Shown here in pieces: positions 1-64,000 of a stretch of 64,000 nucleotides of DNA. This DNA comes from an uncultured Ignavibacteriales bacterium. GTDB lineage: Bacteria > Zixibacteria > MSB-5A5 > GN15 > FEB-12. The notes under the pieces were generated by a model. That model was given only the letters and a program-made list of their open reading frames with translations. It was not told where the DNA came from and made no database searches. The translations under genes and the position numbers were made by a program. The stretch's first letter is position 1, and each line of letters begins with the position of its first letter. The stretch is from positions 52,503 to 116,502 of the forward strand of contig CAZAZQ010000001.1 of NCBI GenBank assembly GCA_964489705.1. Direction: 5' to 3'.

Positions 1-179
1 CGAACAAACCCAAGCCGTGGCTCGATGACACCAGTTGGGGTGAGCCGGTCGACCAGGGCGGTGACGACAGCGGTTGGGGCGAGCCAATTGTCCGAGACTA
101 TGGAAACAACAGCACTCTAATTGACATCTTCTTTCAGTATTTCTTCCTCAAGTTTTTATCAGGGGATGGAATAAAATAG
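1..179 (+). CDS. 3-prime fragment (5-prime end cut by window edge) of a small secreted W/D/G/P-repeat protein, paralog of 282..668
   Basis: Frame 3 reads NKPKPWLDDTSWGEPVDQGGDDSGWGEPIVRDYGNNSTLIDIFFQYFFLKFLSGDGIK, with TAG at 177-179. Nt 1-85 closely match 508-592 inside the next gene. It has the same hydrophobic C-terminal tail. Confidence 0.6.
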   Translation, partial: NKPKPWLDDTSWGEPVDQGGDDSGWGEPIVRDYGNNSTLIDIFFQYFFLKFLSGDGIK

Positions 180-281
180 GAGGTTTGTCTTATACCCCGG
201 GTGGCGGGTACAAAATGCTCGCCGCCCACCATATGAAGAGGAAATAACCGTAAGCCTTTAAGCCAAACAAAGGAGAACAAG

Positions 282-668
282 ATGAAAAAAGCTGCAATTC
301 TGTTGAGCGTTGCTCTCTTCGGTATGATGCTGCTTTCGGTGAGTGTTTACGCCGGCAGCACCGACCCCAACAAGCCGAAACCATGGCTCGATGACAGCGG
401 TTGGAGCGACCCGGTCGACCATAACGGCGACGACGGAAGTTGGGGCGAGCCGACTGACCGAGTAAGCGGCAAAAACAGCGGTGCTTACGCCACCGGCAGC
501 ACCGACCCGAACAAACCCAAGCCGTGGCTCGATGACGGCAGTTGGGTTGAGCCGGTCGACCAGAGCGGTGATGACGGTGGTTGGGGTGATCCGGTGCACA
601 GAAGTTGGAAGCGCTTTCACATTCAGTCGTTGTTGTTCGAGTTTTTTCTCTGGGGTTCGGTGAGGTAG
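282..668 (+). CDS. Small secreted protein with two tandem STDPNKPKPWLDD-GW-EPVD-GDDG-WG-P repeats and a hydrophobic C-terminal tail
   Basis: Signal-peptide-like N-terminus MKKAAILLSVALFGMMLLSVSVYA. There is an internal duplication (residues about 26-58 and 72-103). AGGAG lies upstream at 271-275. The tail is IQSLLFEFFLWGSVR. Confidence 0.7.
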   Translation: MKKAAILLSVALFGMMLLSVSVYAGSTDPNKPKPWLDDSGWSDPVDHNGDDGSWGEPTDRVSGKNSGAYATGSTDPNKPKPWLDDGSWVEPVDQSGDDGGWGDPVHRSWKRFHIQSLLFEFFLWGSVR

Positions 669-830
669 CAGGGAAAGGTCGGGTTCCTTTTTGCCGTGAG
701 CGGGGAGCCCGACCTGAGGTAACGAGAGAGCAAATGGGCAACACACGCATGCGTGATTTCGTGTCAACATTAACCAAAAACCTAAAGAAGGTCTGGTACA
801 AACCTGCCACCACTATCTCTCTAACGGCAG

Positions 831-870
831 TAACGGTAGGGAAGATCCGGTACGGATCTGCCTTTATTCC
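831..870 (+). repeat. Partial (5-prime half) copy of the ~105-nt structured repeat family
   Basis: TAACGGTAGGGAAGATCCGGTACGGATCTGCC is identical to the start of the full units at 2263 and 1831. Confidence 0.8.
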
Positions 871-879
871 AATGTCTAC

Positions 880-908
880 TTGACAGGGAAGCTTACAACA
901 TATATTCT
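880..908 (+). promoter_or_regulatory. Possible sigma70-type promoter for the AT-rich lipoprotein gene
   Basis: TTGACA (880-885), 17-nt spacer, TATTCT (903-908), about 30 nt upstream of the ATG at 940. Confidence 0.3.
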
Positions 909-939
909 TATGAATATTAAAGTCATAAGGAGATCGTCT

Positions 940-1697
940 ATGAGAATAATTAATTTATTTTTAAGTACCCTTCTTATCTTTTTTTTTCTTCATGTAGCAA
1001 AGATAAAACAGAATTTGAAGTAGCAGAGAGAACATATTATCAAGGTGATATTTCAAAGGCAAAACAATTATTTGAAGAATTTATTAAAAATTATCCCACA
1101 AGTAAGTGGAGAAACAGCGCCGAGAACGAACTTAATAAATGCCAAAAAATATTAGATAATTTTGATCAAATAAAAAAGTTAAGAAAACAAAAAAATTATA
1201 TTAAAGCTAAAGATTTGTACATTGAAATATATAAATTAAACTCAAGTATAGTTGATACACATAAAGTATTTTTAGAATTAGACAGCTTAAATTATATATA
1301 TGAAAATCAGTTTCTTGTTGATCTTTCAAAATTTTTGTTAACTATGAATTCTATCTCCAAAATTTTTATTCTTGGAGTTTATTACCTTGACAATAATTTA
1401 TCTGAAAATTATTACTTCGCTAAAGCAATTGATCAAGTAATGTCATCTGATGAAGCAAAAAGTCTTCAAGATAGTGTTTTATTTTACTACCAAAAAATAA
1501 AACTACCACCAACTAAATATGCTTCTTGTGTTAAAGAAATTGAAAATTCATATAGATCATTTAATGAATTAATTAATACTTTAAATAACCTACAAAATTA
1601 TAGCAGATTTACACTACGACAACAATTAGCAAAATTAGATAATAGTATAAGCTCTTCTATCAACAATCTCGCAATATATTTACCAAAAGATAACTAG
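940..1697 (+). pseudogene. AT-rich putative lipoprotein (TPR/helical-like) gene with reading frame broken at a T9 homopolymer
   Basis: AGGAG at 928-932, ATG at 940. MRIINLFLSTLLIFFF runs into T9 (979-987) and stops at 1021-1023. The -1 frame continues SSCSKDKTEFEVAERTYYQGDISKAKQLFEEFIKNYPTSKW... into tracked ORF 1215..1697. One extra T would give signal peptide plus lipobox-like FSSC. Confidence 0.6.
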
Positions 1698-1730
1698 CAA
1701 CGGTGGGAAGTTCCAGAACGGATCTGCCTA
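1698..1730 (+). repeat. Diverged partial copy of the structured repeat, starting right after the stop codon of the AT-rich gene
   Basis: CAACGGTGGGAAGTTCCAGAACGGATCTGCC aligns with unit start CAACGGTAGGGAAGATCCGGTACGGATCTGCC. Confidence 0.7.
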
Positions 1731-1830
1731 TTTTTATACACCTTATCTCTCGGCTACCTACCCGAGTAAATAGTGTCAGGAGAAATCCACTTGCAAAACA
1801 GAAAGAGTTTTTCTTATCTTCTCAACGAAG

Positions 1831-1937
1831 TAACGGTAGGGAAGATCCGGAACGGATCTGCCTTCTTTGATATTTCCCCCCGGCAGGTCTCTTTCGAGAC
1901 CTTCCCTACCGAACGGATAGCGCACATAAGTCGGTAG
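1831..1937 (+). repeat. Full ~105-nt structured repeat unit (copy C)
   Basis: TAACGGTAGGGAAGATCCGGAACGGATCTGCC...GGCAGGTCTCTTTCGAGACCTTCCCTACCGAACGGATAGCGCACATAAGTCGGTAG, near-identical to the units at 2263..2460. Confidence 0.85.
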
Positions 1938-1948
1938 TGGGGTAACGG

Positions 1949-2200
1949 ATGATGGTATTGCTTTATCTTAACATAATTCTTTTCTTGGCAGGCGTGGTGT
2001 GCCTGTTCAAAGCATGGCGAATGCAAGATCCTGAACATCCCCTCTTCACATTCAAAAAATCCAAACTGAACCCTCGACACTGGGACTGGAAGGCTTTTAG
2101 TAACAATAATCCAGCTTTCCGATTGGGGATGTTGGGATCGGTTTTGCTGACTTTAAGCGGTTTGATGGGTGCTATCTTTTGGATTGTAGTGGCACCCTGA
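1949..2200 (+). CDS. Small two-TM membrane protein, unknown function
   Basis: 83 aa with two hydrophobic segments (LLYLNIILFLAGVVCLF and LGMLGSVLLTLSGLMGAIFWIVV). It is sandwiched between repeat copies. No recognisable family. Confidence 0.45.
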   Translation: MMVLLYLNIILFLAGVVCLFKAWRMQDPEHPLFTFKKSKLNPRHWDWKAFSNNNPAFRLGMLGSVLLTLSGLMGAIFWIVVAP

Positions 2201-2262
2201 GGGTGACTTATTGATAAGCGCGGTCGGGAATCCTTTCCCGAGCGGATCTTTGCGAGGAGTAG

Positions 2263-2460
2263 TAACGGTAGGGAAGATCCGGTACGGATCTGCCTCTTTG
2301 ATATTCCCGTCTGGCAGGTCTCTTCGAGACCTTCCCTACCGAACGGATGGTGCACATAAGTCGGTAGCAACGGTAGGGAAGATCCGGTACGGATCTGCCT
2401 CTTTGATATTCCCGTTTGGCAGGTCTCTTGCGAGACCTTCCCTACCGGACTGCACGCACC
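2263..2460 (+). repeat. Two head-to-tail copies (A 2263..2367, B 2368..2460) of the ~105-nt structured repeat
   Basis: Direct tandem. Each unit contains the nested inverted repeats CGGTAGGGAAG/CTTCCCTACCG, GATCCG/CGGATC and AGGTCTC/GAGACCT. Confidence 0.9.
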
Positions 2461-2607
2461 AAAAACGCTCCAGACGTCGCCGATCGGTCACAAAACCAGA
2501 AAACCTCTTGAAAGAGAACAAGATAGAAGCAAAACACACGCTAAAACTTCCCTCTTGATCTCCGAGATCGTATATACAAAAATCCATTCTTGTTGTGAAA
2601 ATAACTC

Positions 2608-2636
2608 TTGACAAACGCTATAAGTGTTTTATTTTA
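2608..2636 (+). promoter_or_regulatory. Possible sigma70-type promoter upstream of 2805..3128
   Basis: TTGACA at 2608-2613, then a 16-17 nt spacer, then TATTTT/ATTTTA. Confidence 0.25.
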
Positions 2637-2804
2637 CTTACAGTTAAGTGAGGAGCGTGTGATAGGTGGGAACGTAAATAGGACGATATTTAATAATTGC
2701 TGTTTCCCGAGAGAGTGCATCAAGTTTGTAAGGCGGGGTACATGCTTCTCATCCCACGAGCCTATCTTTACGCTCATTATTAACGATAAGCAAGAAGGTT
2801 TGAT

Positions 2805-3128
2805 ATGAAGCGATTGATAACGCTTGTGCTTATAATCTCCTTTAGTGTAACCATCCTATCCCCCACACTATCCGCCGTCTGCCCTGATCCAAACTGGCGT
2901 CCTCCCTGGCGTCAAACTATCGAGGAAATACAACAAGGGGATGATACGGGGTGGGGAGAACCAGTAGATCAGAAAAGGGATTTTCCAAAGCCATTTCTCT
3001 TTATAAAAGATGGGATATCCTACTTTATTATTTTGCTGTTAAATTCAGCCAACCCTGAACAGCCGAGCAACGATGAAGACAAAAGCTTCACAGATATTGA
3101 CAATAGCAGAAGAGCTAATCCACAATAG
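2805..3128 (+). CDS. Small secreted protein, diverged member of the GWGEPVDQ family
   Basis: Signal peptide MKRLITLVLIISFSVTILSPTLSA, then CPDPNWRPPW...GDDTGWGEPVDQ and a hydrophobic stretch ISYFIILLL. The 3-prime end overlaps the next ORF. Confidence 0.55.
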   Translation: MKRLITLVLIISFSVTILSPTLSAVCPDPNWRPPWRQTIEEIQQGDDTGWGEPVDQKRDFPKPFLFIKDGISYFIILLLNSANPEQPSNDEDKSFTDIDNSRRANPQ

Positions 3129-5208
3129 ACATTTTCCTGAAGCTCTTCAAGCACTCCGGTCATGTGATGTTCCTTCTTTAGATGAGAAGGAATATGGTGA
3201 ATATTGTATATTGTTGGCTGAGGTTAATCTTTTCCTTGGAAATTACTCAGTAAATGATTTAATTGAGAGTGCAATCGAAGTTTTTCGCCTTGATGCTACA
3301 ACCGATAGGTATCCGAAAGCAAAATACTTACGAGGATGGCTTTTGTCATCGGTTGGGCAATATGCCGAAGCTAAAGAAGCTTTGATTGAAGCCCACATAA
3401 ACTACGTGCGTTGTCGTGACCACAAAGGAATTGCAAGATCATTAAATCGTCTCTCGTACGTTTATTTTCAATTAGGTGACATTGACGCTGCCATAGAAAG
3501 TTTAGAAAAGTGTGCAAAACAATATCATCAGGTTGATGATATCTCAAACGAATCTACAGTCTTAATGAATCTTGCTGCTCTTTGCTTCAGAGCAGGGAAA
3601 TTACAAAAGTCAATTTCATTATATCATCAAATTATCGGGCAACTCGAGGGGAAAGATATATTAATTGCATTTTATAACTCTTCTATCCCCTACGCACTCA
3701 AAGGGGATTACAAGACAGCGTTGGAAACCATCCAAAAGACGCAACCGGAATTGCAGACCTACGTCAGAGACCAAGCGATCTATTATGAGAATTTAGGGTT
3801 GATATCTATCCTGCGGGGCGACTATAACCGTGCGGAAAACGCCCTCAATGCCGGTCTGAAGATGTCGCTGGAGATAGCGCCCGAATCGTCGCTGGTCTCG
3901 CAAATCAAGCGGTTGTTGGGAGATTTGTACGTCGCTACAAGGAAGTGGCGGTTGGCGGAAAAATTTGCGCGCGAGGCGCTGGCGGTGGCGGAGAAAATCT
4001 CCGAGCGAGTGGAAATCGCGGCATGCTATCGGATCTTCGCGCAGATCGAACAGCACAAAAACGACGACGAAAAAGCCCGTATGTGGTTTGAGCGGGCAAT
4101 CGATATATTCACGCAAATAGGGTCGCTTTACGAGCTGGCGGTGACCCGCTACCTGGCGGCGACATCCGGCTTGTACGAAAGCGGCGAACGTACGGCGATG
4201 CTGTACTTGGCGCGGGAATACTTCCAATCGGAAGAGGTCAGCCATTACGTCGAGAAAATCGACGCGCAACTCCGGCGGATCCATATCCCGAAGCGCACCC
4301 CCGCCAACAAGAGCGGGTTCCCCTGCCCGAAGGTCATCGCCGTAAACAAAGAATTCCGGGAAATCTTGGAGCTGGCGAAAGAAGCCGCCCGTTCCGAGCT
4401 GTCCATCCTGCTGACGGGTCCGACCGGCACCGGGAAAGACATTCTCGCAGAGTTCATTCATTACCACAGCGGCAGGACGGGTAAGTTCGTCAAAATGAAT
4501 TCCGCCGCCATCCAGAACACTCTGATGGAGTCGGAGCTGTTCGGCAGCACACGCGGTGCCTTCACCGGCAGCAAAGACCGTATCGGTTTGCTCGAAGAAG
4601 CGGCGGATGGGACCTTCTTCCTCAACGAAATCGCCGACTCCTCTCCGGAAGTTCAAGCAAAGCTCTTGGAAGCGCTGGAATTCCATCATGTGAAACGGCT
4701 AGGTGAGAACAAAGTGCGCAAAGTGAACTTCCGGCTGATCACCGCCACAAACCGCGACCTCCTCGAGCTTATCGGCAAGGATCGCTTCCGTGCCGATCTT
4801 TATCACCGGCTCAACGAAATCAACATCGACCTCCCGCCGCTAAAAGACCGCAAAGAAGACATCCCGATGCTGACGCGTCATTTCCTTACTTTTGCGGGCT
4901 TCGACTTGACCGACGCCACCGAGAAAGAGCTTGACGAGCTCGGCAGCATCTTCATGCGTCGCATTTGGCCCGGCAACATCCGCGAGCTCAAAGCCGAAAT
5001 TCAACGGCTCTGGATGATGGCGCGCGGCGATATAAAGAAAATCATCGAGTACGCCCTCAAGCGCAACGAGGACATCGAGCGGGAAGAACTGATAACAGCG
5101 CTCCAAATGGCGGGCGGGAACTATGTAAAAGCGGCGAAGATTCTAGGCGTCAGCGAAGGAACCATCCGCTACCGCATCAAAAAGTACAAGCTGGGAAAAA
5201 CTAAATAA
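3073..5208 (+). CDS. Sigma-54-dependent transcriptional activator (bEBP) with an N-terminal TPR-like sensor region
   Basis: AAA+ core: Walker A LLTGPTGTGKD, ESELFG, GAFTG loop. C-terminal Fis-type HTH: GNYVKAAKILGVSEGTIRYRIKKY. About 400 aa of helical-repeat N-terminus. Confidence 0.9.
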   Translation: MKTKASQILTIAEELIHNRHFPEALQALRSCDVPSLDEKEYGEYCILLAEVNLFLGNYSVNDLIESAIEVFRLDATTDRYPKAKYLRGWLLSSVGQYAEAKEALIEAHINYVRCRDHKGIARSLNRLSYVYFQLGDIDAAIESLEKCAKQYHQVDDISNESTVLMNLAALCFRAGKLQKSISLYHQIIGQLEGKDILIAFYNSSIPYALKGDYKTALETIQKTQPELQTYVRDQAIYYENLGLISILRGDYNRAENALNAGLKMSLEIAPESSLVSQIKRLLGDLYVATRKWRLAEKFAREALAVAEKISERVEIAACYRIFAQIEQHKNDDEKARMWFERAIDIFTQIGSLYELAVTRYLAATSGLYESGERTAMLYLAREYFQSEEVSHYVEKIDAQLRRIHIPKRTPANKSGFPCPKVIAVNKEFREILELAKEAARSELSILLTGPTGTGKDILAEFIHYHSGRTGKFVKMNSAAIQNTLMESELFGSTRGAFTGSKDRIGLLEEAADGTFFLNEIADSSPEVQAKLLEALEFHHVKRLGENKVRKVNFRLITATNRDLLELIGKDRFRADLYHRLNEINIDLPPLKDRKEDIPMLTRHFLTFAGFDLTDATEKELDELGSIFMRRIWPGNIRELKAEIQRLWMMARGDIKKIIEYALKRNEDIEREELITALQMAGGNYVKAAKILGVSEGTIRYRIKKYKLGKTK

Positions 5209-5249
5209 GCCCCTCTTCCCTTTTCCAAAAAACTTCAAGCTTTGTAAAT

Positions 5250-5279
5250 GTAGGGCAAGTCTCGAAGAGACCTGCCAAA
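5250..5279 (-). repeat. Partial reverse-orientation copy of the 3-prime half of the structured repeat
   Basis: The reverse complement TTTGGCAGGTCTCTTCGAGACTTGCCCTAC matches the unit segment TTTGGCAGGTCTCTTGCGAGACCTTCCCTACC. Confidence 0.65.
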
Positions 5280-5323
5280 AATTAAGAAGCAATAGGTCTG
5301 TCCTTGACCCCTTCTATCTGAAG

Positions 5324-5644
5324 CTATCGGCTCTCCATTTCGCTCTTGACCCACTCGATGTAGTCGGACAAACCGTCGGAAAGCGGCAGCGAAATAATTT
5401 CGGGAATATCATAAGGATGGTGCTCGACGACCCAGGCACGCAATTCGTCAAAGCGCTGCCGGGTAGTCTTGACAATCAAGAGCGCTTCTTCGTCATGCTC
5501 GACCTTGTCGTCCCACCAGTAGTACGACTCAATCTTGGGAAGGATATTCACACACGCCGCCAAGCGATTTTCCACCAAGCCGCGGGCAAGCTCCTTGGCT
5601 TCGTCCCGCGGCAATGAGATAAACACCACCCGGATATTTTCCAT
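5324..5644 (-). CDS. cutA: Divalent-cation tolerance protein CutA
   Basis: 106 aa with LAACVNILP..IESYYWWDDKVEHDEEALLIVKT...HPYDIPEI, typical of CutA1. Confidence 0.85.
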   Translation of the reverse strand: MENIRVVFISLPRDEAKELARGLVENRLAACVNILPKIESYYWWDDKVEHDEEALLIVKTTRQRFDELRAWVVEHHPYDIPEIISLPLSDGLSDYIEWVKSEMESR

Positions 5645-5952
5645 TATTTGCTCACTTCCCGTTTGAGTTTCTTTTCGATTGACGCCACCTTGCCGGTGAG
5701 GCGGTTGCGCGCCCCTTTACGGTCGTCCATTGTCAGCACCATGTAGACTCGGTCGTGCTTCTTTCTCAACATCAGACGCGCCTTGTTTATTAACGCCATG
5801 ACGGTATCCCAGTCGCCTTCGATAATCGTGGACATCGCCGTCAATTTGTACGGCAACCCGGACTTGTCGATGAGGTCGATAACTTTGGCGACATCCTCGG
5901 AAACCGAAGCGGTCCCTTTACTCGTCGGAAAAATAGCCAACTGAAACAACAT
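5644..5952 (-). CDS. MTH1187/YkoF-like (DUF77) thiamine-binding family protein
   Basis: 102 aa. N-terminus ...LAIFPTSKGTASVSEDVAKVIDLIDKSGLPYKLTAMSTIIEG is typical of this family. Confidence 0.7.
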   Translation of the reverse strand: MLFQLAIFPTSKGTASVSEDVAKVIDLIDKSGLPYKLTAMSTIIEGDWDTVMALINKARLMLRKKHDRVYMVLTMDDRKGARNRLTGKVASIEKKLKREVSK

Positions 5953-5954
5953 CG

Positions 5955-7211
5955 CTACTCCTCCTGTAAACGTTCGGGATACAAAGGAAACTTCTCACAT
6001 AACGCCGCTACTTCCTTGGCGATTTCCGCCAACACTTCGTCGTTGCGGCGATTTTCAATCGCCCGGTGGATAAACTCAGCTATCTGTTCCATCTCCGCCA
6101 CCCCCATTCCCCGCGTCGTTACCGCCGGTGTCCCGATGCGGATCCCGGAAGTTACAAACGGTTTCTCAGGATCAAAAGGAACGGTATTCTTGTTGACCGT
6201 AATTCCCGCTTTGTCCAACGCTTTCTCGACTTTCTTGCCGGTCAGCTTCGGGATGTCAATAAAAGACACCAGCATCAAATGCGTATCGGTCCCTCCGGCA
6301 ACCAACCGATAGCCGCGCTTCTTGAGCGCCTCGGCTAAGGCTTTGGCGTTTTCGACGATTCGCTTTTGATATTGCTTAAACTCATCGGTTAAGGCTTCCT
6401 TGAACGCCACCGCTTTCGCCGCAATAACGTGCATCAAGGGACCGCCCTGGATACCGGGCATCACCATCCGGTCTAAATCGGCGGCATATTTCTCCTTGCA
6501 CATCACCACTCCCCCACGCGGCCCGCGCAGAGTCTTATGGGTAGTGGACGTAACGAAATCGGCATACGGTATTGGCGAGGGATGCAGTCCGGCGGCTATC
6601 AATCCGGCGATATGGGCAATGTCGACCATCATGTACGCCCCGACCGCATCGCAAGCTTCGCGAATCTTTTCAAAGTCCCAAAACCGAGGATATGCCGACG
6701 CCCCCGCTACAATCATTTTCGGCTTTACTTCTTTTGCCTGCTCGATGAGTTTGTCATAGTCGATGACTTCCGTTTCCTTGTCGACCTGATAGCCGACGAA
6801 GTCGAAGAGAAATCCGGAAAAGTTTATGGGGTGCCCGTGGGTTAAATGCCCGCCGTGCGAGAGGTCGAGTCCCATCACCTTATCACCCGGTTTGAGAACC
6901 GTAAAGTAGACCGCCATGTTCGCCTGCGAGCCGCTGTGGGGTTGGACATTGGCATGTTCACACCCGAACAATTGTTTGAGCCGCTCACGAGCGAGGTCTT
7001 CGGCAATATCGACATATTCACAGCCGCCGTAGTAGCGTTTGCCGGGGTAGCCTTCGGCATACTTGTTGGTCAGCACTCCCCCGGCGGCTTCCAACACCGC
7101 TTCGGAAACGAAATTTTCCGAAGCAATAAGCTCTAATTTTGTCGCTTGACGGTTTGTTTCTTTGACGATAGCATCATATATTTCCGGGTCGACATCTTTA
7201 AGATATGACAT
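5955..7211 (-). CDS. glyA: Serine hydroxymethyltransferase
   Basis: [63 protein letters not shown] and the [15 protein letters not shown]-lysine motif. The tracked ORF extends to 7730, but the conserved N-terminus begins at the ATG at 7211. Confidence 0.95.
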
Positions 7212-7268
7212 AACATTGCTCCATAGTTTTGCCGTACTCTTTTGACATAATGTAGCGAAAACTTGGCG

Positions 7269-7796
7269 ATGGGTCAAATGAATACCAAACCGACAATCGT
7301 GGTCAGCAAATGCCTCGGCTTCGCCGCTTGCCGCTATGATGGTGGCGAAGTGGCAAGTGAACTCATTGCCAGGCTCAAGCCGTATGTGACCTTCATTCCC
7401 GTTTGCCCCGAAGAAGAAATCGGGCTCGGGACGCCACGCGAACCGATTCTCATAACTTTGAACGGCAACCGCCGCCGTCTCATTCAGCCTGCTGAGAGAA
7501 AAGAGCTTAGCGAAATCATGAACCGCTTTGCCGAGGATTTCCTCGCTTCGTTGAAGGAAGTCGACGGGTTCATTTTGAAAAGTAAATCCCCCTCGTGCGG
7601 TATCAACGATGTCAAATTGTTTGCCGACGAAAGCGCCACCAAAGTCGTCGGCAAAGGGTCGGGTTTTTTTGCTGAGGCAGTACTGGAGAAATTTCCCCAT
7701 CTCCCCGTCAAAACGGAACGACGACTGCAATCATACGCACGAGAACGGGAACGCTTTTTCGAAAGAATCTTTGGACGTAAGGACTTCCCCTTTTAA
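7269..7796 (+). CDS. DUF523 family protein (TudS-like)
   Basis: [20 protein letters not shown]...[16 protein letters not shown] is characteristic of DUF523. The start is ambiguous (7263 TTG, 7269 or 7278 ATG). Confidence 0.7.
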
Positions 7797-7987
7797 GGCG
7801 GAAGAATTTTCCTTTTCTCTACGTTTCCAATGCCATGATGGGCAACTTCACTCTGACTCTGGGAGTTCAATATCACTTCCCTTCTTATTTGCTCTCTAAC
7901 TGCGAAAATCCTAAAAGAAAAACCGGGAGTGAGTTACTCCCGGCTTCGTATATCGCCTTATCCTCCTGCCGGAACGGCAAAGGAGGC

Positions 7988-8392
7988 TTAGTACCATTTC
8001 GGGACAAACTTGTAGCCGTAGCTCAAGACACCGTGATGCCCTTCCGTCTGGATACGGCGGAACTCGATACGAACTTCCATGCCGATTTCGACTTTCTCGA
8101 CATCACAGTCGGTCATCTGACCCATCAAACGGGTGCCGTCCGTCAGCTCGACGATTGCCAGCGCATACGGCGCCAGATCGCCCCACTGACTGGGGGCAGT
8201 GCGGATGACGGTATAGGTCATCACTTTGCCCGTATCGGGAAGCTTGACCGTTTCCGAAGCGGTGTCGCCGGTTTCGGGGTCAATCGTGCGCGGCGGGAAA
8301 TAGGTCTTACCGCTTTTGGTGAACTTCGAGGCTTCCAACCGGTACCGCTGGGGATATTCACGCCAATTTCGAGAACTAAACATACTCATCAT
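7988..8392 (-). CDS. DUF35 OB-fold protein, partner of thiolase/HMG-CoA synthase
   Basis: 134 aa with an OB-fold segment [10 protein letters not shown]...[20 protein letters not shown]...[10 protein letters not shown] 4-nt ATGA overlap with the thiolase stop. The N-terminal segment lacks the usual CxxC pairs. Confidence 0.75.
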
Positions 8393-9549
8393 GCCACCTC
8401 CATAATATGCACCACCGACGACGCTCCGGAACCGCCCATATTCTGGGTCATTCCGAGGGTGGGAGAATTGGGAATCTGTCTGCCGTTTTCCGCTTGACCG
8501 GTCAACTGCTTGTAGACCTCAATCACCTGCGCAATGCCGGTGGCACCGACGGGATGTCCCTTGGACTTCAGACCGCCTGACGAATTCACCGGAAACGTGC
8601 CGTCCAGCGCCGTCTCACCGGCAAGAGTCGCCGGTCCCGCTTTGCCGGGTTCGTAGATGCCCAACGACTCCAACACTACCAGCTCAGCGATAGTGAAGCA
8701 ATCGTGGACTTCGGCAAATTGAATATCCTTGATGGTCTTCCCAGCCATTTTCAGGGCACGCTCCGCAGCCAACGTGGTCGCTCGGATAGTGGTGATATCG
8801 TCGCGTTGCGCCAGTTGAATGGTATCGGTCGCCGCTCCCGAGCCGAGGACTTTAATGTAGGGTTTGCCCAGTTTCTTGGCGATTTCCTCGGTGGTCACGA
8901 TAACCGCCGCCGCCCCGTCGGTAATGGGAGAACAATCGAGAATCCGGAGCGGATCGGCAATCATCACCGATGATTCCACCTGCTCGCGGGACACTTCAAA
9001 GGGATACTGCGCCACCGGATTTTTGGCACCGTTCTTATGGTTTTTCACCGACACCGCGGAAAGCATTTCGCGGGTGGTGCCGTACTTTGCCATATGGGCA
9101 TGAGCCATCATAGCATACAAACCGGGGAAGGTGGCACCGTGGAAAACTTCGTACTCTTGGTCTGCCGCCGTCGCCAGAGCGAAGGTAGCTTCATCCCCGG
9201 AGCAGTCGGTCATTTTTTCCACGCCGCCCGCCATGACGATGTCGGAGACTCCCGCCGCCACCTCGATGAACGCCTGACGAAACGCCAGCCCGCCCGAGGC
9301 GCACGCCGATTCGACCCGCGCCGCCGGCAAACCGCGCATTCCCATATAATCCGCCAACAAGGCTCCCAAGTGCTCTTGCCCGACGAACAAGCCGCCCGAC
9401 ATGCACCCGACATATAATGAATCGATATGGTCAACCCCAGAATTGTGAATCGCTTCCATCGCCGCATCGACAAAAAGCTGCCGCAGCGACTTCCGCCAGA
9501 CCTCACCCCATTGACTCATGCCGACACCAACAACACATACATCTCTCAT
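8389..9549 (-). CDS. Thiolase (acetyl-CoA acetyltransferase, archaeal/SCP-x-like type)
   Basis: [16 protein letters not shown]..., active-site region [10 protein letters not shown]-terminal [14 protein letters not shown]. Confidence 0.9.
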
Positions 9550-9562
9550 TGCAATCGTCCTC

Positions 9563-10612
9563 CTACTTGTTCATGTGGATTTTGTGCCGGAACTTGGCAT
9601 AGGTCCCGTAATCGAGATAGATGAGGTTCTCATCGAGAAGCTTCCGGGTATGGACCGCTTTGTCTCGCACTTCCTCAATCCGGTCGGTAACTTTCCAAAT
9701 AAAGGCATCGGAACCGGCACCCGAACCGAAGGAACACATCAGAATCAAGTCGCCCGGCTTCGCCACGTCGAGCGTCGCAGTCAAACCGATGGGGGAAGCG
9801 CCGGAGTAGGTGTTTCCCAATGTCGGCGAGAGCCACCCGGGGTTGATTTGTTCTTGAGTAAAGCCCAGTTGGAAAGCGACCCGCTGAGGGAATTTCCCGT
9901 TCGGCTGGTGAAAGACGGCATAGGTGAAATCTTTCGGCGTCAAACCGGATTTTTTCAAGATGGCGTTGGTCGCTCCCTTGGTATGAGCGAAATAAGCTTC
10001 CTCGCCGGTGAAGCGACCCGTGTGTTGCGGGTAAAATTCATGCTCCCGGCGCCAGAAGTCGGGGGTATCGGTCATGTACGAATGCGTATACAAACACTCG
10101 GCGATGAGCTGTTCCGTTCCCATGATGAACGCAGCCGCACCGGCGGCGGCGGAAAACTCCAGCGCATCCGACGGCGCCCCCTGAGAGGTATCGGCGGCTA
10201 TGGCGAGAGCATATTTCATCTCCCCCGCTTTCACATGGCTCATCGCCACGTACATTCCTTCCGAACCGGCTTTGCAAGCGAATTCCAAATCGGCACAGTG
10301 GATATCCGGAGTCGCCCCGATAGCTTCGGCAACGGTCGTGCCCGACGGCTTCACCGCGTACGGATGCGACTCGGAACCGATGTAGATGGCGCCGATTTCT
10401 TTCGGGTCGACATGCTCGGCTCGTTTGAAAGCGTTTTTGGTCGCCTCAACCGATAAGGTAATGGTATCCATATCGGGGGGAGGAACCGACTTTTCGCGCA
10501 GCATTAATCCTTTTTTGTAGCTGGGCGCATCCGCTCCCCACACCTTGGCGATTTCTTCGACCTTGATGCGGTGGCGAGGGAGGTGCGCTCCGTAACCAAC
10601 AATTCCTACCAT
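9563..10612 (-). CDS. Hydroxymethylglutaryl-CoA synthase, short archaeal-type
   Basis: [26 protein letters not shown]..., [29 protein letters not shown]. About 349 aa from the ATG at 10612; the tracked ORF extension to 10741 looks spurious. Confidence 0.85.
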
Positions 10613-10778
10613 AGTAAACCTCTTGTATTTCAGTTCATTCGGCACGTTATCTTCAATTCGTATTAATTGGATATAATACAGCCATCGCCGGACAAACACA
10701 AGCCATATCGTCGTCAGTCGAAAAATTATCCCCCACTTCAAGCGAATCTCGAGAGTACGCTATCAAGGGACAAGAAAA

Positions 10779-10818
10779 ACACAAAAAATCCGGCAGGTTC
10801 TTCGCAAGAACCTGCCGG
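10779..10818 (-). terminator. Rho-independent terminator at the end of the cytochrome operon
   Basis: On the minus strand: CCGGCAGGTTCTTGCGAAGAACCTGCCGG followed by ATTTTTTGTGTTTTT, 30 nt after the stop at 10849. Confidence 0.7.
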
Positions 10819-10848
10819 AGACTTGTTTCACAAAAGCTGGATTTTTCG

Positions 10849-13398
10849 TCAGGGAGTCGGGGGAACGTAGGGAGGGGTTTCATCCTCCTTAATCACTCCC
10901 TTCTCGACCAACGAGCGGTACCAGTTGGGATGGTGGTGCTCCGCCCACTCTTTGGTCACGTAGCCGTCTACCAACACCCGCCAGGTTCCCGGGTTAGCGA
11001 TGGTTCCCAAGTAGGCATGAGAGAGCACTCCGGCAATAAGGATAAAGCCGACCAAGTTGTGAATCGTCGATGTGACGCAAATCCAGGAAAGCGGGAAGGA
11101 CGACTTGAAAATCAACATCACGCCCGTTATCCCAATGATAATGCCGAAAAACGACGTATACCAGTAGAACAACTTCTGCCCGGCGTTGAAGCGACCGGCA
11201 GGGACTTCTCCTTTATAGCCAAGGTATCCGCCCAACCGTCGAACCCAATCAATGTCGTAGGAAGCAAACAAGGCATCCTTGAACCACAAGCCAATCCCCA
11301 AAATCGTCGTGATAATAAAGACAATCCCAGCAACAATATGGAACGTCAGCATTTGTTCCGCCGAGCGGAAAAGCAGGTCTTGCCAATTCGCCCAGTTAAA
11401 CGCCATAATCAGCCCTGATACCGATAGAATAATAAATGCCAGTAGCCGGAAAAGGTGTACCGACCGCTCGGTTGCGGAAAACCGCTTGACTTCGCCGGAA
11501 TACGGGACAAACGGAATCCGCTTGGGCCCGTAGCCATGGTAGTGTACCGTAATCAAGAAAATAACAAGGATGATAGAAACACTGACCAGCGGACTGAGAA
11601 TCTCTTGGTGAAACGAATTAATGGCAAAAGCAATGGGATTGCATCCTAACGCCCGCCCGATATGTCTCGTAACTGGCTTGCCGTCTTCTCCGTACAGATC
11701 GTAGACCCTGTCCCCTTTGAAGAAATGGGCATCCTTGGCGTGGCAATCCTGACAGCCGTTTGCCCCTAACGCCTCACGGGCGGGAGCGACATTGTGACTA
11801 ATAGAGTAGTTTACACACTCCGGTGTCCCATAGTCAAGCTCAGCTAAGTTTCCTTGCTCATCAAGGTGGTATACCTTCCCTCCCTTTACCAGAACCGGAT
11901 GAATTTGAGTAAAACGCTTGTTATCCTTCAAAGATTCCGCATACGCGTGCAACCCCGCGATAATTTCTTCTTTGCGGTTGACTTCAGGGATACCGTCATC
12001 ATTATCATCGGTGACTTTGTCAGAGAATAACTCCCACCCTTTTCCCTGTTCCTTCAACCACAGAGGGTAGACAATGCTGTCGACCAGATTTCCCCACCAA
12101 ATCACCACCATGCTGTTAAACGGATATATCTTATTTCCCACCCAACGCTCATATGCCGGTTTCCACTCGGCCTTTTCGCCAAAAGACGTGGCTTCGGGAG
12201 GATTAAAGTAAAATACTTGCTCGCCGGTTGTGGATTCAATCCCTTGGATAGTAGAGCGATGGAGCTTGGGAATGTGACATGACTCACAAGCAATGACTTT
12301 CAAATGAGAGGGTCTTATCTTGGAGTGACGAGGCACAGTCGCTCCCAAATATCCTTCCATATGACATTCTTCACACGTCTTTATCGTACCGTCAAGGCTG
12401 TCAGCAACCCGAGAAGAACTGGCGTTTCCTTTTGCAAACTGGTGGTCAGGTCCACTGGGGTGACAGGCGGCACAACTGATGTCTTGCCCGTTATGGACAT
12501 CGGGATTAAAAATATCATTCCACGAAAAACCGCGCTTCCGAGAATCGGTTTGCCCGTGGCAGAAAATGCAGTTATCGTCCGGTGGCGGCCAAGACATCTT
12601 TAAGGAAAGAGAACCGTCTTCGTTGAAAAACCGCCTGTTGTAAGTAACCGAAGGCTCATCGCCGTTTGCCACCGAGCCTTCGATAAGTCCCAACCGTGAA
12701 CCGGCAACTACCGCCCACTGGTAATTCCCCATTGTCAGTTGCTCAACCCGGGCATCATAATCGTACCCCTCCATATGGCAGATAAAACAATCCGCCTCAA
12801 CCACTCCGCTCTTATCCCAGTTGCTCTGATAGTAGTCGCCGTCCAGGGTGTTACGGAGCTCGGGGTTCTCGCTTAGATATTCATCATACCGATTCCCCTC
12901 TCTGTCATATTCCAAACCACCCCCACCGGGATGACATGCGCCACAGGGAGGAAGAGAGCTCTGCTGCGAAAAGCCGACAAAGTCATATACCGACAGATCA
13001 ATCTCTTCCTCAAAGTCATTATGTTTTTTGGCTAATTGCCGGTCATACATCGGGCACCACTTCCCCATCATGCCGTCGGATATTTGCCACGGTTTCCCCT
13101 CAGGAACGCCGAAAGTGTCGCTGACCACATCCCAGCCCATTTGGAAGTGGAAGCCGGAGGTAATCTCCTCGTAGTCATGACACATGCCGCAGGTCTGTTC
13201 AGTACTGAACGGCTGGTGGGCATTATCGCCGGTCATGGGGTTGATTTCGTCCCCGTTTTTATCCAAGAGGAAAATAGCCGGGTGCTGGCTCATTCCCGAC
13301 GCGGCAAACGAAAACACTAACGCCAGGACCATAACGCCAAGCAAGGGGATTTTCCTCCCGAAGAAAAAGCGTAAAGCGTGAAGAGAACTAATCACCAT
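10849..13398 (-). CDS. Fusion of an octahaem c-type cytochrome to a C-terminal membrane cytochrome-b-like domain (CbcL-like architecture)
   Basis: N-terminal TM/signal. 8 CxxCH (CGMCH, CGACH, CFICH, CIFCH, CAACH, CEECH, CESCH, CQDCH). The last ~250 aa have 4-5 hydrophobic helices with conserved His (FdnI/PhsC-like). Confidence 0.8.
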   Translation of the reverse strand: MVISSLHALRFFFGRKIPLLGVMVLALVFSFAASGMSQHPAIFLLDKNGDEINPMTGDNAHQPFSTEQTCGMCHDYEEITSGFHFQMGWDVVSDTFGVPEGKPWQISDGMMGKWCPMYDRQLAKKHNDFEEEIDLSVYDFVGFSQQSSLPPCGACHPGGGGLEYDREGNRYDEYLSENPELRNTLDGDYYQSNWDKSGVVEADCFICHMEGYDYDARVEQLTMGNYQWAVVAGSRLGLIEGSVANGDEPSVTYNRRFFNEDGSLSLKMSWPPPDDNCIFCHGQTDSRKRGFSWNDIFNPDVHNGQDISCAACHPSGPDHQFAKGNASSSRVADSLDGTIKTCEECHMEGYLGATVPRHSKIRPSHLKVIACESCHIPKLHRSTIQGIESTTGEQVFYFNPPEATSFGEKAEWKPAYERWVGNKIYPFNSMVVIWWGNLVDSIVYPLWLKEQGKGWELFSDKVTDDNDDGIPEVNRKEEIIAGLHAYAESLKDNKRFTQIHPVLVKGGKVYHLDEQGNLAELDYGTPECVNYSISHNVAPAREALGANGCQDCHAKDAHFFKGDRVYDLYGEDGKPVTRHIGRALGCNPIAFAINSFHQEILSPLVSVSIILVIFLITVHYHGYGPKRIPFVPYSGEVKRFSATERSVHLFRLLAFIILSVSGLIMAFNWANWQDLLFRSAEQMLTFHIVAGIVFIITTILGIGLWFKDALFASYDIDWVRRLGGYLGYKGEVPAGRFNAGQKLFYWYTSFFGIIIGITGVMLIFKSSFPLSWICVTSTIHNLVGFILIAGVLSHAYLGTIANPGTWRVLVDGYVTKEWAEHHHPNWYRSLVEKGVIKEDETPPYVPPTP

Positions 13399-13419
13399 AC
13401 AACTCCTTACATCAATACG

Positions 13420-16395
13420 TCATCGATAACCGAAAATCTCCGCATATATAATTAAAATAATGAGTGCCAAGCCTATCAGTAAAGCAATTGTCCCAAAAAC
13501 CCGAATGCCGTTGACTACAATCGGCGGTAACGGTTCGACCAAGTGTTTCTTGATTTCCCGCGATTTTACAAGCTGGGAGTATTCCCGGGGTCGGTCATGC
13601 TCCAACTCTTTAAGAGGAACGCGGCCGGTAAAGATAACCGTATCCATAGGGAATTTTTCCGGGCGGAAATGAGTATTGAAAAAGTGAACGGTAAAGATAA
13701 AACCGGTCGCCAATAGCGCTTCATCCGAGTGGATGATACTTGCAACGTTGATAATCCACCCCGGCAAAAAGCGGGTAAAGAACTCAGGGAACCACAACAT
13801 CAAGCCGGTCGCTCCGATAACGGCAACTCCCCAGAACACGGCGAAGTAGTCGAATTTCTCCCAGTATGTCCATCTGCCGTACGCCGGACGGGGACCTAAG
13901 CCCAAGAACCACTTAATCGTTGCTTTCAGGTCTTGCCAGTCGTTTTTGTTTGGGAGCATTGAGTTCTCGCTGAAGAGTATTTGTCTCCAGCTCTTTTTGC
14001 TCCGTCGCTTGTTATAAATCAACTCGCCTATGTGAGCAAAGAAATATCCGAAAGTCAAAATCGCACAAATACGATGAATGTATGCTGCTGACTCAAAGCC
14101 GCCCAACATACCAGACAACCATTTCGCCCAGCCCAAGTAAGAGAACTTCAGCGTCATGCCGGTCATCGCCAAGCCGAGAAAACTTACTACCATCGTGACA
14201 TGTAACACCGAATGGAACGGCTTGAACCGACGGTACTCCAAGCGTTCCATGCCGACCTGACGAAGTTCTTTATGCTTTTTCATCATCTGCCACGAACGAG
14301 GCAACCAGAGTAAGGTATGTGTCCCGGCTAATACAAACGTCACCACCAGCAGAATGGTCATAAACCAAAAGGTGTAGTAAAGAATCGGATACTTGGTACG
14401 ATCGTGGTGGGTGGCATGAGTCAAATAGCCGGCAAACTGACGATGCGAACCGGGGTGACATTGCCCACAGGTCTCAACGATATTTTGATGGGAGAGACGA
14501 GAGTTCGGATCATCCGGCGGGAGGATATCATGAGCGCCATGACAATTGTAGCACTTTGCCGCTTTGGCGTAGCCGAGTTTGGAGCTCTTGCCGTGAACCG
14601 TCTCGAAATACGACTCGGTCACATCTTCGTGGCAGCCGCCGCATTTCTCGAGAATCTCCTGACGGAAACGGTCGGTATCGACCCGCTCGATAGTATGGGA
14701 CTGGTGACAATTGGCACAGGTGGGCAGCGGCTTGTCCGTCTTTGCAACGGTGGGAGAGTGAATGCTTTTGGCAAATTTTTCGTAAATCCCTTTGTGACAC
14801 TGGGCACATGTTTTCGAAATATTGTGGGGGGCAACACTCGACGCTGAATCGCTCTTCGGCAGTTCATGGTGAGCGGTGTGACAATCGGTACACATAGCGG
14901 TCACCACCAAGCCGCTTTCCAGAAGCCCTTTCCCGTGGATACTGGAAGTATAATAATCCGTAACGCACACTTCCCCTTTCCTCGCCCGGCGTTTTCCCAC
15001 GGTCCCCGATGCAGTGTGACACTGACTGCACAGCGCCGGGACGTTGGTCGGGAACGTAGGGGATGATTGGTCTTTGTGTCCCTTCATGCCGTGTTTGCCG
15101 TGACAATCAATACAATCGGGGGCTTCGGGATCGCCGCGGTCGACCAGTTTGCCGTGGGTGCTGGTCATGAAAGTTGCCACCACCTCACTATGGCAAATGG
15201 AACAGTCTACTTTCGGGATAACCGTTGTACAGGGACGCTTCAGCCCCGGCGTGGCACCGGTATGACATTGGGCACAGGTAACGCTTCGATGGATAGAATT
15301 ATGAAACTCCACCGTATCGACGGAGAGCGAAACGGTATCGCCGTCAACCACTTTGAAGATATCCGGCTTGGCGTGACACTTCAGACACTCTTGATTCGAG
15401 ATGCCTTCCTTGTAGTATACCCGGCGGATTTGATGCGGAGAGTGACAATCGACACAAACCGGAACTTTGTGCGGTTCTTTTTCCCACAACTCTCCCCGAA
15501 TGACTTTTTTATGAACTTTTTCAATCTGCCCGTGACACTTTTGACAGGTGCGCGCGACATTGTCTCGATGAATACTTGACTGAGGGTCATTGTGGTTGCG
15601 GACATCATGAGCGGTATGACAATCGCTGCAAACCGCACTGACCATCAAACCTTTCTTAAACAGCCCTTCTCCATGGATCGACTGAGAGTAGTGAGAGAGG
15701 ATTGAATCTTCCGGGATGTCGTACTCTTCGGTAATCGGCGACCCCTCTTTATGGCAGCGTCCGCACATAAAGGGAATATTGAACTTTGCCACCCGCGCTT
15801 CAGGGGAGTGAGCACTGACAATATCGTGTGAGCCATGGCAATCCCAGCAACGCGGCGCCAATTTCGCGCCGGCGTGGACGGCTTTGCCGTGTAACGACTG
15901 GTCGTATTCCTTCGCGATTTTTTGGTGACAGCGAGAGCAATTGACCCCTCTCTCCCCGACATCTGAGCGGGAAGGCGACATAACGGTATGGTGCCCATGA
16001 CAATCCCAACACTGGGCGGCAGGTTGAGTGCTTGGCGGTACAATTTCTCCGTGAATACTGTGGGCATACTCCTCGGTGACGTCATCGTGACAAGTGCTGC
16101 AATCAACCGGTTCCACGTCCTCGTCGTGAGGATAATCTTCCGTCCCCGCCAAATCGGCATGGCATTCCACGCAGTCCATTCCGGCATGGACGGAAGAATC
16201 AAACGCCGCCGCCGAAACGTAAACAGAGAATTCCTCACCCAGACTATTGACGCCGGTTAGTTCTTCATCTTCATGGCAGGAGAGACAGGTTTCGTTATCA
16301 TCCTGAGCCGTCGCGGAACCTAAGGAAAAAACCAAGAAAAAGAAAACAGATGCGCTAAGGCATCTGAATCTTTTTACCATCCCAAGCCTTCGCAT
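13420..16395 (-). CDS. Fusion of a 21-haem c-type cytochrome to a C-terminal membrane cytochrome-b-like domain
   Basis: Signal peptide, 21 CxxCH motifs counted by eye, then about 330 aa with multiple TM helices (YTFWFMTILLVVTFVLAG..., HVTMVVSFLGLAMTGM..., IHRICAILTFGYFFAHI...). Confidence 0.8.
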   Translation of the reverse strand: MRRLGMVKRFRCLSASVFFFLVFSLGSATAQDDNETCLSCHEDEELTGVNSLGEEFSVYVSAAAFDSSVHAGMDCVECHADLAGTEDYPHDEDVEPVDCSTCHDDVTEEYAHSIHGEIVPPSTQPAAQCWDCHGHHTVMSPSRSDVGERGVNCSRCHQKIAKEYDQSLHGKAVHAGAKLAPRCWDCHGSHDIVSAHSPEARVAKFNIPFMCGRCHKEGSPITEEYDIPEDSILSHYSQSIHGEGLFKKGLMVSAVCSDCHTAHDVRNHNDPQSSIHRDNVARTCQKCHGQIEKVHKKVIRGELWEKEPHKVPVCVDCHSPHQIRRVYYKEGISNQECLKCHAKPDIFKVVDGDTVSLSVDTVEFHNSIHRSVTCAQCHTGATPGLKRPCTTVIPKVDCSICHSEVVATFMTSTHGKLVDRGDPEAPDCIDCHGKHGMKGHKDQSSPTFPTNVPALCSQCHTASGTVGKRRARKGEVCVTDYYTSSIHGKGLLESGLVVTAMCTDCHTAHHELPKSDSASSVAPHNISKTCAQCHKGIYEKFAKSIHSPTVAKTDKPLPTCANCHQSHTIERVDTDRFRQEILEKCGGCHEDVTESYFETVHGKSSKLGYAKAAKCYNCHGAHDILPPDDPNSRLSHQNIVETCGQCHPGSHRQFAGYLTHATHHDRTKYPILYYTFWFMTILLVVTFVLAGTHTLLWLPRSWQMMKKHKELRQVGMERLEYRRFKPFHSVLHVTMVVSFLGLAMTGMTLKFSYLGWAKWLSGMLGGFESAAYIHRICAILTFGYFFAHIGELIYNKRRSKKSWRQILFSENSMLPNKNDWQDLKATIKWFLGLGPRPAYGRWTYWEKFDYFAVFWGVAVIGATGLMLWFPEFFTRFLPGWIINVASIIHSDEALLATGFIFTVHFFNTHFRPEKFPMDTVIFTGRVPLKELEHDRPREYSQLVKSREIKKHLVEPLPPIVVNGIRVFGTIALLIGLALIILIIYAEIFGYR

Positions 16396-16440
16396 CTTCT
16401 CATCTGTCCCTATCGACCCAAATTCTCACGTTAATTTAGA

Positions 16441-16468
16441 GTCGTGCCGCTTTTCGGGGCGGCACGAC
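16441..16468 (-). other. Perfect 10-bp GC-rich stem-loop between the porin and 21-haem cytochrome genes
   Basis: GTCGTGCCGC-TTTTCGGG-GCGGCACGAC. No T-run on either strand, so it is probably an intercistronic RNA structure rather than a terminator. Confidence 0.5.
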
Positions 16469-16500
16469 TTCCCAAGGGAGGAGAATACCACAAGAGGAGG

Positions 16501-16938
16501 TCAAAAGTCAAATCTTATTCCTGAACGAATCAGAAAATATTTTCCCGATTCAATACCGTAAATGTAACCGGTATCGTCGGTCAAATCCGCGTAATCGACG
16601 TCCGCGGTTACGGTTACCCGTGGAGAGACTTTAAGTTCGGTTCCAAACGTCAGTTGCATGAGCTTGTAATCCAAATCGGAGTAGGTGTGCATTTCATTAA
16701 AAGTGAAATCCTGATGAGACAATGCTCCGTTGAGGCGAGAGGAAATGTCGGGCATGACGACCTCTTTTAACGAACCGGTCGACATATTGTAGTTTATCGT
16801 CGCGTGGAAACGAAGCTTACTCGTTGCCAGATAAGAACTTGTCAGGTAGACATTGTGAGCCTTGGACTCATAGTCCGCCATGGTGTACATGGAACCGTAG
16901 TGTTGATACAAAGTGTCCAAATCGCCATTGACACGCAC
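16501..16938 (-). CDS. C-terminal part of an MtrB/PioB-like outer-membrane beta-barrel (same frame as 16963..18675, separated by an in-frame TGA)
   Basis: Alternating beta-strand pattern. It ends ...IRSGIRFDF with a terminal Phe, the typical OMP C-terminal signature. Confidence 0.7.
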   Translation of the reverse strand: MRVNGDLDTLYQHYGSMYTMADYESKAHNVYLTSSYLATSKLRFHATINYNMSTGSLKEVVMPDISSRLNGALSHQDFTFNEMHTYSDLDYKLMQLTFGTELKVSPRVTVTADVDYADLTDDTGYIYGIESGKYFLIRSGIRFDF

Positions 16939-16962
16939 GGTGTCATAAAAGATATGGCCACC

Positions 16963-18675
16963 TCACCCGTCGAACAAAGCGACCGTCACCGGACCTCGGG
17001 ATTTATAGTAATTATAGCTGTATCCGGTCGTTACCGCAAAGCGCTGATTGGGCGTAACCGTAAGATTAACATTCGGTTGAAGCGAGAAGTGGTTCACGTC
17101 AAGAGAGTCGAGATCGCCGTTTTTGTCGTAGGTGGTACGAAGACCGAAATTAAAGGAATATTTCATGTCCGGTTTATACATCGCTTTGATTTCAAACCGG
17201 TGCAAATCTGTGGGGAAAGTCGTTATGTCCTGATACCGGAGGTCTTCCCGCTGATAGTAGAAAGAATAACCGTTCCATTTCGGCTCGAGAACATACCGTC
17301 CCATCGCTTCAAACAAGCCTTTCCCGCTGGTGAACGGGTCTTTTGTTTTCTCAAAGCGGTATTTGAACATGCCGGAGAATTTCATCCCCTTGCGATACCG
17401 AGCCTTCAGTTGGCCGATGAGCGTGGAAGAGGTCTTGTTGGCTCCCTGTTCGGGGTAATCGTAGCGTTTGATACTGTGGAAACCGCCCAAAAGCGAAAGA
17501 GAGAACCGCGGGTTCAACCGCATGTTCACTTCCACCGAGGCTTTGTTGTCCATTCTATCTAACGACGAGTAGCGGGTATAATCGAAATCGACCGAGTCTC
17601 CTTGCGGACGCCAGACCGGCAGGTCAATCAAGGTATCGTCGGCATTTCTTTTTACCACTGCCACCTTCGCATACAAGCGCGTCTTCGGGGAAAGCGGAAC
17701 GGTATAATTCACCGCCCCCGAAACGGCGTTGGTTGACAGCGAGGTCTTCTTGTTTTCCGCCTTGCTGTAACCGAAAGAACCGGCAAAACGCCCCTTACCG
17801 ACGTTGCCGTTTACTTTCACTTTGTGCGACATCTTCTCCGTTTCGGGATAGATGGAATAATTCACCGTGGTATCTTCGAAAATCATCCGAGAGCTGAATT
17901 CAGGACCGGCGCCGCCATGACCGGGGTGAGCGGCAGAGTCGTAGTAAATCATCAGATCATCGGCACTAGAGGCAAACTTGTGGTAGCCGAACATATACCC
18001 AAAATCGAAATTCCCAGCCTCAGCCTCTATCCCAGCATCAACCTGATGAGTCGCCTTGTCGATGCCAGTCGTTTGGGAGGCCAGGTGACAACTAAAGCAG
18101 TGATCGGAGGCGATTTTCTGCTCTTTCCCTTTTTCGAGAATAGAACGATGCGCCGCAATAAAGCGGACTCGGTTTTTTTCGGACAGAAGCAAACTTACTT
18201 TGGTGAGAATCTCTTTTCTGTCTTCGTAGTAATCGGCATTCGGGTCGGTTATCTCATGAGTGAGAATCTTTCCCCCCGGTGCGGAGGTCTTCCATTCCCG
18301 GGTTTCCATATTCTCCAAGAGGTCCTGCCCCTGCTTATGAATCAGGGAACGAAGCTGCAGAGAGACATTCAACCGGTCACCCTTGGTGGCGGTAAACTTT
18401 CCATCGATGTTGTACTCGTCGTAATAATGCCCGCTGAACGTATAGTAACCGTCACCTTTCAGGGCGTTGAAATCAAACATAAATTCCGGGAGAAACTCAC
18501 TGTTGCCGATGTTGTACTCCCCGACTTTACGGGTGTAGTCTTGAAAATCGGTATAATGTGAGCCGACCCAGAACCAGTAATTATAGACAGCTTCCTCATT
18601 CTCTTCCGCAGAAAGAGCCAGGGCAACAGAGAGGATGAGCAAGCCGGCAATGAGCAACATTTTCATCATCTTCAT
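16963..18675 (-). CDS. N-terminal part of an MtrB/PioB-like outer-membrane beta-barrel porin
   Basis: Signal peptide MKMMKMLLIAGLLILSVALALSA. 570 aa rich in Y/G/N/T amphipathic strands, with no OMP C-terminal signature of its own. It sits directly downstream of the decahaem gene, as in mtrAB/pioAB. It contains HCFSCH. Confidence 0.7.
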   Translation of the reverse strand: MKMMKMLLIAGLLILSVALALSAEENEEAVYNYWFWVGSHYTDFQDYTRKVGEYNIGNSEFLPEFMFDFNALKGDGYYTFSGHYYDEYNIDGKFTATKGDRLNVSLQLRSLIHKQGQDLLENMETREWKTSAPGGKILTHEITDPNADYYEDRKEILTKVSLLLSEKNRVRFIAAHRSILEKGKEQKIASDHCFSCHLASQTTGIDKATHQVDAGIEAEAGNFDFGYMFGYHKFASSADDLMIYYDSAAHPGHGGAGPEFSSRMIFEDTTVNYSIYPETEKMSHKVKVNGNVGKGRFAGSFGYSKAENKKTSLSTNAVSGAVNYTVPLSPKTRLYAKVAVVKRNADDTLIDLPVWRPQGDSVDFDYTRYSSLDRMDNKASVEVNMRLNPRFSLSLLGGFHSIKRYDYPEQGANKTSSTLIGQLKARYRKGMKFSGMFKYRFEKTKDPFTSGKGLFEAMGRYVLEPKWNGYSFYYQREDLRYQDITTFPTDLHRFEIKAMYKPDMKYSFNFGLRTTYDKNGDLDSLDVNHFSLQPNVNLTVTPNQRFAVTTGYSYNYYKSRGPVTVALFDG

Positions 18676-18684
18676 TGGCGCCTC

Positions 18685-19638
18685 CTATCGTGTTAATGCT
18701 GATCCCTGGCCTGATATGGTCTGCGAAGGCAGATCAGAGCCGTGGACTTCGGTGTGACATTGAGTGCACTTAGTCAAAAAGCCCTTCTTCCAGCCATCCG
18801 GCGTAGACGTGCCGTTTCGGCTCGGATCGAGGGGAACCGTAAAGTCACCGTCCACTCCTTCCACGGTAGCGTGGAAGTGCATCGGGTGGCAGTTCAAACA
18901 CAATGCCGGTTCGCTCTCTTTGAGCAGATTATCGGCGATCGAACCGTGCGGCGTATGACACACCATACAGTTCTCGTTAACCGGGGCGTGTTCGAACACA
19001 AACGGACCTTCCTTCTCGGCATGGCACGTAAAGCACAACTCCCGTTCCGGGTCGTCCAGAGCCGCAGTCCCTTGGGAACCGTGCAGGGCATGGCAATCCT
19101 CACAGCTTACCTTCCCTTCCGCTATCGGGTGGTGGGAAGGCATATAACTTGCTGACCGGACGTCACTATGGCAGTCGTAGCACAGCTCCGGCGTCTTCTT
19201 TTTGATGGATTGCGCAAACGTCCCGTGAATGGTATGACAGTCGGCGCATGTCACTCCCGCCGCACTATGGGCGGTAAATGACCATTCACCGAACTGGTGC
19301 CCGGTATGGCAGGTGAGGCACAGCTCTTTCCCGCCGCTTTGGTCATGATTCGCCGGGTTGATGATTAATGCCGGGTCGCCGTCTTCAACATGGGCGGCGG
19401 CGGAACCGTGGCATGACTCGCAGCTATTGTCCGCCAAACGCGAATTTTTGCTGAAATACACGCCATGAGGAGCCTGAGAAAAGGCTTCCACAATTTCATC
19501 GTGGCACCCCGCACAGACGTCATTCGGCACTCCAGCCGCAACCGCCGCCGAGGAGACAAACAGGCATCCCGCCAGCATCATCAGCCAGACCGTCAGGTTT
19601 GTTTTTTTGTTCGGACCGTCTCGATTCAATCGATACAT
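18685..19638 (-). CDS. Periplasmic decahaem c-type cytochrome, MtrA/DmsE/PioA-like
   Basis: 10 CxxCH in about 317 aa, with a signal/TM LTVWLMMLAGCLFVSSAAVAA. The start is probably the ATG at 19638 (GGAGGA 5 nt upstream); the tracked start is 19650. Confidence 0.8.
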   Translation of the reverse strand: MYRLNRDGPNKKTNLTVWLMMLAGCLFVSSAAVAAGVPNDVCAGCHDEIVEAFSQAPHGVYFSKNSRLADNSCESCHGSAAAHVEDGDPALIINPANHDQSGGKELCLTCHTGHQFGEWSFTAHSAAGVTCADCHTIHGTFAQSIKKKTPELCYDCHSDVRSASYMPSHHPIAEGKVSCEDCHALHGSQGTAALDDPERELCFTCHAEKEGPFVFEHAPVNENCMVCHTPHGSIADNLLKESEPALCLNCHPMHFHATVEGVDGDFTVPLDPSRNGTSTPDGWKKGFLTKCTQCHTEVHGSDLPSQTISGQGSALTR

Positions 19639-19656
19639 GTTTCCTCCCATAGTTAA

Positions 19657-19674
19657 TTAGTTAACGTTCACTAA
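19657..19674. promoter_or_regulatory. Near-palindromic operator-like site upstream of the decahaem gene
   Basis: TTAGTTAACGTTCACTAA (half-sites TTAGTTAAC / GTTCACTAA, 8 of 9 complementary). 15 of 18 nt identical to the site at 20365..20382. Confidence 0.5.
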
Positions 19675-19757
19675 CTTCCTTCCTTCAAACTCAATCTTCT
19701 TCTCATTTTCTTTGTAATCACAGAACTTTGCGATCAACCCCTTCCGACACACTCTCC

Positions 19758-20354
19758 TTATGCTTTCAACCCTCGCACGTAAATGGGAACGTTGTTCGCC
19801 ACTACTTCGGAGGGCTTATACTCTTTTCCTTGGAATCCCTTCCACAAAGTCTTCCCCAACGAGCAGTCGAAGACCATCCCGATAAAACAGCGGGCGGTAA
19901 TATCGTTGCGCTTTTTTATAATTTTTTTCTGTTTGTATAATTTGTTCAATTGCTTGACAAGGAACCGGACGTAGGCACCACGGATAATGTCATACACCGC
20001 TTTGGCTTTTTCGTGGCCTCCCAATGCCGAAAAAAGCAAATGGCGGTAGAGATCCGCATGGGCGGTGAAAAAGTCGATAATATGATGAGCCAAGCTAAAC
20101 AGCAGGGTTTCGAGGTCATCTTCCTTTTCCAACCTTTTGAACAACCCTTCATAATCCAGGCGCGTTCCTATGGAGTCAAGCACCGCATCGTAAATGGCTT
20201 CCTTTGAGGGATAATGCCGGTACAACGCCGGCTCGGTAATCCCGCACGCCGCAGCCAGTTGTTTGATAGTTACTTTATCGTACCCTTGGAGGCTGAACAA
20301 GCGGGATGCTTCTTCAAGAATCTGCCTTTTTCTGTCCGTGACGGCTACTCTCAT
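19758..20354 (-). CDS. TetR/AcrR family transcriptional regulator
   Basis: N-terminal HTH: RKRQILEEASRLFSLQGYDKVTIKQLAAACGITEPALYRHYPSKEAIY. Confidence 0.9.
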   Translation of the reverse strand: MRVAVTDRKRQILEEASRLFSLQGYDKVTIKQLAAACGITEPALYRHYPSKEAIYDAVLDSIGTRLDYEGLFKRLEKEDDLETLLFSLAHHIIDFFTAHADLYRHLLFSALGGHEKAKAVYDIIRGAYVRFLVKQLNKLYKQKKIIKKRNDITARCFIGMVFDCSLGKTLWKGFQGKEYKPSEVVANNVPIYVRGLKA

Positions 20355-20364
20355 AGTTTTCCCT

Positions 20365-20382
20365 ATAGTTATTGTTCACTAA
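20365..20382. promoter_or_regulatory. Second copy of the operator-like site, upstream of the tetR start
   Basis: ATAGTTATTGTTCACTAA, 11 nt upstream of the ATG at 20354. It shares GTTCACTAAC with the site at 19657..19674. Confidence 0.45.
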
Positions 20383-20596
20383 CATATAAAGCCGGCTGTT
20401 ATTGTCAAGAATTAATTGCCGGCTCGGGGTACAATTTTGTGAATTTTCTCACATTTTTCCCTCAAAATAAGGGTAGATGAAATTCACTTTCATATAATTT
20501 AACCCATAGCACTCGAGGGCGAACTTTATTATACTACCGCCCGAAGGAAAGTTCATAATCGTGAAGATGAAACACTACTGATAGGACGAGGATAAC

Positions 20597-21133
20597 ATGA
20601 AAGATGTAATCGTACGCCTCTTGCCGGAAGTAAACGAAATACAAGACGCTTCCCTCCGAGACAAAGTTATCGCTTGTTGGGAAGAAGCCATCAACTTCCG
20701 CGGCTGGACGGAAGAACTCTTGCGCGCCATCCCGTTCACCCTTTTGGCGGAGAATGTCACTATTCCCTTTATCGACCACGTCCGCGCCGTGTGTCGGATG
20801 TGCATAGCGGTCAACGAGGTCCTTTCGGATATTCATCAGGAACGGAAAACCCCGGTTAAGCGGGATTACCTGATTGCCGGAGCGCTCCTTGCCGATGTCG
20901 GCAAGCTGTTGGAATTTGAAATTGTCGATGAGAAACCGGTGAAGTCAAATTACGGCAAACACATCCGTCACCCCTTCAGTGGGGTGGGGCTGGCGTTCAA
21001 ACATGGTGTGCCGTCGGAAGTAATGCACATCATCGCCACGCACTCGAAAGAAGGCGCCGGAGAAAAGCGCCTCCCGGAGAGCATTATTTTTCACCATTGC
21101 GATTTCATCGATTTCGAGTTGGTGAAGGGATAA
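20597..21133 (+). CDS. HD-superfamily phosphohydrolase-like protein (HD dyad apparently degenerate)
   Basis: [11 protein letters not shown]..., GALLADVGK (normally LLHDIGK), IIATHSKEG. Confidence 0.5.
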
Positions 21134-21219
21134 CAAGAAAAATCCCTCGACACAGAGGAAAAAAGTGTAAGGATAAACAGAAAAAGCAGTCGGCAAACAG
21201 TAGGAAGGAATCACAGCTC

Positions 21220-23190
21220 GTGGGACAGAATTTAGTAGAGAAAATCGCTCAGCGCTATGCTATCGGCTTGGCGAAAGACCATATTGTACACAGCGGGGAT
21301 TACCTGTCTATCGCCCCCGCTCATGTCATGACGCACGACAATACCGGTGCCGTCATTCCCAAGTTCCGGAGTATCGGGGCAACCAAAGTCGCCAATCCCC
21401 GCCAACCGGTCTTTGCCCTCGACCACAACGTGCAGGATACCAGTGAAGCTAACCTCGCCAAGTATGCCAAGATTGAATCTTTTGCCAAAGAAATGGGGGT
21501 GGACTTTTACCCAGCCGGGCGCGGTATCGGCCATCAGATTATGTGTGAGGAAGGCTACGCCTGGCCCGGGACGATGGTAGTCGCTTCCGACAGCCATTCC
21601 AATATCTACGGCGGTTTGGGTTGTCTTGGCACCCCTATCGTTCGAACCGATGCGGCAGCTATTTGGGCAACGGGACAAACCTGGTGGCAAGTCCCGCCGG
21701 TGGCAAAAGTCGAATTAACCGGGAAACTCAGACCGGGCGTGACCGGGAAGGATGTTATCATCACTCTCTGCGGGTATTTCAACAATGATGAAGTGCTCAA
21801 TCATGCCATAGAATTTACCGGCGAAGGCGTTAGCTCACTCTCGGTTGACGAACGGCTCACCATTGCCAATATGACCACCGAATGGGGCGCTCTGGTAGGT
21901 TTGTTCCCTATTGACGAAGTGACGTTGGCATGGTTGGAAGAGAGAATCGCTTTCGTCGAAAAACGAGGCTTGCCGGGTGTTCCTTCCGATGCGGACGGCA
22001 AAGGGAAACATCCCCGGCTGAATCGGGAACGCTTGGAAGAATTGCGCGCCCATATCCCCGCTGCCGACCCCGACGCTTTCTACGCCAAAGAACTGACACT
22101 CGATCTCTCGACCGTCAGTCCCCATGTCTCAGGACCCAACCACGTCAAAGTTATGACCTCGGTTGCGGAGATGGCGAAGAAAAAAGTTCGAATCCACAAG
22201 GCATACCTCGTTTCATGCGTGAACAGTCGGGTTTCCGATCTTGCCCAAGCCGCGGCGGTGATGAAAGGAAAAAAAGTTGCCGAAGGCGTAGAATTCTACC
22301 TTGCCGCCGCTTCCAGCGAAGTGCAGGCGGAAAGCGAGCGGCGCGGCGATTGGCAGACACTTTTGGAAGCCGGAGCTATCCCTCTTCCCCCCGGCTGCGG
22401 TCCCTGCATCGGCTTGGGTAAAGGGCTTCTGGAGGATGGTGAGGTCGGCATTTCCGCCACTAACCGCAACTTCAAAGGTCGTATGGGCTCCCGCAATGCG
22501 GAGGTATACCTTGCTTCTCCCGCTGTTGTAGCGGCTTCGGCTCTTGCGGGCTACATCACCGCACCTGACGAGCTTTCCCCCACGGAAATAAGCGGCACGG
22601 TTCACAGCAACCCGAAAGTCGACCAAACGGTAACCGCCGCTCCTATTCTGGAAGGCTTTCCGAAAGTAATTGAGGGAGACATCATCTTCTGCCATCAGGA
22701 CAACCTCAACACCGACGGCATCTACCCCGGCAAATACACGTACATTGACGATTTCACCCCCACGCAGCAAGCTGAAGTCGTGATGGAAAACTATGACCCC
22801 GAATTTACGTCCCTCGTCAAGGAAGGCGACATTCTCGTCGGCGGCTTCAACTTCGGTACCGGCAGTTCCCGCGAACAAGCGGCGACGGCACTGAAATACC
22901 GCGGACTCCGCTTAGTGCTGGCGGGCTCCTTCAGTGAGACATACAAACGAAATGCTCTGAACAACGGCTTTCTGGCAATCGAAGTGCCTGCCTTGGTCAA
23001 TGACTTGAAAGAAAAGTTCGGAACGGAAAAATTGACCGTCGCCACTAATCTGAAAGCACGGATTGACTTTTCCCAAGCGAAAATCACCGTCGACGGAAAA
23101 GAATATCGCATTAGTCCCATCGGCATACCGGCTCAAGAACTCATTATCGCCGGAGGACTGGAAAACTGGGTGAAGCAAAAAATCACCTAA
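21220..23190 (+). CDS. Aconitase-family hydro-lyase with fused large and small (LeuC/LeuD-like) domains, homoaconitase/isopropylmalate isomerase-like
   Basis: ASDSHS, CVNSR, GCGPCIG cluster-ligand motifs. C-terminal swivel domain [15 protein letters not shown]. The likely start is GTG at 21220, after AGGAAGG; the tracked ORF begins at 21097 inside the previous gene. Confidence 0.8.
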
Positions 23191-23238
23191 TCGTGACGCC
23201 GAGCCGGAAAGCAATCGGGTCGGGCAGGACAGGAAACG

Positions 23239-24222
23239 TCAGCGCTTTTTGACAACCTGGAGGGCGTCGACTAACAGACGGTACGGCGTTTTCTCCGAGT
23301 TGGCACGGATAGCGGTGTAACATTGGGAGCAGGTGTTGTGTGCCGTAAATTTCTTTTTCATTTCCTCCTGGGAATCATACTGTTCCCGAAACATGCCGCA
23401 GGGGGTTAACTTCCCCCACGGACCCACAATCAAAAAGCGCCGTCCCGCCTGACAGTTCGGTTGGCCGCCGCGTTCGAAGAAAGAAATCATCTGGTGAAGC
23501 GTCCACTCGGAAGTCAAAATAGGGTAGCCGTCGTTTTTCATCTCCACCAGGGTGCCGACAATTTTTTTCAGTTCGTTGAGTAACTCCGGAGTACGAAACA
23601 AGTAGTGCTCTTTGCCGGTACGCAAGGAGTTATACGCGCTGAAATTGACCGCTACCCCCCACTCTTTCGCCAGTTCGGCGATTTGCGGCAGATCACGAAA
23701 ATTATCGCTCTGGACGACGCACGCCAAAATTATATCCTCATTCCCCTGCTTTGACAACGTTTGACACAGGCTGGCGATATGCTCGAAATTCTTTTTCAGA
23801 TGGCGAAATTCGTTATGTCTGCCGTCGGGATAATCAAGGGAAAAAGAAAACTGGTCAATCCCGGCTTTTCTCAGTTGACGGTACTTCTCTTCGGTCATCA
23901 GGGAGACATTGGTAGTCAGAACAAACACCGGCACCTCGTCCCGCTCTCGCATGGCGGTAATAATTTCTACTATGTCCTTGCGCAGCAAGGGCTCTCCCCC
24001 CGAAATCTGAGCCACGGCGGGACGCAATTTCGTCAACCAGTCGGCAAACACCTCCGGTGCCAGACGTGGTTCTTTGACGTAATCTCCCAAATCGCAGTGC
24101 TCACACCGAGCGTTGCAATTGTATGTCACTTCAAAAGATACCGTCACCGGTTGACCGACGAGAATATTGCGGGCAGTCCGTGCGGCGATTTTGATCTTTC
24201 TTGCAGTAGTGAGTCCGGACAT
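23239..24222 (-). CDS. Radical SAM protein, unknown substrate
   Basis: CNARCEHCD (CxxxCxxC) near the N-terminus, GGEPLL, and C-terminal Cys pairs (CQAG...C, CSQC) suggestive of an auxiliary cluster. Confidence 0.8.
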   Translation of the reverse strand: MSGLTTARKIKIAARTARNILVGQPVTVSFEVTYNCNARCEHCDLGDYVKEPRLAPEVFADWLTKLRPAVAQISGGEPLLRKDIVEIITAMRERDEVPVFVLTTNVSLMTEEKYRQLRKAGIDQFSFSLDYPDGRHNEFRHLKKNFEHIASLCQTLSKQGNEDIILACVVQSDNFRDLPQIAELAKEWGVAVNFSAYNSLRTGKEHYLFRTPELLNELKKIVGTLVEMKNDGYPILTSEWTLHQMISFFERGGQPNCQAGRRFLIVGPWGKLTPCGMFREQYDSQEEMKKKFTAHNTCSQCYTAIRANSEKTPYRLLVDALQVVKKR

Positions 24223-24561
24223 CCTTGTTTCCCTGAAATACGACGCTGTCTTCTATGGACAACCGCCTTCCTTTTTTGCTTCACTCTTTCCCGAAAGTGA
24301 ATACCGCTATCTCTTCACCGGAAAACATACTACATTTTCAAAAAGAAGAGAATTCAAAAACAATTCTTGCATATTTTTTTCTATTCCTTTTAATAGGTCT
24401 GGGAGAACAGAGGAGCAAGGAAATACTCTCCCCCAGCCGGTCCGATGCTGTTTTGGTAACCTCAATAATAGTTATTGGTCTGGTGGATACATAAAGGAAA
24501 TAAGACGGGTGACGTATGTCCCCCTGAAGAATAACAATAACTATCTCACGAGGTGACCATT

Positions 24562-24993
24562 ATGGCACAGGCAAAAAGCGGCGACACGGTAAAAGTCCAT
24601 TATACCGGCAGGTTTGAAGACGGAACTGTTTTCGACAGTTCCCGAGAGCGGGAGCCGTTCGAATTGACGCTCGGTACCGGCGATGTCATCCCCGGTTTTG
24701 AAAACGGCATTATCGGGATGTCCACCGGCGAGACAAAAACCATCTCCATCCCGCCGGAAGAAGCGTACGGACCGGTACGGGATGATTTGATTATCTCCGT
24801 CCACAAGGAGAATTTCCCGGAAAACATTACTCCCACGGTGGGGCAACAGTTACAGCTCAGACAACCCGAAGGGAACCTGATTAACGTCGTCATCACCGAG
24901 ATCGACGGCGACAATGTGACATTGGATGCCAATCATCCTCTGGCGGGAAAAACCTTGGAGTTCGAAATAGAACTGCTTGAAATTGCCGAGTAA
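24562..24993 (+). CDS. FKBP-type peptidyl-prolyl cis-trans isomerase (SlyD/SlpA-like)
   Basis: GDTVKVHYTGRFEDGTVFDSS...PFELTLGTGDVIPGFENGIIGMSTGE...NHPLAGKTLEFEIELLEI. GAGGTG precedes the ATG at 24562. Confidence 0.9.
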   Translation: MAQAKSGDTVKVHYTGRFEDGTVFDSSREREPFELTLGTGDVIPGFENGIIGMSTGETKTISIPPEEAYGPVRDDLIISVHKENFPENITPTVGQQLQLRQPEGNLINVVITEIDGDNVTLDANHPLAGKTLEFEIELLEIAE

Positions 24994-25045
24994 CGACAAG
25001 CCGCTCTTGGGGGAGCAGTGGAAGGGTACACGTTGAGGGGAAATC

Positions 25046-25079
25046 AGGAGAAAAAGGAAAAGTTTTTTCCTTTTTTTCT
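25046..25079 (+). terminator. A/U-rich hairpin plus T-tract after the FKBP gene
   Basis: AAAAAGGAAAA-GTT-TTTTCCTTTTT followed by TTCTG. The stem is weak, so confidence is low. Confidence 0.35.
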
Positions 25080-25163
25080 GCATTTTTTTGAGCGCAAAAT
25101 GCTTGATGACCTCAACTCCTTTCAAATAAACAAGATATCGCTTCAACTATTTCGGAAAACCGT

Positions 25164-25192
25164 TTGACATGACTGGAGAGCCGATATATATT
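25164..25192 (+). promoter_or_regulatory. Sigma70-type promoter for the OMP gene
   Basis: TTGACA (25164-25169), exact 17-nt spacer, TATATT (25187-25192), 75 nt upstream of the ATG at 25267. Confidence 0.45.
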
Positions 25193-25266
25193 CGTTAATT
25201 ATTTTTGGCGTGGAATACGTCTATAAAAAAACGAACGTGAGGTTTATTACATAAGGAGTTGTGAGA

Positions 25267-26670
25267 ATGAAATGGTCTTTGCCATTAAGTGTTGTTGTGT
25301 TGCTCCTGTTTGCCATGAGCGGAGTGGCACAAGATCAAACCACCCAAGACATTGCCAAACCCTATATTGAAAGATATAAATTCGATTTCTCCGGCGGTGG
25401 GGCGCGCGCCGAAGGAATGGGAAAAGCCTTCATCGCCATTTCAGATGATATTACCGCCGGGAGCTGGAACCCCTCCGGGCTTTATATCCTGGAAAAACCG
25501 ATTGCCTCCATCAGCTACGGCTCTTTCATTCCACGCGGTTCTTCCAGCTCGACGCTCTATGGAAACCTCTTTGAGCTCGACCACGACGGTTCCTATAAGG
25601 AAATCACGGCTTTGAACTTTATCGCCCCCGTTCGCATTAAAGGGCATCACTTTGTCGGCTCGTTCAATTATACGCGGAATTTCGACGACTACAGCAGTTT
25701 CGGCTATACCGCCACCAATGCCGGCGACATCATCATCAACAACATCACCACCTATCATTTCACCTCGGATGGAACATACACGACAACCTTCCACAGCGGC
25801 TTGAATTCCATCAACTTCGGCTTCGGTACCCGGGTGTACAAAAACCTGGCATTCGGTGCCAGCGTGAATATTTATACCGGGCTTTCTACTCGGGAGCAGA
25901 ATAACCTTGTTATGACCGACTATATTCCGGTACGGGCAGACCTTGTCCAGGGGCTACGGACAATGACGACCACCACAGTCATCGACACGAACAAATTCTC
26001 AGGCTACAACGTGACACTCGGCTTCAAACTCAACGGCGATCAGTTGGACGCTGGTTTGGTCATTCGCACTCCCTTCTCTTTGAACGTGAAAACGGGGCGA
26101 TCAATATATGTGATAAGTAAGAGCGCCGGTCTGGAAACGGGAGATTTCCTCACTACCGAGACCGACACGACTTACTACGATAATCTTCTGGTCAAGTACT
26201 ACATGCCCCTCATGATCGGCGGCGGTGTTTCGTATCAAGCGTCGGAAAACCTGTTGGTAGCAACAGAAATGGAATATCGTCCTTTCGCTTCCAAACAGGT
26301 TGACGTTCGTGACTCCTTAAAAATCGATCCGGGCGGAAACAACATCGAATTCTTCACGCGGGTAGACCCGGAATGGAACAACGTGCTCATCGTGCGTGCC
26401 GGTGGGGAATTTCTGAAAGAAACCGAGTATGGTATCGTTCCTCTTCGCGCCGGTTTCGGTATCGCTCCGATTCCCGCACCCAATATCGATTTAACCGGAG
26501 CGAAGACTTCATCGAGCGGTTTCTACTTCTCGTTCGGCTCCGGTATTCATTGGGAACAAATTCATCTTGACTGGGCGTACACCTATTCTTCGTACAAAAC
26601 GACGGTGGGCAACATAGAAGATAACAGCAACAATCACCACTTCAACTTTACCTTTACGGGGTACTTCTAA
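25267..26670 (+). CDS. Outer-membrane beta-barrel protein, FadL/PorV-like
   Basis: Signal peptide MKWSLPLSVVVLLLFAMSGVAQD. N-terminal GGARAEGMGKAFIAISDDITAGSWNPSGL motif. C-terminal FNFTFTGYF with a terminal Phe. Confidence 0.6.
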   Translation: MKWSLPLSVVVLLLFAMSGVAQDQTTQDIAKPYIERYKFDFSGGGARAEGMGKAFIAISDDITAGSWNPSGLYILEKPIASISYGSFIPRGSSSSTLYGNLFELDHDGSYKEITALNFIAPVRIKGHHFVGSFNYTRNFDDYSSFGYTATNAGDIIINNITTYHFTSDGTYTTTFHSGLNSINFGFGTRVYKNLAFGASVNIYTGLSTREQNNLVMTDYIPVRADLVQGLRTMTTTTVIDTNKFSGYNVTLGFKLNGDQLDAGLVIRTPFSLNVKTGRSIYVISKSAGLETGDFLTTETDTTYYDNLLVKYYMPLMIGGGVSYQASENLLVATEMEYRPFASKQVDVRDSLKIDPGGNNIEFFTRVDPEWNNVLIVRAGGEFLKETEYGIVPLRAGFGIAPIPAPNIDLTGAKTSSSGFYFSFGSGIHWEQIHLDWAYTYSSYKTTVGNIEDNSNNHHFNFTFTGYF

Positions 26671-26822
26671 ACGAAACACAAAGGCAATGACCGAAAAGGA
26701 AACACGCCTCGGGTAAAGGAAAAGAAAAGCAGTGTGAAAGGTTCGCAACGGTCTGTTAATAAAATGAGTGTGAGCGCCGATAACGACGCAGACGGAACAA
26801 GTTTCTTTTTCAGGAGCGCTTG

Positions 26823-27497
26823 ATGTACGGAAAAACGAAATTAACCAAAAGGCAGATAAAAGAAGACAAGTTCACTATCTTCATGCTCAGCGCCAAGAAC
26901 CAGCTTCTTGAGAACTGGCAGTATGTCGTCATTGGTATCGCCGCGGTAGCGGTGGCAATTGTCGCTATCGTGTACTACGTCAACGCCCGCCAGGCAAAAG
27001 CCCAACAAGCCGCCACGCGGTACGCCCGTGCTCTGATGGATTACCACAGCGGCAACAGCCAAGTCGCTATTATGGAATTGACTCAGGTAGTTGAAGAGTA
27101 CGGCGACGACGACGTGGCGGAGCAAGCCACCTTCCTTTTGGGAAACATCAACTACGAAAGCCGCAACTATCCTGAAGCGATCCGTTTTTATGAGCAGTAC
27201 TTGGCGAAGTATCGAGAAAACAAGCTGAATCGCGCCGCAGCGTTAGCGGGGATTGCCGCCTGTTATGAAAACCAAGGGAAATTCCAAGAAGCGGCGGAAA
27301 AGTATGTCGCCGCCGCAGAAGAGTATCCGGACGGGCCGTTGGTTGGTGATTACTACTATTCCGCGATGCGGAACTTCCTCGAAGTCGGAGATATTGATCA
27401 GGCGAAAAAGTACCTTGAGCTGGTGAAAGAAGAGTACAAAGACACAGACCGCGCCAACCAAGCGCAACGATTGTTCAGTGAAAAAAGCCACACCTAA
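26823..27497 (+). CDS. Membrane-anchored TPR protein (YfgM-like architecture)
   Basis: One N-terminal TM (WQYVVIGIAAVAVAIVAIVYYV) followed by TPR-like helices. AGGAG lies 6 nt before the ATG at 26823. Confidence 0.6.
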   Translation: MYGKTKLTKRQIKEDKFTIFMLSAKNQLLENWQYVVIGIAAVAVAIVAIVYYVNARQAKAQQAATRYARALMDYHSGNSQVAIMELTQVVEEYGDDDVAEQATFLLGNINYESRNYPEAIRFYEQYLAKYRENKLNRAAALAGIAACYENQGKFQEAAEKYVAAAEEYPDGPLVGDYYYSAMRNFLEVGDIDQAKKYLELVKEEYKDTDRANQAQRLFSEKSHT

Positions 27498-27521
27498 CTT
27501 TCTGCCTCACGGAGCCGTATC

Positions 27522-29651
27522 TTGACCGATCACGCTCCCCTCAAGGTTGCCATTCTATGGCACATGCATCAGCCGAATTATCAAGAGCCCAACACCAAGC
27601 AGTTGATTCTGCCGTGGGTTCGTCTCCATGCCACCAAAGACTACCTCGATATGCCGTTAACGGCGGCACAGTATGAAAATGTCCGAGTTACGTTCAACCT
27701 CGTACCCTCGCTCATCGACCAATTTCAGCTCTACCAAAACGGCGGCACCGACCGTCACCTCGAGCTTTCGAAAATCCCGGCGCATGAACTGACCGAGGAG
27801 CTCAAGCGGGAAATCCTCAATACCTTTTTCTGCTCCCATCCGCCGCGAATGATAGAGCCGTACGAGCGGTATTACGAACTGTTTCGCAAATTGAAGAAAA
27901 ATATGGGCGACCCTATCCTGCCGGCGCTGTTTACCTCCGAGGAAATGAGAGATTTGCAGGTCTGGTCGAATTTGGTATGGATAGACCCGATGTTTCGGAC
28001 AGAAGAACCGATTAAGTCACTTTTCGACAAGCAAAAGCAGTTCACCGAAGAAGAAAAACATGCCTTGCTGGAGTGGCAGATTGCTCTCATCGGGCGGATA
28101 ATTCCGACCTACCAAAAGCTCTACAAAGAGGGCAACATCGACATCTCTTTCACCCCGTACTATCATCCTATCCTGCCCTTGCTGTGCGATACGGAAGTTG
28201 CCCGTGAGGCGCTTCCTTCCATCACTCTCCCCCGCCACCGATTCCGGCACCCCGAAGATGCCGAGCGGCAAATCAGCATGTCGAAGGAGCTTTTCCATTC
28301 CCTGTTCGGGCGGGAAATGGTGGGGATGTGGCCATCGGAAGGCTCGGTCTCCGAAGAAGTGGCTCACCTTCTCATCAAATCGGGCATCCGATGGGCGGCA
28401 ACGGATGAAGAAATTCTCTACTATTCGCTGAAAAAATCCGGCTTGGAAACAACCGCTCACACCCCGCACGCCGTCTATGAATACGGTCCCGGCTTGAAAC
28501 TCTTCTTCCGCAATCACGCTTTGTCGGACCGCATCGGTTTCGTTTACTCCGGCTGGGATGCCGACAAGGCGGTAGCGGATTTCATGATTCACTTGAAAAA
28601 TATCCGCTCGTCCTTGATAGAGAGAATGGACACGGCGGTAGTTCCCATTATCCTTGACGGTGAAAATGCCTGGGAATACTTCCCCAACGACGGGCACGAT
28701 TTTTTGAACGAGCTCTACCGCCAGTTCGATACCGACCCGGAAATCGAAACCGTCACCATGACCGAGGCGGCGCAATCCTTGCCCGCTATTTCTTTGCCCT
28801 CCCTTTTCGCCGGTTCGTGGATAAACCACAACTTCCGTATCTGGATTGGCCACGAAGAGGACAACAAGGCGTGGGATTTGCTCGCTGAGGCACGAGAGGC
28901 GGTCATTCAGTTTGAAAAGGAACACCCGGATGCCGACCGGGAAAAACTGGCGGCGGCATGGAAGCAAATCTACATCGCGGAGGGTTCCGACTGGTGTTGG
29001 TGGTTCGGCGACGAGCACCTCGGACAAAGCAACGAAGAATTCGACCGCATCTTCCGTCGCCACTTGACCGCCGTCTACGAGTTACTCGACTTGGAAGTTC
29101 CTTTTGAGCTGCTCAGTCCGATTCACAAGGGGGTTACCCTACCTTCCTACACCCTGCCGGATAGCTTGCTCACCCCGATTATCGACGGCAAACGAACGCA
29201 CTTCTACGAATGGGCGGGAGCAGGACGGTTCGATTGCAGCCGCGCCGGAGGAGCCATGCACCGGGTAGACCGCTACCTGGACAAGATTTTCTTCGCCTAC
29301 GACCATGAGTATTTTTACGTGCGAGTCGATTTCTTGGAAGAAGAAGCGATAAAAAAACTCGCCGAGCTGAAATTTCTATTGACTTTTTTCACCCCGGCGA
29401 TAAAAAATATAGAAATCATTCTCGGCGAGGAAGCAGCTCCATGCCGGGAAACGGAAACGTACCGCTATTGCCTGGACAAAGTGTTGGAAATCGCCGTCAA
29501 GCGGACGTACCTATGGGAGGACGGTTTTGGAACCATCGGACTGAAAGTGGAATTGTTCAAGGGACGACAGCTTTTGGAAACTCAACCGGAGAAGGAAGCG
29601 ATTACTTTTGAGGTATACCAGAAACAGAAAGAATTGTTTTGGCCTACGTAG
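27522..29651 (+). CDS. Glycoside hydrolase family 57 (alpha-glucan-active enzyme)
   Basis: N-terminal VAILWHMHQPNY, the GH57 hallmark, plus FTPYYHPILPLL, WPSEGSVS and ILDGENAWEY. Apparent TTG start. Confidence 0.85.
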   Translation: MTDHAPLKVAILWHMHQPNYQEPNTKQLILPWVRLHATKDYLDMPLTAAQYENVRVTFNLVPSLIDQFQLYQNGGTDRHLELSKIPAHELTEELKREILNTFFCSHPPRMIEPYERYYELFRKLKKNMGDPILPALFTSEEMRDLQVWSNLVWIDPMFRTEEPIKSLFDKQKQFTEEEKHALLEWQIALIGRIIPTYQKLYKEGNIDISFTPYYHPILPLLCDTEVAREALPSITLPRHRFRHPEDAERQISMSKELFHSLFGREMVGMWPSEGSVSEEVAHLLIKSGIRWAATDEEILYYSLKKSGLETTAHTPHAVYEYGPGLKLFFRNHALSDRIGFVYSGWDADKAVADFMIHLKNIRSSLIERMDTAVVPIILDGENAWEYFPNDGHDFLNELYRQFDTDPEIETVTMTEAAQSLPAISLPSLFAGSWINHNFRIWIGHEEDNKAWDLLAEAREAVIQFEKEHPDADREKLAAAWKQIYIAEGSDWCWWFGDEHLGQSNEEFDRIFRRHLTAVYELLDLEVPFELLSPIHKGVTLPSYTLPDSLLTPIIDGKRTHFYEWAGAGRFDCSRAGGAMHRVDRYLDKIFFAYDHEYFYVRVDFLEEEAIKKLAELKFLLTFFTPAIKNIEIILGEEAAPCRETETYRYCLDKVLEIAVKRTYLWEDGFGTIGLKVELFKGRQLLETQPEKEAITFEVYQKQKELFWPT

Positions 29652-29695
29652 GCGGAGATAGAAGAGTGTGAGTAAACACAAAGGCGGGAGAAACC

Positions 29696-30112
29696 ATGGG
29701 AGACTCTTTTTTCAAGAACGATACGACGGAAAAACCGAGCGGTGACATCCCTCACTTGGAGGACAATTTGTCCCAAGCGAAGCCGGAGGGAAACGACTCC
29801 ACTGCCGGTGCGGCGATGGACGAAGGACGCCTGGGAGCGATCCTTTCCTACCTCCCGTTTTTATGTTTCATCCCACTTTTGAATATGAAAGACAACCGCG
29901 AAGTGCTGTTTCATGCCCGACAAGGAGTAATCCTTTTCCTGATTGAGTTGGTTGCCGTGATTTTCCTTATCGACGGGATTTCCGATTTCATTTTCAAAGT
30001 CATCCTCATCGCTGCCCTGGCGTTCTCTGTGGCGGGGGTTTACTTTGCCTTTCAGGGGAAAAAACGGAAGTTCCCTGTCATCGGTGACATCGCCGAAAAA
30101 ACCAAGCTCTAA
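29696..30112 (+). CDS. DUF4870-like small membrane protein
   Basis: LGAILSYLPFLCFIPLL...HARQGVILFLIELV plus further TM helices. Confidence 0.55.
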   Translation: MGDSFFKNDTTEKPSGDIPHLEDNLSQAKPEGNDSTAGAAMDEGRLGAILSYLPFLCFIPLLNMKDNREVLFHARQGVILFLIELVAVIFLIDGISDFIFKVILIAALAFSVAGVYFAFQGKKRKFPVIGDIAEKTKL

Positions 30113-30140
30113 GAGACGGTACAAAAAACGCTTACGGTAA

Positions 30141-30170
30141 AAGCCAACCTCACAGCAGGTTGGCTTTTTA
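30141..30170. terminator. Bidirectional rho-independent terminator between convergent genes
   Basis: AAAAGCCAACCT-CACAGC-AGGTTGGCTTTTT, with A-run and T-run flanks so it can work on either strand. Confidence 0.7.
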
Positions 30171-30200
30171 CTTTTCCGGAATACACTTTTTCGAGAAGGC

Positions 30201-30734
30201 TCAATCGCTTAAGATAACGATTTCCTCGGTGATTTTTGCAGGGAACGGCTTGTCTGCCGGAATGACCGCTTCGCTTCCCTTGATAAACAAACCGAAAATA
30301 AACAAGTAAGAAAGGAGCTTGCGCCCTTTCCCTTTGGCGCGAATCGTTCCCGTGCCGTCTTCGGTTATGGCTTGGAGTTTGATTTTCTTGTCCCCTTCCG
30401 CCTTATACGCTCCGTCCGGCTCCAAGCCGACCAGCACTACTTCCACTTCACCGGGCTTGCCGCCCCGCCCTGCCGGTTTGACCGATTTCACCCGCGCCGT
30501 ACCGACGGCACCATCCTTCACGACGATAATGCCACCGTAATTAATCGCTCCGTGTAAACGAATCGGGATAATATCTCCCGGGGCGACATATTTGGACGAT
30601 ACTTCCTGATCAAAAACCACCTGGACTTCCGTTCCGGCGGCGAGAATAACATCCGCTTTCGCTTTCGCTGCGAAAAACATCACCAGTAAAAAAACGAATA
30701 CTTGCCCAACGCTACGAACATATTTCTTGCTCAT
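30201..30734 (-). CDS. Secreted protein of unknown function, last gene of the T6SS-like locus
   Basis: Signal peptide VGQVFVFLLVMFFAAKAKA, a beta-rich body, and a short hydrophobic stretch LLSYLFIFGLFI near the C-terminus. 40 nt downstream of the GTPase gene. Confidence 0.5.
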   Translation of the reverse strand: MSKKYVRSVGQVFVFLLVMFFAAKAKADVILAAGTEVQVVFDQEVSSKYVAPGDIIPIRLHGAINYGGIIVVKDGAVGTARVKSVKPAGRGGKPGEVEVVLVGLEPDGAYKAEGDKKIKLQAITEDGTGTIRAKGKGRKLLSYLFIFGLFIKGSEAVIPADKPFPAKITEEIVILSD

Positions 30735-30773
30735 TCTGTTCTCCTCTCATTCCGTCCCAACCATAACGTTTTT

Positions 30774-32999
30774 TTAGAACTTAGGCAAGTCATCATTCGG
30801 ATTCTTGTCAAAACTTATGGCGATTTTCTTCCCCGAGGGAAAAGTGATTTCCCCGTTCATTTCAAAAAGAGCCAACTTGTCGTCCAATACCTTCAGCTCG
30901 GTGGGGTTCTTCCCCCACGTCTCATCGGAAGGGTTGACATGATTCTTGTCAAGCGCCAGATAAATGTGATCGCCGGCTCGCCAGGTGATACTATAAACTT
31001 TTCCCCCTTTCCGGTACAGGTTTCCGACCTGCCAATCACCGGTCTTGCCGTTTTTCTTGACCATGATGTGGAGATGGTAGCCGTCCGGACAGTAGGTCAA
31101 GCTGAAGTTGTACTTCCGTCGGTCGGTCAGGAACCGATTGGCTCGGCTCAAATAGGTCTTTATCCGCTCGACATCCTTCTGACGGGCGGGATTGCTTGCC
31201 AGCTTCGCTTTCAGCTTTCTCAATTTTTTAACAGCGGTAATCAAGAGGTAATGCGGATCGCGACGGCTGTTGATTTCATTTATCAAGGCATCAAGTTCCC
31301 CCCCGGCTTGCTCGACCACCTGTACCTGCCGTTCTTCAATCAGGTAGCCTTTGGCGGCATTTTTCAGCGCCTTACCCAGAGCAATTTCACCACTGCTGAG
31401 GTCTGTGCCGAAGAAACTGCTGTCGCTCTCCACCTGCTTGACCACTTTCTGCCACGCTTCTTTGGAAGAGCGCTTCAAGGCTTCTTTGAAAAGTCCCCAC
31501 AACTTCCACGCCCGGTTACTGCGCGCGAACAAAACCGATGAGGAATCCATTGTCTGGTATTGCCGCAAGGCTTCTTCCAAGCTCTTCTGCTCCGGTGTCA
31601 ACCGAACGCTGTCGGCGCTCAAATCAACCGAGGGCCAATTCTTCTTGTCGTTGACAATCGCCGCCATCCCCTTGATGGTTTTGTCCAGTTTGCGAAGCTC
31701 TTCTCCGAGGATATCCTTGTCGTAAAGACTGCGGATACGTTCCGCCGGAACCAAGAAGCGGTCAAAGAGCCATTTCACCGTCCAGGAATTCTGGTATTTT
31801 CGATAAGCGGTTTTAATCTTCCGACGCTCTTCGGAAGTGGCACCGGCACGGCTTCCCCCGTACTGGGCAAGGATATTGTCTTCCGCCCGCACCGTCCGCG
31901 GCAACAGCCAGTTGAAATGGTAGAGGTAAGGGGCAGAGAAAACACCCACCCATATCAGACTCGCCAGCGCGACATACTTTGCCGCCGCCCGGATTTTTTG
32001 AATCCGCCGGTTGCGGACAATCGCCCGGAGCATCCAATAGAAAGGCGCTTTGACGCCGATGGGAGTGATTTTTGCCGGAGGGGCGTAAATCGAGCGGCCG
32101 ATGTCGGTGCCGATTTTCTGCGGTGTCTGGCCGGTATTGGAAACGAAAAATATCTGGAAATCGAGCGTCCGCCCGACCACCACCTTAAGAAACTCTTTGA
32201 GCTTGACCAGAATGTTTCTTACCGAGCCCGCCCACTCTTCGTTCGAGGCAATCTTGTTGCTGGTGAGGATGCGGTCGAGAAAGACTTCGTAGTCTTCGGC
32301 AAGGAAACTCTCATCCTCCGGGCTGATAAGCACCGTTTGCGTGTCGGAGGAGAAACCGGGCAGGATATCCGCTTTGGTGACAACGAGAGCAATCGGTATC
32401 GGCAAGCGTCGATGAAGCGGCGCCAACCGTTCCAGCATATTCACAAAAGAGGCGACGTGCGCTTGGGTCTGGGCATCGGAGCCGAGCATTTTGGGGTCGT
32501 AGAAAAAGAGGATGCCTTGAGCGCCAGCCATGAAGTCGATGACTTTGTCGGCAAGCTCGTGCTGTTCGGCAATGGAAACCGCCTTACCGTCGTAGTCGTA
32601 GCTGACGACGGAAATCTTTTTCTTTCGGTCCAAAATGGCATTGAAGCGGAGAACTTTGTCCCCCTTGGTCGGGTCGGGGAATTTTTTCTCTTCCCGAAGG
32701 TCAACGACGGTTCCGACCTCGGTGGTCGAACCGATCCCCCAAATCGCCCGGTAGTTGGCAAGAAGTTCATTTGCCGTGGCGCTGTCGGTAACCGCTATTT
32801 GCAGGTCTTTGGAAACCTTGCACTCCTCGTTGAGAACGGTAAAGTATACTGTTTTCCCCGCATTGGCGTGACCGTAAATGCCTACCCGCACGCCGGAGGG
32901 CCATTGATAGCTGCCGGTCGCCGCGGCGCCTTTCCCTTTTGCTTCCGATGCCTTCTTAGCACCCTTTTTGAAAAACTTGAACAGCTTCCCTATCTTCAC
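30774..32999 (-). CDS. P-loop GTPase-like domain / single TM / ~380-aa C-terminal (predicted periplasmic) domain protein; candidate T6SS membrane-complex component
   Basis: G1 GHANAGKT (aa 43-50), G3-like SYDYDG (aa 133-138), G4 VVTKAD (aa 206-211), TM KYVALASLIWVGVFSAPYLY (aa ~341-360), coiled-coil-like middle and beta-rich end. Confidence 0.6.
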   Translation of the reverse strand: MKIGKLFKFFKKGAKKASEAKGKGAAATGSYQWPSGVRVGIYGHANAGKTVYFTVLNEECKVSKDLQIAVTDSATANELLANYRAIWGIGSTTEVGTVVDLREEKKFPDPTKGDKVLRFNAILDRKKKISVVSYDYDGKAVSIAEQHELADKVIDFMAGAQGILFFYDPKMLGSDAQTQAHVASFVNMLERLAPLHRRLPIPIALVVTKADILPGFSSDTQTVLISPEDESFLAEDYEVFLDRILTSNKIASNEEWAGSVRNILVKLKEFLKVVVGRTLDFQIFFVSNTGQTPQKIGTDIGRSIYAPPAKITPIGVKAPFYWMLRAIVRNRRIQKIRAAAKYVALASLIWVGVFSAPYLYHFNWLLPRTVRAEDNILAQYGGSRAGATSEERRKIKTAYRKYQNSWTVKWLFDRFLVPAERIRSLYDKDILGEELRKLDKTIKGMAAIVNDKKNWPSVDLSADSVRLTPEQKSLEEALRQYQTMDSSSVLFARSNRAWKLWGLFKEALKRSSKEAWQKVVKQVESDSSFFGTDLSSGEIALGKALKNAAKGYLIEERQVQVVEQAGGELDALINEINSRRDPHYLLITAVKKLRKLKAKLASNPARQKDVERIKTYLSRANRFLTDRRKYNFSLTYCPDGYHLHIMVKKNGKTGDWQVGNLYRKGGKVYSITWRAGDHIYLALDKNHVNPSDETWGKNPTELKVLDDKLALFEMNGEITFPSGKKIAISFDKNPNDDLPKF

Positions 33000-33038
33000 A
33001 ATCCGCTCACATCCCTGTTACATACGCTGGTTGTCATG

Positions 33039-33974
33039 TTACTTTCCCATACTCTTCTGCATCGTTTGCGAACGCTGCTGGAAAATTTCAAACTGCCGGT
33101 GCGAGTAATCCTGCCATTTCCGAGGGACGTACCACGCCACCAAAAGGAAAAGAAGAATTATCACCCCATAAAACACAAAAGCCGGATTTCGCTGGGTCAT
33201 AATCAAGCGGAAATACCGCCAACTGGAAAAGGCTCCTTTGAGCTTCCCCAACAAGACACTGCCGAGGTTTTTCACTTTTGACCAGAAACTGGTCTCCACC
33301 AGGTAGCGCCACTCTTTCAACAAGTGCTCATAGAGGCGGCTTTTGTGCCGCAACTTGTTGAAAGCATCAATGCGCATAAGATGGAACTCCAGCGAGGATC
33401 GCTCCGTAAGAACGTCACCGCCCAGTTGCAACCGCCGCCGCGCCAGCTCAAGAAACTTCATCGGCTCCGACATCGCCTGAAACTGTTCCGGCGTGAGGTC
33501 GACCTTCACGCTCTTCCCAAAGGTATTGAGATAACGCGCTATCTCATCCAAGAGAAAAGAATGGAGGCGGAAATTGTTGTTCAGGCTTCCTTCCTGAAAC
33601 AACAACGGCGTCAGGTGATTTTCAAAGAAAGGGACATCCTGCTTAATCGCCCGCACCCCGCGGCAATAGCTGTAGGCTTGATTCGACTGTCCGTCGATGT
33701 CGGCTTCCGATTCGAAAAAGGTAATGAGTATTTGCAATGTCAACTGACGCAGGTCAGAACTGGTCAACGGATGCTGTTTGAGCTTTTCCAAGAAGAACCG
33801 GTCGAGTTCGATGGCTTTGTCGCGCTGCTGTCGCAACGCCTGAAAAACCGCTCCGATACCCTGGTAGGTTTGGAGGAAGGCTTCCGTTTCAAATTCGGCA
33901 TAGTTCGTCTCGTACGTCTTCAAGTACCGAAACAAATCTTCCACATACGATATTACCGCTTTGTCACCCGTCAT
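33039..33974 (-). CDS. Tail-anchored membrane protein (helical cytoplasmic domain plus C-terminal TM); candidate TssL/DotU-like analog
   Basis: 311 aa with a single TM, PAFVFYGVIILLFLLVAWYVP, about 30 aa from the C-terminus. It sits immediately downstream of tssK. Confidence 0.45.
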   Translation of the reverse strand: MTGDKAVISYVEDLFRYLKTYETNYAEFETEAFLQTYQGIGAVFQALRQQRDKAIELDRFFLEKLKQHPLTSSDLRQLTLQILITFFESEADIDGQSNQAYSYCRGVRAIKQDVPFFENHLTPLLFQEGSLNNNFRLHSFLLDEIARYLNTFGKSVKVDLTPEQFQAMSEPMKFLELARRRLQLGGDVLTERSSLEFHLMRIDAFNKLRHKSRLYEHLLKEWRYLVETSFWSKVKNLGSVLLGKLKGAFSSWRYFRLIMTQRNPAFVFYGVIILLFLLVAWYVPRKWQDYSHRQFEIFQQRSQTMQKSMGK

Positions 33975-33987
33975 ATCCGTATCTTCC

Positions 33988-35439
33988 TTACAGCGCGTAC
34001 ACGATTAAATCCATCTTCCCCAAATCGGCAAACTTGCGGGCACCTTCCTGTGCCCCACGGAAAATCAACGTCACCTGATACACTGACGGTGATTTCAGCA
34101 TATCCTGCGGATGCAGCGCCACTTTGTTTCCGAACGTCACAGTATCGACTTCTACCGGATCGGTCTCCCCCAAGCCGCGCGCTTCGTTCAACCCCAACCG
34201 GACTTGCATATTCGTCCACTCTCCGGCGGTGAAAAGGTCCTTGGAAAGCAAGATAACGGTGTCGGACATTGCCCGCGGTTCGGCGACGCTTATCACAAGG
34301 TAACTCAACTCCCCCACCTGCTCGACACGGCTTTCCTTATAGTCAACCACCCGGTAGGTCTGCCCGCGGTAGGTCAACGTATCCGTCGCGACAGCTTGCT
34401 CGCCGAGTTGGTCGCGCTTGACTTGCGCCAAAAAGCCCAACACCTCCCGGATATTGGCGAGAATACCGTCGATGGCATGAACATGCTTCCCCAGCTCGGT
34501 GTGGTCGTAATCGGCTAACAGAAAACTTTCCACCTCGGCGACAAAACGTCCCACATCCGAGTTCATTTGTTTGACGAAAAAGCGCTCGTTCAAAAAGTCC
34601 TTCAAACCGGGATTGAGATTCAACAAGGTGGTGAATATCCGAAACAGCTTTTTGAAGTAGAGCACCATATCCAAGGGATGGAAAGCATTCTTCCCGATAC
34701 GGAAATCGTCGAGAGTCGACGAGAGATATGCCGCCATTTGAAAGATGGTGTTTCGGAAAGCGGTCTGGAGACCGGTCTGCTCCCCTTTCAGCACGCCGCC
34801 GCTTGCCATAGCGGCATACGCCCGCGAGGACAAGGAGAGAAGGTTTTCCAGTCTATTGCGAAACTCCGCTGTCTTTTGCGCCAACCGTTCTTCGGCGTTG
34901 ACCGTCACACAGGGGGGGAAATACCGTTCGGAGAGTCTCGGCTCACCGTCAGCGAGCGTGACTTCGGCAATCTTCAGGTACTGTCCCTCCGGCAAAGCGG
35001 GCGGCTGACCGAGGGTAAGCACATAGTTGCCGGTCAGATAAGGAATCCGCGGGATATCCTCCTGAGGATCCGGTTCGCCGACTTGCTTTTTCTCCGTCGG
35101 ATTGACGCCCAAGTACACGGCAACGGACGAAGCGCCTGTTTCCAACTCAGCGGCAGGAGCACTCTGGTTGCTTTCGTTTATCTCTATGATAAAACCGTCC
35201 GGGGTAATTGCCTGGCAGCGGCTTACTTCTACCCGCAGGCGGTTACCGTTTTTTACAAGGTTCATGCTCAACGCCGGTTTGCCGGAGGACGATTTCTTTG
35301 TCAACCCGTATCGGTCTCCGCTCTGCAAGGCATACCAGCGCGTCAATTCCTCAAAATATTTCTCTTGGTCTTTGAGATGCTGCTGGGTTACCAGCATCCC
35401 ATCGACCCAATTTACGGAAAACAAGCGTACGTCACTCAT
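33988..35439 (-). CDS. tssK: T6SS baseplate protein TssK
   Basis: The N-terminus LFSVNWVDGMLVTQQHLKDQEKYFEE matches the TssK shoulder motif (W.EG..L.PQH.QQ.D.Y). 483 aa, following tssG. Confidence 0.8.
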   Translation of the reverse strand: MSDVRLFSVNWVDGMLVTQQHLKDQEKYFEELTRWYALQSGDRYGLTKKSSSGKPALSMNLVKNGNRLRVEVSRCQAITPDGFIIEINESNQSAPAAELETGASSVAVYLGVNPTEKKQVGEPDPQEDIPRIPYLTGNYVLTLGQPPALPEGQYLKIAEVTLADGEPRLSERYFPPCVTVNAEERLAQKTAEFRNRLENLLSLSSRAYAAMASGGVLKGEQTGLQTAFRNTIFQMAAYLSSTLDDFRIGKNAFHPLDMVLYFKKLFRIFTTLLNLNPGLKDFLNERFFVKQMNSDVGRFVAEVESFLLADYDHTELGKHVHAIDGILANIREVLGFLAQVKRDQLGEQAVATDTLTYRGQTYRVVDYKESRVEQVGELSYLVISVAEPRAMSDTVILLSKDLFTAGEWTNMQVRLGLNEARGLGETDPVEVDTVTFGNKVALHPQDMLKSPSVYQVTLIFRGAQEGARKFADLGKMDLIVYAL

Positions 35440-35527
35440 TATCTTGCCTCAAGAATTTCCAGCAGAATTTATGTCTCAATAATTTCAATGTCAACTTCAA
35501 TACCCTTCGAGAATGTTCCTTCCTTCG

Positions 35528-36439
35528 TTATACATACGAGGAATATCCCAAATACCCTCGCCGGTCTCTTTTCCCCAACGAGAACTTCCGGCGGGTCGTT
35601 TTGAGTGTGATACGGTAATCCAAGTTATTCGGCATACAGACACTCAACAGCCACTCCAACAATCGTCGTTTCTCCTGCCCGGGGAGAAAGTCCGGCACTT
35701 CCTCCGGGGGAACATCGCGCACCTGGACTTCATAGCAGGAATCCCACTCCCGAAATGACCTCCCCAAGACCATATCTTTCCCCACCCGGCAGAGCCCCCT
35801 GCCCAAGCGGGTGCGGAGAGTGACGGGAATCTCATAGTCGGAAGGGACATTTTCTACAATACGCACTTCATGCTTCAAGAAATACCGCAGGACCTTTTCG
35901 ACAAAGAGCGGGTTCCCTCCCCAATTATGAAAATCAGGAAAGACCGACGCCCAAAACATCAGTTCGGCTACCGGTGAGGTTTTCTGTGGGGTAAAGTCGA
36001 GCAGGTGCAAAAATTTCAACAAGTGCGCCGGTTCCACCGAGCCGAACGAGTATTTCAAAGATTGATACAGGGTGATGGCTTCGTACCGAATAACCGCCGC
36101 ATCGAAGGGCGACATAAAAATACGGGCGCTTTCTTCCCACGTCGTTCCTCGCTCGGAACCGTTCGTCAGCCCATAAAAGAACTGGTACGGCATATAATCG
36201 ACGGCACTGGGGTAACCGACCTTCAGAACCACCGGCGTGTCATCGGTCAGTACCGTGCCGGGAGCGGGAGACTGCTCCTGCACTTCTCCGCAGTAGTTCC
36301 GATATTCCCCAACGGCAAGCAGACGGATGCGGTGAACATCAACGCCTAATTTTGCCAGCACGCCCAACGCGGTGGCATAGTGAAAAGGGTGGTGCCGATC
36401 ACAAAAATTCGGCATCCGTTGGTCGGGCGCAGGGTTCAT
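35528..36439 (-). CDS. tssG: Probable T6SS baseplate protein TssG
   Basis: 303 aa, with a 4-nt overlap onto the end of tssF. Assigned from size and the conserved tssE-tssF-tssG order; no motif recognised by eye. Confidence 0.5.
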   Translation of the reverse strand: MNPAPDQRMPNFCDRHHPFHYATALGVLAKLGVDVHRIRLLAVGEYRNYCGEVQEQSPAPGTVLTDDTPVVLKVGYPSAVDYMPYQFFYGLTNGSERGTTWEESARIFMSPFDAAVIRYEAITLYQSLKYSFGSVEPAHLLKFLHLLDFTPQKTSPVAELMFWASVFPDFHNWGGNPLFVEKVLRYFLKHEVRIVENVPSDYEIPVTLRTRLGRGLCRVGKDMVLGRSFREWDSCYEVQVRDVPPEEVPDFLPGQEKRRLLEWLLSVCMPNNLDYRITLKTTRRKFSLGKRDRRGYLGYSSYV

Positions 36440-38094
36440 CGTTTCACCACCTCAATCTTGAACTGCGTGTTCACCGGCGAGCGGGACTTCAAAAAAGCTT
36501 TCAGACGTTCCTGCAACAGGCTGACTTCATCATCGGAATGGAACGCTCGGGCTTCTATCGCCACCTTCACAACCACACATCGCCTCACTCCCCCGTCAAT
36601 CCGTTCGATTCCTTTTTCACAGGTTACCGAGCCGATGCGAGGGTCAAACGTGAGCGCCCATTTTTGTATTTCGGAAAAGGTCAAGGCTCGGTCACGATTC
36701 CGCAGCCGAATGGAGGCTTCGCGAATGATTTGTTCTTCCGTCATGGCTGGAATCGCCCCGGCGGTGGGAATAACATTTTCCACCGCCGCGATGCCGGGAT
36801 GGCTTTCGTACAGTTCGACAATTTTTCCCGCCGCAATCGCATTTGCAGCCGTACCGGCGGTCACGGCATAGGTAACGGAGAGAGAATCCGGCGGAGCTTC
36901 GATGGAAGCGGAAAAATCGAACCAGAGCACCAGCTTGCCGTTTCGCTCCTCCAAGGAGTAATAGCGCATCGTATCATCCGTCTGCATCTGTCCGATGCTC
37001 ATATACTCCCGACCGTGGGAATCGACCACCTCCGAAATTTCCAAAATTTCTTCCCGCGGCTCCGGGAGTTCCAATTCCACCAACCGGCTCCCGCCGGTAT
37101 GTTTGAAGAGCTTGAGCTCATTTTTGTTCACGGCGATAAAGCAATCGAAGCAAATATCAAACGGCGTGAAAAGCTTGCTCCTGTCACCCCCGGGAGGCAA
37201 ATCGATACGCAGCCAATAGAGATTTTGCTCAAATGGGGTGGTATCGATTCCGCTTTTTTTCATGAGCCGGGACAACTCATCACTCAAAGGACCGGTTTCC
37301 CAGGTCACGGCAAACGATTCCGGAAGCAGGGCAAAACTGTCCTCCAACGGCTTGAACAGCTCGGCGCTCGTGCGCAACGCTCCCCAATCCCTGCCGTTTC
37401 CAGCGTCGACCACTTGTTCGATACCGCCGGACTTTCCGGGACAAAAGCCATTGTCTTCGTAAAAGTCGCCGCGATGTGAGCTAGGGAACCAGTACCCCCA
37501 TCGCAGTTGCTTTTGAACTTCCGGCGGAGCGTTCAAAAAAACGGTCGCGCCCGCCAAATCCGCCGGGTCACCGAGGTACTCGAAGGCGGCGTAAAGAGAA
37601 TTTTCATTCCCTGAAGTTTCTTTGAGGGGTGAAATCGACTTACTCCCGTCCGGGAGAGGGTTAATAATGGTTACGGTCTCCCCGAAACGCAGGAGAATAC
37701 CCACCCTGCGCAGGGAAAAGATTTTTTCCGTCTTGAGGGAGGAGAAAAAAAAAGTCTGCCCGCCTTCACGTTTTTCCTTGTAAAAAAAACGGACGTGCGG
37801 GTCAATTTCCACGACCGGATCAGCCGCTTGGCACCGCATGACCGTAAACGCCGGGACGGGCCAGCGCTTGCTTTCGGGGGAAAGCGCTTTTATCAATGCT
37901 CCGGTGGCAACTTCCCAGGTGCGGTCAATACGTTTATCTATTTTTGCCAGTTGGTCGGCATACAACTGAAGCAACATACGGACAATCGGATCGAGCCGTT
38001 CGGGGGACTCGGGGATTTGCGCATCCCAGGCTCGCAGTTGGCGATACATCTCGGTAAATATCTGTTCGGGAGAGCGTGATTTTTCCATAGTCAA
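36436..38094 (-). CDS. tssF: Probable T6SS baseplate protein TssF
   Basis: 552 aa between tssE and tssG. Assigned from size and synteny. Confidence 0.55.
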   Translation of the reverse strand: MTMEKSRSPEQIFTEMYRQLRAWDAQIPESPERLDPIVRMLLQLYADQLAKIDKRIDRTWEVATGALIKALSPESKRWPVPAFTVMRCQAADPVVEIDPHVRFFYKEKREGGQTFFFSSLKTEKIFSLRRVGILLRFGETVTIINPLPDGSKSISPLKETSGNENSLYAAFEYLGDPADLAGATVFLNAPPEVQKQLRWGYWFPSSHRGDFYEDNGFCPGKSGGIEQVVDAGNGRDWGALRTSAELFKPLEDSFALLPESFAVTWETGPLSDELSRLMKKSGIDTTPFEQNLYWLRIDLPPGGDRSKLFTPFDICFDCFIAVNKNELKLFKHTGGSRLVELELPEPREEILEISEVVDSHGREYMSIGQMQTDDTMRYYSLEERNGKLVLWFDFSASIEAPPDSLSVTYAVTAGTAANAIAAGKIVELYESHPGIAAVENVIPTAGAIPAMTEEQIIREASIRLRNRDRALTFSEIQKWALTFDPRIGSVTCEKGIERIDGGVRRCVVVKVAIEARAFHSDDEVSLLQERLKAFLKSRSPVNTQFKIEVVKR

Positions 38095-38133
38095 ATGCTG
38101 TTCTCAGTACCTTTTTACGTTCACACCTTTTCT

Positions 38134-38511
38134 TCAACCTAACGAATAACTCGCTTCGAACTTTTGCTCCTCGCCCTGCTCGTCACGATAATTTCCGCTC
38201 ACTTTGACAACAATCCCTAGAGCCCGCGGCTTGGCGGTATTCATCCCCACAAAGGAGACGGAAACATTGTACAACCGCTTTTCAAACTTATCGATGGCAT
38301 TTCGGAGATTGGCGCGGATCTCCGCTTTGTTGGCAACCACAATATCGGAGAACTCCTTCTCCCAAATTTCGCAGCCGTATTCCGGGGCAAACGGTAACAT
38401 GCCCGGACGCGTGCTCAACAACAACCCAACGGATAGCCGCAGGGACTCGAACAAATCGGTTCGGGGAAGGTAGCCGTTTCGGAAGATGAGAGGAAGCGCC
38501 AAGTATTCCAT
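38134..38511 (-). CDS. tssE: T6SS baseplate protein TssE (gp25-like)
   Basis: SLRLSVGLLLSTRPGMLPFAPEYGCEIWE is the GPW/gp25 core motif. 125 aa. Confidence 0.8.
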   Translation of the reverse strand: MEYLALPLIFRNGYLPRTDLFESLRLSVGLLLSTRPGMLPFAPEYGCEIWEKEFSDIVVANKAEIRANLRNAIDKFEKRLYNVSVSFVGMNTAKPRALGIVVKVSGNYRDEQGEEQKFEASYSLG

Positions 38512-38519
38512 ATCACCCG

Positions 38520-40289
38520 TCAGTTTATTTTCACCATGGTGCCTTTAATGGTTACGACAGCCCCGCCTTCAAGGGTAGCGTTGATTCCGGCTTTGATGTC
38601 GTAATTCATTCCCCCTTCACTCTTCAAATTTCCGCCCGCTTTTATTTTCATATCCTGACTGCTTTCCAGATTCATCGCCGCCGCCGACTTCACTTTGATA
38701 TCGCCGGACGTACTTTCCAAACTGATGGTCTTCCCTTTCAAACTGATGTCCCCCTCACTTTCAATCGTGATTTTGGGACCGTCCAACGAAAGGGTTATCG
38801 CATTTTTCTTATCTTTTTGGACGATGACGATAACTTCCGAACCGTCGGTATCATTGAAATAAATCTCATTGCCGCTCTTGGTGCGGAAGAGCTTCAAGTT
38901 GTTGTCCGAACCGCTCCATCCCACCGGGTGACCGTCCAACGGCGGGACATCTTTCCCGTTGTAGAGGCTCCCCAAAACGAGCGGCAAGTGCGGGTCGCCA
39001 TGCTCAAAGCCAACCACAACTTCGTCACCCACCTCCGGCAGACAGAAAAAGCCGCGCTTCTCTCCGGCGTGCGGAGTCAGCACCCGCACCCACATGACAG
39101 GCTGGGCAGGCAAACCTTCCTTAGTGTACCAAGGGAATTGTACTTTAATCCGTCCCAGTTTGTCGGGATCATCAGTATCCACCACCACGGCGACTTGAAT
39201 ATCAGTCAAGTGGGGAACGGAATAGCTTCGCTCCGGAAAAGCGATATCCAACGGGGTGCACGTGAAGGTGTTATGGTACTTGCCGCTTTCATCAAATGAA
39301 TGGACGACCGATTTTACCCAGTAAAGCCCGTCTAATTTGTCCATACCGGTAATCTTGACACAGCGCCCAATGGTCACCGCCGGGATAACCGATTCCCCTC
39401 GGCAGGTCACTATCTTCCCCACCGAACTCTCGCGAATCAACTCCAAGGTCTTGTCCAGATCCGCCTGACTGCCCGATTTCAAACCGGGAACAAAATGGGC
39501 GTCGGGGTAGAGCTTTTGCGAAGCTTCATACGAAATCTTCGACAGCTCGGACAAGGAAGTCCGCAACGCTCCCGAGGTGGTGCTTTCGTAGATTTCCTTT
39601 TTGGTATAATTAAAACTTTGAGCGCCGACTTTTTCGATGCCGGTGCCCAATCCCATGACAAATTCTCCCAATGACTCCCGCCAGACGAGCTCCTCGGTGC
39701 GAGAGCTGGAGGCTTTCCCGACGCAGAACTCTTTACCGTCGTAGTACGCAAACATGCCGCTGCTTGCCGCCAGTCGCATCAGGTAACCGTAGTCTGTTTC
39801 CCGGTACTGCACGCTGTACGCCAACGTTGCCGAGGCTTCCTCCACCGTTCCGATGGTAATGGGATACTTCCGTAAGACGGCGCTTATAATGTCGCCGGCA
39901 CGTTCCTCATGGTGGAGCGTGTTTTGCTTCGCTCCGTCAAGGGTAATGGTCGGACTATGGGCGGTAATCAAGACCGTATTTAACCCGTCGATGCTGTTGT
40001 CCAAGCTCACTTGGGTAACGACCCCGATAAACTCCAAAGAGCGGGACGAATCAACCATCCCGCCGATGGGAGTAATCGTCACCGCAATCGTTTTGCCCAG
40101 AAACGAGGCAAACACCGTCGGATCTTCAAAGTCCTTCTCCGCCGCCGCTTTTCCAAGCTGACGGAGACGAACCTTCAAGAGATGGTGAGTGTCGATATAC
40201 TGTTCCAACGAGACCGACGAGACATCGTGTTTTATCTCTTGGTCGTCGATGCGGATGGTACATTCCGCCGACGTTTGCAGGACTGCCAT
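38520..40289 (-). CDS. tssI: VgrG/TssI spike protein (gp27-gp5 fusion)
   Basis: RIKVQFPWYTKEGLPAQPVMWVRVLTPHAGEKRGFFCLPEVGDEVVVGFEHGDPHLPLVLGSLYNG (gp5 OB-fold), then a beta-helix-like repetitive C-terminus. Confidence 0.9.
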   Translation of the reverse strand: MAVLQTSAECTIRIDDQEIKHDVSSVSLEQYIDTHHLLKVRLRQLGKAAAEKDFEDPTVFASFLGKTIAVTITPIGGMVDSSRSLEFIGVVTQVSLDNSIDGLNTVLITAHSPTITLDGAKQNTLHHEERAGDIISAVLRKYPITIGTVEEASATLAYSVQYRETDYGYLMRLAASSGMFAYYDGKEFCVGKASSSRTEELVWRESLGEFVMGLGTGIEKVGAQSFNYTKKEIYESTTSGALRTSLSELSKISYEASQKLYPDAHFVPGLKSGSQADLDKTLELIRESSVGKIVTCRGESVIPAVTIGRCVKITGMDKLDGLYWVKSVVHSFDESGKYHNTFTCTPLDIAFPERSYSVPHLTDIQVAVVVDTDDPDKLGRIKVQFPWYTKEGLPAQPVMWVRVLTPHAGEKRGFFCLPEVGDEVVVGFEHGDPHLPLVLGSLYNGKDVPPLDGHPVGWSGSDNNLKLFRTKSGNEIYFNDTDGSEVIVIVQKDKKNAITLSLDGPKITIESEGDISLKGKTISLESTSGDIKVKSAAAMNLESSQDMKIKAGGNLKSEGGMNYDIKAGINATLEGGAVVTIKGTMVKIN

Positions 40290-40366
40290 AATTTCTTTCC
40301 GATGAAGGTACCGCCCGGCGCCGGGTAAGAATCACTTTCCTCCCGGCGCCGGTACCGACGCTTCGG

Positions 40367-40777
40367 TTATTCTTCCCAACGGTTATCTATTTCCGCATCA
40401 CCCACGCTGAGCTTGTGGCAGGAGATTTCGAAATACTGGTAAATCTGGTCATCCGGCCGTTCTTTCACGTGGGGGATGTGCTCTTCAAATTTGGTGATAA
40501 ACCCTTCCTCCCACTTCAATTCTTTCATCGTGGCATCGTCGGGATTCTTGAAGGTCACTTTTCCCGATTTCCAATTCGGTTTGCTGGTATCCATCGCCCA
40601 CCGGGCAATGTCGACGTTCCCATCCGGATCGGACTCGATTTTTATCTTAATCGTTCCGGCGTGGGCGCGGTCGGTCGGACGCCCGGTTTCATCTTTGGCG
40701 GTGTAGAGCTCGTACGAGACCTCATACACGTTTTTGTACGTGACCCCATCAATTTCAAGAACTGGTCGTCGTGCCAT
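40367..40777 (-). CDS. tssD: Hcp tube protein, Bacteroidota TssD-like type
   Basis: 136 aa. EVSYELYTAKDETGRPTDRAHAGTIKIKIES...GKVTFKN...MKELKWEEGFITKFEE...IDNRWEE parallels Bacteroides TssD as I recall it. Confidence 0.75.
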   Translation of the reverse strand: MARRPVLEIDGVTYKNVYEVSYELYTAKDETGRPTDRAHAGTIKIKIESDPDGNVDIARWAMDTSKPNWKSGKVTFKNPDDATMKELKWEEGFITKFEEHIPHVKERPDDQIYQYFEISCHKLSVGDAEIDNRWEE

Positions 40778-40906
40778 CGTTTCACTCCTTTAATTTTTTG
40801 TTTCGAGTAGGTATTCGGTATACTTCTTCTTTCTTTGCTGTTCCACCGTCGTCTCTCCCTTTGGACACAGCAAAAGGAGAAAACACACCCGCAACATCCG
40901 AAGCGG

Positions 40907-42337
40907 TTACTTATCCTTCACCTTCGTCTGGTTGTCTTCGTTCCAGGCGATGAATTCGATGTTGAAGGTACGAGCCGGATACTTCGGATTCAAAGACACC
41001 TTGATGTCGATTTCCTGCCGCTTGCGCATCTCTTCATCGGCGAAGATTTCGACCTTGTAGTCTTGCAGGATGTTGTCCCCGCCGGTAATCGCCTTCATAA
41101 ACTTGTCGATATCCCGGCGCATGGTGTCGATGAACTTCTGGTCAATCACGGAGAAGGTCTGCTTGTTCAGGTAATTCCGCAAAGTTTTATAAACGTAATC
41201 GTAGGTGCGGCGGATGGAGTAAACGTTGAACGTCTCCTTAGTGTACAAAGTCGACGCTCCCATCGCGACAACCGCTCCTTCGAAGTTGACCATCGGATTG
41301 ACGCCTTTTTCGTTAATCTTGCTCGCATCCGGCTGGTTGGCTTTGAAACGCAGGTACTTCGCGTCGGCGATTTTTCCGTGCTTAAAGCCTGCCATCGGCT
41401 GCTGCATCCCGACCGTCACATCGCCTTGATACATCTTGCCGGCAACAGCGGCTGACGGAGGAATCCACATATCTTCATCCTCGTACTGATTGGCGCTGCG
41501 TGCAAGAATGTAATTGGCAAACACCGACACATACTGCTTGTAAGTGTCGATACCGGGGAGGTTTGCATACGCCGGATCTTCGAGCATATCCATCACTTCC
41601 TCGAACTTCTCGAAGTTCGGCAGGTCGGTCATGATGTGAATCTTGTTGGGAAGTCCCAGTTGTCGGGCGACGGTGTCGATGTTTTCGACACTGCCCAGAT
41701 AACCGGGGATGACCGCCATCGAGAAGCAGTCCTTGATGCTCCACTCGCGATAAAGATCGGAAACCGCTTTGGTCAGCTCTTCGAACTTCTCTCGGTCGTC
41801 GGGATCGGTCAGCTCCTCGGCACTGATATTGGCAAACCACGCATTGACTTTCTCGTCCGGCTCCTGTTGCGCGTTGGCAAAGAACTTGTCAATCGCTCGA
41901 TAGGTTGCCTCCAGCTCGCGGCTCGCCTGATGCACCTTCTTCATGTTCTTCTCGAGGTTGGCTTCCAGCTTGGTCGCCTGCTCGTTGAGGCTCTTACGGA
42001 TTTCATCGATGTCGTCCGAACGAGACAGATTGTCCACCCACACTTTGAGGCGCTCCCGGAGGAGCTTGCGCTGGGTGGCGAAATCTTTTTTGGTCAAAAA
42101 TTCTTTGCGCTGGAAATCTTTCTTCGGGTCCAGCCATTCTATCCCGCGAACCAGATCCCCGTCAGCCGTTTTGAACGAGGGGAGTAACGTCGCCAACTTG
42201 CTGAAGTCTCCGAACGAATCGCTCAGAATGGCGGCAAACTCTTCCTCAGAGACCTTCTCAGCGACGGCTTCTTCTTTTTTGGCTTCGACAGCTTCTTCCG
42301 CCTGCGGTTGCATCTGATTTTTTTCTTCTTCACCCAT
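40907..42337 (-). CDS. tssC: Contractile sheath large subunit TssC
   Basis: 476 aa directly after tssB. Acidic N-terminus, then a conserved-looking core (VIPGYLG, GFKHGKI, NPMVNFEG). The position between tssB and hcp supports the call. Confidence 0.7.
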   Translation of the reverse strand: MGEEEKNQMQPQAEEAVEAKKEEAVAEKVSEEEFAAILSDSFGDFSKLATLLPSFKTADGDLVRGIEWLDPKKDFQRKEFLTKKDFATQRKLLRERLKVWVDNLSRSDDIDEIRKSLNEQATKLEANLEKNMKKVHQASRELEATYRAIDKFFANAQQEPDEKVNAWFANISAEELTDPDDREKFEELTKAVSDLYREWSIKDCFSMAVIPGYLGSVENIDTVARQLGLPNKIHIMTDLPNFEKFEEVMDMLEDPAYANLPGIDTYKQYVSVFANYILARSANQYEDEDMWIPPSAAVAGKMYQGDVTVGMQQPMAGFKHGKIADAKYLRFKANQPDASKINEKGVNPMVNFEGAVVAMGASTLYTKETFNVYSIRRTYDYVYKTLRNYLNKQTFSVIDQKFIDTMRRDIDKFMKAITGGDNILQDYKVEIFADEEMRKRQEIDIKVSLNPKYPARTFNIEFIAWNEDNQTKVKDK

Positions 42338-42356
42338 TACCGTTCACCTCCCTTCC

Positions 42357-42797
42357 TCATTCGCTGAGAAGATCAATGTAGTAGCGTGCCGCCTTCAAGA
42401 GAGCCTCTTTCTTTTCTTTGTCTTTCAGAGCCTTCTTTAGGGCGTTGTTCTTTTTCAACTGCTTGTCCAGATCCGCCATCATTTCCTTCTGATAGTAGGT
42501 CCGCTGAAGCAACTCGTTCTTCTCAATCAGCTCCTTCGAAGTGAAGTCTTTCATCGAGCGAATCTCAAAAGTCGCCATGACCGGTTCCCCTTCCACCGTT
42601 TCCAACTCAGCGGAGAAGGAAGGACGGAACTTCTCGAACACTTCTTTGAGATTGTTGCATCTCACCGGCGTGACATCGGGATCTTCCTCGTTGTTCAAAC
42701 GCGCGATGTAGAGCAACTTGTTGGACGGGAGGAGCTCTACGGGTACCGAATCGTCTCGCTGTACCCGCTCGGTTGCTCCAAGAATGAATTTCGCCAT
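42357..42797 (-). CDS. tssB: Contractile sheath small subunit TssB
   Basis: 146 aa with PSNKLLYIARL...NLKEVFEKFRPSF..., a VipA/TssB-like layout, upstream of tssC. Confidence 0.7.
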   Translation of the reverse strand: MAKFILGATERVQRDDSVPVELLPSNKLLYIARLNNEEDPDVTPVRCNNLKEVFEKFRPSFSAELETVEGEPVMATFEIRSMKDFTSKELIEKNELLQRTYYQKEMMADLDKQLKKNNALKKALKDKEKKEALLKAARYYIDLLSE

Positions 42798-42825
42798 CTA
42801 TGCCTCCAATCGGCTAAAACACACG

Positions 42826-43929
42826 TTACTTCTTTTCTTCTTCTTCTTTGACAAACACATAGCTGTCGTCTTGTACCTCGATACGAAGACGATCGCCGGG
42901 GGATATGGTGCCGGTGATAATCTCCACCGACAATTTATTAATAATATCCTTTTCAATTATTCGCTGGATAGGCCGAGCTCCCAATTCGGGAGTATAGCCG
43001 TCCCGCGCCAGCTTGCTGCGAGCTTCCGGACTCAAGGTGGCAGTGATGTTTTGATCTTTCAAGAGGGAGGAAATCTGCTCAAACTCCAAACCGGCGATGA
43101 CTTCTACTTGCTCTTGCGTGAAGGAATGATACACGATAATATCATTCAACCGATTGAGAAATTCGGGACGGAACTTGGAAAAGAGAAAACTGCGCACTTC
43201 TTCCATATTGACTTCTCTGCCCTCGCGGTCGGCTTCGAGAATCTTATCCGCCGCATAATTCGATGTCAGGACGACGATACAGTTGGAAAAATCCACCGTC
43301 CGGTTCTGTCCGTCAGTCAATCGTCCGTCGTCAAGCAGTTGCAAAAGCACGTTAAACACGTCCGGATGAGCTTTTTCGACTTCATCAAATAATACAATGG
43401 AAAACGGCTTCCGTTTCACCGCTTCCGTGAGCACACCGCCTTCTTCGTAGCCGACGTACCCCGGCGGAGCGCCTATCATTTTCGCCACCGAGTGCGGTTC
43501 CATAAACTCCGACATATCCAGCCGCACCATAGCGTTCTTGTCGTCAAAGAGAAACTCCGCCAGCAACTTGGGGAGGTACGTCTTCCCGGTGCCGGTAGGT
43601 CCGAGGAACAAAAACGACCCTACCGGACGGTTCGGCAGTTTCAACCCGGCGCGGGCTTTGCGGATGGCGTTCGCCACGCTCTTAATCGCTTTCTCTTGAC
43701 CGACAATTTTCGAGGAAAGGAACGACTCCATATTGATGAGGCGGTCTTTTTCCGCCGTCAGCATTTTCGACAACGGAATACCGGTACGCCGAGCCACTAC
43801 CGCTGCGACATCGGAATCGTCAATGGTCGGCTCGAGCGATTCCACCACCGCCTTCAAGGATTGAAAGCGTTCTTTCTTCTGTTGGAAATCCTGTTTCAGC
43901 TCTTCAAGATTCATTCTTTCCGGTATCAT
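42826..43929 (-). CDS. tssH: ClpV/TssH C-terminal half (AAA+ module 2 plus C-terminal small domain)
   Basis: Walker A FLFLGPTGTGKT, Walker B IVLFDEVEKAH, sensor GARPIQR. The ATG overlaps the stop of the N-half ORF (ATGA). Confidence 0.85.
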   Translation of the reverse strand: MIPERMNLEELKQDFQQKKERFQSLKAVVESLEPTIDDSDVAAVVARRTGIPLSKMLTAEKDRLINMESFLSSKIVGQEKAIKSVANAIRKARAGLKLPNRPVGSFLFLGPTGTGKTYLPKLLAEFLFDDKNAMVRLDMSEFMEPHSVAKMIGAPPGYVGYEEGGVLTEAVKRKPFSIVLFDEVEKAHPDVFNVLLQLLDDGRLTDGQNRTVDFSNCIVVLTSNYAADKILEADREGREVNMEEVRSFLFSKFRPEFLNRLNDIIVYHSFTQEQVEVIAGLEFEQISSLLKDQNITATLSPEARSKLARDGYTPELGARPIQRIIEKDIINKLSVEIITGTISPGDRLRIEVQDDSYVFVKEEEEKK

Positions 43930-45380
43930 TCCGTCACTCCTGTCAAGGCGTCCACCCGATGTCCCCAGAGTTCTTGCAACCGATCCAAGCGGCGGGAGAA
44001 ATCCTCGTACGCGGTATGAAGTCGCTCAAACGCCTCGGCGTCCTCTTTGGGGTCTTTCCCTTCGCATGCCGCAATCAACTTTTCCACTTCCGTTATCTGC
44101 TCGGCAAGCTGCGGGACAATATCTTTGGCGAATTCCTCCTTCACGCTGAACTCGGAACCGGCTTCATCCACCAAATCAAGCGCCACGTCGGGCAGGTTCC
44201 GCTCACTGAGATAGCGGCGGGCGAACTTCACCGCTCCGACTATCGCTTCCTCGGTGTACGTAATCTTATGATGATCTTCATACTTGGACAAAACGCCGCG
44301 TATGATGCGCACCGCTTCTTCTTCATTCGGCTCTTCGACTTTGATTTTTTCAAAGCGCCGGTCGAGAGCTTTGTCCTTTTCGAGATACTTGGTGTATTCT
44401 TCTTCCGTGGTGGCACCGATAAGGCGGATTTGCCCGCGGGCAAGCGCCGGTTTTATCAAGTTGGCGGCATCCATTCCTCCGCCGCCGCTGCCCGCACCGG
44501 CGATGGTGTGAATCTCGTCTATGAAAAGGATTATCTTTCCGGCGGACTTGATGACCTCCCCCACCAGCGCCTTGAAGCGCTCTTCAAACTCCCCTTTATA
44601 CTTGGCACCGGCAATCATCGAGCCCATGTCGACTTCCATCACCTTCACCCCTTCCAGGGCTCTCGGCACTTTGCCGTCGACTACCGCTTGGGCGAATCCT
44701 TCGACGATAGCAGACTTGCCGACACCCGCTCCACCGACCAAGACGGGGCTGTTCTTCCGGCGCCGGAGGAGAATTTGAATCAACTGCTGCAATTCCTTCT
44801 CGCGCCCTATCATGGGGTCGAACTCGCCCGCCGCCGCTTGGTTTGTCAAATCCACACAGTAGCGAAGCGTTCCGGCAACCTCTTTCTTCTTCTCGCCGGC
44901 GGGCTTCCCTTCCGCCGGAGCGGCGGACGTTATTTCTTCAACCGATTTGCTCTCGGCAATAGCTTTGTAAATATCTTCCTTGGTGATATCGAGCTTATCG
45001 CGGAGGTAGGGAGCGAGCTTGGACTTAGGGTCGAAGATAGCAATGAAAATATGTTCCGGCTCTACCAAGGGGTCGTAGAGCTTGGCTTTTTCTTCAATCG
45101 CCTGAGTCAATACCTCCTGCACGGCAGGGCTGATACTGAGATTCTCCCGCGCTATCGACCGACTGGACTGCTCCTTCAAATACTCTTCCGTGGTCGCTTC
45201 GATAAAGGCGGCGCTTTTGCCCAGTTGATTGAGAATCGACTCCACCTCCGTCCCTTCGTGCCGCACCACGGCGATGAGGAGATGTTCTATTTCAATCTCC
45301 GGATGACGAAACGTTACCGCCACTTCCTTCGCATTTTTAATGATAACTCGTGAATCTGACGAATAATTGGCTATATCCAT
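43926..45380 (-). CDS. tssH: ClpV/TssH N-terminal half (Clp_N, AAA+ module 1, start of the coiled-coil middle region)
   Basis: Clp_N repeat [11 protein letters not shown], Walker [12 protein letters not shown], Walker B ILFIDEIH. It ends inside a coiled-coil segment. Confidence 0.85.
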
Positions 45381-45602
45381 ATAACCGCTTTTCAGTTTAT
45401 GGCTTCGGCTTGCCGTTCACATTTTCCTGGTACTCAATAAGCACCGCTGCAGAAACTCCCGGCTGGTACTATTGAGCCATTTTCCCGCAAAAGTCAACAA
45501 TTATATTATCGGCATTATCCCCCAAAATAACAACCCTTTATCGCATGAAAGGCGAATTTTTCCATGCGACCCTTTTTCGAGTGCGAACGAAATGCGACGA
45601 GC

Positions 45603-46325
45603 TCACAGCTCCTCTTCCAGCTCTTCCAACGCCTGCCACTTTTTTGTCTTCACCGCCCGTTCAATCTCCGCATCGCGCTCTTTGTCCGACATATTGAGAA
45701 ACGCCTCGACGTTCACCAAGTGGGTTTCCTCATCCTCCAAAGCAAAGAGCTTCCGCATCATCAAATAGGCTTTGTCGCACACCCGCTGGGTCACCGGCTC
45801 TTCCTCTATCTCCACAGCCATCACTTTCGGCTCGACCACGGTGGTGTCTTTGAGCATTTCGTCAAGTATCTTGACGAGGCGAGCTCGGTCGGCAAGATGA
45901 AGGTCTACCGCCAATTCCATCTCCCACACCGCATCCTCGGGATTCGAGAGGTCGATTTTTTCCACCAGCGGTTCAAAAGCGAGATGTTCAAGCTCAAGCA
46001 GCACCGCGGCGGCATTCTCGCGGTCTTTTTTATCCTTCGAGTGGAGAAGGTCTACTATCTTCCGAGGTTCTTTCAAAGACTTTTCCCGCACCCGTTGTGC
46101 CAAGCTCTCGAGCGCTTGGACATCGTCGGGATCCAGCTCGTGAACGGCGGTTTCAATTCTTTTGTACACCACGTTATCTTCCTTTTTATGATTTTCACTG
46201 CACCCTAAACCGATTATGCTTATTAAAAGCACACCAAACATTGAAAGGACATAGCCCCTTCGCATTTCCAGATTGAAAGGTAACTTTGTCCTTTTCCCTG
46301 TCTTAGCCATTCTTTCCCCATTCAA
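45603..46325 (-). CDS. Alpha-helical lipoprotein, unknown function (candidate immunity protein or TssJ-like anchor)
   Basis: Lipobox LISIIGLGC-S, then an acidic helical body. The ATG at 46325 overlaps the upstream stop. An alternative start at 46265 (MRRGYVLSMFG...) gives a cleaner signal peptide. Confidence 0.55.
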   Translation of the reverse strand: MNGERMAKTGKRTKLPFNLEMRRGYVLSMFGVLLISIIGLGCSENHKKEDNVVYKRIETAVHELDPDDVQALESLAQRVREKSLKEPRKIVDLLHSKDKKDRENAAAVLLELEHLAFEPLVEKIDLSNPEDAVWEMELAVDLHLADRARLVKILDEMLKDTTVVEPKVMAVEIEEEPVTQRVCDKAYLMMRKLFALEDEETHLVNVEAFLNMSDKERDAEIERAVKTKKWQALEELEEEL

Positions 46326-54786: not shown

Positions 54787-56463
54787 TTACTGTTTTCCAA
54801 ACGCCATAATATCTTTCTTCACCGGACCGGCTTTGATAATTTCCGGCGGACATCCGGCGCTGAATTTCTTGAAATTCTCAATAAACAGAGAAGCCAACTG
54901 GAGGTACTTCTCCCGGTACGCCTCCGGGTCACCCCAGGTTTCCACCGGATTGAGAACTTTGTCCGGCACTCCTTCGCAGTGTTTCGGAACCTGGAACCCG
55001 AAGACCGGATCGGTACGATACTCCACCTCAAGCAGGCTTCCGTCCAAGGCAGCGTTCAGCAAGGTTCGGGTATGCTGGATACTCATCCTTTTGCCGATGC
55101 CATACGGTCCGCCCGTCCAGCCGGTATTGACCAGCCAACAGTTGACATCGTACTTCATTATCTTATTCTTGAGCATCTCCGCATAGTAATACGGATGGTG
55201 CACCATGAAAGGCGCTCCAAAACAAGCGCTGAAAGTAATTTCCGGTTCTTTGCCCAAATCGACTTCCGTTCCGCTCACTTTCGAGGTGTAGCCGGAAATA
55301 AAGTGGTACATGGCTTGGTCGGGAGTCAACTTGGCAATCGGCGGCATCACACCGGAAGCGTCGCAGGTAAGCATGATAATGTTTTTCGGGTGTCCGGCGC
55401 GCTTTTCCGGGACGGCATTATCGATATAATGCAGCGGATACGCCGCGCGGGTATTTTCAGTCAACGATTCATCATCCAAATCGAGCAGCCGTGTCACCGG
55501 GTCGTAGACGACATTTTCCAGCACCGTGCCGTATTTCCGGGTGCAAGCGTAAATTTGCGGTTCCGCCGTCGGAGAAAGGGCGATAACCTTGGCGTAACAA
55601 CCGCCTTCAAAGTTGAATATCCCCTCATCGCTCCAGCCGTGCTCATCATCGCCGATAAGTTTACGCTTCGGATCGGCCGACAGGGTGGTCTTCCCCGTGC
55701 CGGACAAACCGAAGAAAAGAGCGACGTCGCCGTCTTTCCCGACGTTGGCGGAGCAGTGCATCGTCATCACGCCTTCAAGGGGCAACAGGAAATTCAACAC
55801 CGTAAAGATAGACTTTTTGATTTCGCCGCCGTAACCGGAATTGCCGATAAGGCAAAGCTTCTGGTCGAAGTTCAGCAGGATAAACGTCTTGGAAAGGGTT
55901 CCGTCAATTTGCGGCATTCCTTTGAACGAGGGCACCGCAATGACGGTAAATTCCGGCACAAACCGCCGCAGCTCGTCGCTGGTTTCCGCTTCGATGAACA
56001 TATTCCGAGCAAACAAACTGTGCCAGGCATATTCGGTGATTATCCGCACCGGGAGTCGATAGTTAGGATCGGCTCCGGCGTAACAATCTTGGACAAAGAC
56101 GTCTCGTCCTTGCAAGAACCCTTGCAAGCGGTCGAAAACAGCATTGAATTTGTCGACGCTGAAAGGACGGTTGTATTGTCCCCACCAGATTTTGTCCTCG
56201 GTGGTCGCTTCCTTGACGACGAATTTGTCGTTCGCCGAGCGGGCGGTATGTTTGCCGGTGTTGACCACAATCGGTCCCATATAGGAGAGCCTGCCCTCGG
56301 AGCGAAAGATAATCTCTTCGTAGAGCGCCTCGGTCGGAAGATTCCAATAGACATGATTGAGGTTGACCAACCCGTGGTTTTCCAAGCCGTATTCGCTTTT
56401 GGTCGCGGTGGCTTCTTTCTGAGCGGGGGTTTTGATATCTATGATGTACTGACTCATTTCCAA
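54787..56463 (-). CDS. pckA: Phosphoenolpyruvate carboxykinase (ATP)
   Basis: GLSGTGKTTLS kinase-1a motif, IGDDEHGW, and a length of 558 aa. Confidence 0.9.
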   Translation of the reverse strand: MEMSQYIIDIKTPAQKEATATKSEYGLENHGLVNLNHVYWNLPTEALYEEIIFRSEGRLSYMGPIVVNTGKHTARSANDKFVVKEATTEDKIWWGQYNRPFSVDKFNAVFDRLQGFLQGRDVFVQDCYAGADPNYRLPVRIITEYAWHSLFARNMFIEAETSDELRRFVPEFTVIAVPSFKGMPQIDGTLSKTFILLNFDQKLCLIGNSGYGGEIKKSIFTVLNFLLPLEGVMTMHCSANVGKDGDVALFFGLSGTGKTTLSADPKRKLIGDDEHGWSDEGIFNFEGGCYAKVIALSPTAEPQIYACTRKYGTVLENVVYDPVTRLLDLDDESLTENTRAAYPLHYIDNAVPEKRAGHPKNIIMLTCDASGVMPPIAKLTPDQAMYHFISGYTSKVSGTEVDLGKEPEITFSACFGAPFMVHHPYYYAEMLKNKIMKYDVNCWLVNTGWTGGPYGIGKRMSIQHTRTLLNAALDGSLLEVEYRTDPVFGFQVPKHCEGVPDKVLNPVETWGDPEAYREKYLQLASLFIENFKKFSAGCPPEIIKAGPVKKDIMAFGKQ

Positions 56464-57671
56464 TCCCTCCTCATCTTACGATCGCCGATGTAAATTTCAT
56501 TCGGGGATTCCGGATCGAGAGCCCATTTTATTCGCGCCACGCCTTCCATAATATCCTTCACCGAGCCGCAGAAGCTCAGCCGCAAATGCCCCTCGGCTCC
56601 GAATTCCTTCCCCGGCACGGTCACAACCAACGCTTTCTCCAAAAGGAACTTGGAGAGCGCCACGGAATCCTTGCTGTAGGCACTGAAATCCGGCAGGCAG
56701 TAGAAGGTGCCGTCGGGACGAGTGACGCGGACACCGTTGAAGGAGTTCAGCTCGTTCATCATCACTTCACAGTTGTTCTCCAGCATCAGGCGCAAGTTCT
56801 CCACGCCGCTCTGGATGCCGTTCAAAGCACCCGCCGCCGCCGCCTGCAACACCACTGACGGGCAGGAAGTGTTTTGGGCGGCAACATTAATCATCGCTTT
56901 GATGATTTTCCGATTGGCAATCGTCCAGCCGATCCGGAAGCCGGTCATGGCGTAGGTCTTGGACACACCGTTGATGACCACCAAGCGGGAAGAGTCGGAA
57001 TCGTCCTTGGCATACTTGTAGCACGGCACCCACGGCTTGTCACCGAAAATGAGCTTATGGTAGATGTCGTCCATAATAAGGTAGATTTTCTTTTTCTCGC
57101 AGTACTCGACAATCTCCCCGATGAGGTCTGCCGGATACATCAACCCAGACGGGTTGTTGGGACTGTTGATGATAATTGCTTTGGTATACGAGCTCACCGC
57201 TCGGGTAATATCTTCCATCCGGGGAACATAGCGACCGTCTTCGGGAGTCACAATAACCGGAATGCCGTAGACCATCTTGACGATTTCGGGATAACTGACC
57301 CAATACGGAGCCGGAATTATCACTTCATCCTGCGGGTTGATAATGGTCATCATCAAATTGTACAGCGCCTGCTTGGCACCGGCGGAGACAATGACGTTTT
57401 CCGGTCCGATGACCTTGTTGTAATGTTCCTCCGTATAGCGGATAATCGCTTTGATGAGAGAGGGAATACCTTCGGTCGGCGTATAGCGGATTTCCGCCGT
57501 GGTAAGTTTCGCCGCACTGCTCAAGATGGCATCCAGCGGCACCTTGCTCTTCGGTTCTCCGGCACCCAGGTGAATGACCGCTTCGCCGCGCTCTTTCAAG
57601 AGACGGGCTTGCTCATTCATCATCAGAGTCGGCGACTCGTTTATTTCTCTGGCAAGTTGACTGACACTCAT
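56454..57671 (-). CDS. Class I/II PLP-dependent aminotransferase (aspartate aminotransferase-like)
   Basis: LGAGEP, NPSNPSG-like INSPNNPSG, and GVSKTYAMTGFRIG with the PLP lysine. Confidence 0.85.
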   Translation of the reverse strand: MSVSQLAREINESPTLMMNEQARLLKERGEAVIHLGAGEPKSKVPLDAILSSAAKLTTAEIRYTPTEGIPSLIKAIIRYTEEHYNKVIGPENVIVSAGAKQALYNLMMTIINPQDEVIIPAPYWVSYPEIVKMVYGIPVIVTPEDGRYVPRMEDITRAVSSYTKAIIINSPNNPSGLMYPADLIGEIVEYCEKKKIYLIMDDIYHKLIFGDKPWVPCYKYAKDDSDSSRLVVINGVSKTYAMTGFRIGWTIANRKIIKAMINVAAQNTSCPSVVLQAAAAGALNGIQSGVENLRLMLENNCEVMMNELNSFNGVRVTRPDGTFYCLPDFSAYSKDSVALSKFLLEKALVVTVPGKEFGAEGHLRLSFCGSVKDIMEGVARIKWALDPESPNEIYIGDRKMRRDWK

Positions 57672-57677
57672 GGGAGA

Positions 57678-58670
57678 CTATCCTTTCATCAACATGGCAA
57701 TGGCGGTAACGTCAACGATGTCGTCGACCGAACAGCCGCGGGACAAATCATTCGCCGGTTTCGCCAGCCCTTGAATAATCGGTCCTGTGGCGACGGCGTT
57801 CGCCAACCGTTCGGTCAACTTGTAGCCGATGTTGCCGGCATCGAGATCGGGGAAAATGAGAATATTGGCATCACCGGCAATTTCGGAATCGGGAGCTTTG
57901 CGCTTGGCAACCTCCGGCACAATCGCCGCATCGACTTGAAACTCCCCGTCGGCTTTCAAATCCGGATGGTCTCGCTTGAGAATACGAAGGGCTTCGAGCA
58001 CTTTGTCGACATCTTTATGCTTGGCGGAGCCTTTGGTGGAAAACGACAACATGGCGATTTTCGGCTCTTCGCCCAACAGATTCTTCATCGTCTGTGCCGT
58101 CGAAACGGCGATGGATGCCAACTGCTCCGGGGTCGGATTGGGCACCACGGCGCAATCGGCAAACAGGAAGACCTTGTCGTGCACGTCGCGGTATTTCGGG
58201 ATGGTCATCAAGAAACAACTCGAAACCGTTCGGATACCTTCTTTCAAGCCCAAGACGTGAATGGCGGCGCGCAACACATCACCGGTCGTATTGACCGAAC
58301 CGGCGACCGAGGCGTCGGCTTTGTCGTGCCGCACCATCATGGCGCCGAAGTATAACGGGTTGGCGATTGCCTGCCGGGCTTGTTCTTCGGTTATCCCTTT
58401 GGCTTTGCGAAGTTCCATGAACTCGACAACGTAGCCGTTGAAATCAGCCGAATGAGCCGGATTGATAACTTCCACCCGGTTCAAATTCAAGCCGTACTCT
58501 TTCGCCAGCTTTTCGATTTCGCCTTCGTCTCCCAACATGGTGACCGAGGCGATGCCTTCCGAGAGAATCTTCTTGGCGGCTTGAATCATCCGCGGTTCGG
58601 TTCCCTCGGGAAGAACAACCCGGCGTTTCTTTTCTTTGGCTTTATCTTTTATTTTCGAAAGAACATTCAT
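57678..58670 (-). CDS. pta: Phosphate acetyltransferase
   Basis: RRVVLPEGTEPRMIQAA..., GAMMV..DKADA.V.GS, C-terminal LSRGCSVDDIV. AGGGAG lies 6 nt before the ATG at 58670. Confidence 0.85.
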   Translation of the reverse strand: MNVLSKIKDKAKEKKRRVVLPEGTEPRMIQAAKKILSEGIASVTMLGDEGEIEKLAKEYGLNLNRVEVINPAHSADFNGYVVEFMELRKAKGITEEQARQAIANPLYFGAMMVRHDKADASVAGSVNTTGDVLRAAIHVLGLKEGIRTVSSCFLMTIPKYRDVHDKVFLFADCAVVPNPTPEQLASIAVSTAQTMKNLLGEEPKIAMLSFSTKGSAKHKDVDKVLEALRILKRDHPDLKADGEFQVDAAIVPEVAKRKAPDSEIAGDANILIFPDLDAGNIGYKLTERLANAVATGPIIQGLAKPANDLSRGCSVDDIVDVTAIAMLMKG

Positions 58671-58693
58671 ACCATGCTCCCTTCCCATTCATT

Positions 58694-59834
58694 TTATGCG
58701 TACCCTTTTTGCGTCTGATGCGCAAGGTTCTCGTTCAATTCCGGGTTCGCCAAATACGCTTCGATGAACTGGTCGAGGTCACCGTCCATCACGGCCTGAA
58801 CGTTGCCAGTCTCCACCGAGGTGCGATGGTCTTTGACCATGTTGTACGGATGGAAGACATACGACCGGATCTGGGAACCCCATTCTATCTTCTTTTTCGC
58901 CTTTTCGAATTTCTCCATCTTTTTGGCTTCTTCTTCTTTCTTCAACTGGTACAGGCGCGCTTTCAAAACGGTAAAAGCGGCGTCTTTATTGCGGTGCTGA
59001 CTCCGCTCCGACTGGCAGGTAACGACAATGCCGGTCGGGATATGAGTAATCCGCACCGCCGAGGAGGTCTTGTTCACATGCTGTCCGCCCGCCCCAGAAG
59101 ACCGAAAAGTATCGATGCGGATTTCGTCTTCCTTTATCTCCACATCGACGTTGCCTTCAACGACCGGGTAAACATGGACGGAGGCAAAAGAGGTATGCCG
59201 CCGGGCATTGGCGTCGAACGGTGAGATACGTACCAACCGATGAACCCCGGATTCCGCTTTCAAAAAGCCGTAGGCGAACTCGCCTTTCACTCGCATCACC
59301 GCCGACTTGAGTCCGGCTTCGTCACCGGGTTGATAGTCCATCAGCTCCGCCGTGAAGTTCTTGCGCTCCACCCAGCGATTGTACATTCGAAACAGCATAT
59401 CAGCCCAGTCCTGAGATTCGGTGCCGCCCGCTCCGGGATGAATGGAAAGAATCGCATCCCGGTGATCGTCGGGACCCGACAGCAGCGCCGAAAATTCGAG
59501 TTTTTTCAGCTCGTCGTCCAATTCCGCCAAATTGCGTTCCAACTCTTTGGCGTCTTCGCCCTCGTCATCGGGATCGGCAAGCTCCAACAGCTCGTGGGTA
59601 TCTTTCAACTCACCCTTCAGCCGCTCGTACGCCTCAATCCATTTCTTATGGATTGATATTTCCTGCAAGACCGCTTGCGCCGCCTGGTTGTTATCCCAAA
59701 AGCCGGGCTTGGCGGTTTCCTCTTCCAACTTCCGAATCTTCTCTTGCCGTCCGGCGAGGTCAAAGATACCTCGCTAATTTATCCAGTCTCTTGGTCAACT
59801 GCGGAACTTTGCTTTTCAGTTCTGCAATCAGCAT
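58694..59834 (-). CDS. prfB: Peptide chain release factor 2, requiring a programmed +1 frameshift
   Basis: ATG at 59834 (AGGAGG upstream) encodes MLIAELKSKVPQLTKRLDKLARYL, then TGA. A +1 shift joins DLAGRQEKIRKLEEETAKPGFWDN... The body carries SPF and GGQ (SGAGGQHVNKT). Confidence 0.9.
59759..59765 (-). promoter_or_regulatory. RF2 autoregulatory +1 frameshift site CTT TGA C
   Basis: Minus strand reads GCG AGG TAT CTT TGA C: the canonical slippery CUU-UGA-C with an upstream SD-like AGG. Confidence 0.85.
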
Positions 59835-60038
59835 TTTGCCGTCCTCCTTAAAAAGGGGCTTCAAATATACACCTTTTCGCTTCAAAGGTCAACGACATAA
59901 AAAGAAAGCATGTTACTTTTTTCACAAAGTTTCGGCTCTTTTCCCAAATTCACAAGCGAGCCAAATATACGATTTTTCGGGAAAACAGCGCCTCCTTCCC
60001 CGTGCCCCCCCTGCCTTCCCTTATCGTCTAATTATCAC

Positions 60039-62396
60039 TTACCCTTTTAGTAGTTCCCTTTTCCGCCGGAAGTACGTCACCAGCGCTCCCAAAAGAATGA
60101 GGGTCGTGCCCACCCACACCAAATTGATTATCGGCTCTTTGGTAACGTCGAGAATCAGCGTTTCCGCTTCTTCGGGAGTATACAGCCCGGGAATACTGAC
60201 GACTACCGCTCTTTCTTCCACCAGAATCCGTTCGATGGAAATAACATACTCGTCATTCGGTCCGAAACTGGCAGGGAAATCCATAAAGCTCGAGCCGCCG
60301 TCTTCGGTTGGAACCGCCATCACGGCGGGGGCAAGGGTATCGGTCTGACCGTTATGTTCCACGACAATGTTTGCCGAGACCCGCATACTTCCTTGCATAT
60401 TGGCATGATCACCGATGGCAAAGCCGGTAAAGGTCAGAACATAGTCACCGAGCTTTTTCTTCTTCTCTTTGAGTAACTTCAGCCCTTCCGCACTCTCCGG
60501 CCGGCGCACTTGTTGGGGAGAAAAATACAAGTCGTACAGGAGTTCTTTTTTGATATAGGGCTTTTTCATAAAACCTTGCAAACGCTCGGAATAGTAGAGT
60601 TGGGGATAACCCTTCTCTACGGAGCCGTGATCCTTGAGTCCGATGATAAGCTTGTTCTTGGGGAAAGTGATGTCATGTTCCATCCCCAAGTACACTATTT
60701 CCCGTCCGAAGGCGGTACCCTTTCCTCCTTTCGGCAAAACCACCTGGGTGTTGGTACTGAACGCCGAGGAACCGAGAATGCCGATTATCATCACGCCGAA
60801 ACCGAAATGCGCAATAGGCGCTCCAGCAAGTTTCCACTGGCGGGGAAGAAAGCGGAACAAGAAAATAATATTCGAGGTTACACACATCGCCGCTACGGCA
60901 AAGAAAAGGAGATAGGAGGGGGTGCGTACTCCTACCAAGAGACTGAAAATCACCGTAACAAGCATCGCCACCAACGCCGGGAAGAGACGAGAGAACATTC
61001 CCTCCTTCATTAGATACATTGCCAGCGTCGTGACGACCACGACAAACAAAAGGGAAAAGACAATATCCGTTCCTGCCCAGAAATGAAGCAGACCGGCGAT
61101 TAAAAGAGAAGCTACGACACTTATCGCCAGCTTGAGGCGCCACTTCCGAGGGGTTTCAACCCCTCCGCCGCTGAAAGGAGACACGGTCAAGAGCAAGGCG
61201 AAAAGAATAGCAAAAGGCAGGGCAAAACTGTTATAGGTCGCCACATCCGCCGCCCGGGGCGTCATCCCGACCAGCGACGTCAACAACGGCAACGACGACC
61301 AGAATAATACTATCATGCTGAAGAGGAACAGAAGCAGCATCCCGATGAAGAGGAAGAACTCTCTCCCGTAGACATTATAATTCAAAGGGGAGCTTTCTAT
61401 CGCTCGAGAGCGCACTAAGAATAAACCCAGCGTCATAACGGTGAAGGCAATGAGGAAACCGACCAAATACGCATTACTGCCCAAATCAACAAAACTATGG
61501 ACGGAAAAATCTCCCAGTACCCCGCTCCGGGTAAGGAAAGTACCGTACACGACCAGCAGAAAAACGAAAGCCGCCAGAAGGAGGTTCGTCTTCCGCATAG
61601 CACCTTTGAGCCGCTCCAAGATAAGGCTGTGCACCAATGCCAAAGAAACAAGCCACGGCACCAACGAAGAATTTTCCACCGGGTCCCAGCCCCAATATCC
61701 GCCCCAGCCGAGGGTTTTATACGCCCAGTAGCCTCCCAAGATGTTCCCCGCCGCCAACATCAGGCTGGTTACCGTCACCCACGGGAAAGCGCGCTTAAGC
61801 CATTCGCGGTAGTCATTCTTTATCAATGCCGCCATCGCGATGGCAAATGGGACTCCAGCGGCGGCGTAGCCGACAAACATCACCGGCGGATGTACCACCA
61901 TCCACGGATCCTGCAACAAGGGATTCAAACCGGCACCGTCATGAGCATGGAACGGAAGCAACGCAAAGGGCGAAAGTTTGACCAACATCGTCAGAAAGAA
62001 AAGATTGACGAGGCTGTATACGGTCATCGCTATAGCCGTGTACTTCCCCCCGTTTCTGATGAGCACATAGCCAAAAATCACACTCAAAAACAGCCAAAGG
62101 AGATACGTCCCCTCTTGACCGCCCCAGAAGGAGGAAAGCAAGAAGAAAAAGGGAAGCGAACGATCGGAGTATTCGTAGACGTACTTGATGGAAAAATCAT
62201 GAGTAAAAAAGAGGTAAAACAAATAGATTACCGCCAAGAGGGTGGTGAAACCGAAAAGGTGGTAGCTTTTCAGGGCGAGATCGCGATACGAGTTATTACC
62301 GCGGGCGACCTTATAGAAGGCAAAGCCCGCTATGAGGTTGGCGGCAAAAGCGTACCAAATCAAAAGCTGTCCGGGAACGTGAGAGCCAACCATCAA
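60039..62396 (-). CDS. ccmF: Cytochrome c maturation haem lyase CcmF
   Basis: Many TM helices, the WWD motif WGGYWGWDPVENSSL, and a ~200-aa C-terminal soluble extension with a final TM. Confidence 0.9.
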   Translation of the reverse strand: MMVGSHVPGQLLIWYAFAANLIAGFAFYKVARGNNSYRDLALKSYHLFGFTTLLAVIYLFYLFFTHDFSIKYVYEYSDRSLPFFFLLSSFWGGQEGTYLLWLFLSVIFGYVLIRNGGKYTAIAMTVYSLVNLFFLTMLVKLSPFALLPFHAHDGAGLNPLLQDPWMVVHPPVMFVGYAAAGVPFAIAMAALIKNDYREWLKRAFPWVTVTSLMLAAGNILGGYWAYKTLGWGGYWGWDPVENSSLVPWLVSLALVHSLILERLKGAMRKTNLLLAAFVFLLVVYGTFLTRSGVLGDFSVHSFVDLGSNAYLVGFLIAFTVMTLGLFLVRSRAIESSPLNYNVYGREFFLFIGMLLLFLFSMIVLFWSSLPLLTSLVGMTPRAADVATYNSFALPFAILFALLLTVSPFSGGGVETPRKWRLKLAISVVASLLIAGLLHFWAGTDIVFSLLFVVVVTTLAMYLMKEGMFSRLFPALVAMLVTVIFSLLVGVRTPSYLLFFAVAAMCVTSNIIFLFRFLPRQWKLAGAPIAHFGFGVMIIGILGSSAFSTNTQVVLPKGGKGTAFGREIVYLGMEHDITFPKNKLIIGLKDHGSVEKGYPQLYYSERLQGFMKKPYIKKELLYDLYFSPQQVRRPESAEGLKLLKEKKKKLGDYVLTFTGFAIGDHANMQGSMRVSANIVVEHNGQTDTLAPAVMAVPTEDGGSSFMDFPASFGPNDEYVISIERILVEERAVVVSIPGLYTPEEAETLILDVTKEPIINLVWVGTTLILLGALVTYFRRKRELLKG

Positions 62397-62833
62397 GCAC
62401 CCGTCCTGCCTGCATTTTCGTTATGCTTGCGGATGTCTTGAAATTCGTTACCCTCGCTGCCTTGATACTTGGAAGGACACTTGACCAGCATTTGTTCCGC
62501 CACAAAGGTTTCCCCTTCGCTTTTACCTTTGACGACTACCGAGGTCGCCTGATCGAAGTTGCCCGGGACTACCCCGTGGTAGACAACATGGAGCTTCTCG
62601 GCATGTTCTTTATCCGGCGCTTCCGCATCGTAGATGGTAAATTCCAAGCGGGATTCCTCGGTGTTATAGTACACGTTGTCGAAATCAATTTTCCCCATCA
62701 CCTGCACTGTCCGCGTAGCGGAGCGCGCTTCGGGGATGGAAACATACTTGACGGTCGTCTTCAAAAAGGCGCTGGCACCCCAGACGATAAACAACACGAT
62801 GACGACACCGCCGATGATATATTTCACTTTCAC
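62393..62833 (-). CDS. ccmE: Haem chaperone CcmE, Cys-variant (CxxxY in place of HxxxY)
   Basis: N-terminal TM, an OB-fold body, and the C-terminal LVKCPSKYQG where proteobacterial CcmE has the haem-binding His. GTG start. Confidence 0.8.
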   Translation of the reverse strand: MKVKYIIGGVVIVLFIVWGASAFLKTTVKYVSIPEARSATRTVQVMGKIDFDNVYYNTEESRLEFTIYDAEAPDKEHAEKLHVVYHGVVPGNFDQATSVVVKGKSEGETFVAEQMLVKCPSKYQGSEGNEFQDIRKHNENAGRTGA

Positions 62834-62943
62834 TTCATTTTCTCCTCAAGCTTTTTGACTTTCTTGTCAAGCCTCAGGAGGAAGACAAAAATGCCTGTCC
62901 ATACTACGAGCGTGACAATCAGGGCAATATAGTTTCCGTCCAT
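62830..62943 (-). CDS. ccmD: Small haem exporter protein CcmD-like (37 aa, below the ORF-track cutoff)
   Basis: My own translation: MDGNYIALIVTLVVWTGIFVFLLRLDKKVKKLEEKMK. One TM plus a basic tail, placed exactly between ccmC and ccmE, with its stop overlapping the ccmE start. Confidence 0.55.
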   Translation of the reverse strand: MDGNYIALIVTLVVWTGIFVFLLRLDKKVKKLEEKMK

Positions 62944-62947
62944 ATCG

Positions 62948-63604
62948 TTACTCCTCACCTTCCACCTGATATCGTTTCAATACCGCAATTCGATACGCCA
63001 CTCGGTACATCCAGAGAAATACCGAGGTAAACGCGGCAAGCGACAAGATGAAAATCCAGCGCACCGTGGTGCCCATCGTAGACTCCAGCTCTTTGTTGAC
63101 GATAGAGTCGGTCGGATGCAACGACGGCAAGACGCGCGGCATCACAAAAATCAAGAACGGCACCGTCACGAACGCAAAAATAGCGTAAACCGCCGCCAAG
63201 GCGGCTCTCTTTTCTTCCACGCCGACCGCTCCCCGCAACGCAAAATAGGCTCCATAGATTAACAAGAGAATAAAGATAGAAGTTTCCCGCGGATCCCAAT
63301 TCCAGAACGAGCCCCAGGTGACTTTGGCGAAAATCGAACCGGTGACGGTCGCCAACAGGCAAAACATCAGCCCCAAGGCAGCGGCATTTGCCGCTTTATC
63401 GTCTTCTTTCAACCGCTTGGTCATTAAGTAGCGGAGCGAGAAAAACATCGACATGGCAAAAGCAATCACACTTATCCACGCCATCGGGATATGGTAATAG
63501 AATACCCGGCTGGCTTCACCAATCAGCTGCTGGGGAGCCGGCGTGATAAAACTCAAGACGATAACCGCCGCCATGGCAAGGTACAAAAGACTCTTCCACC
63601 ACAT
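62948..63604 (-). CDS. ccmC: Haem exporter protein CcmC
   Basis: WWD motif WGSFWNWDPRETS. MWWKSLLYLAM resembles the E. coli CcmC N-terminus, so I prefer the start at 63604; the tracked ORF starts at 63661. Confidence 0.85.
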   Translation of the reverse strand: MWWKSLLYLAMAAVIVLSFITPAPQQLIGEASRVFYYHIPMAWISVIAFAMSMFFSLRYLMTKRLKEDDKAANAAALGLMFCLLATVTGSIFAKVTWGSFWNWDPRETSIFILLLIYGAYFALRGAVGVEEKRAALAAVYAIFAFVTVPFLIFVMPRVLPSLHPTDSIVNKELESTMGTTVRWIFILSLAAFTSVFLWMYRVAYRIAVLKRYQVEGEE

Positions 63605-63709
63605 ACACTGTTTTCGTTTCGTTCTCAAAAAACGCTGTAAATTATACAGCAATAATCCCAATACGCAACAATATTTACTCTTTCAGTCGTCTTTTTATAG
63701 CGGAGCCGG

Positions 63710-64000
63710 CTACTCCTGCCAGACAAATTTGAACAACATGAGCGAGCCGACGACCATAACCACCGCATAAGCAATGAGAAACTGTATCTCCGTTTGCAGA
63801 TCCCCCAGCGCCGCCCCGTCAAAGATTTTTTCAGTAGCAACCACCAAAACCATTAGCAACGGCATCAGGATGGGAAAAGAGAGAACCGCAAATAACGCGC
63901 CTTTGACCGAGGCTTTGGCGATGATTGCCGCCACCAACGTGGTGGCGCTGCATAAACCGACCACCCCCAAGACCAAAACAATTAAAAAAGAAAACCAGCC
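63710..64000 (-). CDS. ccmB: Haem exporter permease CcmB, 3-prime part (5-prime end beyond window)
   Basis: The hydrophobic C-terminal region ...FPILMPLLMVLVV...LIAYAVVMVVGSLMLFKFVWQE lies upstream of ccmC. The ORF is open to the window edge. Confidence 0.7.
   Translation of the reverse strand, partial: GWFSFLIVLVLGVVGLCSATTLVAAIIAKASVKGALFAVLSFPILMPLLMVLVVATEKIFDGAALGDLQTEIQFLIAYAVVMVVGSLMLFKFVWQE

Follow-up and report, generated by a model that had tools for sequence, protein, structure and literature searches.

In a 64-kb stretch of the genome of an uncultured bacterium (hereafter the window, meaning the whole of the DNA analysed), we find a structured repeat that is probably a local cluster of GTAG-tagged REPs, arranged as head-to-head heterodimers of the REPIN/BIME kind, with copies known from this one window. 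The repeat is most likely ordinary, junk-like bacterial DNA, that is, pairs of REP hairpins gathered in one intergenic hotspot. The GTAG-REP family itself is previously undescribed, and the kind of element to which it belongs is already known.

Using an nhmmer profile built from the three full units and searched over 64 kb, we recovered, at the same positions or a few bases away, all the copies of a ~105-nt repeat listed in a preliminary description of this DNA. The window contains three full units, two left-half copies, and one right-arm copy, or nine REP monomers in total, all inside 5.3 kb, and neither nhmmer nor a scan for GTAG followed by a hairpin gave additional credible copies in the other 59 kb. 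The full units, all on the + strand, were matched with E values of 1e-37 to 5e-33. Unit C (1827..1937) consists of a left (L) REP at 1834-1862, a spacer at 1863-1881, an inverted right (R) REP at 1882-1911, and a 26-nt tail at 1912-1937. Unit A (2259..2367) has the same layout (L REP 2266-2294, spacer 2295-2312, inverted R REP 2313-2341, tail 2342-2367) and shares this 26-nt tail with unit C. Unit B (2364..2464) stands in tandem with unit A and is built from an L REP (2371-2399), a spacer (2400-2417), and an inverted R REP (2418-2447), without the conserved tail.

The remaining three copies are singlets. The first left-half copy (828..886, + strand; E 7e-11, covering profile positions 2-59) carries an exact 29-mer left arm, with the GTAG head at 836-839 and the hairpin at 840-862, and continues into the spacer; its right REP is absent. 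The second (1695..1752, + strand) is a degenerate L-type REP plus spacer that reads CGGT-GGGAAGTTCCAGAACGGATCTGCC, in other words a GTAG that has lost its A; nhmmer aligned it over 1695-1733 (E 1e-6), and a local alignment extends to the end of the spacer. We rejected the idea that decayed right arms lie 3' of these two half-copies, since right-arm alignments to the sequence 3' of both score no better than shuffles. The third singlet, an R-type REP at about 5248..5277 with its GTAG first on the + strand (GTAGGGCAAGTCTCGAAGAGACCTGCC), has 26/28 identity to the right arm and keeps the GTAG and a 10-bp stem; nhmmer matched it on the minus strand over 5250-5301 (E 5e-5). It lies 2.8 kb away from the cluster, in another intergenic space, between the convergent genes for a sigma-54 activator (stop at 5208) and CutA (stop at 5324). 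No relative of this sigma-54 activator was found in the GTDB representative genomes. The 29-nt left arm occurs four times in the window at no more than one mismatch and not once in 100 shuffles.

Each unit is composed of two 29-nt arms in inverted orientation, separated by a conserved spacer of 18-19 nt. Each arm begins with CG-GTAG and continues into a 10-bp stem that contains a conserved A·G mismatch and closes in a loop of 3-4 nt. The resulting doublet of about 76 nt holds one L and one R REP head-to-head, with the GTAG ends pointing outward, and each unit also carries a conserved, asymmetric flank on its left, GNAGYAA. The earlier description of three nested inverted repeats, with CTGCC/GGCAG as an alternative pairing, is borne out. 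The arms are 76-79% complementary over 29 nt, with the outer 11 bp perfect, and the minimum-free-energy fold of the doublet is either a rod (one long hairpin) or a four-way junction. Folded in isolation, the arms give '......((.(((((((...))))))).))', in which the CGGTAG head is unpaired, with energies that range from -10.4 to -12.0 kcal/mol for RNA and from -5.8 to -7.5 for DNA. Computational folding, one of the checks proposed for the repeat, showed that whole units (-41 to -45 kcal/mol) fold better than shuffles both as RNA (z -3.1 to -4.8) and as DNA (z -3.3 to -4.4). The GTAG plus hairpin scan of the window yielded eight elements with 10-bp stems, and all eight are members of this family. 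GTAG stands before the stem in 8/9 monomers, the 1695 copy being the exception. The mismatched third stem pair, A·G, is retained in six of the seven distinct monomers.

It had been suggested that differences between copies fall in loops while stems are kept, and that this reflects selection on structure. The loop differences (GTA/GAA and TTC/TTTC/TTGC) are correct; however, they come from three nearly identical copies, and the degenerate 1695 copy does break stem pairs. The argument holds in spirit, but the true compensatory changes are found between the L and R arms rather than between copies: three stem pairs distinguish the two arm types, each by a compensatory change (A-T to G-C, C-G to T-A, and G-C to C-G), which constitutes a single comparison between two lineages. 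Across the monomers, 87% of the cells are paired, versus 14-49% when the partner is slid.

All six sites are extragenic and lie either 3' of unidirectional ORFs or between convergent ones. On the + strand, an ORF for a small secreted repeat protein (P0003; 282..668, 5' of the first REP) is followed by the copy at 828, an AT-rich orphan lipoprotein-like gene (940..1697, between the two L-type singlets) by the copy at 1695, and an 83-aa ORF with two predicted hydrophobic helices (1949..2200, between units C and A; missing from public annotations) by unit A at 2259. The ORF-repeat alternation described previously holds insofar as a copy follows each + strand ORF, but unit C comes about 95 nt after the 1695 copy with no ORF between them. 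The reading frame of the lipoprotein-like gene is broken by a frameshift within a T9 tract (983-991); the gene has a promoter-like site of its own, and its TAG stop overlaps the start of the 1695 copy. The very different GC content of the cargo was confirmed, at ~60% for 300-600, 21-25% for 900-1700, and ~46% for 1900-2200. That segments of 60%, 24%, and 46% GC adjoin one another between the repeats is a minor curiosity.

The hotspot rich in REP or MITE elements that had been proposed as one explanation is supported in its REP form, because each arm is an imperfect hairpin with a GTAG tag, and the arms are paired head-to-head. GTAG-tagged REPs are short stem-loops of 20-40 nt, with a stem of 6-13 bp and a short loop, and each arm has this form. 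In REPs, the hairpin foot carries a conserved GTAG on its 5' side, and binding by TnpA-REP in E. coli needs a mismatch in the stem (PMC3479197). Head-to-head dimers, heterodimers, clusters, the supply of TAG stops, and a location 3' of ORFs have all been described for REPs (PMC3733652), and REPIN clusters consist of tandem repeats that include flanking sequence, with large clusters adjoining RAYT genes (PMC3116915). The present units resemble the REPINs of Pseudomonas fluorescens SBW25 and many other bacteria (PMC3733652, PMC3116915) in the following respects: (i) an unpaired 5' GTAG before a short imperfect hairpin; (ii) inverted REPs with GTAG outward, a short spacer, and the possibility of forming one long hairpin; (iii) an extragenic location 3' of ORFs; and (iv) tandem clusters with flanking DNA, the singlets being more decayed than the doublets. 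In contrast to SBW25-type REPINs, one cluster is visible in the 64-kb window, a RAYT gene was not found in the window, and the units are heterodimers with a conserved spacer, the GNAGYAA left flank, and the 26-nt tail. The BIMEs of E. coli, in which y and z REPs alternate and which are associated with TnpA-REP/RayT (PMC3479197), are likewise heterodimers of two types with a GTAG head and a stem mismatch, but they have no sequence similarity to our units and differ in stems and loops, and no IHF-type linker motifs were recognised here. The clustering has a parallel in the GTAG-23 REPs of Thermomicrobium roseum, which are grouped in blocks at a small number of loci and are not scattered over the genome (PMC3733652); their sequence is different, and the clustering reported here is seen in one window.

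The exact left arm has no match in the GTDB representative genomes or in the JGI metagenomes, the outer-stem pattern has none in viral contigs, and units A and B gave no BLASTN match in plasmids or phages. A six-frame translation of the concatenated units, a search aimed at spurious ORFs called over other copies, had no match at E <= 10 among 5.8 billion protein clusters, and a text search of the literature for the head motif returned unrelated primer sequences only. The inverted outer-stem pattern hit 35 stretches of JGI metagenomes, 33 of which represent one family with the layout CGGTAGGGAAGCCGCGCCGCGGGTTCCC, variable spacer, inverted copy (JGI Ga0209181, Ga0105046-8; loci L007-L041). We counted 109 monomers of this family, dispersed over at least 25 contigs of one JGI metagenome organism. 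They form doublets as well as direct arrays of four to six; the doublets are mostly extragenic (about 29 of 32), and an A-T to C-G variant is compensatory. The metagenome family shares with the window family an identical 11-nt head, CGGTAGGGAAG, a head imposed by the search pattern, together with the stem register, head-to-head doublets, and one stem mismatch. The metagenome family differs in its inner stem and loop, in the place of the mismatch (stem pair 5, versus 3 here), and in being composed of homodimers with variable spacers in a host of 65% GC, whereas the window units are heterodimers. Homology between the two families is unproven, because the head was imposed by the search and GTAG-headed families are common. 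A RAYT-like insert in recG at metagenome locus L007 was considered as the transposase of the CGGTAGGGAAG REPs and rejected, as a different hairpin brackets the insert.

Three other explanations of the repeat can be weighed against this evidence. We consider it unlikely that the units are locus-restricted elements acting only as RNA (3'-UTR stabiliser or attenuator hairpins, or tandem sRNAs) that multiplied by local duplication without a transposase. The confinement of all copies to one 5.3-kb stretch of the window would suit such elements, as would the very stable folds (-41 to -45 kcal/mol, z to -4.8), the position 3' of ORFs, and the left hairpin with its T-rich spacer, which scored as terminator-like. 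On the other hand, the outer stem has no U-tract after it and the units have no promoter-like site ahead of them, and one copy, situated between convergent genes, has the reverse unit orientation. Membership of a known RNA family, checked with covariance models, was not borne out: Rfam gave no match in the 64 kb at gathering thresholds and none overlapping the units even at E <= 10. No tRNA or tmRNA genes were found, and ARAGORN made no tRNA-like call despite the cloverleaf-like fold of the units. The GTAG head, the conserved stem mismatch, and the head-to-head pairing, all of them REP hallmarks, would be left unexplained by an RNA-only role. A role as a hairpin at mRNA 3' ends is nevertheless compatible with the identification as REPs.

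The integron cassette array that the layout had brought to mind fares worse. Like integron attC sites and the Vibrio cholerae repeats of chromosomal cassette arrays, the units are near-identical, imperfect inverted repeats of ~100 nt that follow small ORFs of mixed composition; the module of L REP plus spacer recurs five times in direct orientation, delimiting segments of 867, 132, 432, and 105 nt, and these segments, with the 24% GC orphan gene among them, differ strongly in GC. An attC site carries inverse core sites, R'' (RYYYAAC) and R' (GTTRRRY), at its two ends. The RYYYAAC/GTTRRRY sites are absent here: the units read ..AGYAACGG on the left and ..CCGAACGG or CCGGACTG on the right (AACGG...CCGAAC overall), with no GTT core and ends that are not complementary. 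In addition, a cassette array should have a complete site at each of its boundaries, and two of the five boundaries here have a half-unit; each arm is a GTAG-headed palindrome, the AT-rich ORF has a promoter-like site of its own, and one copy stands 2.8 kb away between housekeeping-type genes. An integrase was not seen in the window, and no tyrosine recombinase or transposase domain occurs in window ORFs of at least 90 aa. We therefore give only a slim chance to recombination sites of a gene-cassette system, whether integron-like or served by another recombinase encoded 5' of the window, with the segments as cassettes. The least probable of the readings is a conventional MITE derived from an insertion sequence with a DDE transposase. 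Terminal inverted repeats of 11-29 bp and a small size of about 76-105 nt would fit; yet target-site duplications, for which the preliminary description proposed to inspect the flanks, are not discernible in the window, where the flanks are a conserved part of the duplicated unit, and the CGGTAGGGAAGCCGCGCCGCGGGTTCCC family of the metagenome also has none. GTAG-headed palindromes are not a feature of DDE terminal repeats, no matching insertion sequence lies in the window, and the units have no match in plasmids or phages.

If the units are REP doublets, they would have been generated and maintained by a RAYT (REP-associated HUH tyrosine transposase), which presumably recognises the single-stranded hairpin together with the GTAG guide. 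A cognate RAYT is a single-copy gene that usually has the same REPs on its flanks; neither tblastn nor Pfam/NCBIfam searches of all ORFs of at least 90 aa detected a RAYT or any Y1/HUH gene in the window. The tandem pair of A and B, and the 26-nt tail common to C and A, may have arisen when a doublet was duplicated along with flanking DNA, and the three singlets are plausibly doublets that were truncated or decayed. Where the hairpins 3' of the small ORFs are transcribed, they would probably structure the 3' ends of the mRNAs, either stabilising them or weakly terminating transcription; the left hairpin and the T-rich spacer after it score as terminator-like. Breaks of Logan contigs at 834 and 2386 might have signalled many genomic copies, a reading that we rejected because each break falls exactly at the first 31-mer that no other copy in the window shares.

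The main value of these observations lies in annotation: a new GTAG-REP family is identified in an uncultured bacterium that has no near relative among GTDB representative genomes, and an integron or a novel structured RNA is removed as a false lead. The repeat copies also account for the breaks of short-read assemblies at this locus. The REP identity predicts that a RAYT gene may sit near the cluster, possibly just 5' of the window. It can further be speculated that the doublets are the boundaries of a capture hotspot in which RAYT and REPs mediate the acquisition of foreign cassettes, as a single-strand HUH analogue of the integron; modules of L REP plus spacer do bracket the 60%, 24%, and 46% GC segments, and the stop of the AT-rich lipoprotein-like gene abuts the next module. 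We give this idea a very slim chance. If the family proves to be restricted to this locus and linked with the segments of mixed GC, the cluster would become more interesting, as a case of REP-bounded gene capture.

The repeat family was found where the preliminary description had placed its copies, by reading of positions 1–6000, by a repeat finder, and by nhmmer. With a profile built from the full units, of which there are three, nhmmer recovered six sites across the whole window: the plus-strand full units A (2259–2367), C (1827–1937), and B (2364–2464), with E values from 1e-37 to 5e-33; two plus-strand singlets of the left (L) type, at 828–886 (E = 7e-11) and 1695–1733 (E = 1e-6); and a minus-strand singlet of the right (R) type at 5250–5301 (E = 5e-5). 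The remaining nhmmer matches were at chance level or within genes, with no further credible copy in the whole window, and the family is restricted to its first 5.3 kb. Allowing up to one mismatch, the window contains four occurrences of the 29-nt left arm, and 100 shuffles contain none. Both L-type singlets retain the spacer, and similarity to a decayed right arm downstream of them was no better than in shuffles. Logan contigs from three runs begin at window positions 834 and 2386. We rejected these breaks as a sign of further copies and regard them as uninformative on that point, because each of them coincides exactly with the first 31-mer not shared with the other window copies.

The core of each unit is 76–78 nt long and consists of a left arm, CGGTAGGGAAG-ATCCGGTACGGAT-CTGCC, a T-rich spacer of 18–19 nt, and a right arm that reads, as its reverse complement, CGGTAGGGAAG-GTCTCGAAGAGAC-CTGCC. 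The units had earlier been described as three nested inverted repeats; the inverted repeats are present, and are better described as a pair of related arms of 29 nt, inverted relative to each other, which account for all three. Each arm is a palindrome preceded by GTAG (GTAG, GGAAGATCCG, a 3-nt loop, and CGGATCTGCC), whose stem has ten pairs and, at the third of them, a single A·G mismatch. A lone arm is predicted to fold as '......((.(((((((...))))))).))', with the CGGTAG head unpaired. When the window was scanned blindly for a hairpin preceded by GTAG, eight elements with a 10-bp stem emerged, every one of them a member of the repeat family.

Of the ten stem pairs, three differ between the L and R arms in an alignment of seven distinct monomers, each through a compensatory change; six of the seven monomers retain the A·G mismatch, and pairing is seen in 87% of cells, versus 14–49% with the partner slid. 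Because this covariation amounts to a single L-versus-R comparison, it is modest evidence, but it does show that what is conserved is the single hairpin. Computational folding agreed with the structured character first proposed for the units, which are more stable than shuffled controls both as RNA (z = −3.1 to −4.8) and as DNA (z = −3.3 to −4.4). The whole unit has alternative folds, a rod or a four-way junction, at about −35 to −37.5 kcal/mol as RNA and −19 kcal/mol as DNA, compared with about −22 and about −13 kcal/mol, respectively, for two separate hairpins.

These features indicate that the repeat is probably a GTAG-tagged REP (repetitive extragenic palindrome) doublet, of a family seen here in those 5.3 kb alone. 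Di Nocera et al. (PMC3733652) describe GTAG-tagged REPs with stems of 6–13 bp and loops of 2–3 nt, which form head-to-head dimers with GTAG outside, including heterodimers of two stem types; their clusters mix singlets and dimers with flanking DNA, they tend to lie 3' of ORFs or in the gap between convergent ones, and their termini supply TAG stops. Likewise, C, A, and B are three head-to-head heterodimers, accompanied by two L-type singlets without a right arm and one R-type singlet; the latter is situated between two convergent genes, those for the sigma-54 activator and CutA, and the start of the 1695 copy overlaps the TAG stop of an AT-rich ORF. In Bertels and Rainey (PMC3116915), the inverted doublet is named REPIN, singlets are viewed as decayed doublets, and tandem clusters of nearly identical REPINs take in flanking sequence, the largest adjoining genes for RAYTs (REP-associated HUH tyrosine transposases); similarly, B follows A in tandem, and a 26-nt tail is common to C and A. 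Messing et al. (PMC3479197) show that binding and cleavage by the E. coli RAYT require both GTAG and the stem mismatch. The REP hotspot considered in the preliminary description is matched by the GTAG hairpins, their inverted pairing, and their extragenic placement.

The exact left arm had no match in GTDB representative genomes or JGI metagenomes, the unit had none in plasmids or phages, and six-frame translations of the units had none among 5.8 billion protein clusters. A looser pattern, namely the inverted 11-nt outer stems alone, 40–70 nt apart, had no match in viral contigs and matched 35 stretches in JGI metagenomes. Thirty-three of these represent one family, CGGTAGGGAAGCCGCGCCGCGGGTTCCC with a variable spacer and an inverted copy, from an organism of 65% GC. 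In the fetched loci, this family comprises 109 monomers spread over at least 25 contigs, in doublets and in direct arrays of four to six, with no target-site duplications in the flanks; 29 of 32 distinct doublets lie between ORFs by a GC3-based proxy, and in a subfamily an A-T stem pair is changed to C-G. Its head and stem register are those of the window arms, the head being imposed by the search pattern; for this reason, and because GTAG families are numerous, its canonical REP behaviour informs the class and is not proof of common descent.

Beside some metagenome doublets of this family stand two to three tandem copies of just the 14-nt REP head, CGGTAGGGAAGCCG (loci L007, ~10640–10680; L013, ~3850–3895; L020, ~1195–1235; and the right flanks in L015 and L027). 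The inverted CGGTAGGGAAG 11-mer also occurs in two other metagenome hairpins (L014, 814–886, and L037, 939–1024, on contigs of 41% and 51% GC), which are long near-perfect palindromes reaching past CGGTAGGGAAG, with arms not themselves palindromic, and are probably unrelated elements. In L007 (JGI Ga0209181_10004489), a recG ORF (3776–6505) carries an in-frame insert of ~150 aa (about 4949–5404), which matches positions 4–145 of the 146 in the NCBIfam REP-associated tyrosine transposase profile (E = 1e-20, 74 bits, cut-off 80) and, weakly, Pfam Y1_Tnp. On either side of the insert stands a hairpin of another kind, in inverted copies, ACAGGCGTCCCGCCTGT (4866–4882) and ACAGGCGGGACGCCTGT (5481–5497), and 27 nt past the recG stop begins an array of GGTAGGGCAGCC... 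REPs, six direct and one inverted. In the window itself, tblastn with two RAYT query sequences did not find a RAYT.

A purely local RNA element is an unlikely explanation: the covariance-model search against RNA families gave no Rfam match on the units even at E ≤ 10, nor any at gathering thresholds across the 64 kb, and ARAGORN called no tRNA-like gene. The integron-like cassette array raised at the outset fared worse, and a cassette recombination site seems very improbable. The two ends of an integron attC site are core sites that complement each other, RYYYAAC and GTTRRRY, whereas the unit flanks (left, AGYAACGG; right, CCGAACGG or CCGGACTG) are not complementary. Moreover, of the five boundaries two are half-units, the AT-rich ORF comes with a promoter-like site of its own (880–908), and no integrase or transposase was found among window ORFs of 90 aa or more (Pfam/NCBIfam, the Pfam families of genes at 3073–16395 being taken from annotations of matching contig records).

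The module of L-type REP and spacer does bracket segments of widely differing composition, with GC contents of about 60% over 300–600, 21–25% over 900–1700, and about 46% over 1900–2200. A REP-bounded capture hotspot is nevertheless slightly less probable again, and nothing in the window requires such a reading; a DDE-type MITE is the least probable of these alternatives. The AT-rich segment includes an orphan lipoprotein-like gene (940–1697; 24% GC, with a range of 21–25%) that has a signal peptide and an SSC resembling a lipobox. A frameshift within a T9 tract (983–991) splits this gene. An independently made Logan assembly (L042) has the same tract length and frameshift, and no homologue other than the gene itself was found; it may be a pseudogene or subject to phase variation.

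The window is an ordinary piece of chromosome, with genes for SHMT, a mevalonate-type thiolase/HMG-CoA synthase, multihaem cytochromes, aconitase, RF-1, cytochrome c maturation, and type VI secretion. The type VI cluster (30774–51843) includes TssK-like, TssG, gp25/TssE, VgrG, Hcp, TssC, TssB, and PAAR genes, and its ClpV ATPase is divided between two ORFs that overlap (43926–45380 and 42826–43929). The REP cluster is located within an array of three small secreted-protein paralogues (1–177, 282–668, and 2805–3128) with the repeats PNKPKPWLDDxGWxxPVD / GWGEPVD. The window start truncates the first, which corresponds to the upstream neighbour P0008; the 128-aa member has no Pfam family and matches only itself and P0008 among the 5.8 billion protein clusters. 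A strong hairpin, GGTCGGG...CCCGACC (676–716), just past the stop of ORF 282–668 and 110 nt before the first REP, is unrelated to the repeat family and probably that gene's own terminator-like structure. The sigma-54 activator gene (3073–5208) is compositionally mosaic, its TPR N-terminal part (3073–3700) having 35–39% GC versus 54–58% for the AAA+/HTH part; public annotations give it two starts, for 711 aa or 621 aa (TTG at 3343), and the 711-aa form overlaps the 2805–3128 ORF.

I infer that the family would have been generated by a HUH transposase of the RAYT type, working on the hairpins in single-stranded form, that C, A, and B were probably produced by tandem duplication together with flanking DNA, and that the singlets are probably truncated doublets. 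The left hairpin with its T-rich spacer scored terminator-like, and in transcripts the hairpins may serve as 3'-end structures. The element class is a previously known one, of whose REPs and doublets the window family is probably a further example.

What the first reader, a model, noticed from the sequence alone, without database searches (positions are those of the whole stretch)
10849..20382. Porin-cytochrome extracellular electron transfer operon with 39 c-haem motifs, adjacent to a TetR regulator
The minus-strand order is tetR, an MtrA-like decahaem (10 CxxCH in ~317 aa), an MtrB-like ~715-aa beta barrel, a 21-haem c/b fusion and an 8-haem c/b fusion, followed by a strong terminator at 10779..10818. 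This is the logic of MtrAB/PioAB/MtoAB conduits: a periplasmic decahaem inserted in a porin. A membrane quinol-interacting module is supplied here by cytochrome-b fusions, as in Geobacter CbcL, rather than by CymA. No outer-surface MtrC-like cytochrome is encoded in the operon. The ccmBCDEF genes at 60-64 kb provide the maturation system. The direction of electron flow (metal reduction or Fe(II) oxidation) cannot be read from sequence.
Basis: partly seen in the sequence, partly recalled or inferred. Interest (0 to 1): 0.65.

Follow-up and report, generated by a model that had tools for sequence, protein, structure and literature searches.

The report
Selenium- and haem-bearing outer-membrane electron conduit

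Summary
The gene order and the 39 CxxCH motifs are confirmed. The "~715-aa barrel" is really two same-frame ORFs split by TGA at 16963-16965, and it holds a 40th CxxCH. That TGA is a selenocysteine codon. All 67 homologous loci that reach the position have TGA, never TAA or TAG. Each is followed in frame by 140-165 conserved residues ending in an outer-membrane beta-signal. A covarying SECIS hairpin lies downstream, and a model built without the window finds it once in 64 kb (E = 1.8e-11). NCBIfam places the pair in the GSU2203 decahaem and GSU2204 "CXXCH-containing (seleno)protein" families. The decahaem matches MtrA (6r2q_A, E = 1e-43). Models give a 26-strand barrel whose best structural match is MtrB (6r2q_B). 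The haem motif and the Sec column each sit at the tip of an extra-long surface-side hairpin. Two CbcL-type multihaem-c/FdnI-like-b fusions supply the quinone link. A TetR gene, a promoter-like site and a terminator flank the operon. This is a new member of a catalogued but functionally uncharacterised family. The role of the barrel's haem and Sec, and the direction of electron flow, remain inferred.

The parts
20381..20408 (-). Sigma-70-like promoter candidate upstream of tetR (TTGACA-16-TATGTT).
   Evidence: 10 of 12 matches. This is a consensus match only.
19758..20354 (-). TetR-family regulator, the first gene of the conserved tetR-decahaem-barrel core.
   Evidence: PF00440 at E = 1e-16. 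An orthologue at 42-69% identity lies directly upstream on the same strand in 52 related loci.
18685..19650 (-). Periplasmic decahaem c-type cytochrome, MtrA/DmsE-like, GSU2203 (OmcK) family.
   Evidence: 10 CxxCH. NF041028 scores 336.8 bits against a cut-off of 325, and TIGR03508 scores 237.6 against 192.2. It matches 6r2q_A at E = 1.1e-43 over residues 44-310. Homologues have a signal peptide and no conserved lipobox. A decahaem gene lies directly upstream of the barrel in every locus that extends far enough upstream.
16501..18675 (-). Outer-membrane 26-strand barrel seleno-haemoprotein of the GSU2204 family. It has 724 codons including Sec-571, and was read by gene callers as a 570-aa and a 129-aa ORF.
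   Evidence: NF041027 scores 526 bits against a cut-off of 350 over profile positions 3-580 of 580. The AF2 model of the N-part has pLDDT 90.1 and pTM 0.82, and its top Foldseek hit is MtrB 6r2q_B at E = 2.4e-10. The C-terminal beta-signal ...IRSGIRFDF lies only beyond the TGA.
18085..18099 (-). The barrel's single c-haem attachment motif, C193-F-S-C-H197, at the tip of the extra-long hairpin between strands 7 and 8.
   Evidence: Among the 266 family sequences held, each that carries the motif has exactly one CxxCH. It is the most conserved loop of the protein, scoring 0.726.
16963..16965 (-). In-frame TGA read as selenocysteine (residue 571), in the motif FDG-U-GGH.
   Evidence: TGA is present in 67 of 67 homologous loci and TAA or TAG in none. 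It is also present in a locus of about 25% identity (L072). Cys occupies this column in rare full-length homologues.
16928..16946 (-). Core hairpin of the bacterial SECIS element: stems 16940-16946 and 16928-16934 with apical loop CGUGC. A longer lower stem reaches back towards the UGA.
   Evidence: 88% of cells are paired against 70% in shuffles (0 of 500 shuffles reach it), and 6 of 7 pairs show compensatory changes. A covariance model built without the window hits 16914-16965 at 46 bits, E = 1.8e-11, and the next hit scores 8 bits. The MFE is -18.9 kcal/mol.
13420..16395 (-). Inner-membrane fusion of 21 c-haem motifs with a C-terminal 5-6-helix cytochrome-b domain.
   Evidence: 21 CxxCH. 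PF01292 scores 32.6 bits against a cut-off of 30.1. The crude helix count is 5. Related genes with 19 or 21 haems and 5-6 helices occur in many related loci.
10849..13398 (-). Inner-membrane fusion of 8 c-haem motifs with a FdnI-type dihaem cytochrome b (CbcL architecture).
   Evidence: 8 CxxCH. TIGR01583 scores 148.3 bits against a cut-off of 115.85. It matches 1kqf_C (FdnI) at E = 9.9e-20 over residues 639-839. The crude helix count is 6.
10789..10819 (-). Intrinsic terminator closing the operon.
   Evidence: 14-bp stem with 8 GC pairs, 3-nt loop, TTTTTTGTGT tail.
60039..64000 (-). System I cytochrome-c maturation genes: ccmF 60039-62396, ccmE 62393-62833, ccmD 62830-62958, ccmC 62948-63661, and a ccmB 3' part from 63710.
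   Evidence: Pfam hits for CcmF and CcmC and the ORF layout. CcmD, CcmE and CcmB are assigned from size, order and sequence features only.

Best explanation
The locus is a TetR-controlled operon for a trans-envelope electron conduit of the GSU2203/GSU2204 (OmcK-type, MtrAB-like) family.

Shown:
- A Sec-exported, MtrA-homologous decahaem is encoded next to a 26-strand barrel with the MtrB fold.
- The barrel mRNA carries UGA-571 followed by a SECIS hairpin, so full-length protein requires selenocysteine insertion.
- The strands that complete the barrel and the beta-signal lie only downstream of the UGA.
- The barrel has one invariant CxxCH.
- Two inner-membrane proteins fuse multihaem c domains (21 and 8 motifs) to FdnI/HydC-type cytochrome b, as in CbcL.

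Inferred:
- The b domains exchange electrons with the quinone pool.
- The tethered multihaem chains carry the electrons across the periplasm. The 21-haem chain is probably long enough to do this without a soluble shuttle.
- The decahaem sits inside the barrel, as MtrA sits in MtrB.
- The barrel's own c-haem (surface loop 4) and selenocysteine (surface loop 11) form the cell-surface redox site that MtrC supplies in Shewanella.

The direction of electron flow and the natural substrate are not determined.
For: Parts and counts:
- Gene layout and motif counts.
- Family assignments above curated cut-offs: NF041028, TIGR03508, NF041027 and TIGR01583.
- MtrA homology at E = 1e-43.

Selenocysteine:
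- The top 120 homologues all stop at ...FDG.
- TGA is present in 67 of 67 loci, with a conserved in-frame continuation ending in a beta-signal.
- The C-terminal part is found only as stand-alone 98-157-aa ORF calls.
- The SECIS hairpin covaries. A covariance model built without the window hits it once in the window. It meets all four published bSECIS criteria (PMC13188914).
- Cys sits at the Sec column in rare full-length relatives.

Fold:
- The Cys-form model has 26 strands, pLDDT 81.6.
- The window N-part model has pLDDT 90.1 and the same strand layout.
- MtrB 6r2q_B is the top hit for both.
- 12 of 29 members hit PF11854.

Topology:
- The CxxCH and the Sec column are each at the tip of an unusually long hairpin on an odd-to-even strand connection.
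- All even-to-odd turns are 2-5 residues long.
- In MtrB the tight turns are periplasmic and the loop between strands 1 and 2 is on the surface (PMC7198977).
- Surface loops are more conserved (0.513) than strands (0.454) or periplasmic turns (0.378).

Operon and context:
- The tetR-decahaem-barrel core is conserved, while the flanking c/b modules vary.
- The quinone module matches FdnI at E = 1e-19 and has the CbcL architecture (PMC6295460).
- GSU2203 and GSU2204 were 2.4-2.7-fold up with hematite in Geobacter (PMC4070692).
Against: - No selA, selB, selD or tRNA-Sec lies in the 64 kb, so the host's Sec machinery is assumed.
- The window barrel does not itself hit Pfam MtrB_PioB. The family profile finds no MtrB by sequence in the PDB.
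- No model coordinates were available. The distances between the barrel haem, the Sec and the decahaem's last haem are therefore unknown. Hairpins 7/8 and 21/22 lie on opposite walls of the barrel.
- Haem attachment to the barrel's CxxCH is inferred from the motif and the nearby Ccm system, not shown.
- No experimental function exists for any family member beyond expression data.
- Some distant relatives have Gly or Lys at the Sec column, so the chalcogen is not needed by the whole superfamily.
Confidence: 0.8

Rival explanations
1. This is a plain MtrAB/PioAB/MtoAB-type conduit. The barrel is only an insulating sheath. Its CxxCH and Sec serve folding, assembly or protection from oxidants rather than electron transfer or catalysis.
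For: The barrel has the MtrB fold and is paired with a decahaem. MtrAB alone can reduce soluble substrates through the exposed haem A10 (PMC7198977). Relatives with Gly or Lys at the Sec column exist.
Against: About 218 Sec-type clusters stand against 8 full-length forms, only 3 of them with Cys. The CxxCH is conserved across the whole family. The haem loop and the pre-Sec segment are the most conserved parts of the protein. A costly Sec insertion system maintained at down to about 25% identity argues for a chemical role. Most members have no other Cys that could pair with the Sec.
Confidence: 0.12
2. The conduit works inwards. It takes electrons from Fe(II), reduced sulfur, an electrode or a partner cell, as PioAB and MtoAB do. 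The FdnI-like b domains then act as quinone reductases in a redox loop.
For: There is no MtrC-like surface cytochrome, as in PioAB and MtoAB (from knowledge of those systems). In formate dehydrogenase-N, FdnI passes electrons from the periplasmic side to menaquinone, and the window protein matches it over its full length.
Against: CbcL has the same b-domain type and is described as a quinol oxidase for outward transfer (PMC6295460). The Geobacter orthologues are induced with Fe(III) oxides. Nothing in the sequence fixes the direction.
Confidence: 0.3
3. The TGA is a true stop or a pseudogene lesion. The 570-aa and 129-aa products are separate, or the barrel is defective.
For: Gene callers annotate two ORFs. 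No Sec machinery is present in the window.
Against: TGA is present in 67 of 67 loci and TAA or TAG in none, always in frame. Residues between the TGA and the first possible start codon are conserved. The SECIS hairpin covaries. The beta-signal and strands 22-26 lie only downstream. Cys occupies this column in homologues. NCBIfam curates the family as a selenoprotein.
Confidence: 0.02

Closest known systems
GSU2203 (OmcK) / GSU2204 pair of Geobacter sulfurreducens (NCBIfam NF041028 and NF041027)
   Same: Both window proteins pass the curated cut-offs. The shared features are a decahaem next to a barrel with one CxxCH and a Sec/Cys position. The family is listed as a selenoprotein family in reviews (PMC9312934, PMC13188914).
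   Different: The host here is a probable Zixibacteria lineage. The operon also carries a TetR gene and two c/b fusion genes. Direct similarity to the Geobacter proteins themselves was not measured; only the family profiles were used.
MtrCAB of Shewanella (PDB 6R2Q)
   Same: The decahaem is homologous to MtrA (E = 1e-43). The barrel has 26 strands, and MtrB is its best structural match (TM 0.63-0.72).
   Different: There is no MtrC. The barrel carries a c-haem motif and a selenocysteine on surface-side hairpins. About 11-12% identity to MtrB, and the window protein does not hit PF11854. The quinol link is a CbcL-type fusion rather than CymA.
PioAB / MtoAB Fe(II)-oxidising conduits
   Same: These are two-component systems of a decahaem and a barrel, with no surface cytochrome gene.
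   Different: To my knowledge those barrels have no CxxCH or Sec. Their direction of flow is known, and here it is not. Phylogenetic placement against PioA and MtoA was not done.
CbcL (GSU0274) inner-membrane quinol oxidase
   Same: The architecture matches: N-terminal multihaem c followed by six helices of a HydC/FdnI-like dihaem b (PMC6295460).
   Different: The haem counts are 8 and 21 rather than 9. There are two paralogous modules in one operon with the outer-membrane conduit. Sequence similarity to CbcL itself was not tested.
Cyc2 fused cytochrome-porin of Fe(II) oxidisers
   Same: It works on the same idea: an outer-membrane barrel polypeptide that carries its own single c-haem.
   Different: From knowledge, Cyc2 is a much smaller barrel with the haem at the N-terminus, and has no decahaem partner and no Sec. 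Here the motif lies between strands 7 and 8 of a 26-strand barrel.
Geobacter Pcc clusters (orfR-ombB-omaB-omcB)
   Same: A TetR-family regulator gene heads an operon for a porin-cytochrome conduit.
   Different: Pcc uses an 8-haem periplasmic cytochrome, an unrelated porin-like protein and a surface 12-haem lipoprotein (PMC4245776 abstract). None of these is present here.

Membership tests
GSU2204 family CXXCH-containing (seleno)protein (NF041027) | Profile score at or above the curated cut-off, over the full length of the 'part 1' model. | tested here: met
   526.1 bits against a cut-off of 350, profile positions 3-580 of 580.
GSU2204 family CXXCH-containing (seleno)protein (NF041027) | A single conserved CxxCH. 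| tested here: met
   CFSCH at residues 193-197. Family sequences that carry the motif have exactly one.
GSU2204 family CXXCH-containing (seleno)protein (NF041027) | Sec (UGA) or Cys at the conserved position, with in-frame continuation to the end of the barrel. | tested here: met
   TGA at 16963-16965. 67 of 67 loci have TGA. Cys occupies this column in P0236, P0263 and P0299.
GSU2204 family CXXCH-containing (seleno)protein (NF041027) | Selenium and haem actually incorporated in the protein. | not testable with these tools
   This needs 75Se labelling, mass spectrometry and haem staining.
Bacterial SECIS element (consensus model quoted in PMC13188914) | Apical loop of 3-9 nt and upper stem of 4-16 bp. 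| tested here: met
   5-nt loop CGUGC and a stem of 6-7 bp.
Bacterial SECIS element (consensus model quoted in PMC13188914) | G in the first two loop positions, usually followed by G or U. | tested here: met
   Loop C-G-U-G-C. G28 is invariant in 49 sequences.
Bacterial SECIS element (consensus model quoted in PMC13188914) | 16-37 nt between the UGA and the apical loop, and MFE of -7.5 kcal/mol or lower. | tested here: met
   23 nt of spacing. MFE of -16.1 to -18.9 kcal/mol. The shuffle z-score of the single sequence is only -0.62, so the support comes from covariation and from the independent covariance-model hit.
DmsE/MtrA decahaem family (TIGR03508) and GSU2203 family (NF041028) | Ten CxxCH and profile scores above the curated cut-offs. 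| tested here: met
   10 motifs. 237.6 bits against 192.2, and 336.8 against 325. 6r2q_A at E = 1.1e-43.
DmsE/MtrA decahaem family (TIGR03508) and GSU2203 family (NF041028) | Inserted in the partner barrel. | not testable with these tools
   Only adjacency is shown: the two genes are 9 nt apart, and the pairing is conserved in every locus that extends far enough upstream.
MtrB/PioB outer-membrane barrel (PF11854) | Pfam profile match. | tested here: not met
   The window N-part has no PF11854 hit at E <= 0.01. The family profile finds no MtrB in PDB sequences. 12 of 29 family members do hit, and P0236 scores 41.9 bits against a cut-off of 23, so the relationship is distant.
MtrB/PioB outer-membrane barrel (PF11854) | 26-strand barrel fold. 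| tested here: met
   26 long strands in the full-length Cys-form model. The window N-part model contains 21 of them. 6r2q_B is the top hit at E = 4.8e-22 and 2.4e-10, while TonB-dependent receptors score far lower.
MtrCAB-type complex | Surface decahaem (MtrC/OmcA family) partner. | tested here: not met
   No other ORF in the 64 kb has 2 or more CxxCH. Elsewhere in the genome was not tested.
CbcL-type quinol/quinone oxidoreductase | N-terminal multihaem c domain fused to a C-terminal six-helix HydC/FdnI-like dihaem b. | tested here: met
   For the 849-aa protein: 8 CxxCH at residues 70-549, TIGR01583 at 148.3 bits against 115.85, 1kqf_C at E = 1e-19, and 6 predicted helices. For the 991-aa protein: 21 CxxCH, and PF01292 just above its cut-off.
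CbcL-type quinol/quinone oxidoreductase | Sequence orthology to GSU0274. | not tested
Cyc2 fused cytochrome-porin | N-terminal haem motif followed by a small barrel, with no decahaem partner. | tested here: not met
   The motif is at residue 193, between strands 7 and 8 of a 26-strand barrel, and a decahaem gene lies upstream.

The most novel reading that the evidence does not exclude
The barrel is itself a catalytic or terminal redox protein: an outer-membrane seleno-haemoprotein. The two long surface hairpins lean over the pore, so that the loop-4 c-haem receives electrons from the decahaem's last haem. The loop-11 selenocysteine is either the haem's distal axial ligand or an adjacent nucleophile. 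To my knowledge, His/selenolate ligation has not been reported for a natural cytochrome. As a nucleophile, the Sec could act on sulfur, selenium, tellurium or metal substrates at the cell surface. On this reading the barrel replaces MtrC with a single built-in active site.
Probability: 0.3. Interest if true: 0.8.

Novelty: new member of a known kind. Interest (0 to 1): 0.55.

Why it matters
Porin-cytochrome conduits underlie microbial iron, manganese and electrode respiration and electron uptake. The canonical picture has an inert barrel, an inserted decahaem and a separate surface cytochrome.

This locus, its 68 relatives in species-representative genomes and two more distant loci looked up separately show a widespread variant. 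It occurs in Zixibacteria, Acidobacteriota, Desulfuromonadales and Thermodesulfobacteria. In it the barrel carries a haem motif and an almost always selenium-encoded residue on its outer face, and no surface cytochrome gene is linked.

The family is catalogued as a selenoprotein, but its function is uncharacterised. Gene callers routinely split it into two 'hypothetical' ORFs, so surveys of extracellular electron transfer probably under-count or misread it.

The analysis gives concrete targets for work in the cultivable relative Geobacter sulfurreducens (GSU2204): C193, C196, H197 and U571 (window numbering) and the SECIS hairpin.

Tried and rejected
- Merged barrel sequence. I tried to hand the U-to-C merged barrel, and the stop-containing translation, to the representative search and to structure prediction. 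I modelled a natural full-length Cys homologue and the window's N-part instead.
- Rfam. There were no hits at gathering thresholds in the whole window, and none at E <= 10 around the TGA. Curated families do not cover this SECIS.
- Single-sequence folding of the SECIS region is not significant on its own (z = -0.62). The support comes from covariation.
- A sequence search of the barrel profile against the PDB found only chance CxxCH matches.
- Second read-through. The 21-haem and 8-haem ORFs lie in the same frame, separated by a single TGA at 13420-13422. I rejected a second read-through because the frame relation is not kept in related loci such as L008 and L069.
- Lipoprotein decahaem. The window decahaem contains the sequence LAGC. 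I rejected a lipoprotein reading because no Cys is conserved there in 59 homologues.
- His before the CxxCH. I asked whether this His tracks the presence of Sec. It is only partial: H in 171 and K in 30 Sec-type clusters, and never H in the 8 full-length forms. This is too confounded by phylogeny to use.
- No full-length Cys form exists among close relatives.
- Archaeal origin. The HMG-CoA synthase/thiolase/DUF35 trio suggested it, but I rejected it because of the outer-membrane barrel, the Ccm system I genes, the type VI secretion genes and the Zixibacteria-labelled homologues.
Full report
**1. Observation**

- a TetR-family regulator, 19758-20354;
- a 321-aa protein with 10 CxxCH, 18685-19650;
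- a large beta-rich protein, 16501-18675;
- a 991-aa protein with 21 CxxCH and a C-terminal cytochrome-b domain, 13420-16395;
- an 849-aa protein with 8 CxxCH and a cytochrome-b domain, 10849-13398.

A 14-bp GC-rich hairpin with a T-run lies at 10819..10789, and a promoter-like site lies at 20408..20381. ccmF, E, D, C and part of ccmB lie at 60039-64000. No other ORF in the window has two or more CxxCH.

- The 'barrel' is interrupted by an in-frame TGA at 16963-16965. Before it lie 570 codons, and after it 153 codons in the same frame.
- The barrel contains a CxxCH of its own (CFSCH, residues 193-197), so the operon has 40 motifs.

**2. The TGA encodes selenocysteine**

NCBIfam names the N-part a 'GSU2204 family CXXCH-containing (seleno)protein, part 1'. 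It scores 526 bits against a cut-off of 350 and covers the whole profile.

- The best 120 homologues among 5.8 billion proteins are all 560-597 aa long and end in ...ALFDG.
- I fetched 68 loci from species-representative genomes, mostly Zixibacteria. In all 67 that reach the position, the next codon is TGA, never TAA or TAG.
- Each TGA is followed in frame by (G/A)(G/A)H... and 140-165 conserved residues. These end in a typical outer-membrane beta-signal (...RSGxxxDF).
- The C-part is found in databases only as stand-alone 98-157-aa ORF calls.
- A locus at about 25% identity (L072) shows the same FFDG-TGA-AGH arrangement.
- Rare full-length distant relatives have Cys at exactly this column (P0236, P0263, P0299). 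Others have Gly or Lys.
- Of the clusters held, about 218 are of the Sec type and 8 are full length.

**3. SECIS element**

An ungapped alignment of 49 sequences, starting at the TGA, shows a hairpin 17-19 nt downstream.
- 88% of cells are paired, against 70% in shuffles (0 of 500 shuffles reach it).
- 6 of 7 pairs show compensatory changes.
- One pair reads AU in 25 sequences, GC in 13, UA in 8 and CG in 3, with no mismatch.
- Slid controls give 18-43% pairing.

The loop is CGUGC, with G28 invariant. Spacing, loop, stem and energy meet the published bSECIS model (PMC13188914).

A covariance model built from the 48 other loci hits the window once, at 16914-16965 (46 bits, E = 1.8e-11). The next hit scores 8 bits. 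Rfam has no match.

**4. The barrel**

A natural full-length Cys homologue (P0236) was modelled with pLDDT 81.6 and pTM 0.78. It shows 26 long strands. The window's own N-part, modelled with a 114-sequence alignment, has pLDDT 90.1 and pTM 0.82. It has the same layout through strand 21.

Foldseek puts MtrB (6r2q_B) first for both models, at E = 4.8e-22 (TM 0.65/0.72) and E = 2.4e-10. TonB-dependent receptors follow far behind. By sequence the link is weak:
- the window protein has no PF11854 hit;
- the family profile finds no MtrB in the PDB;
- 12 of 29 family members do hit PF11854.

In both models the CxxCH sits in the six-residue turn of the longest hairpin (strands 7/8: 170-190 and 197-220). 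The Sec/Cys column sits at the tip of the other extra-long hairpin (strands 21/22).

Both are odd-to-even strand connections, and every even-to-odd turn is 2-5 residues long. In MtrB the tight turns are periplasmic and the loop between strands 1 and 2 is on the surface (PMC7198977). Both motifs should therefore face the cell surface.

Surface loops are on average more conserved (0.513) than strands (0.454) or periplasmic turns (0.378). The haem loop (0.726) and the pre-Sec segment (0.672) score highest. This is unusual for an outer-membrane protein and suggests a structured, functional cap.

The mature protein has no Cys other than the two of the CxxCH. A selenylsulfide redox pair is therefore unlikely.

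**5. The partners**

The decahaem:
- passes the GSU2203 and DmsE/MtrA cut-offs;
- aligns to MtrA (6r2q_A) at E = 1.1e-43;
- has an ordinary signal peptide;
- lies directly upstream of the barrel in every locus that extends far enough upstream;
- is preceded by a TetR gene in 52 loci.

The flanking inner-membrane modules vary between loci. They include 19/21-haem proteins with 5-6 helices, 8-haem with 6, 11-haem with 5-6, and 6-haem with 3.

The 849-aa protein's C-terminus matches E. coli FdnI over its full length (E = 9.9e-20). It also passes the formate-dehydrogenase gamma cut-off. Together with its N-terminal haems, this is the architecture described for CbcL (PMC6295460).

**6. How it most likely works**

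Shown: the parts, their families, the Sec decoding signals and the fold.

Inferred:
- The b domains exchange electrons with the quinone pool.
- The tethered multihaem chains carry electrons across the periplasm. Ten haems span about 80 Å in MtrA, so a 21-haem chain is probably long enough to need no soluble shuttle.
- The decahaem is held inside the barrel.
- The barrel's own haem, helped or ligated by Sec-571, is the surface-exposed end of the wire and takes the place of MtrC.

Haem attachment is assumed. From knowledge, System I needs only a CxxCH in an exported, unfolded chain, and ccm genes are present.

Direction and substrate are open. FdnI-type subunits reduce quinone in formate dehydrogenase, yet CbcL is described as working outwards. 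GSU2203 and GSU2204 rise 2.4-2.7-fold with hematite (PMC4070692).

Hairpins 7/8 and 21/22 are on opposite walls of the barrel. Each extends some 8-10 residues beyond its neighbours, and MtrB's outer aperture is about 15 Å.

**7. Comparison and novelty**

The pair belongs to the GSU2203/GSU2204 family.
- GSU2203 is named OmcK.
[quoted passage not shown] The latter cites Zhang & Gladyshev 2008.

FeGenie already reported porin-cytochrome operons in Zixibacteria (PMC7005843). This is therefore a new member of a known kind. It is not a canonical MtrCAB, PioAB, Pcc or Cyc2 system.

As far as my searches show, three things are not in the literature:
- the mapping of the haem motif and the Sec to two surface hairpins of a 26-strand MtrB fold;
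- the near-universal use of Sec rather than Cys;
- the reading that the barrel itself supplies the terminal redox site.

**8. Limits**

- No Sec machinery is in the window.
- There is no experimental evidence for selenium, haem or function.
- No inter-site distances could be measured.
- Placement of the decahaem relative to MtoA and PioA was not done.
- The organism is inferred from the labels of homologues.

Noticed in passing
window 30201-51843 (minus strand): A type VI secretion gene cluster. It includes TssC (40907-42337), a VgrG-like spike (38520-40289), TssG (35528-36439), a TssK/VasE-like protein (33988-35439) and a PAAR protein (50764-51843). ClpV appears as two overlapping ORFs (43926-45380 and 42826-43929), which suggests a split or frameshifted ATPase.
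   Followed up: partly
window 62393-62833 (minus strand): The CcmE-like ORF carries ...VKCPSKYQG. This is a Cys-x-x-x-Tyr motif where proteobacterial CcmE has its haem-binding His. From knowledge, this variant is described for archaea and sulfate reducers.
   Followed up: no
window 7988-10741 (minus strand): An HMG-CoA synthase, a thiolase and a DUF35/OB-fold protein lie in a row, directly downstream of the operon's terminator. This is the arrangement typical of the archaeal acetoacetyl-CoA thiolase/HMGCS complex, here in a bacterium.
   Followed up: no
window 13420-13422: The 21-haem and 8-haem genes are in the same frame, separated by a single TGA and 21 nt. The frame relation is not conserved in related loci such as L008 and L069, so this is taken as coincidence rather than a second read-through.
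   Followed up: yes
window 59759-59765 (minus strand), upstream of 58694-59728: CTTTGAC lies just 5' of the release factor 2 ORF, which has PCRF and RF-1 domains and an apparent TTG start. This is the canonical prfB programmed +1 frameshift site.
   Followed up: partly
related loci, e.g. L007 5382-6896, L019 11358-12872, L040 11261-12772: Many related loci carry a protein of about 505 aa with 6 CxxCH and 3 predicted helices beside the barrel gene. The window does not. Its layout recalls ImcH, which has three N-terminal helices and seven CxxCH (PMC6295460). This was not tested.
   Followed up: no
L074 6731-7039 (Acidobacteriota MAG, Cys-form barrel): In the Cys-form locus the decahaem-barrel pair is preceded by an ArsR-type HTH regulator instead of TetR, and no c/b fusion gene is adjacent.
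   Followed up: no
window 3073-5208 (plus strand): A sigma-54-dependent activator with an N-terminal TPR array. There is no obvious link to the operon.
   Followed up: no
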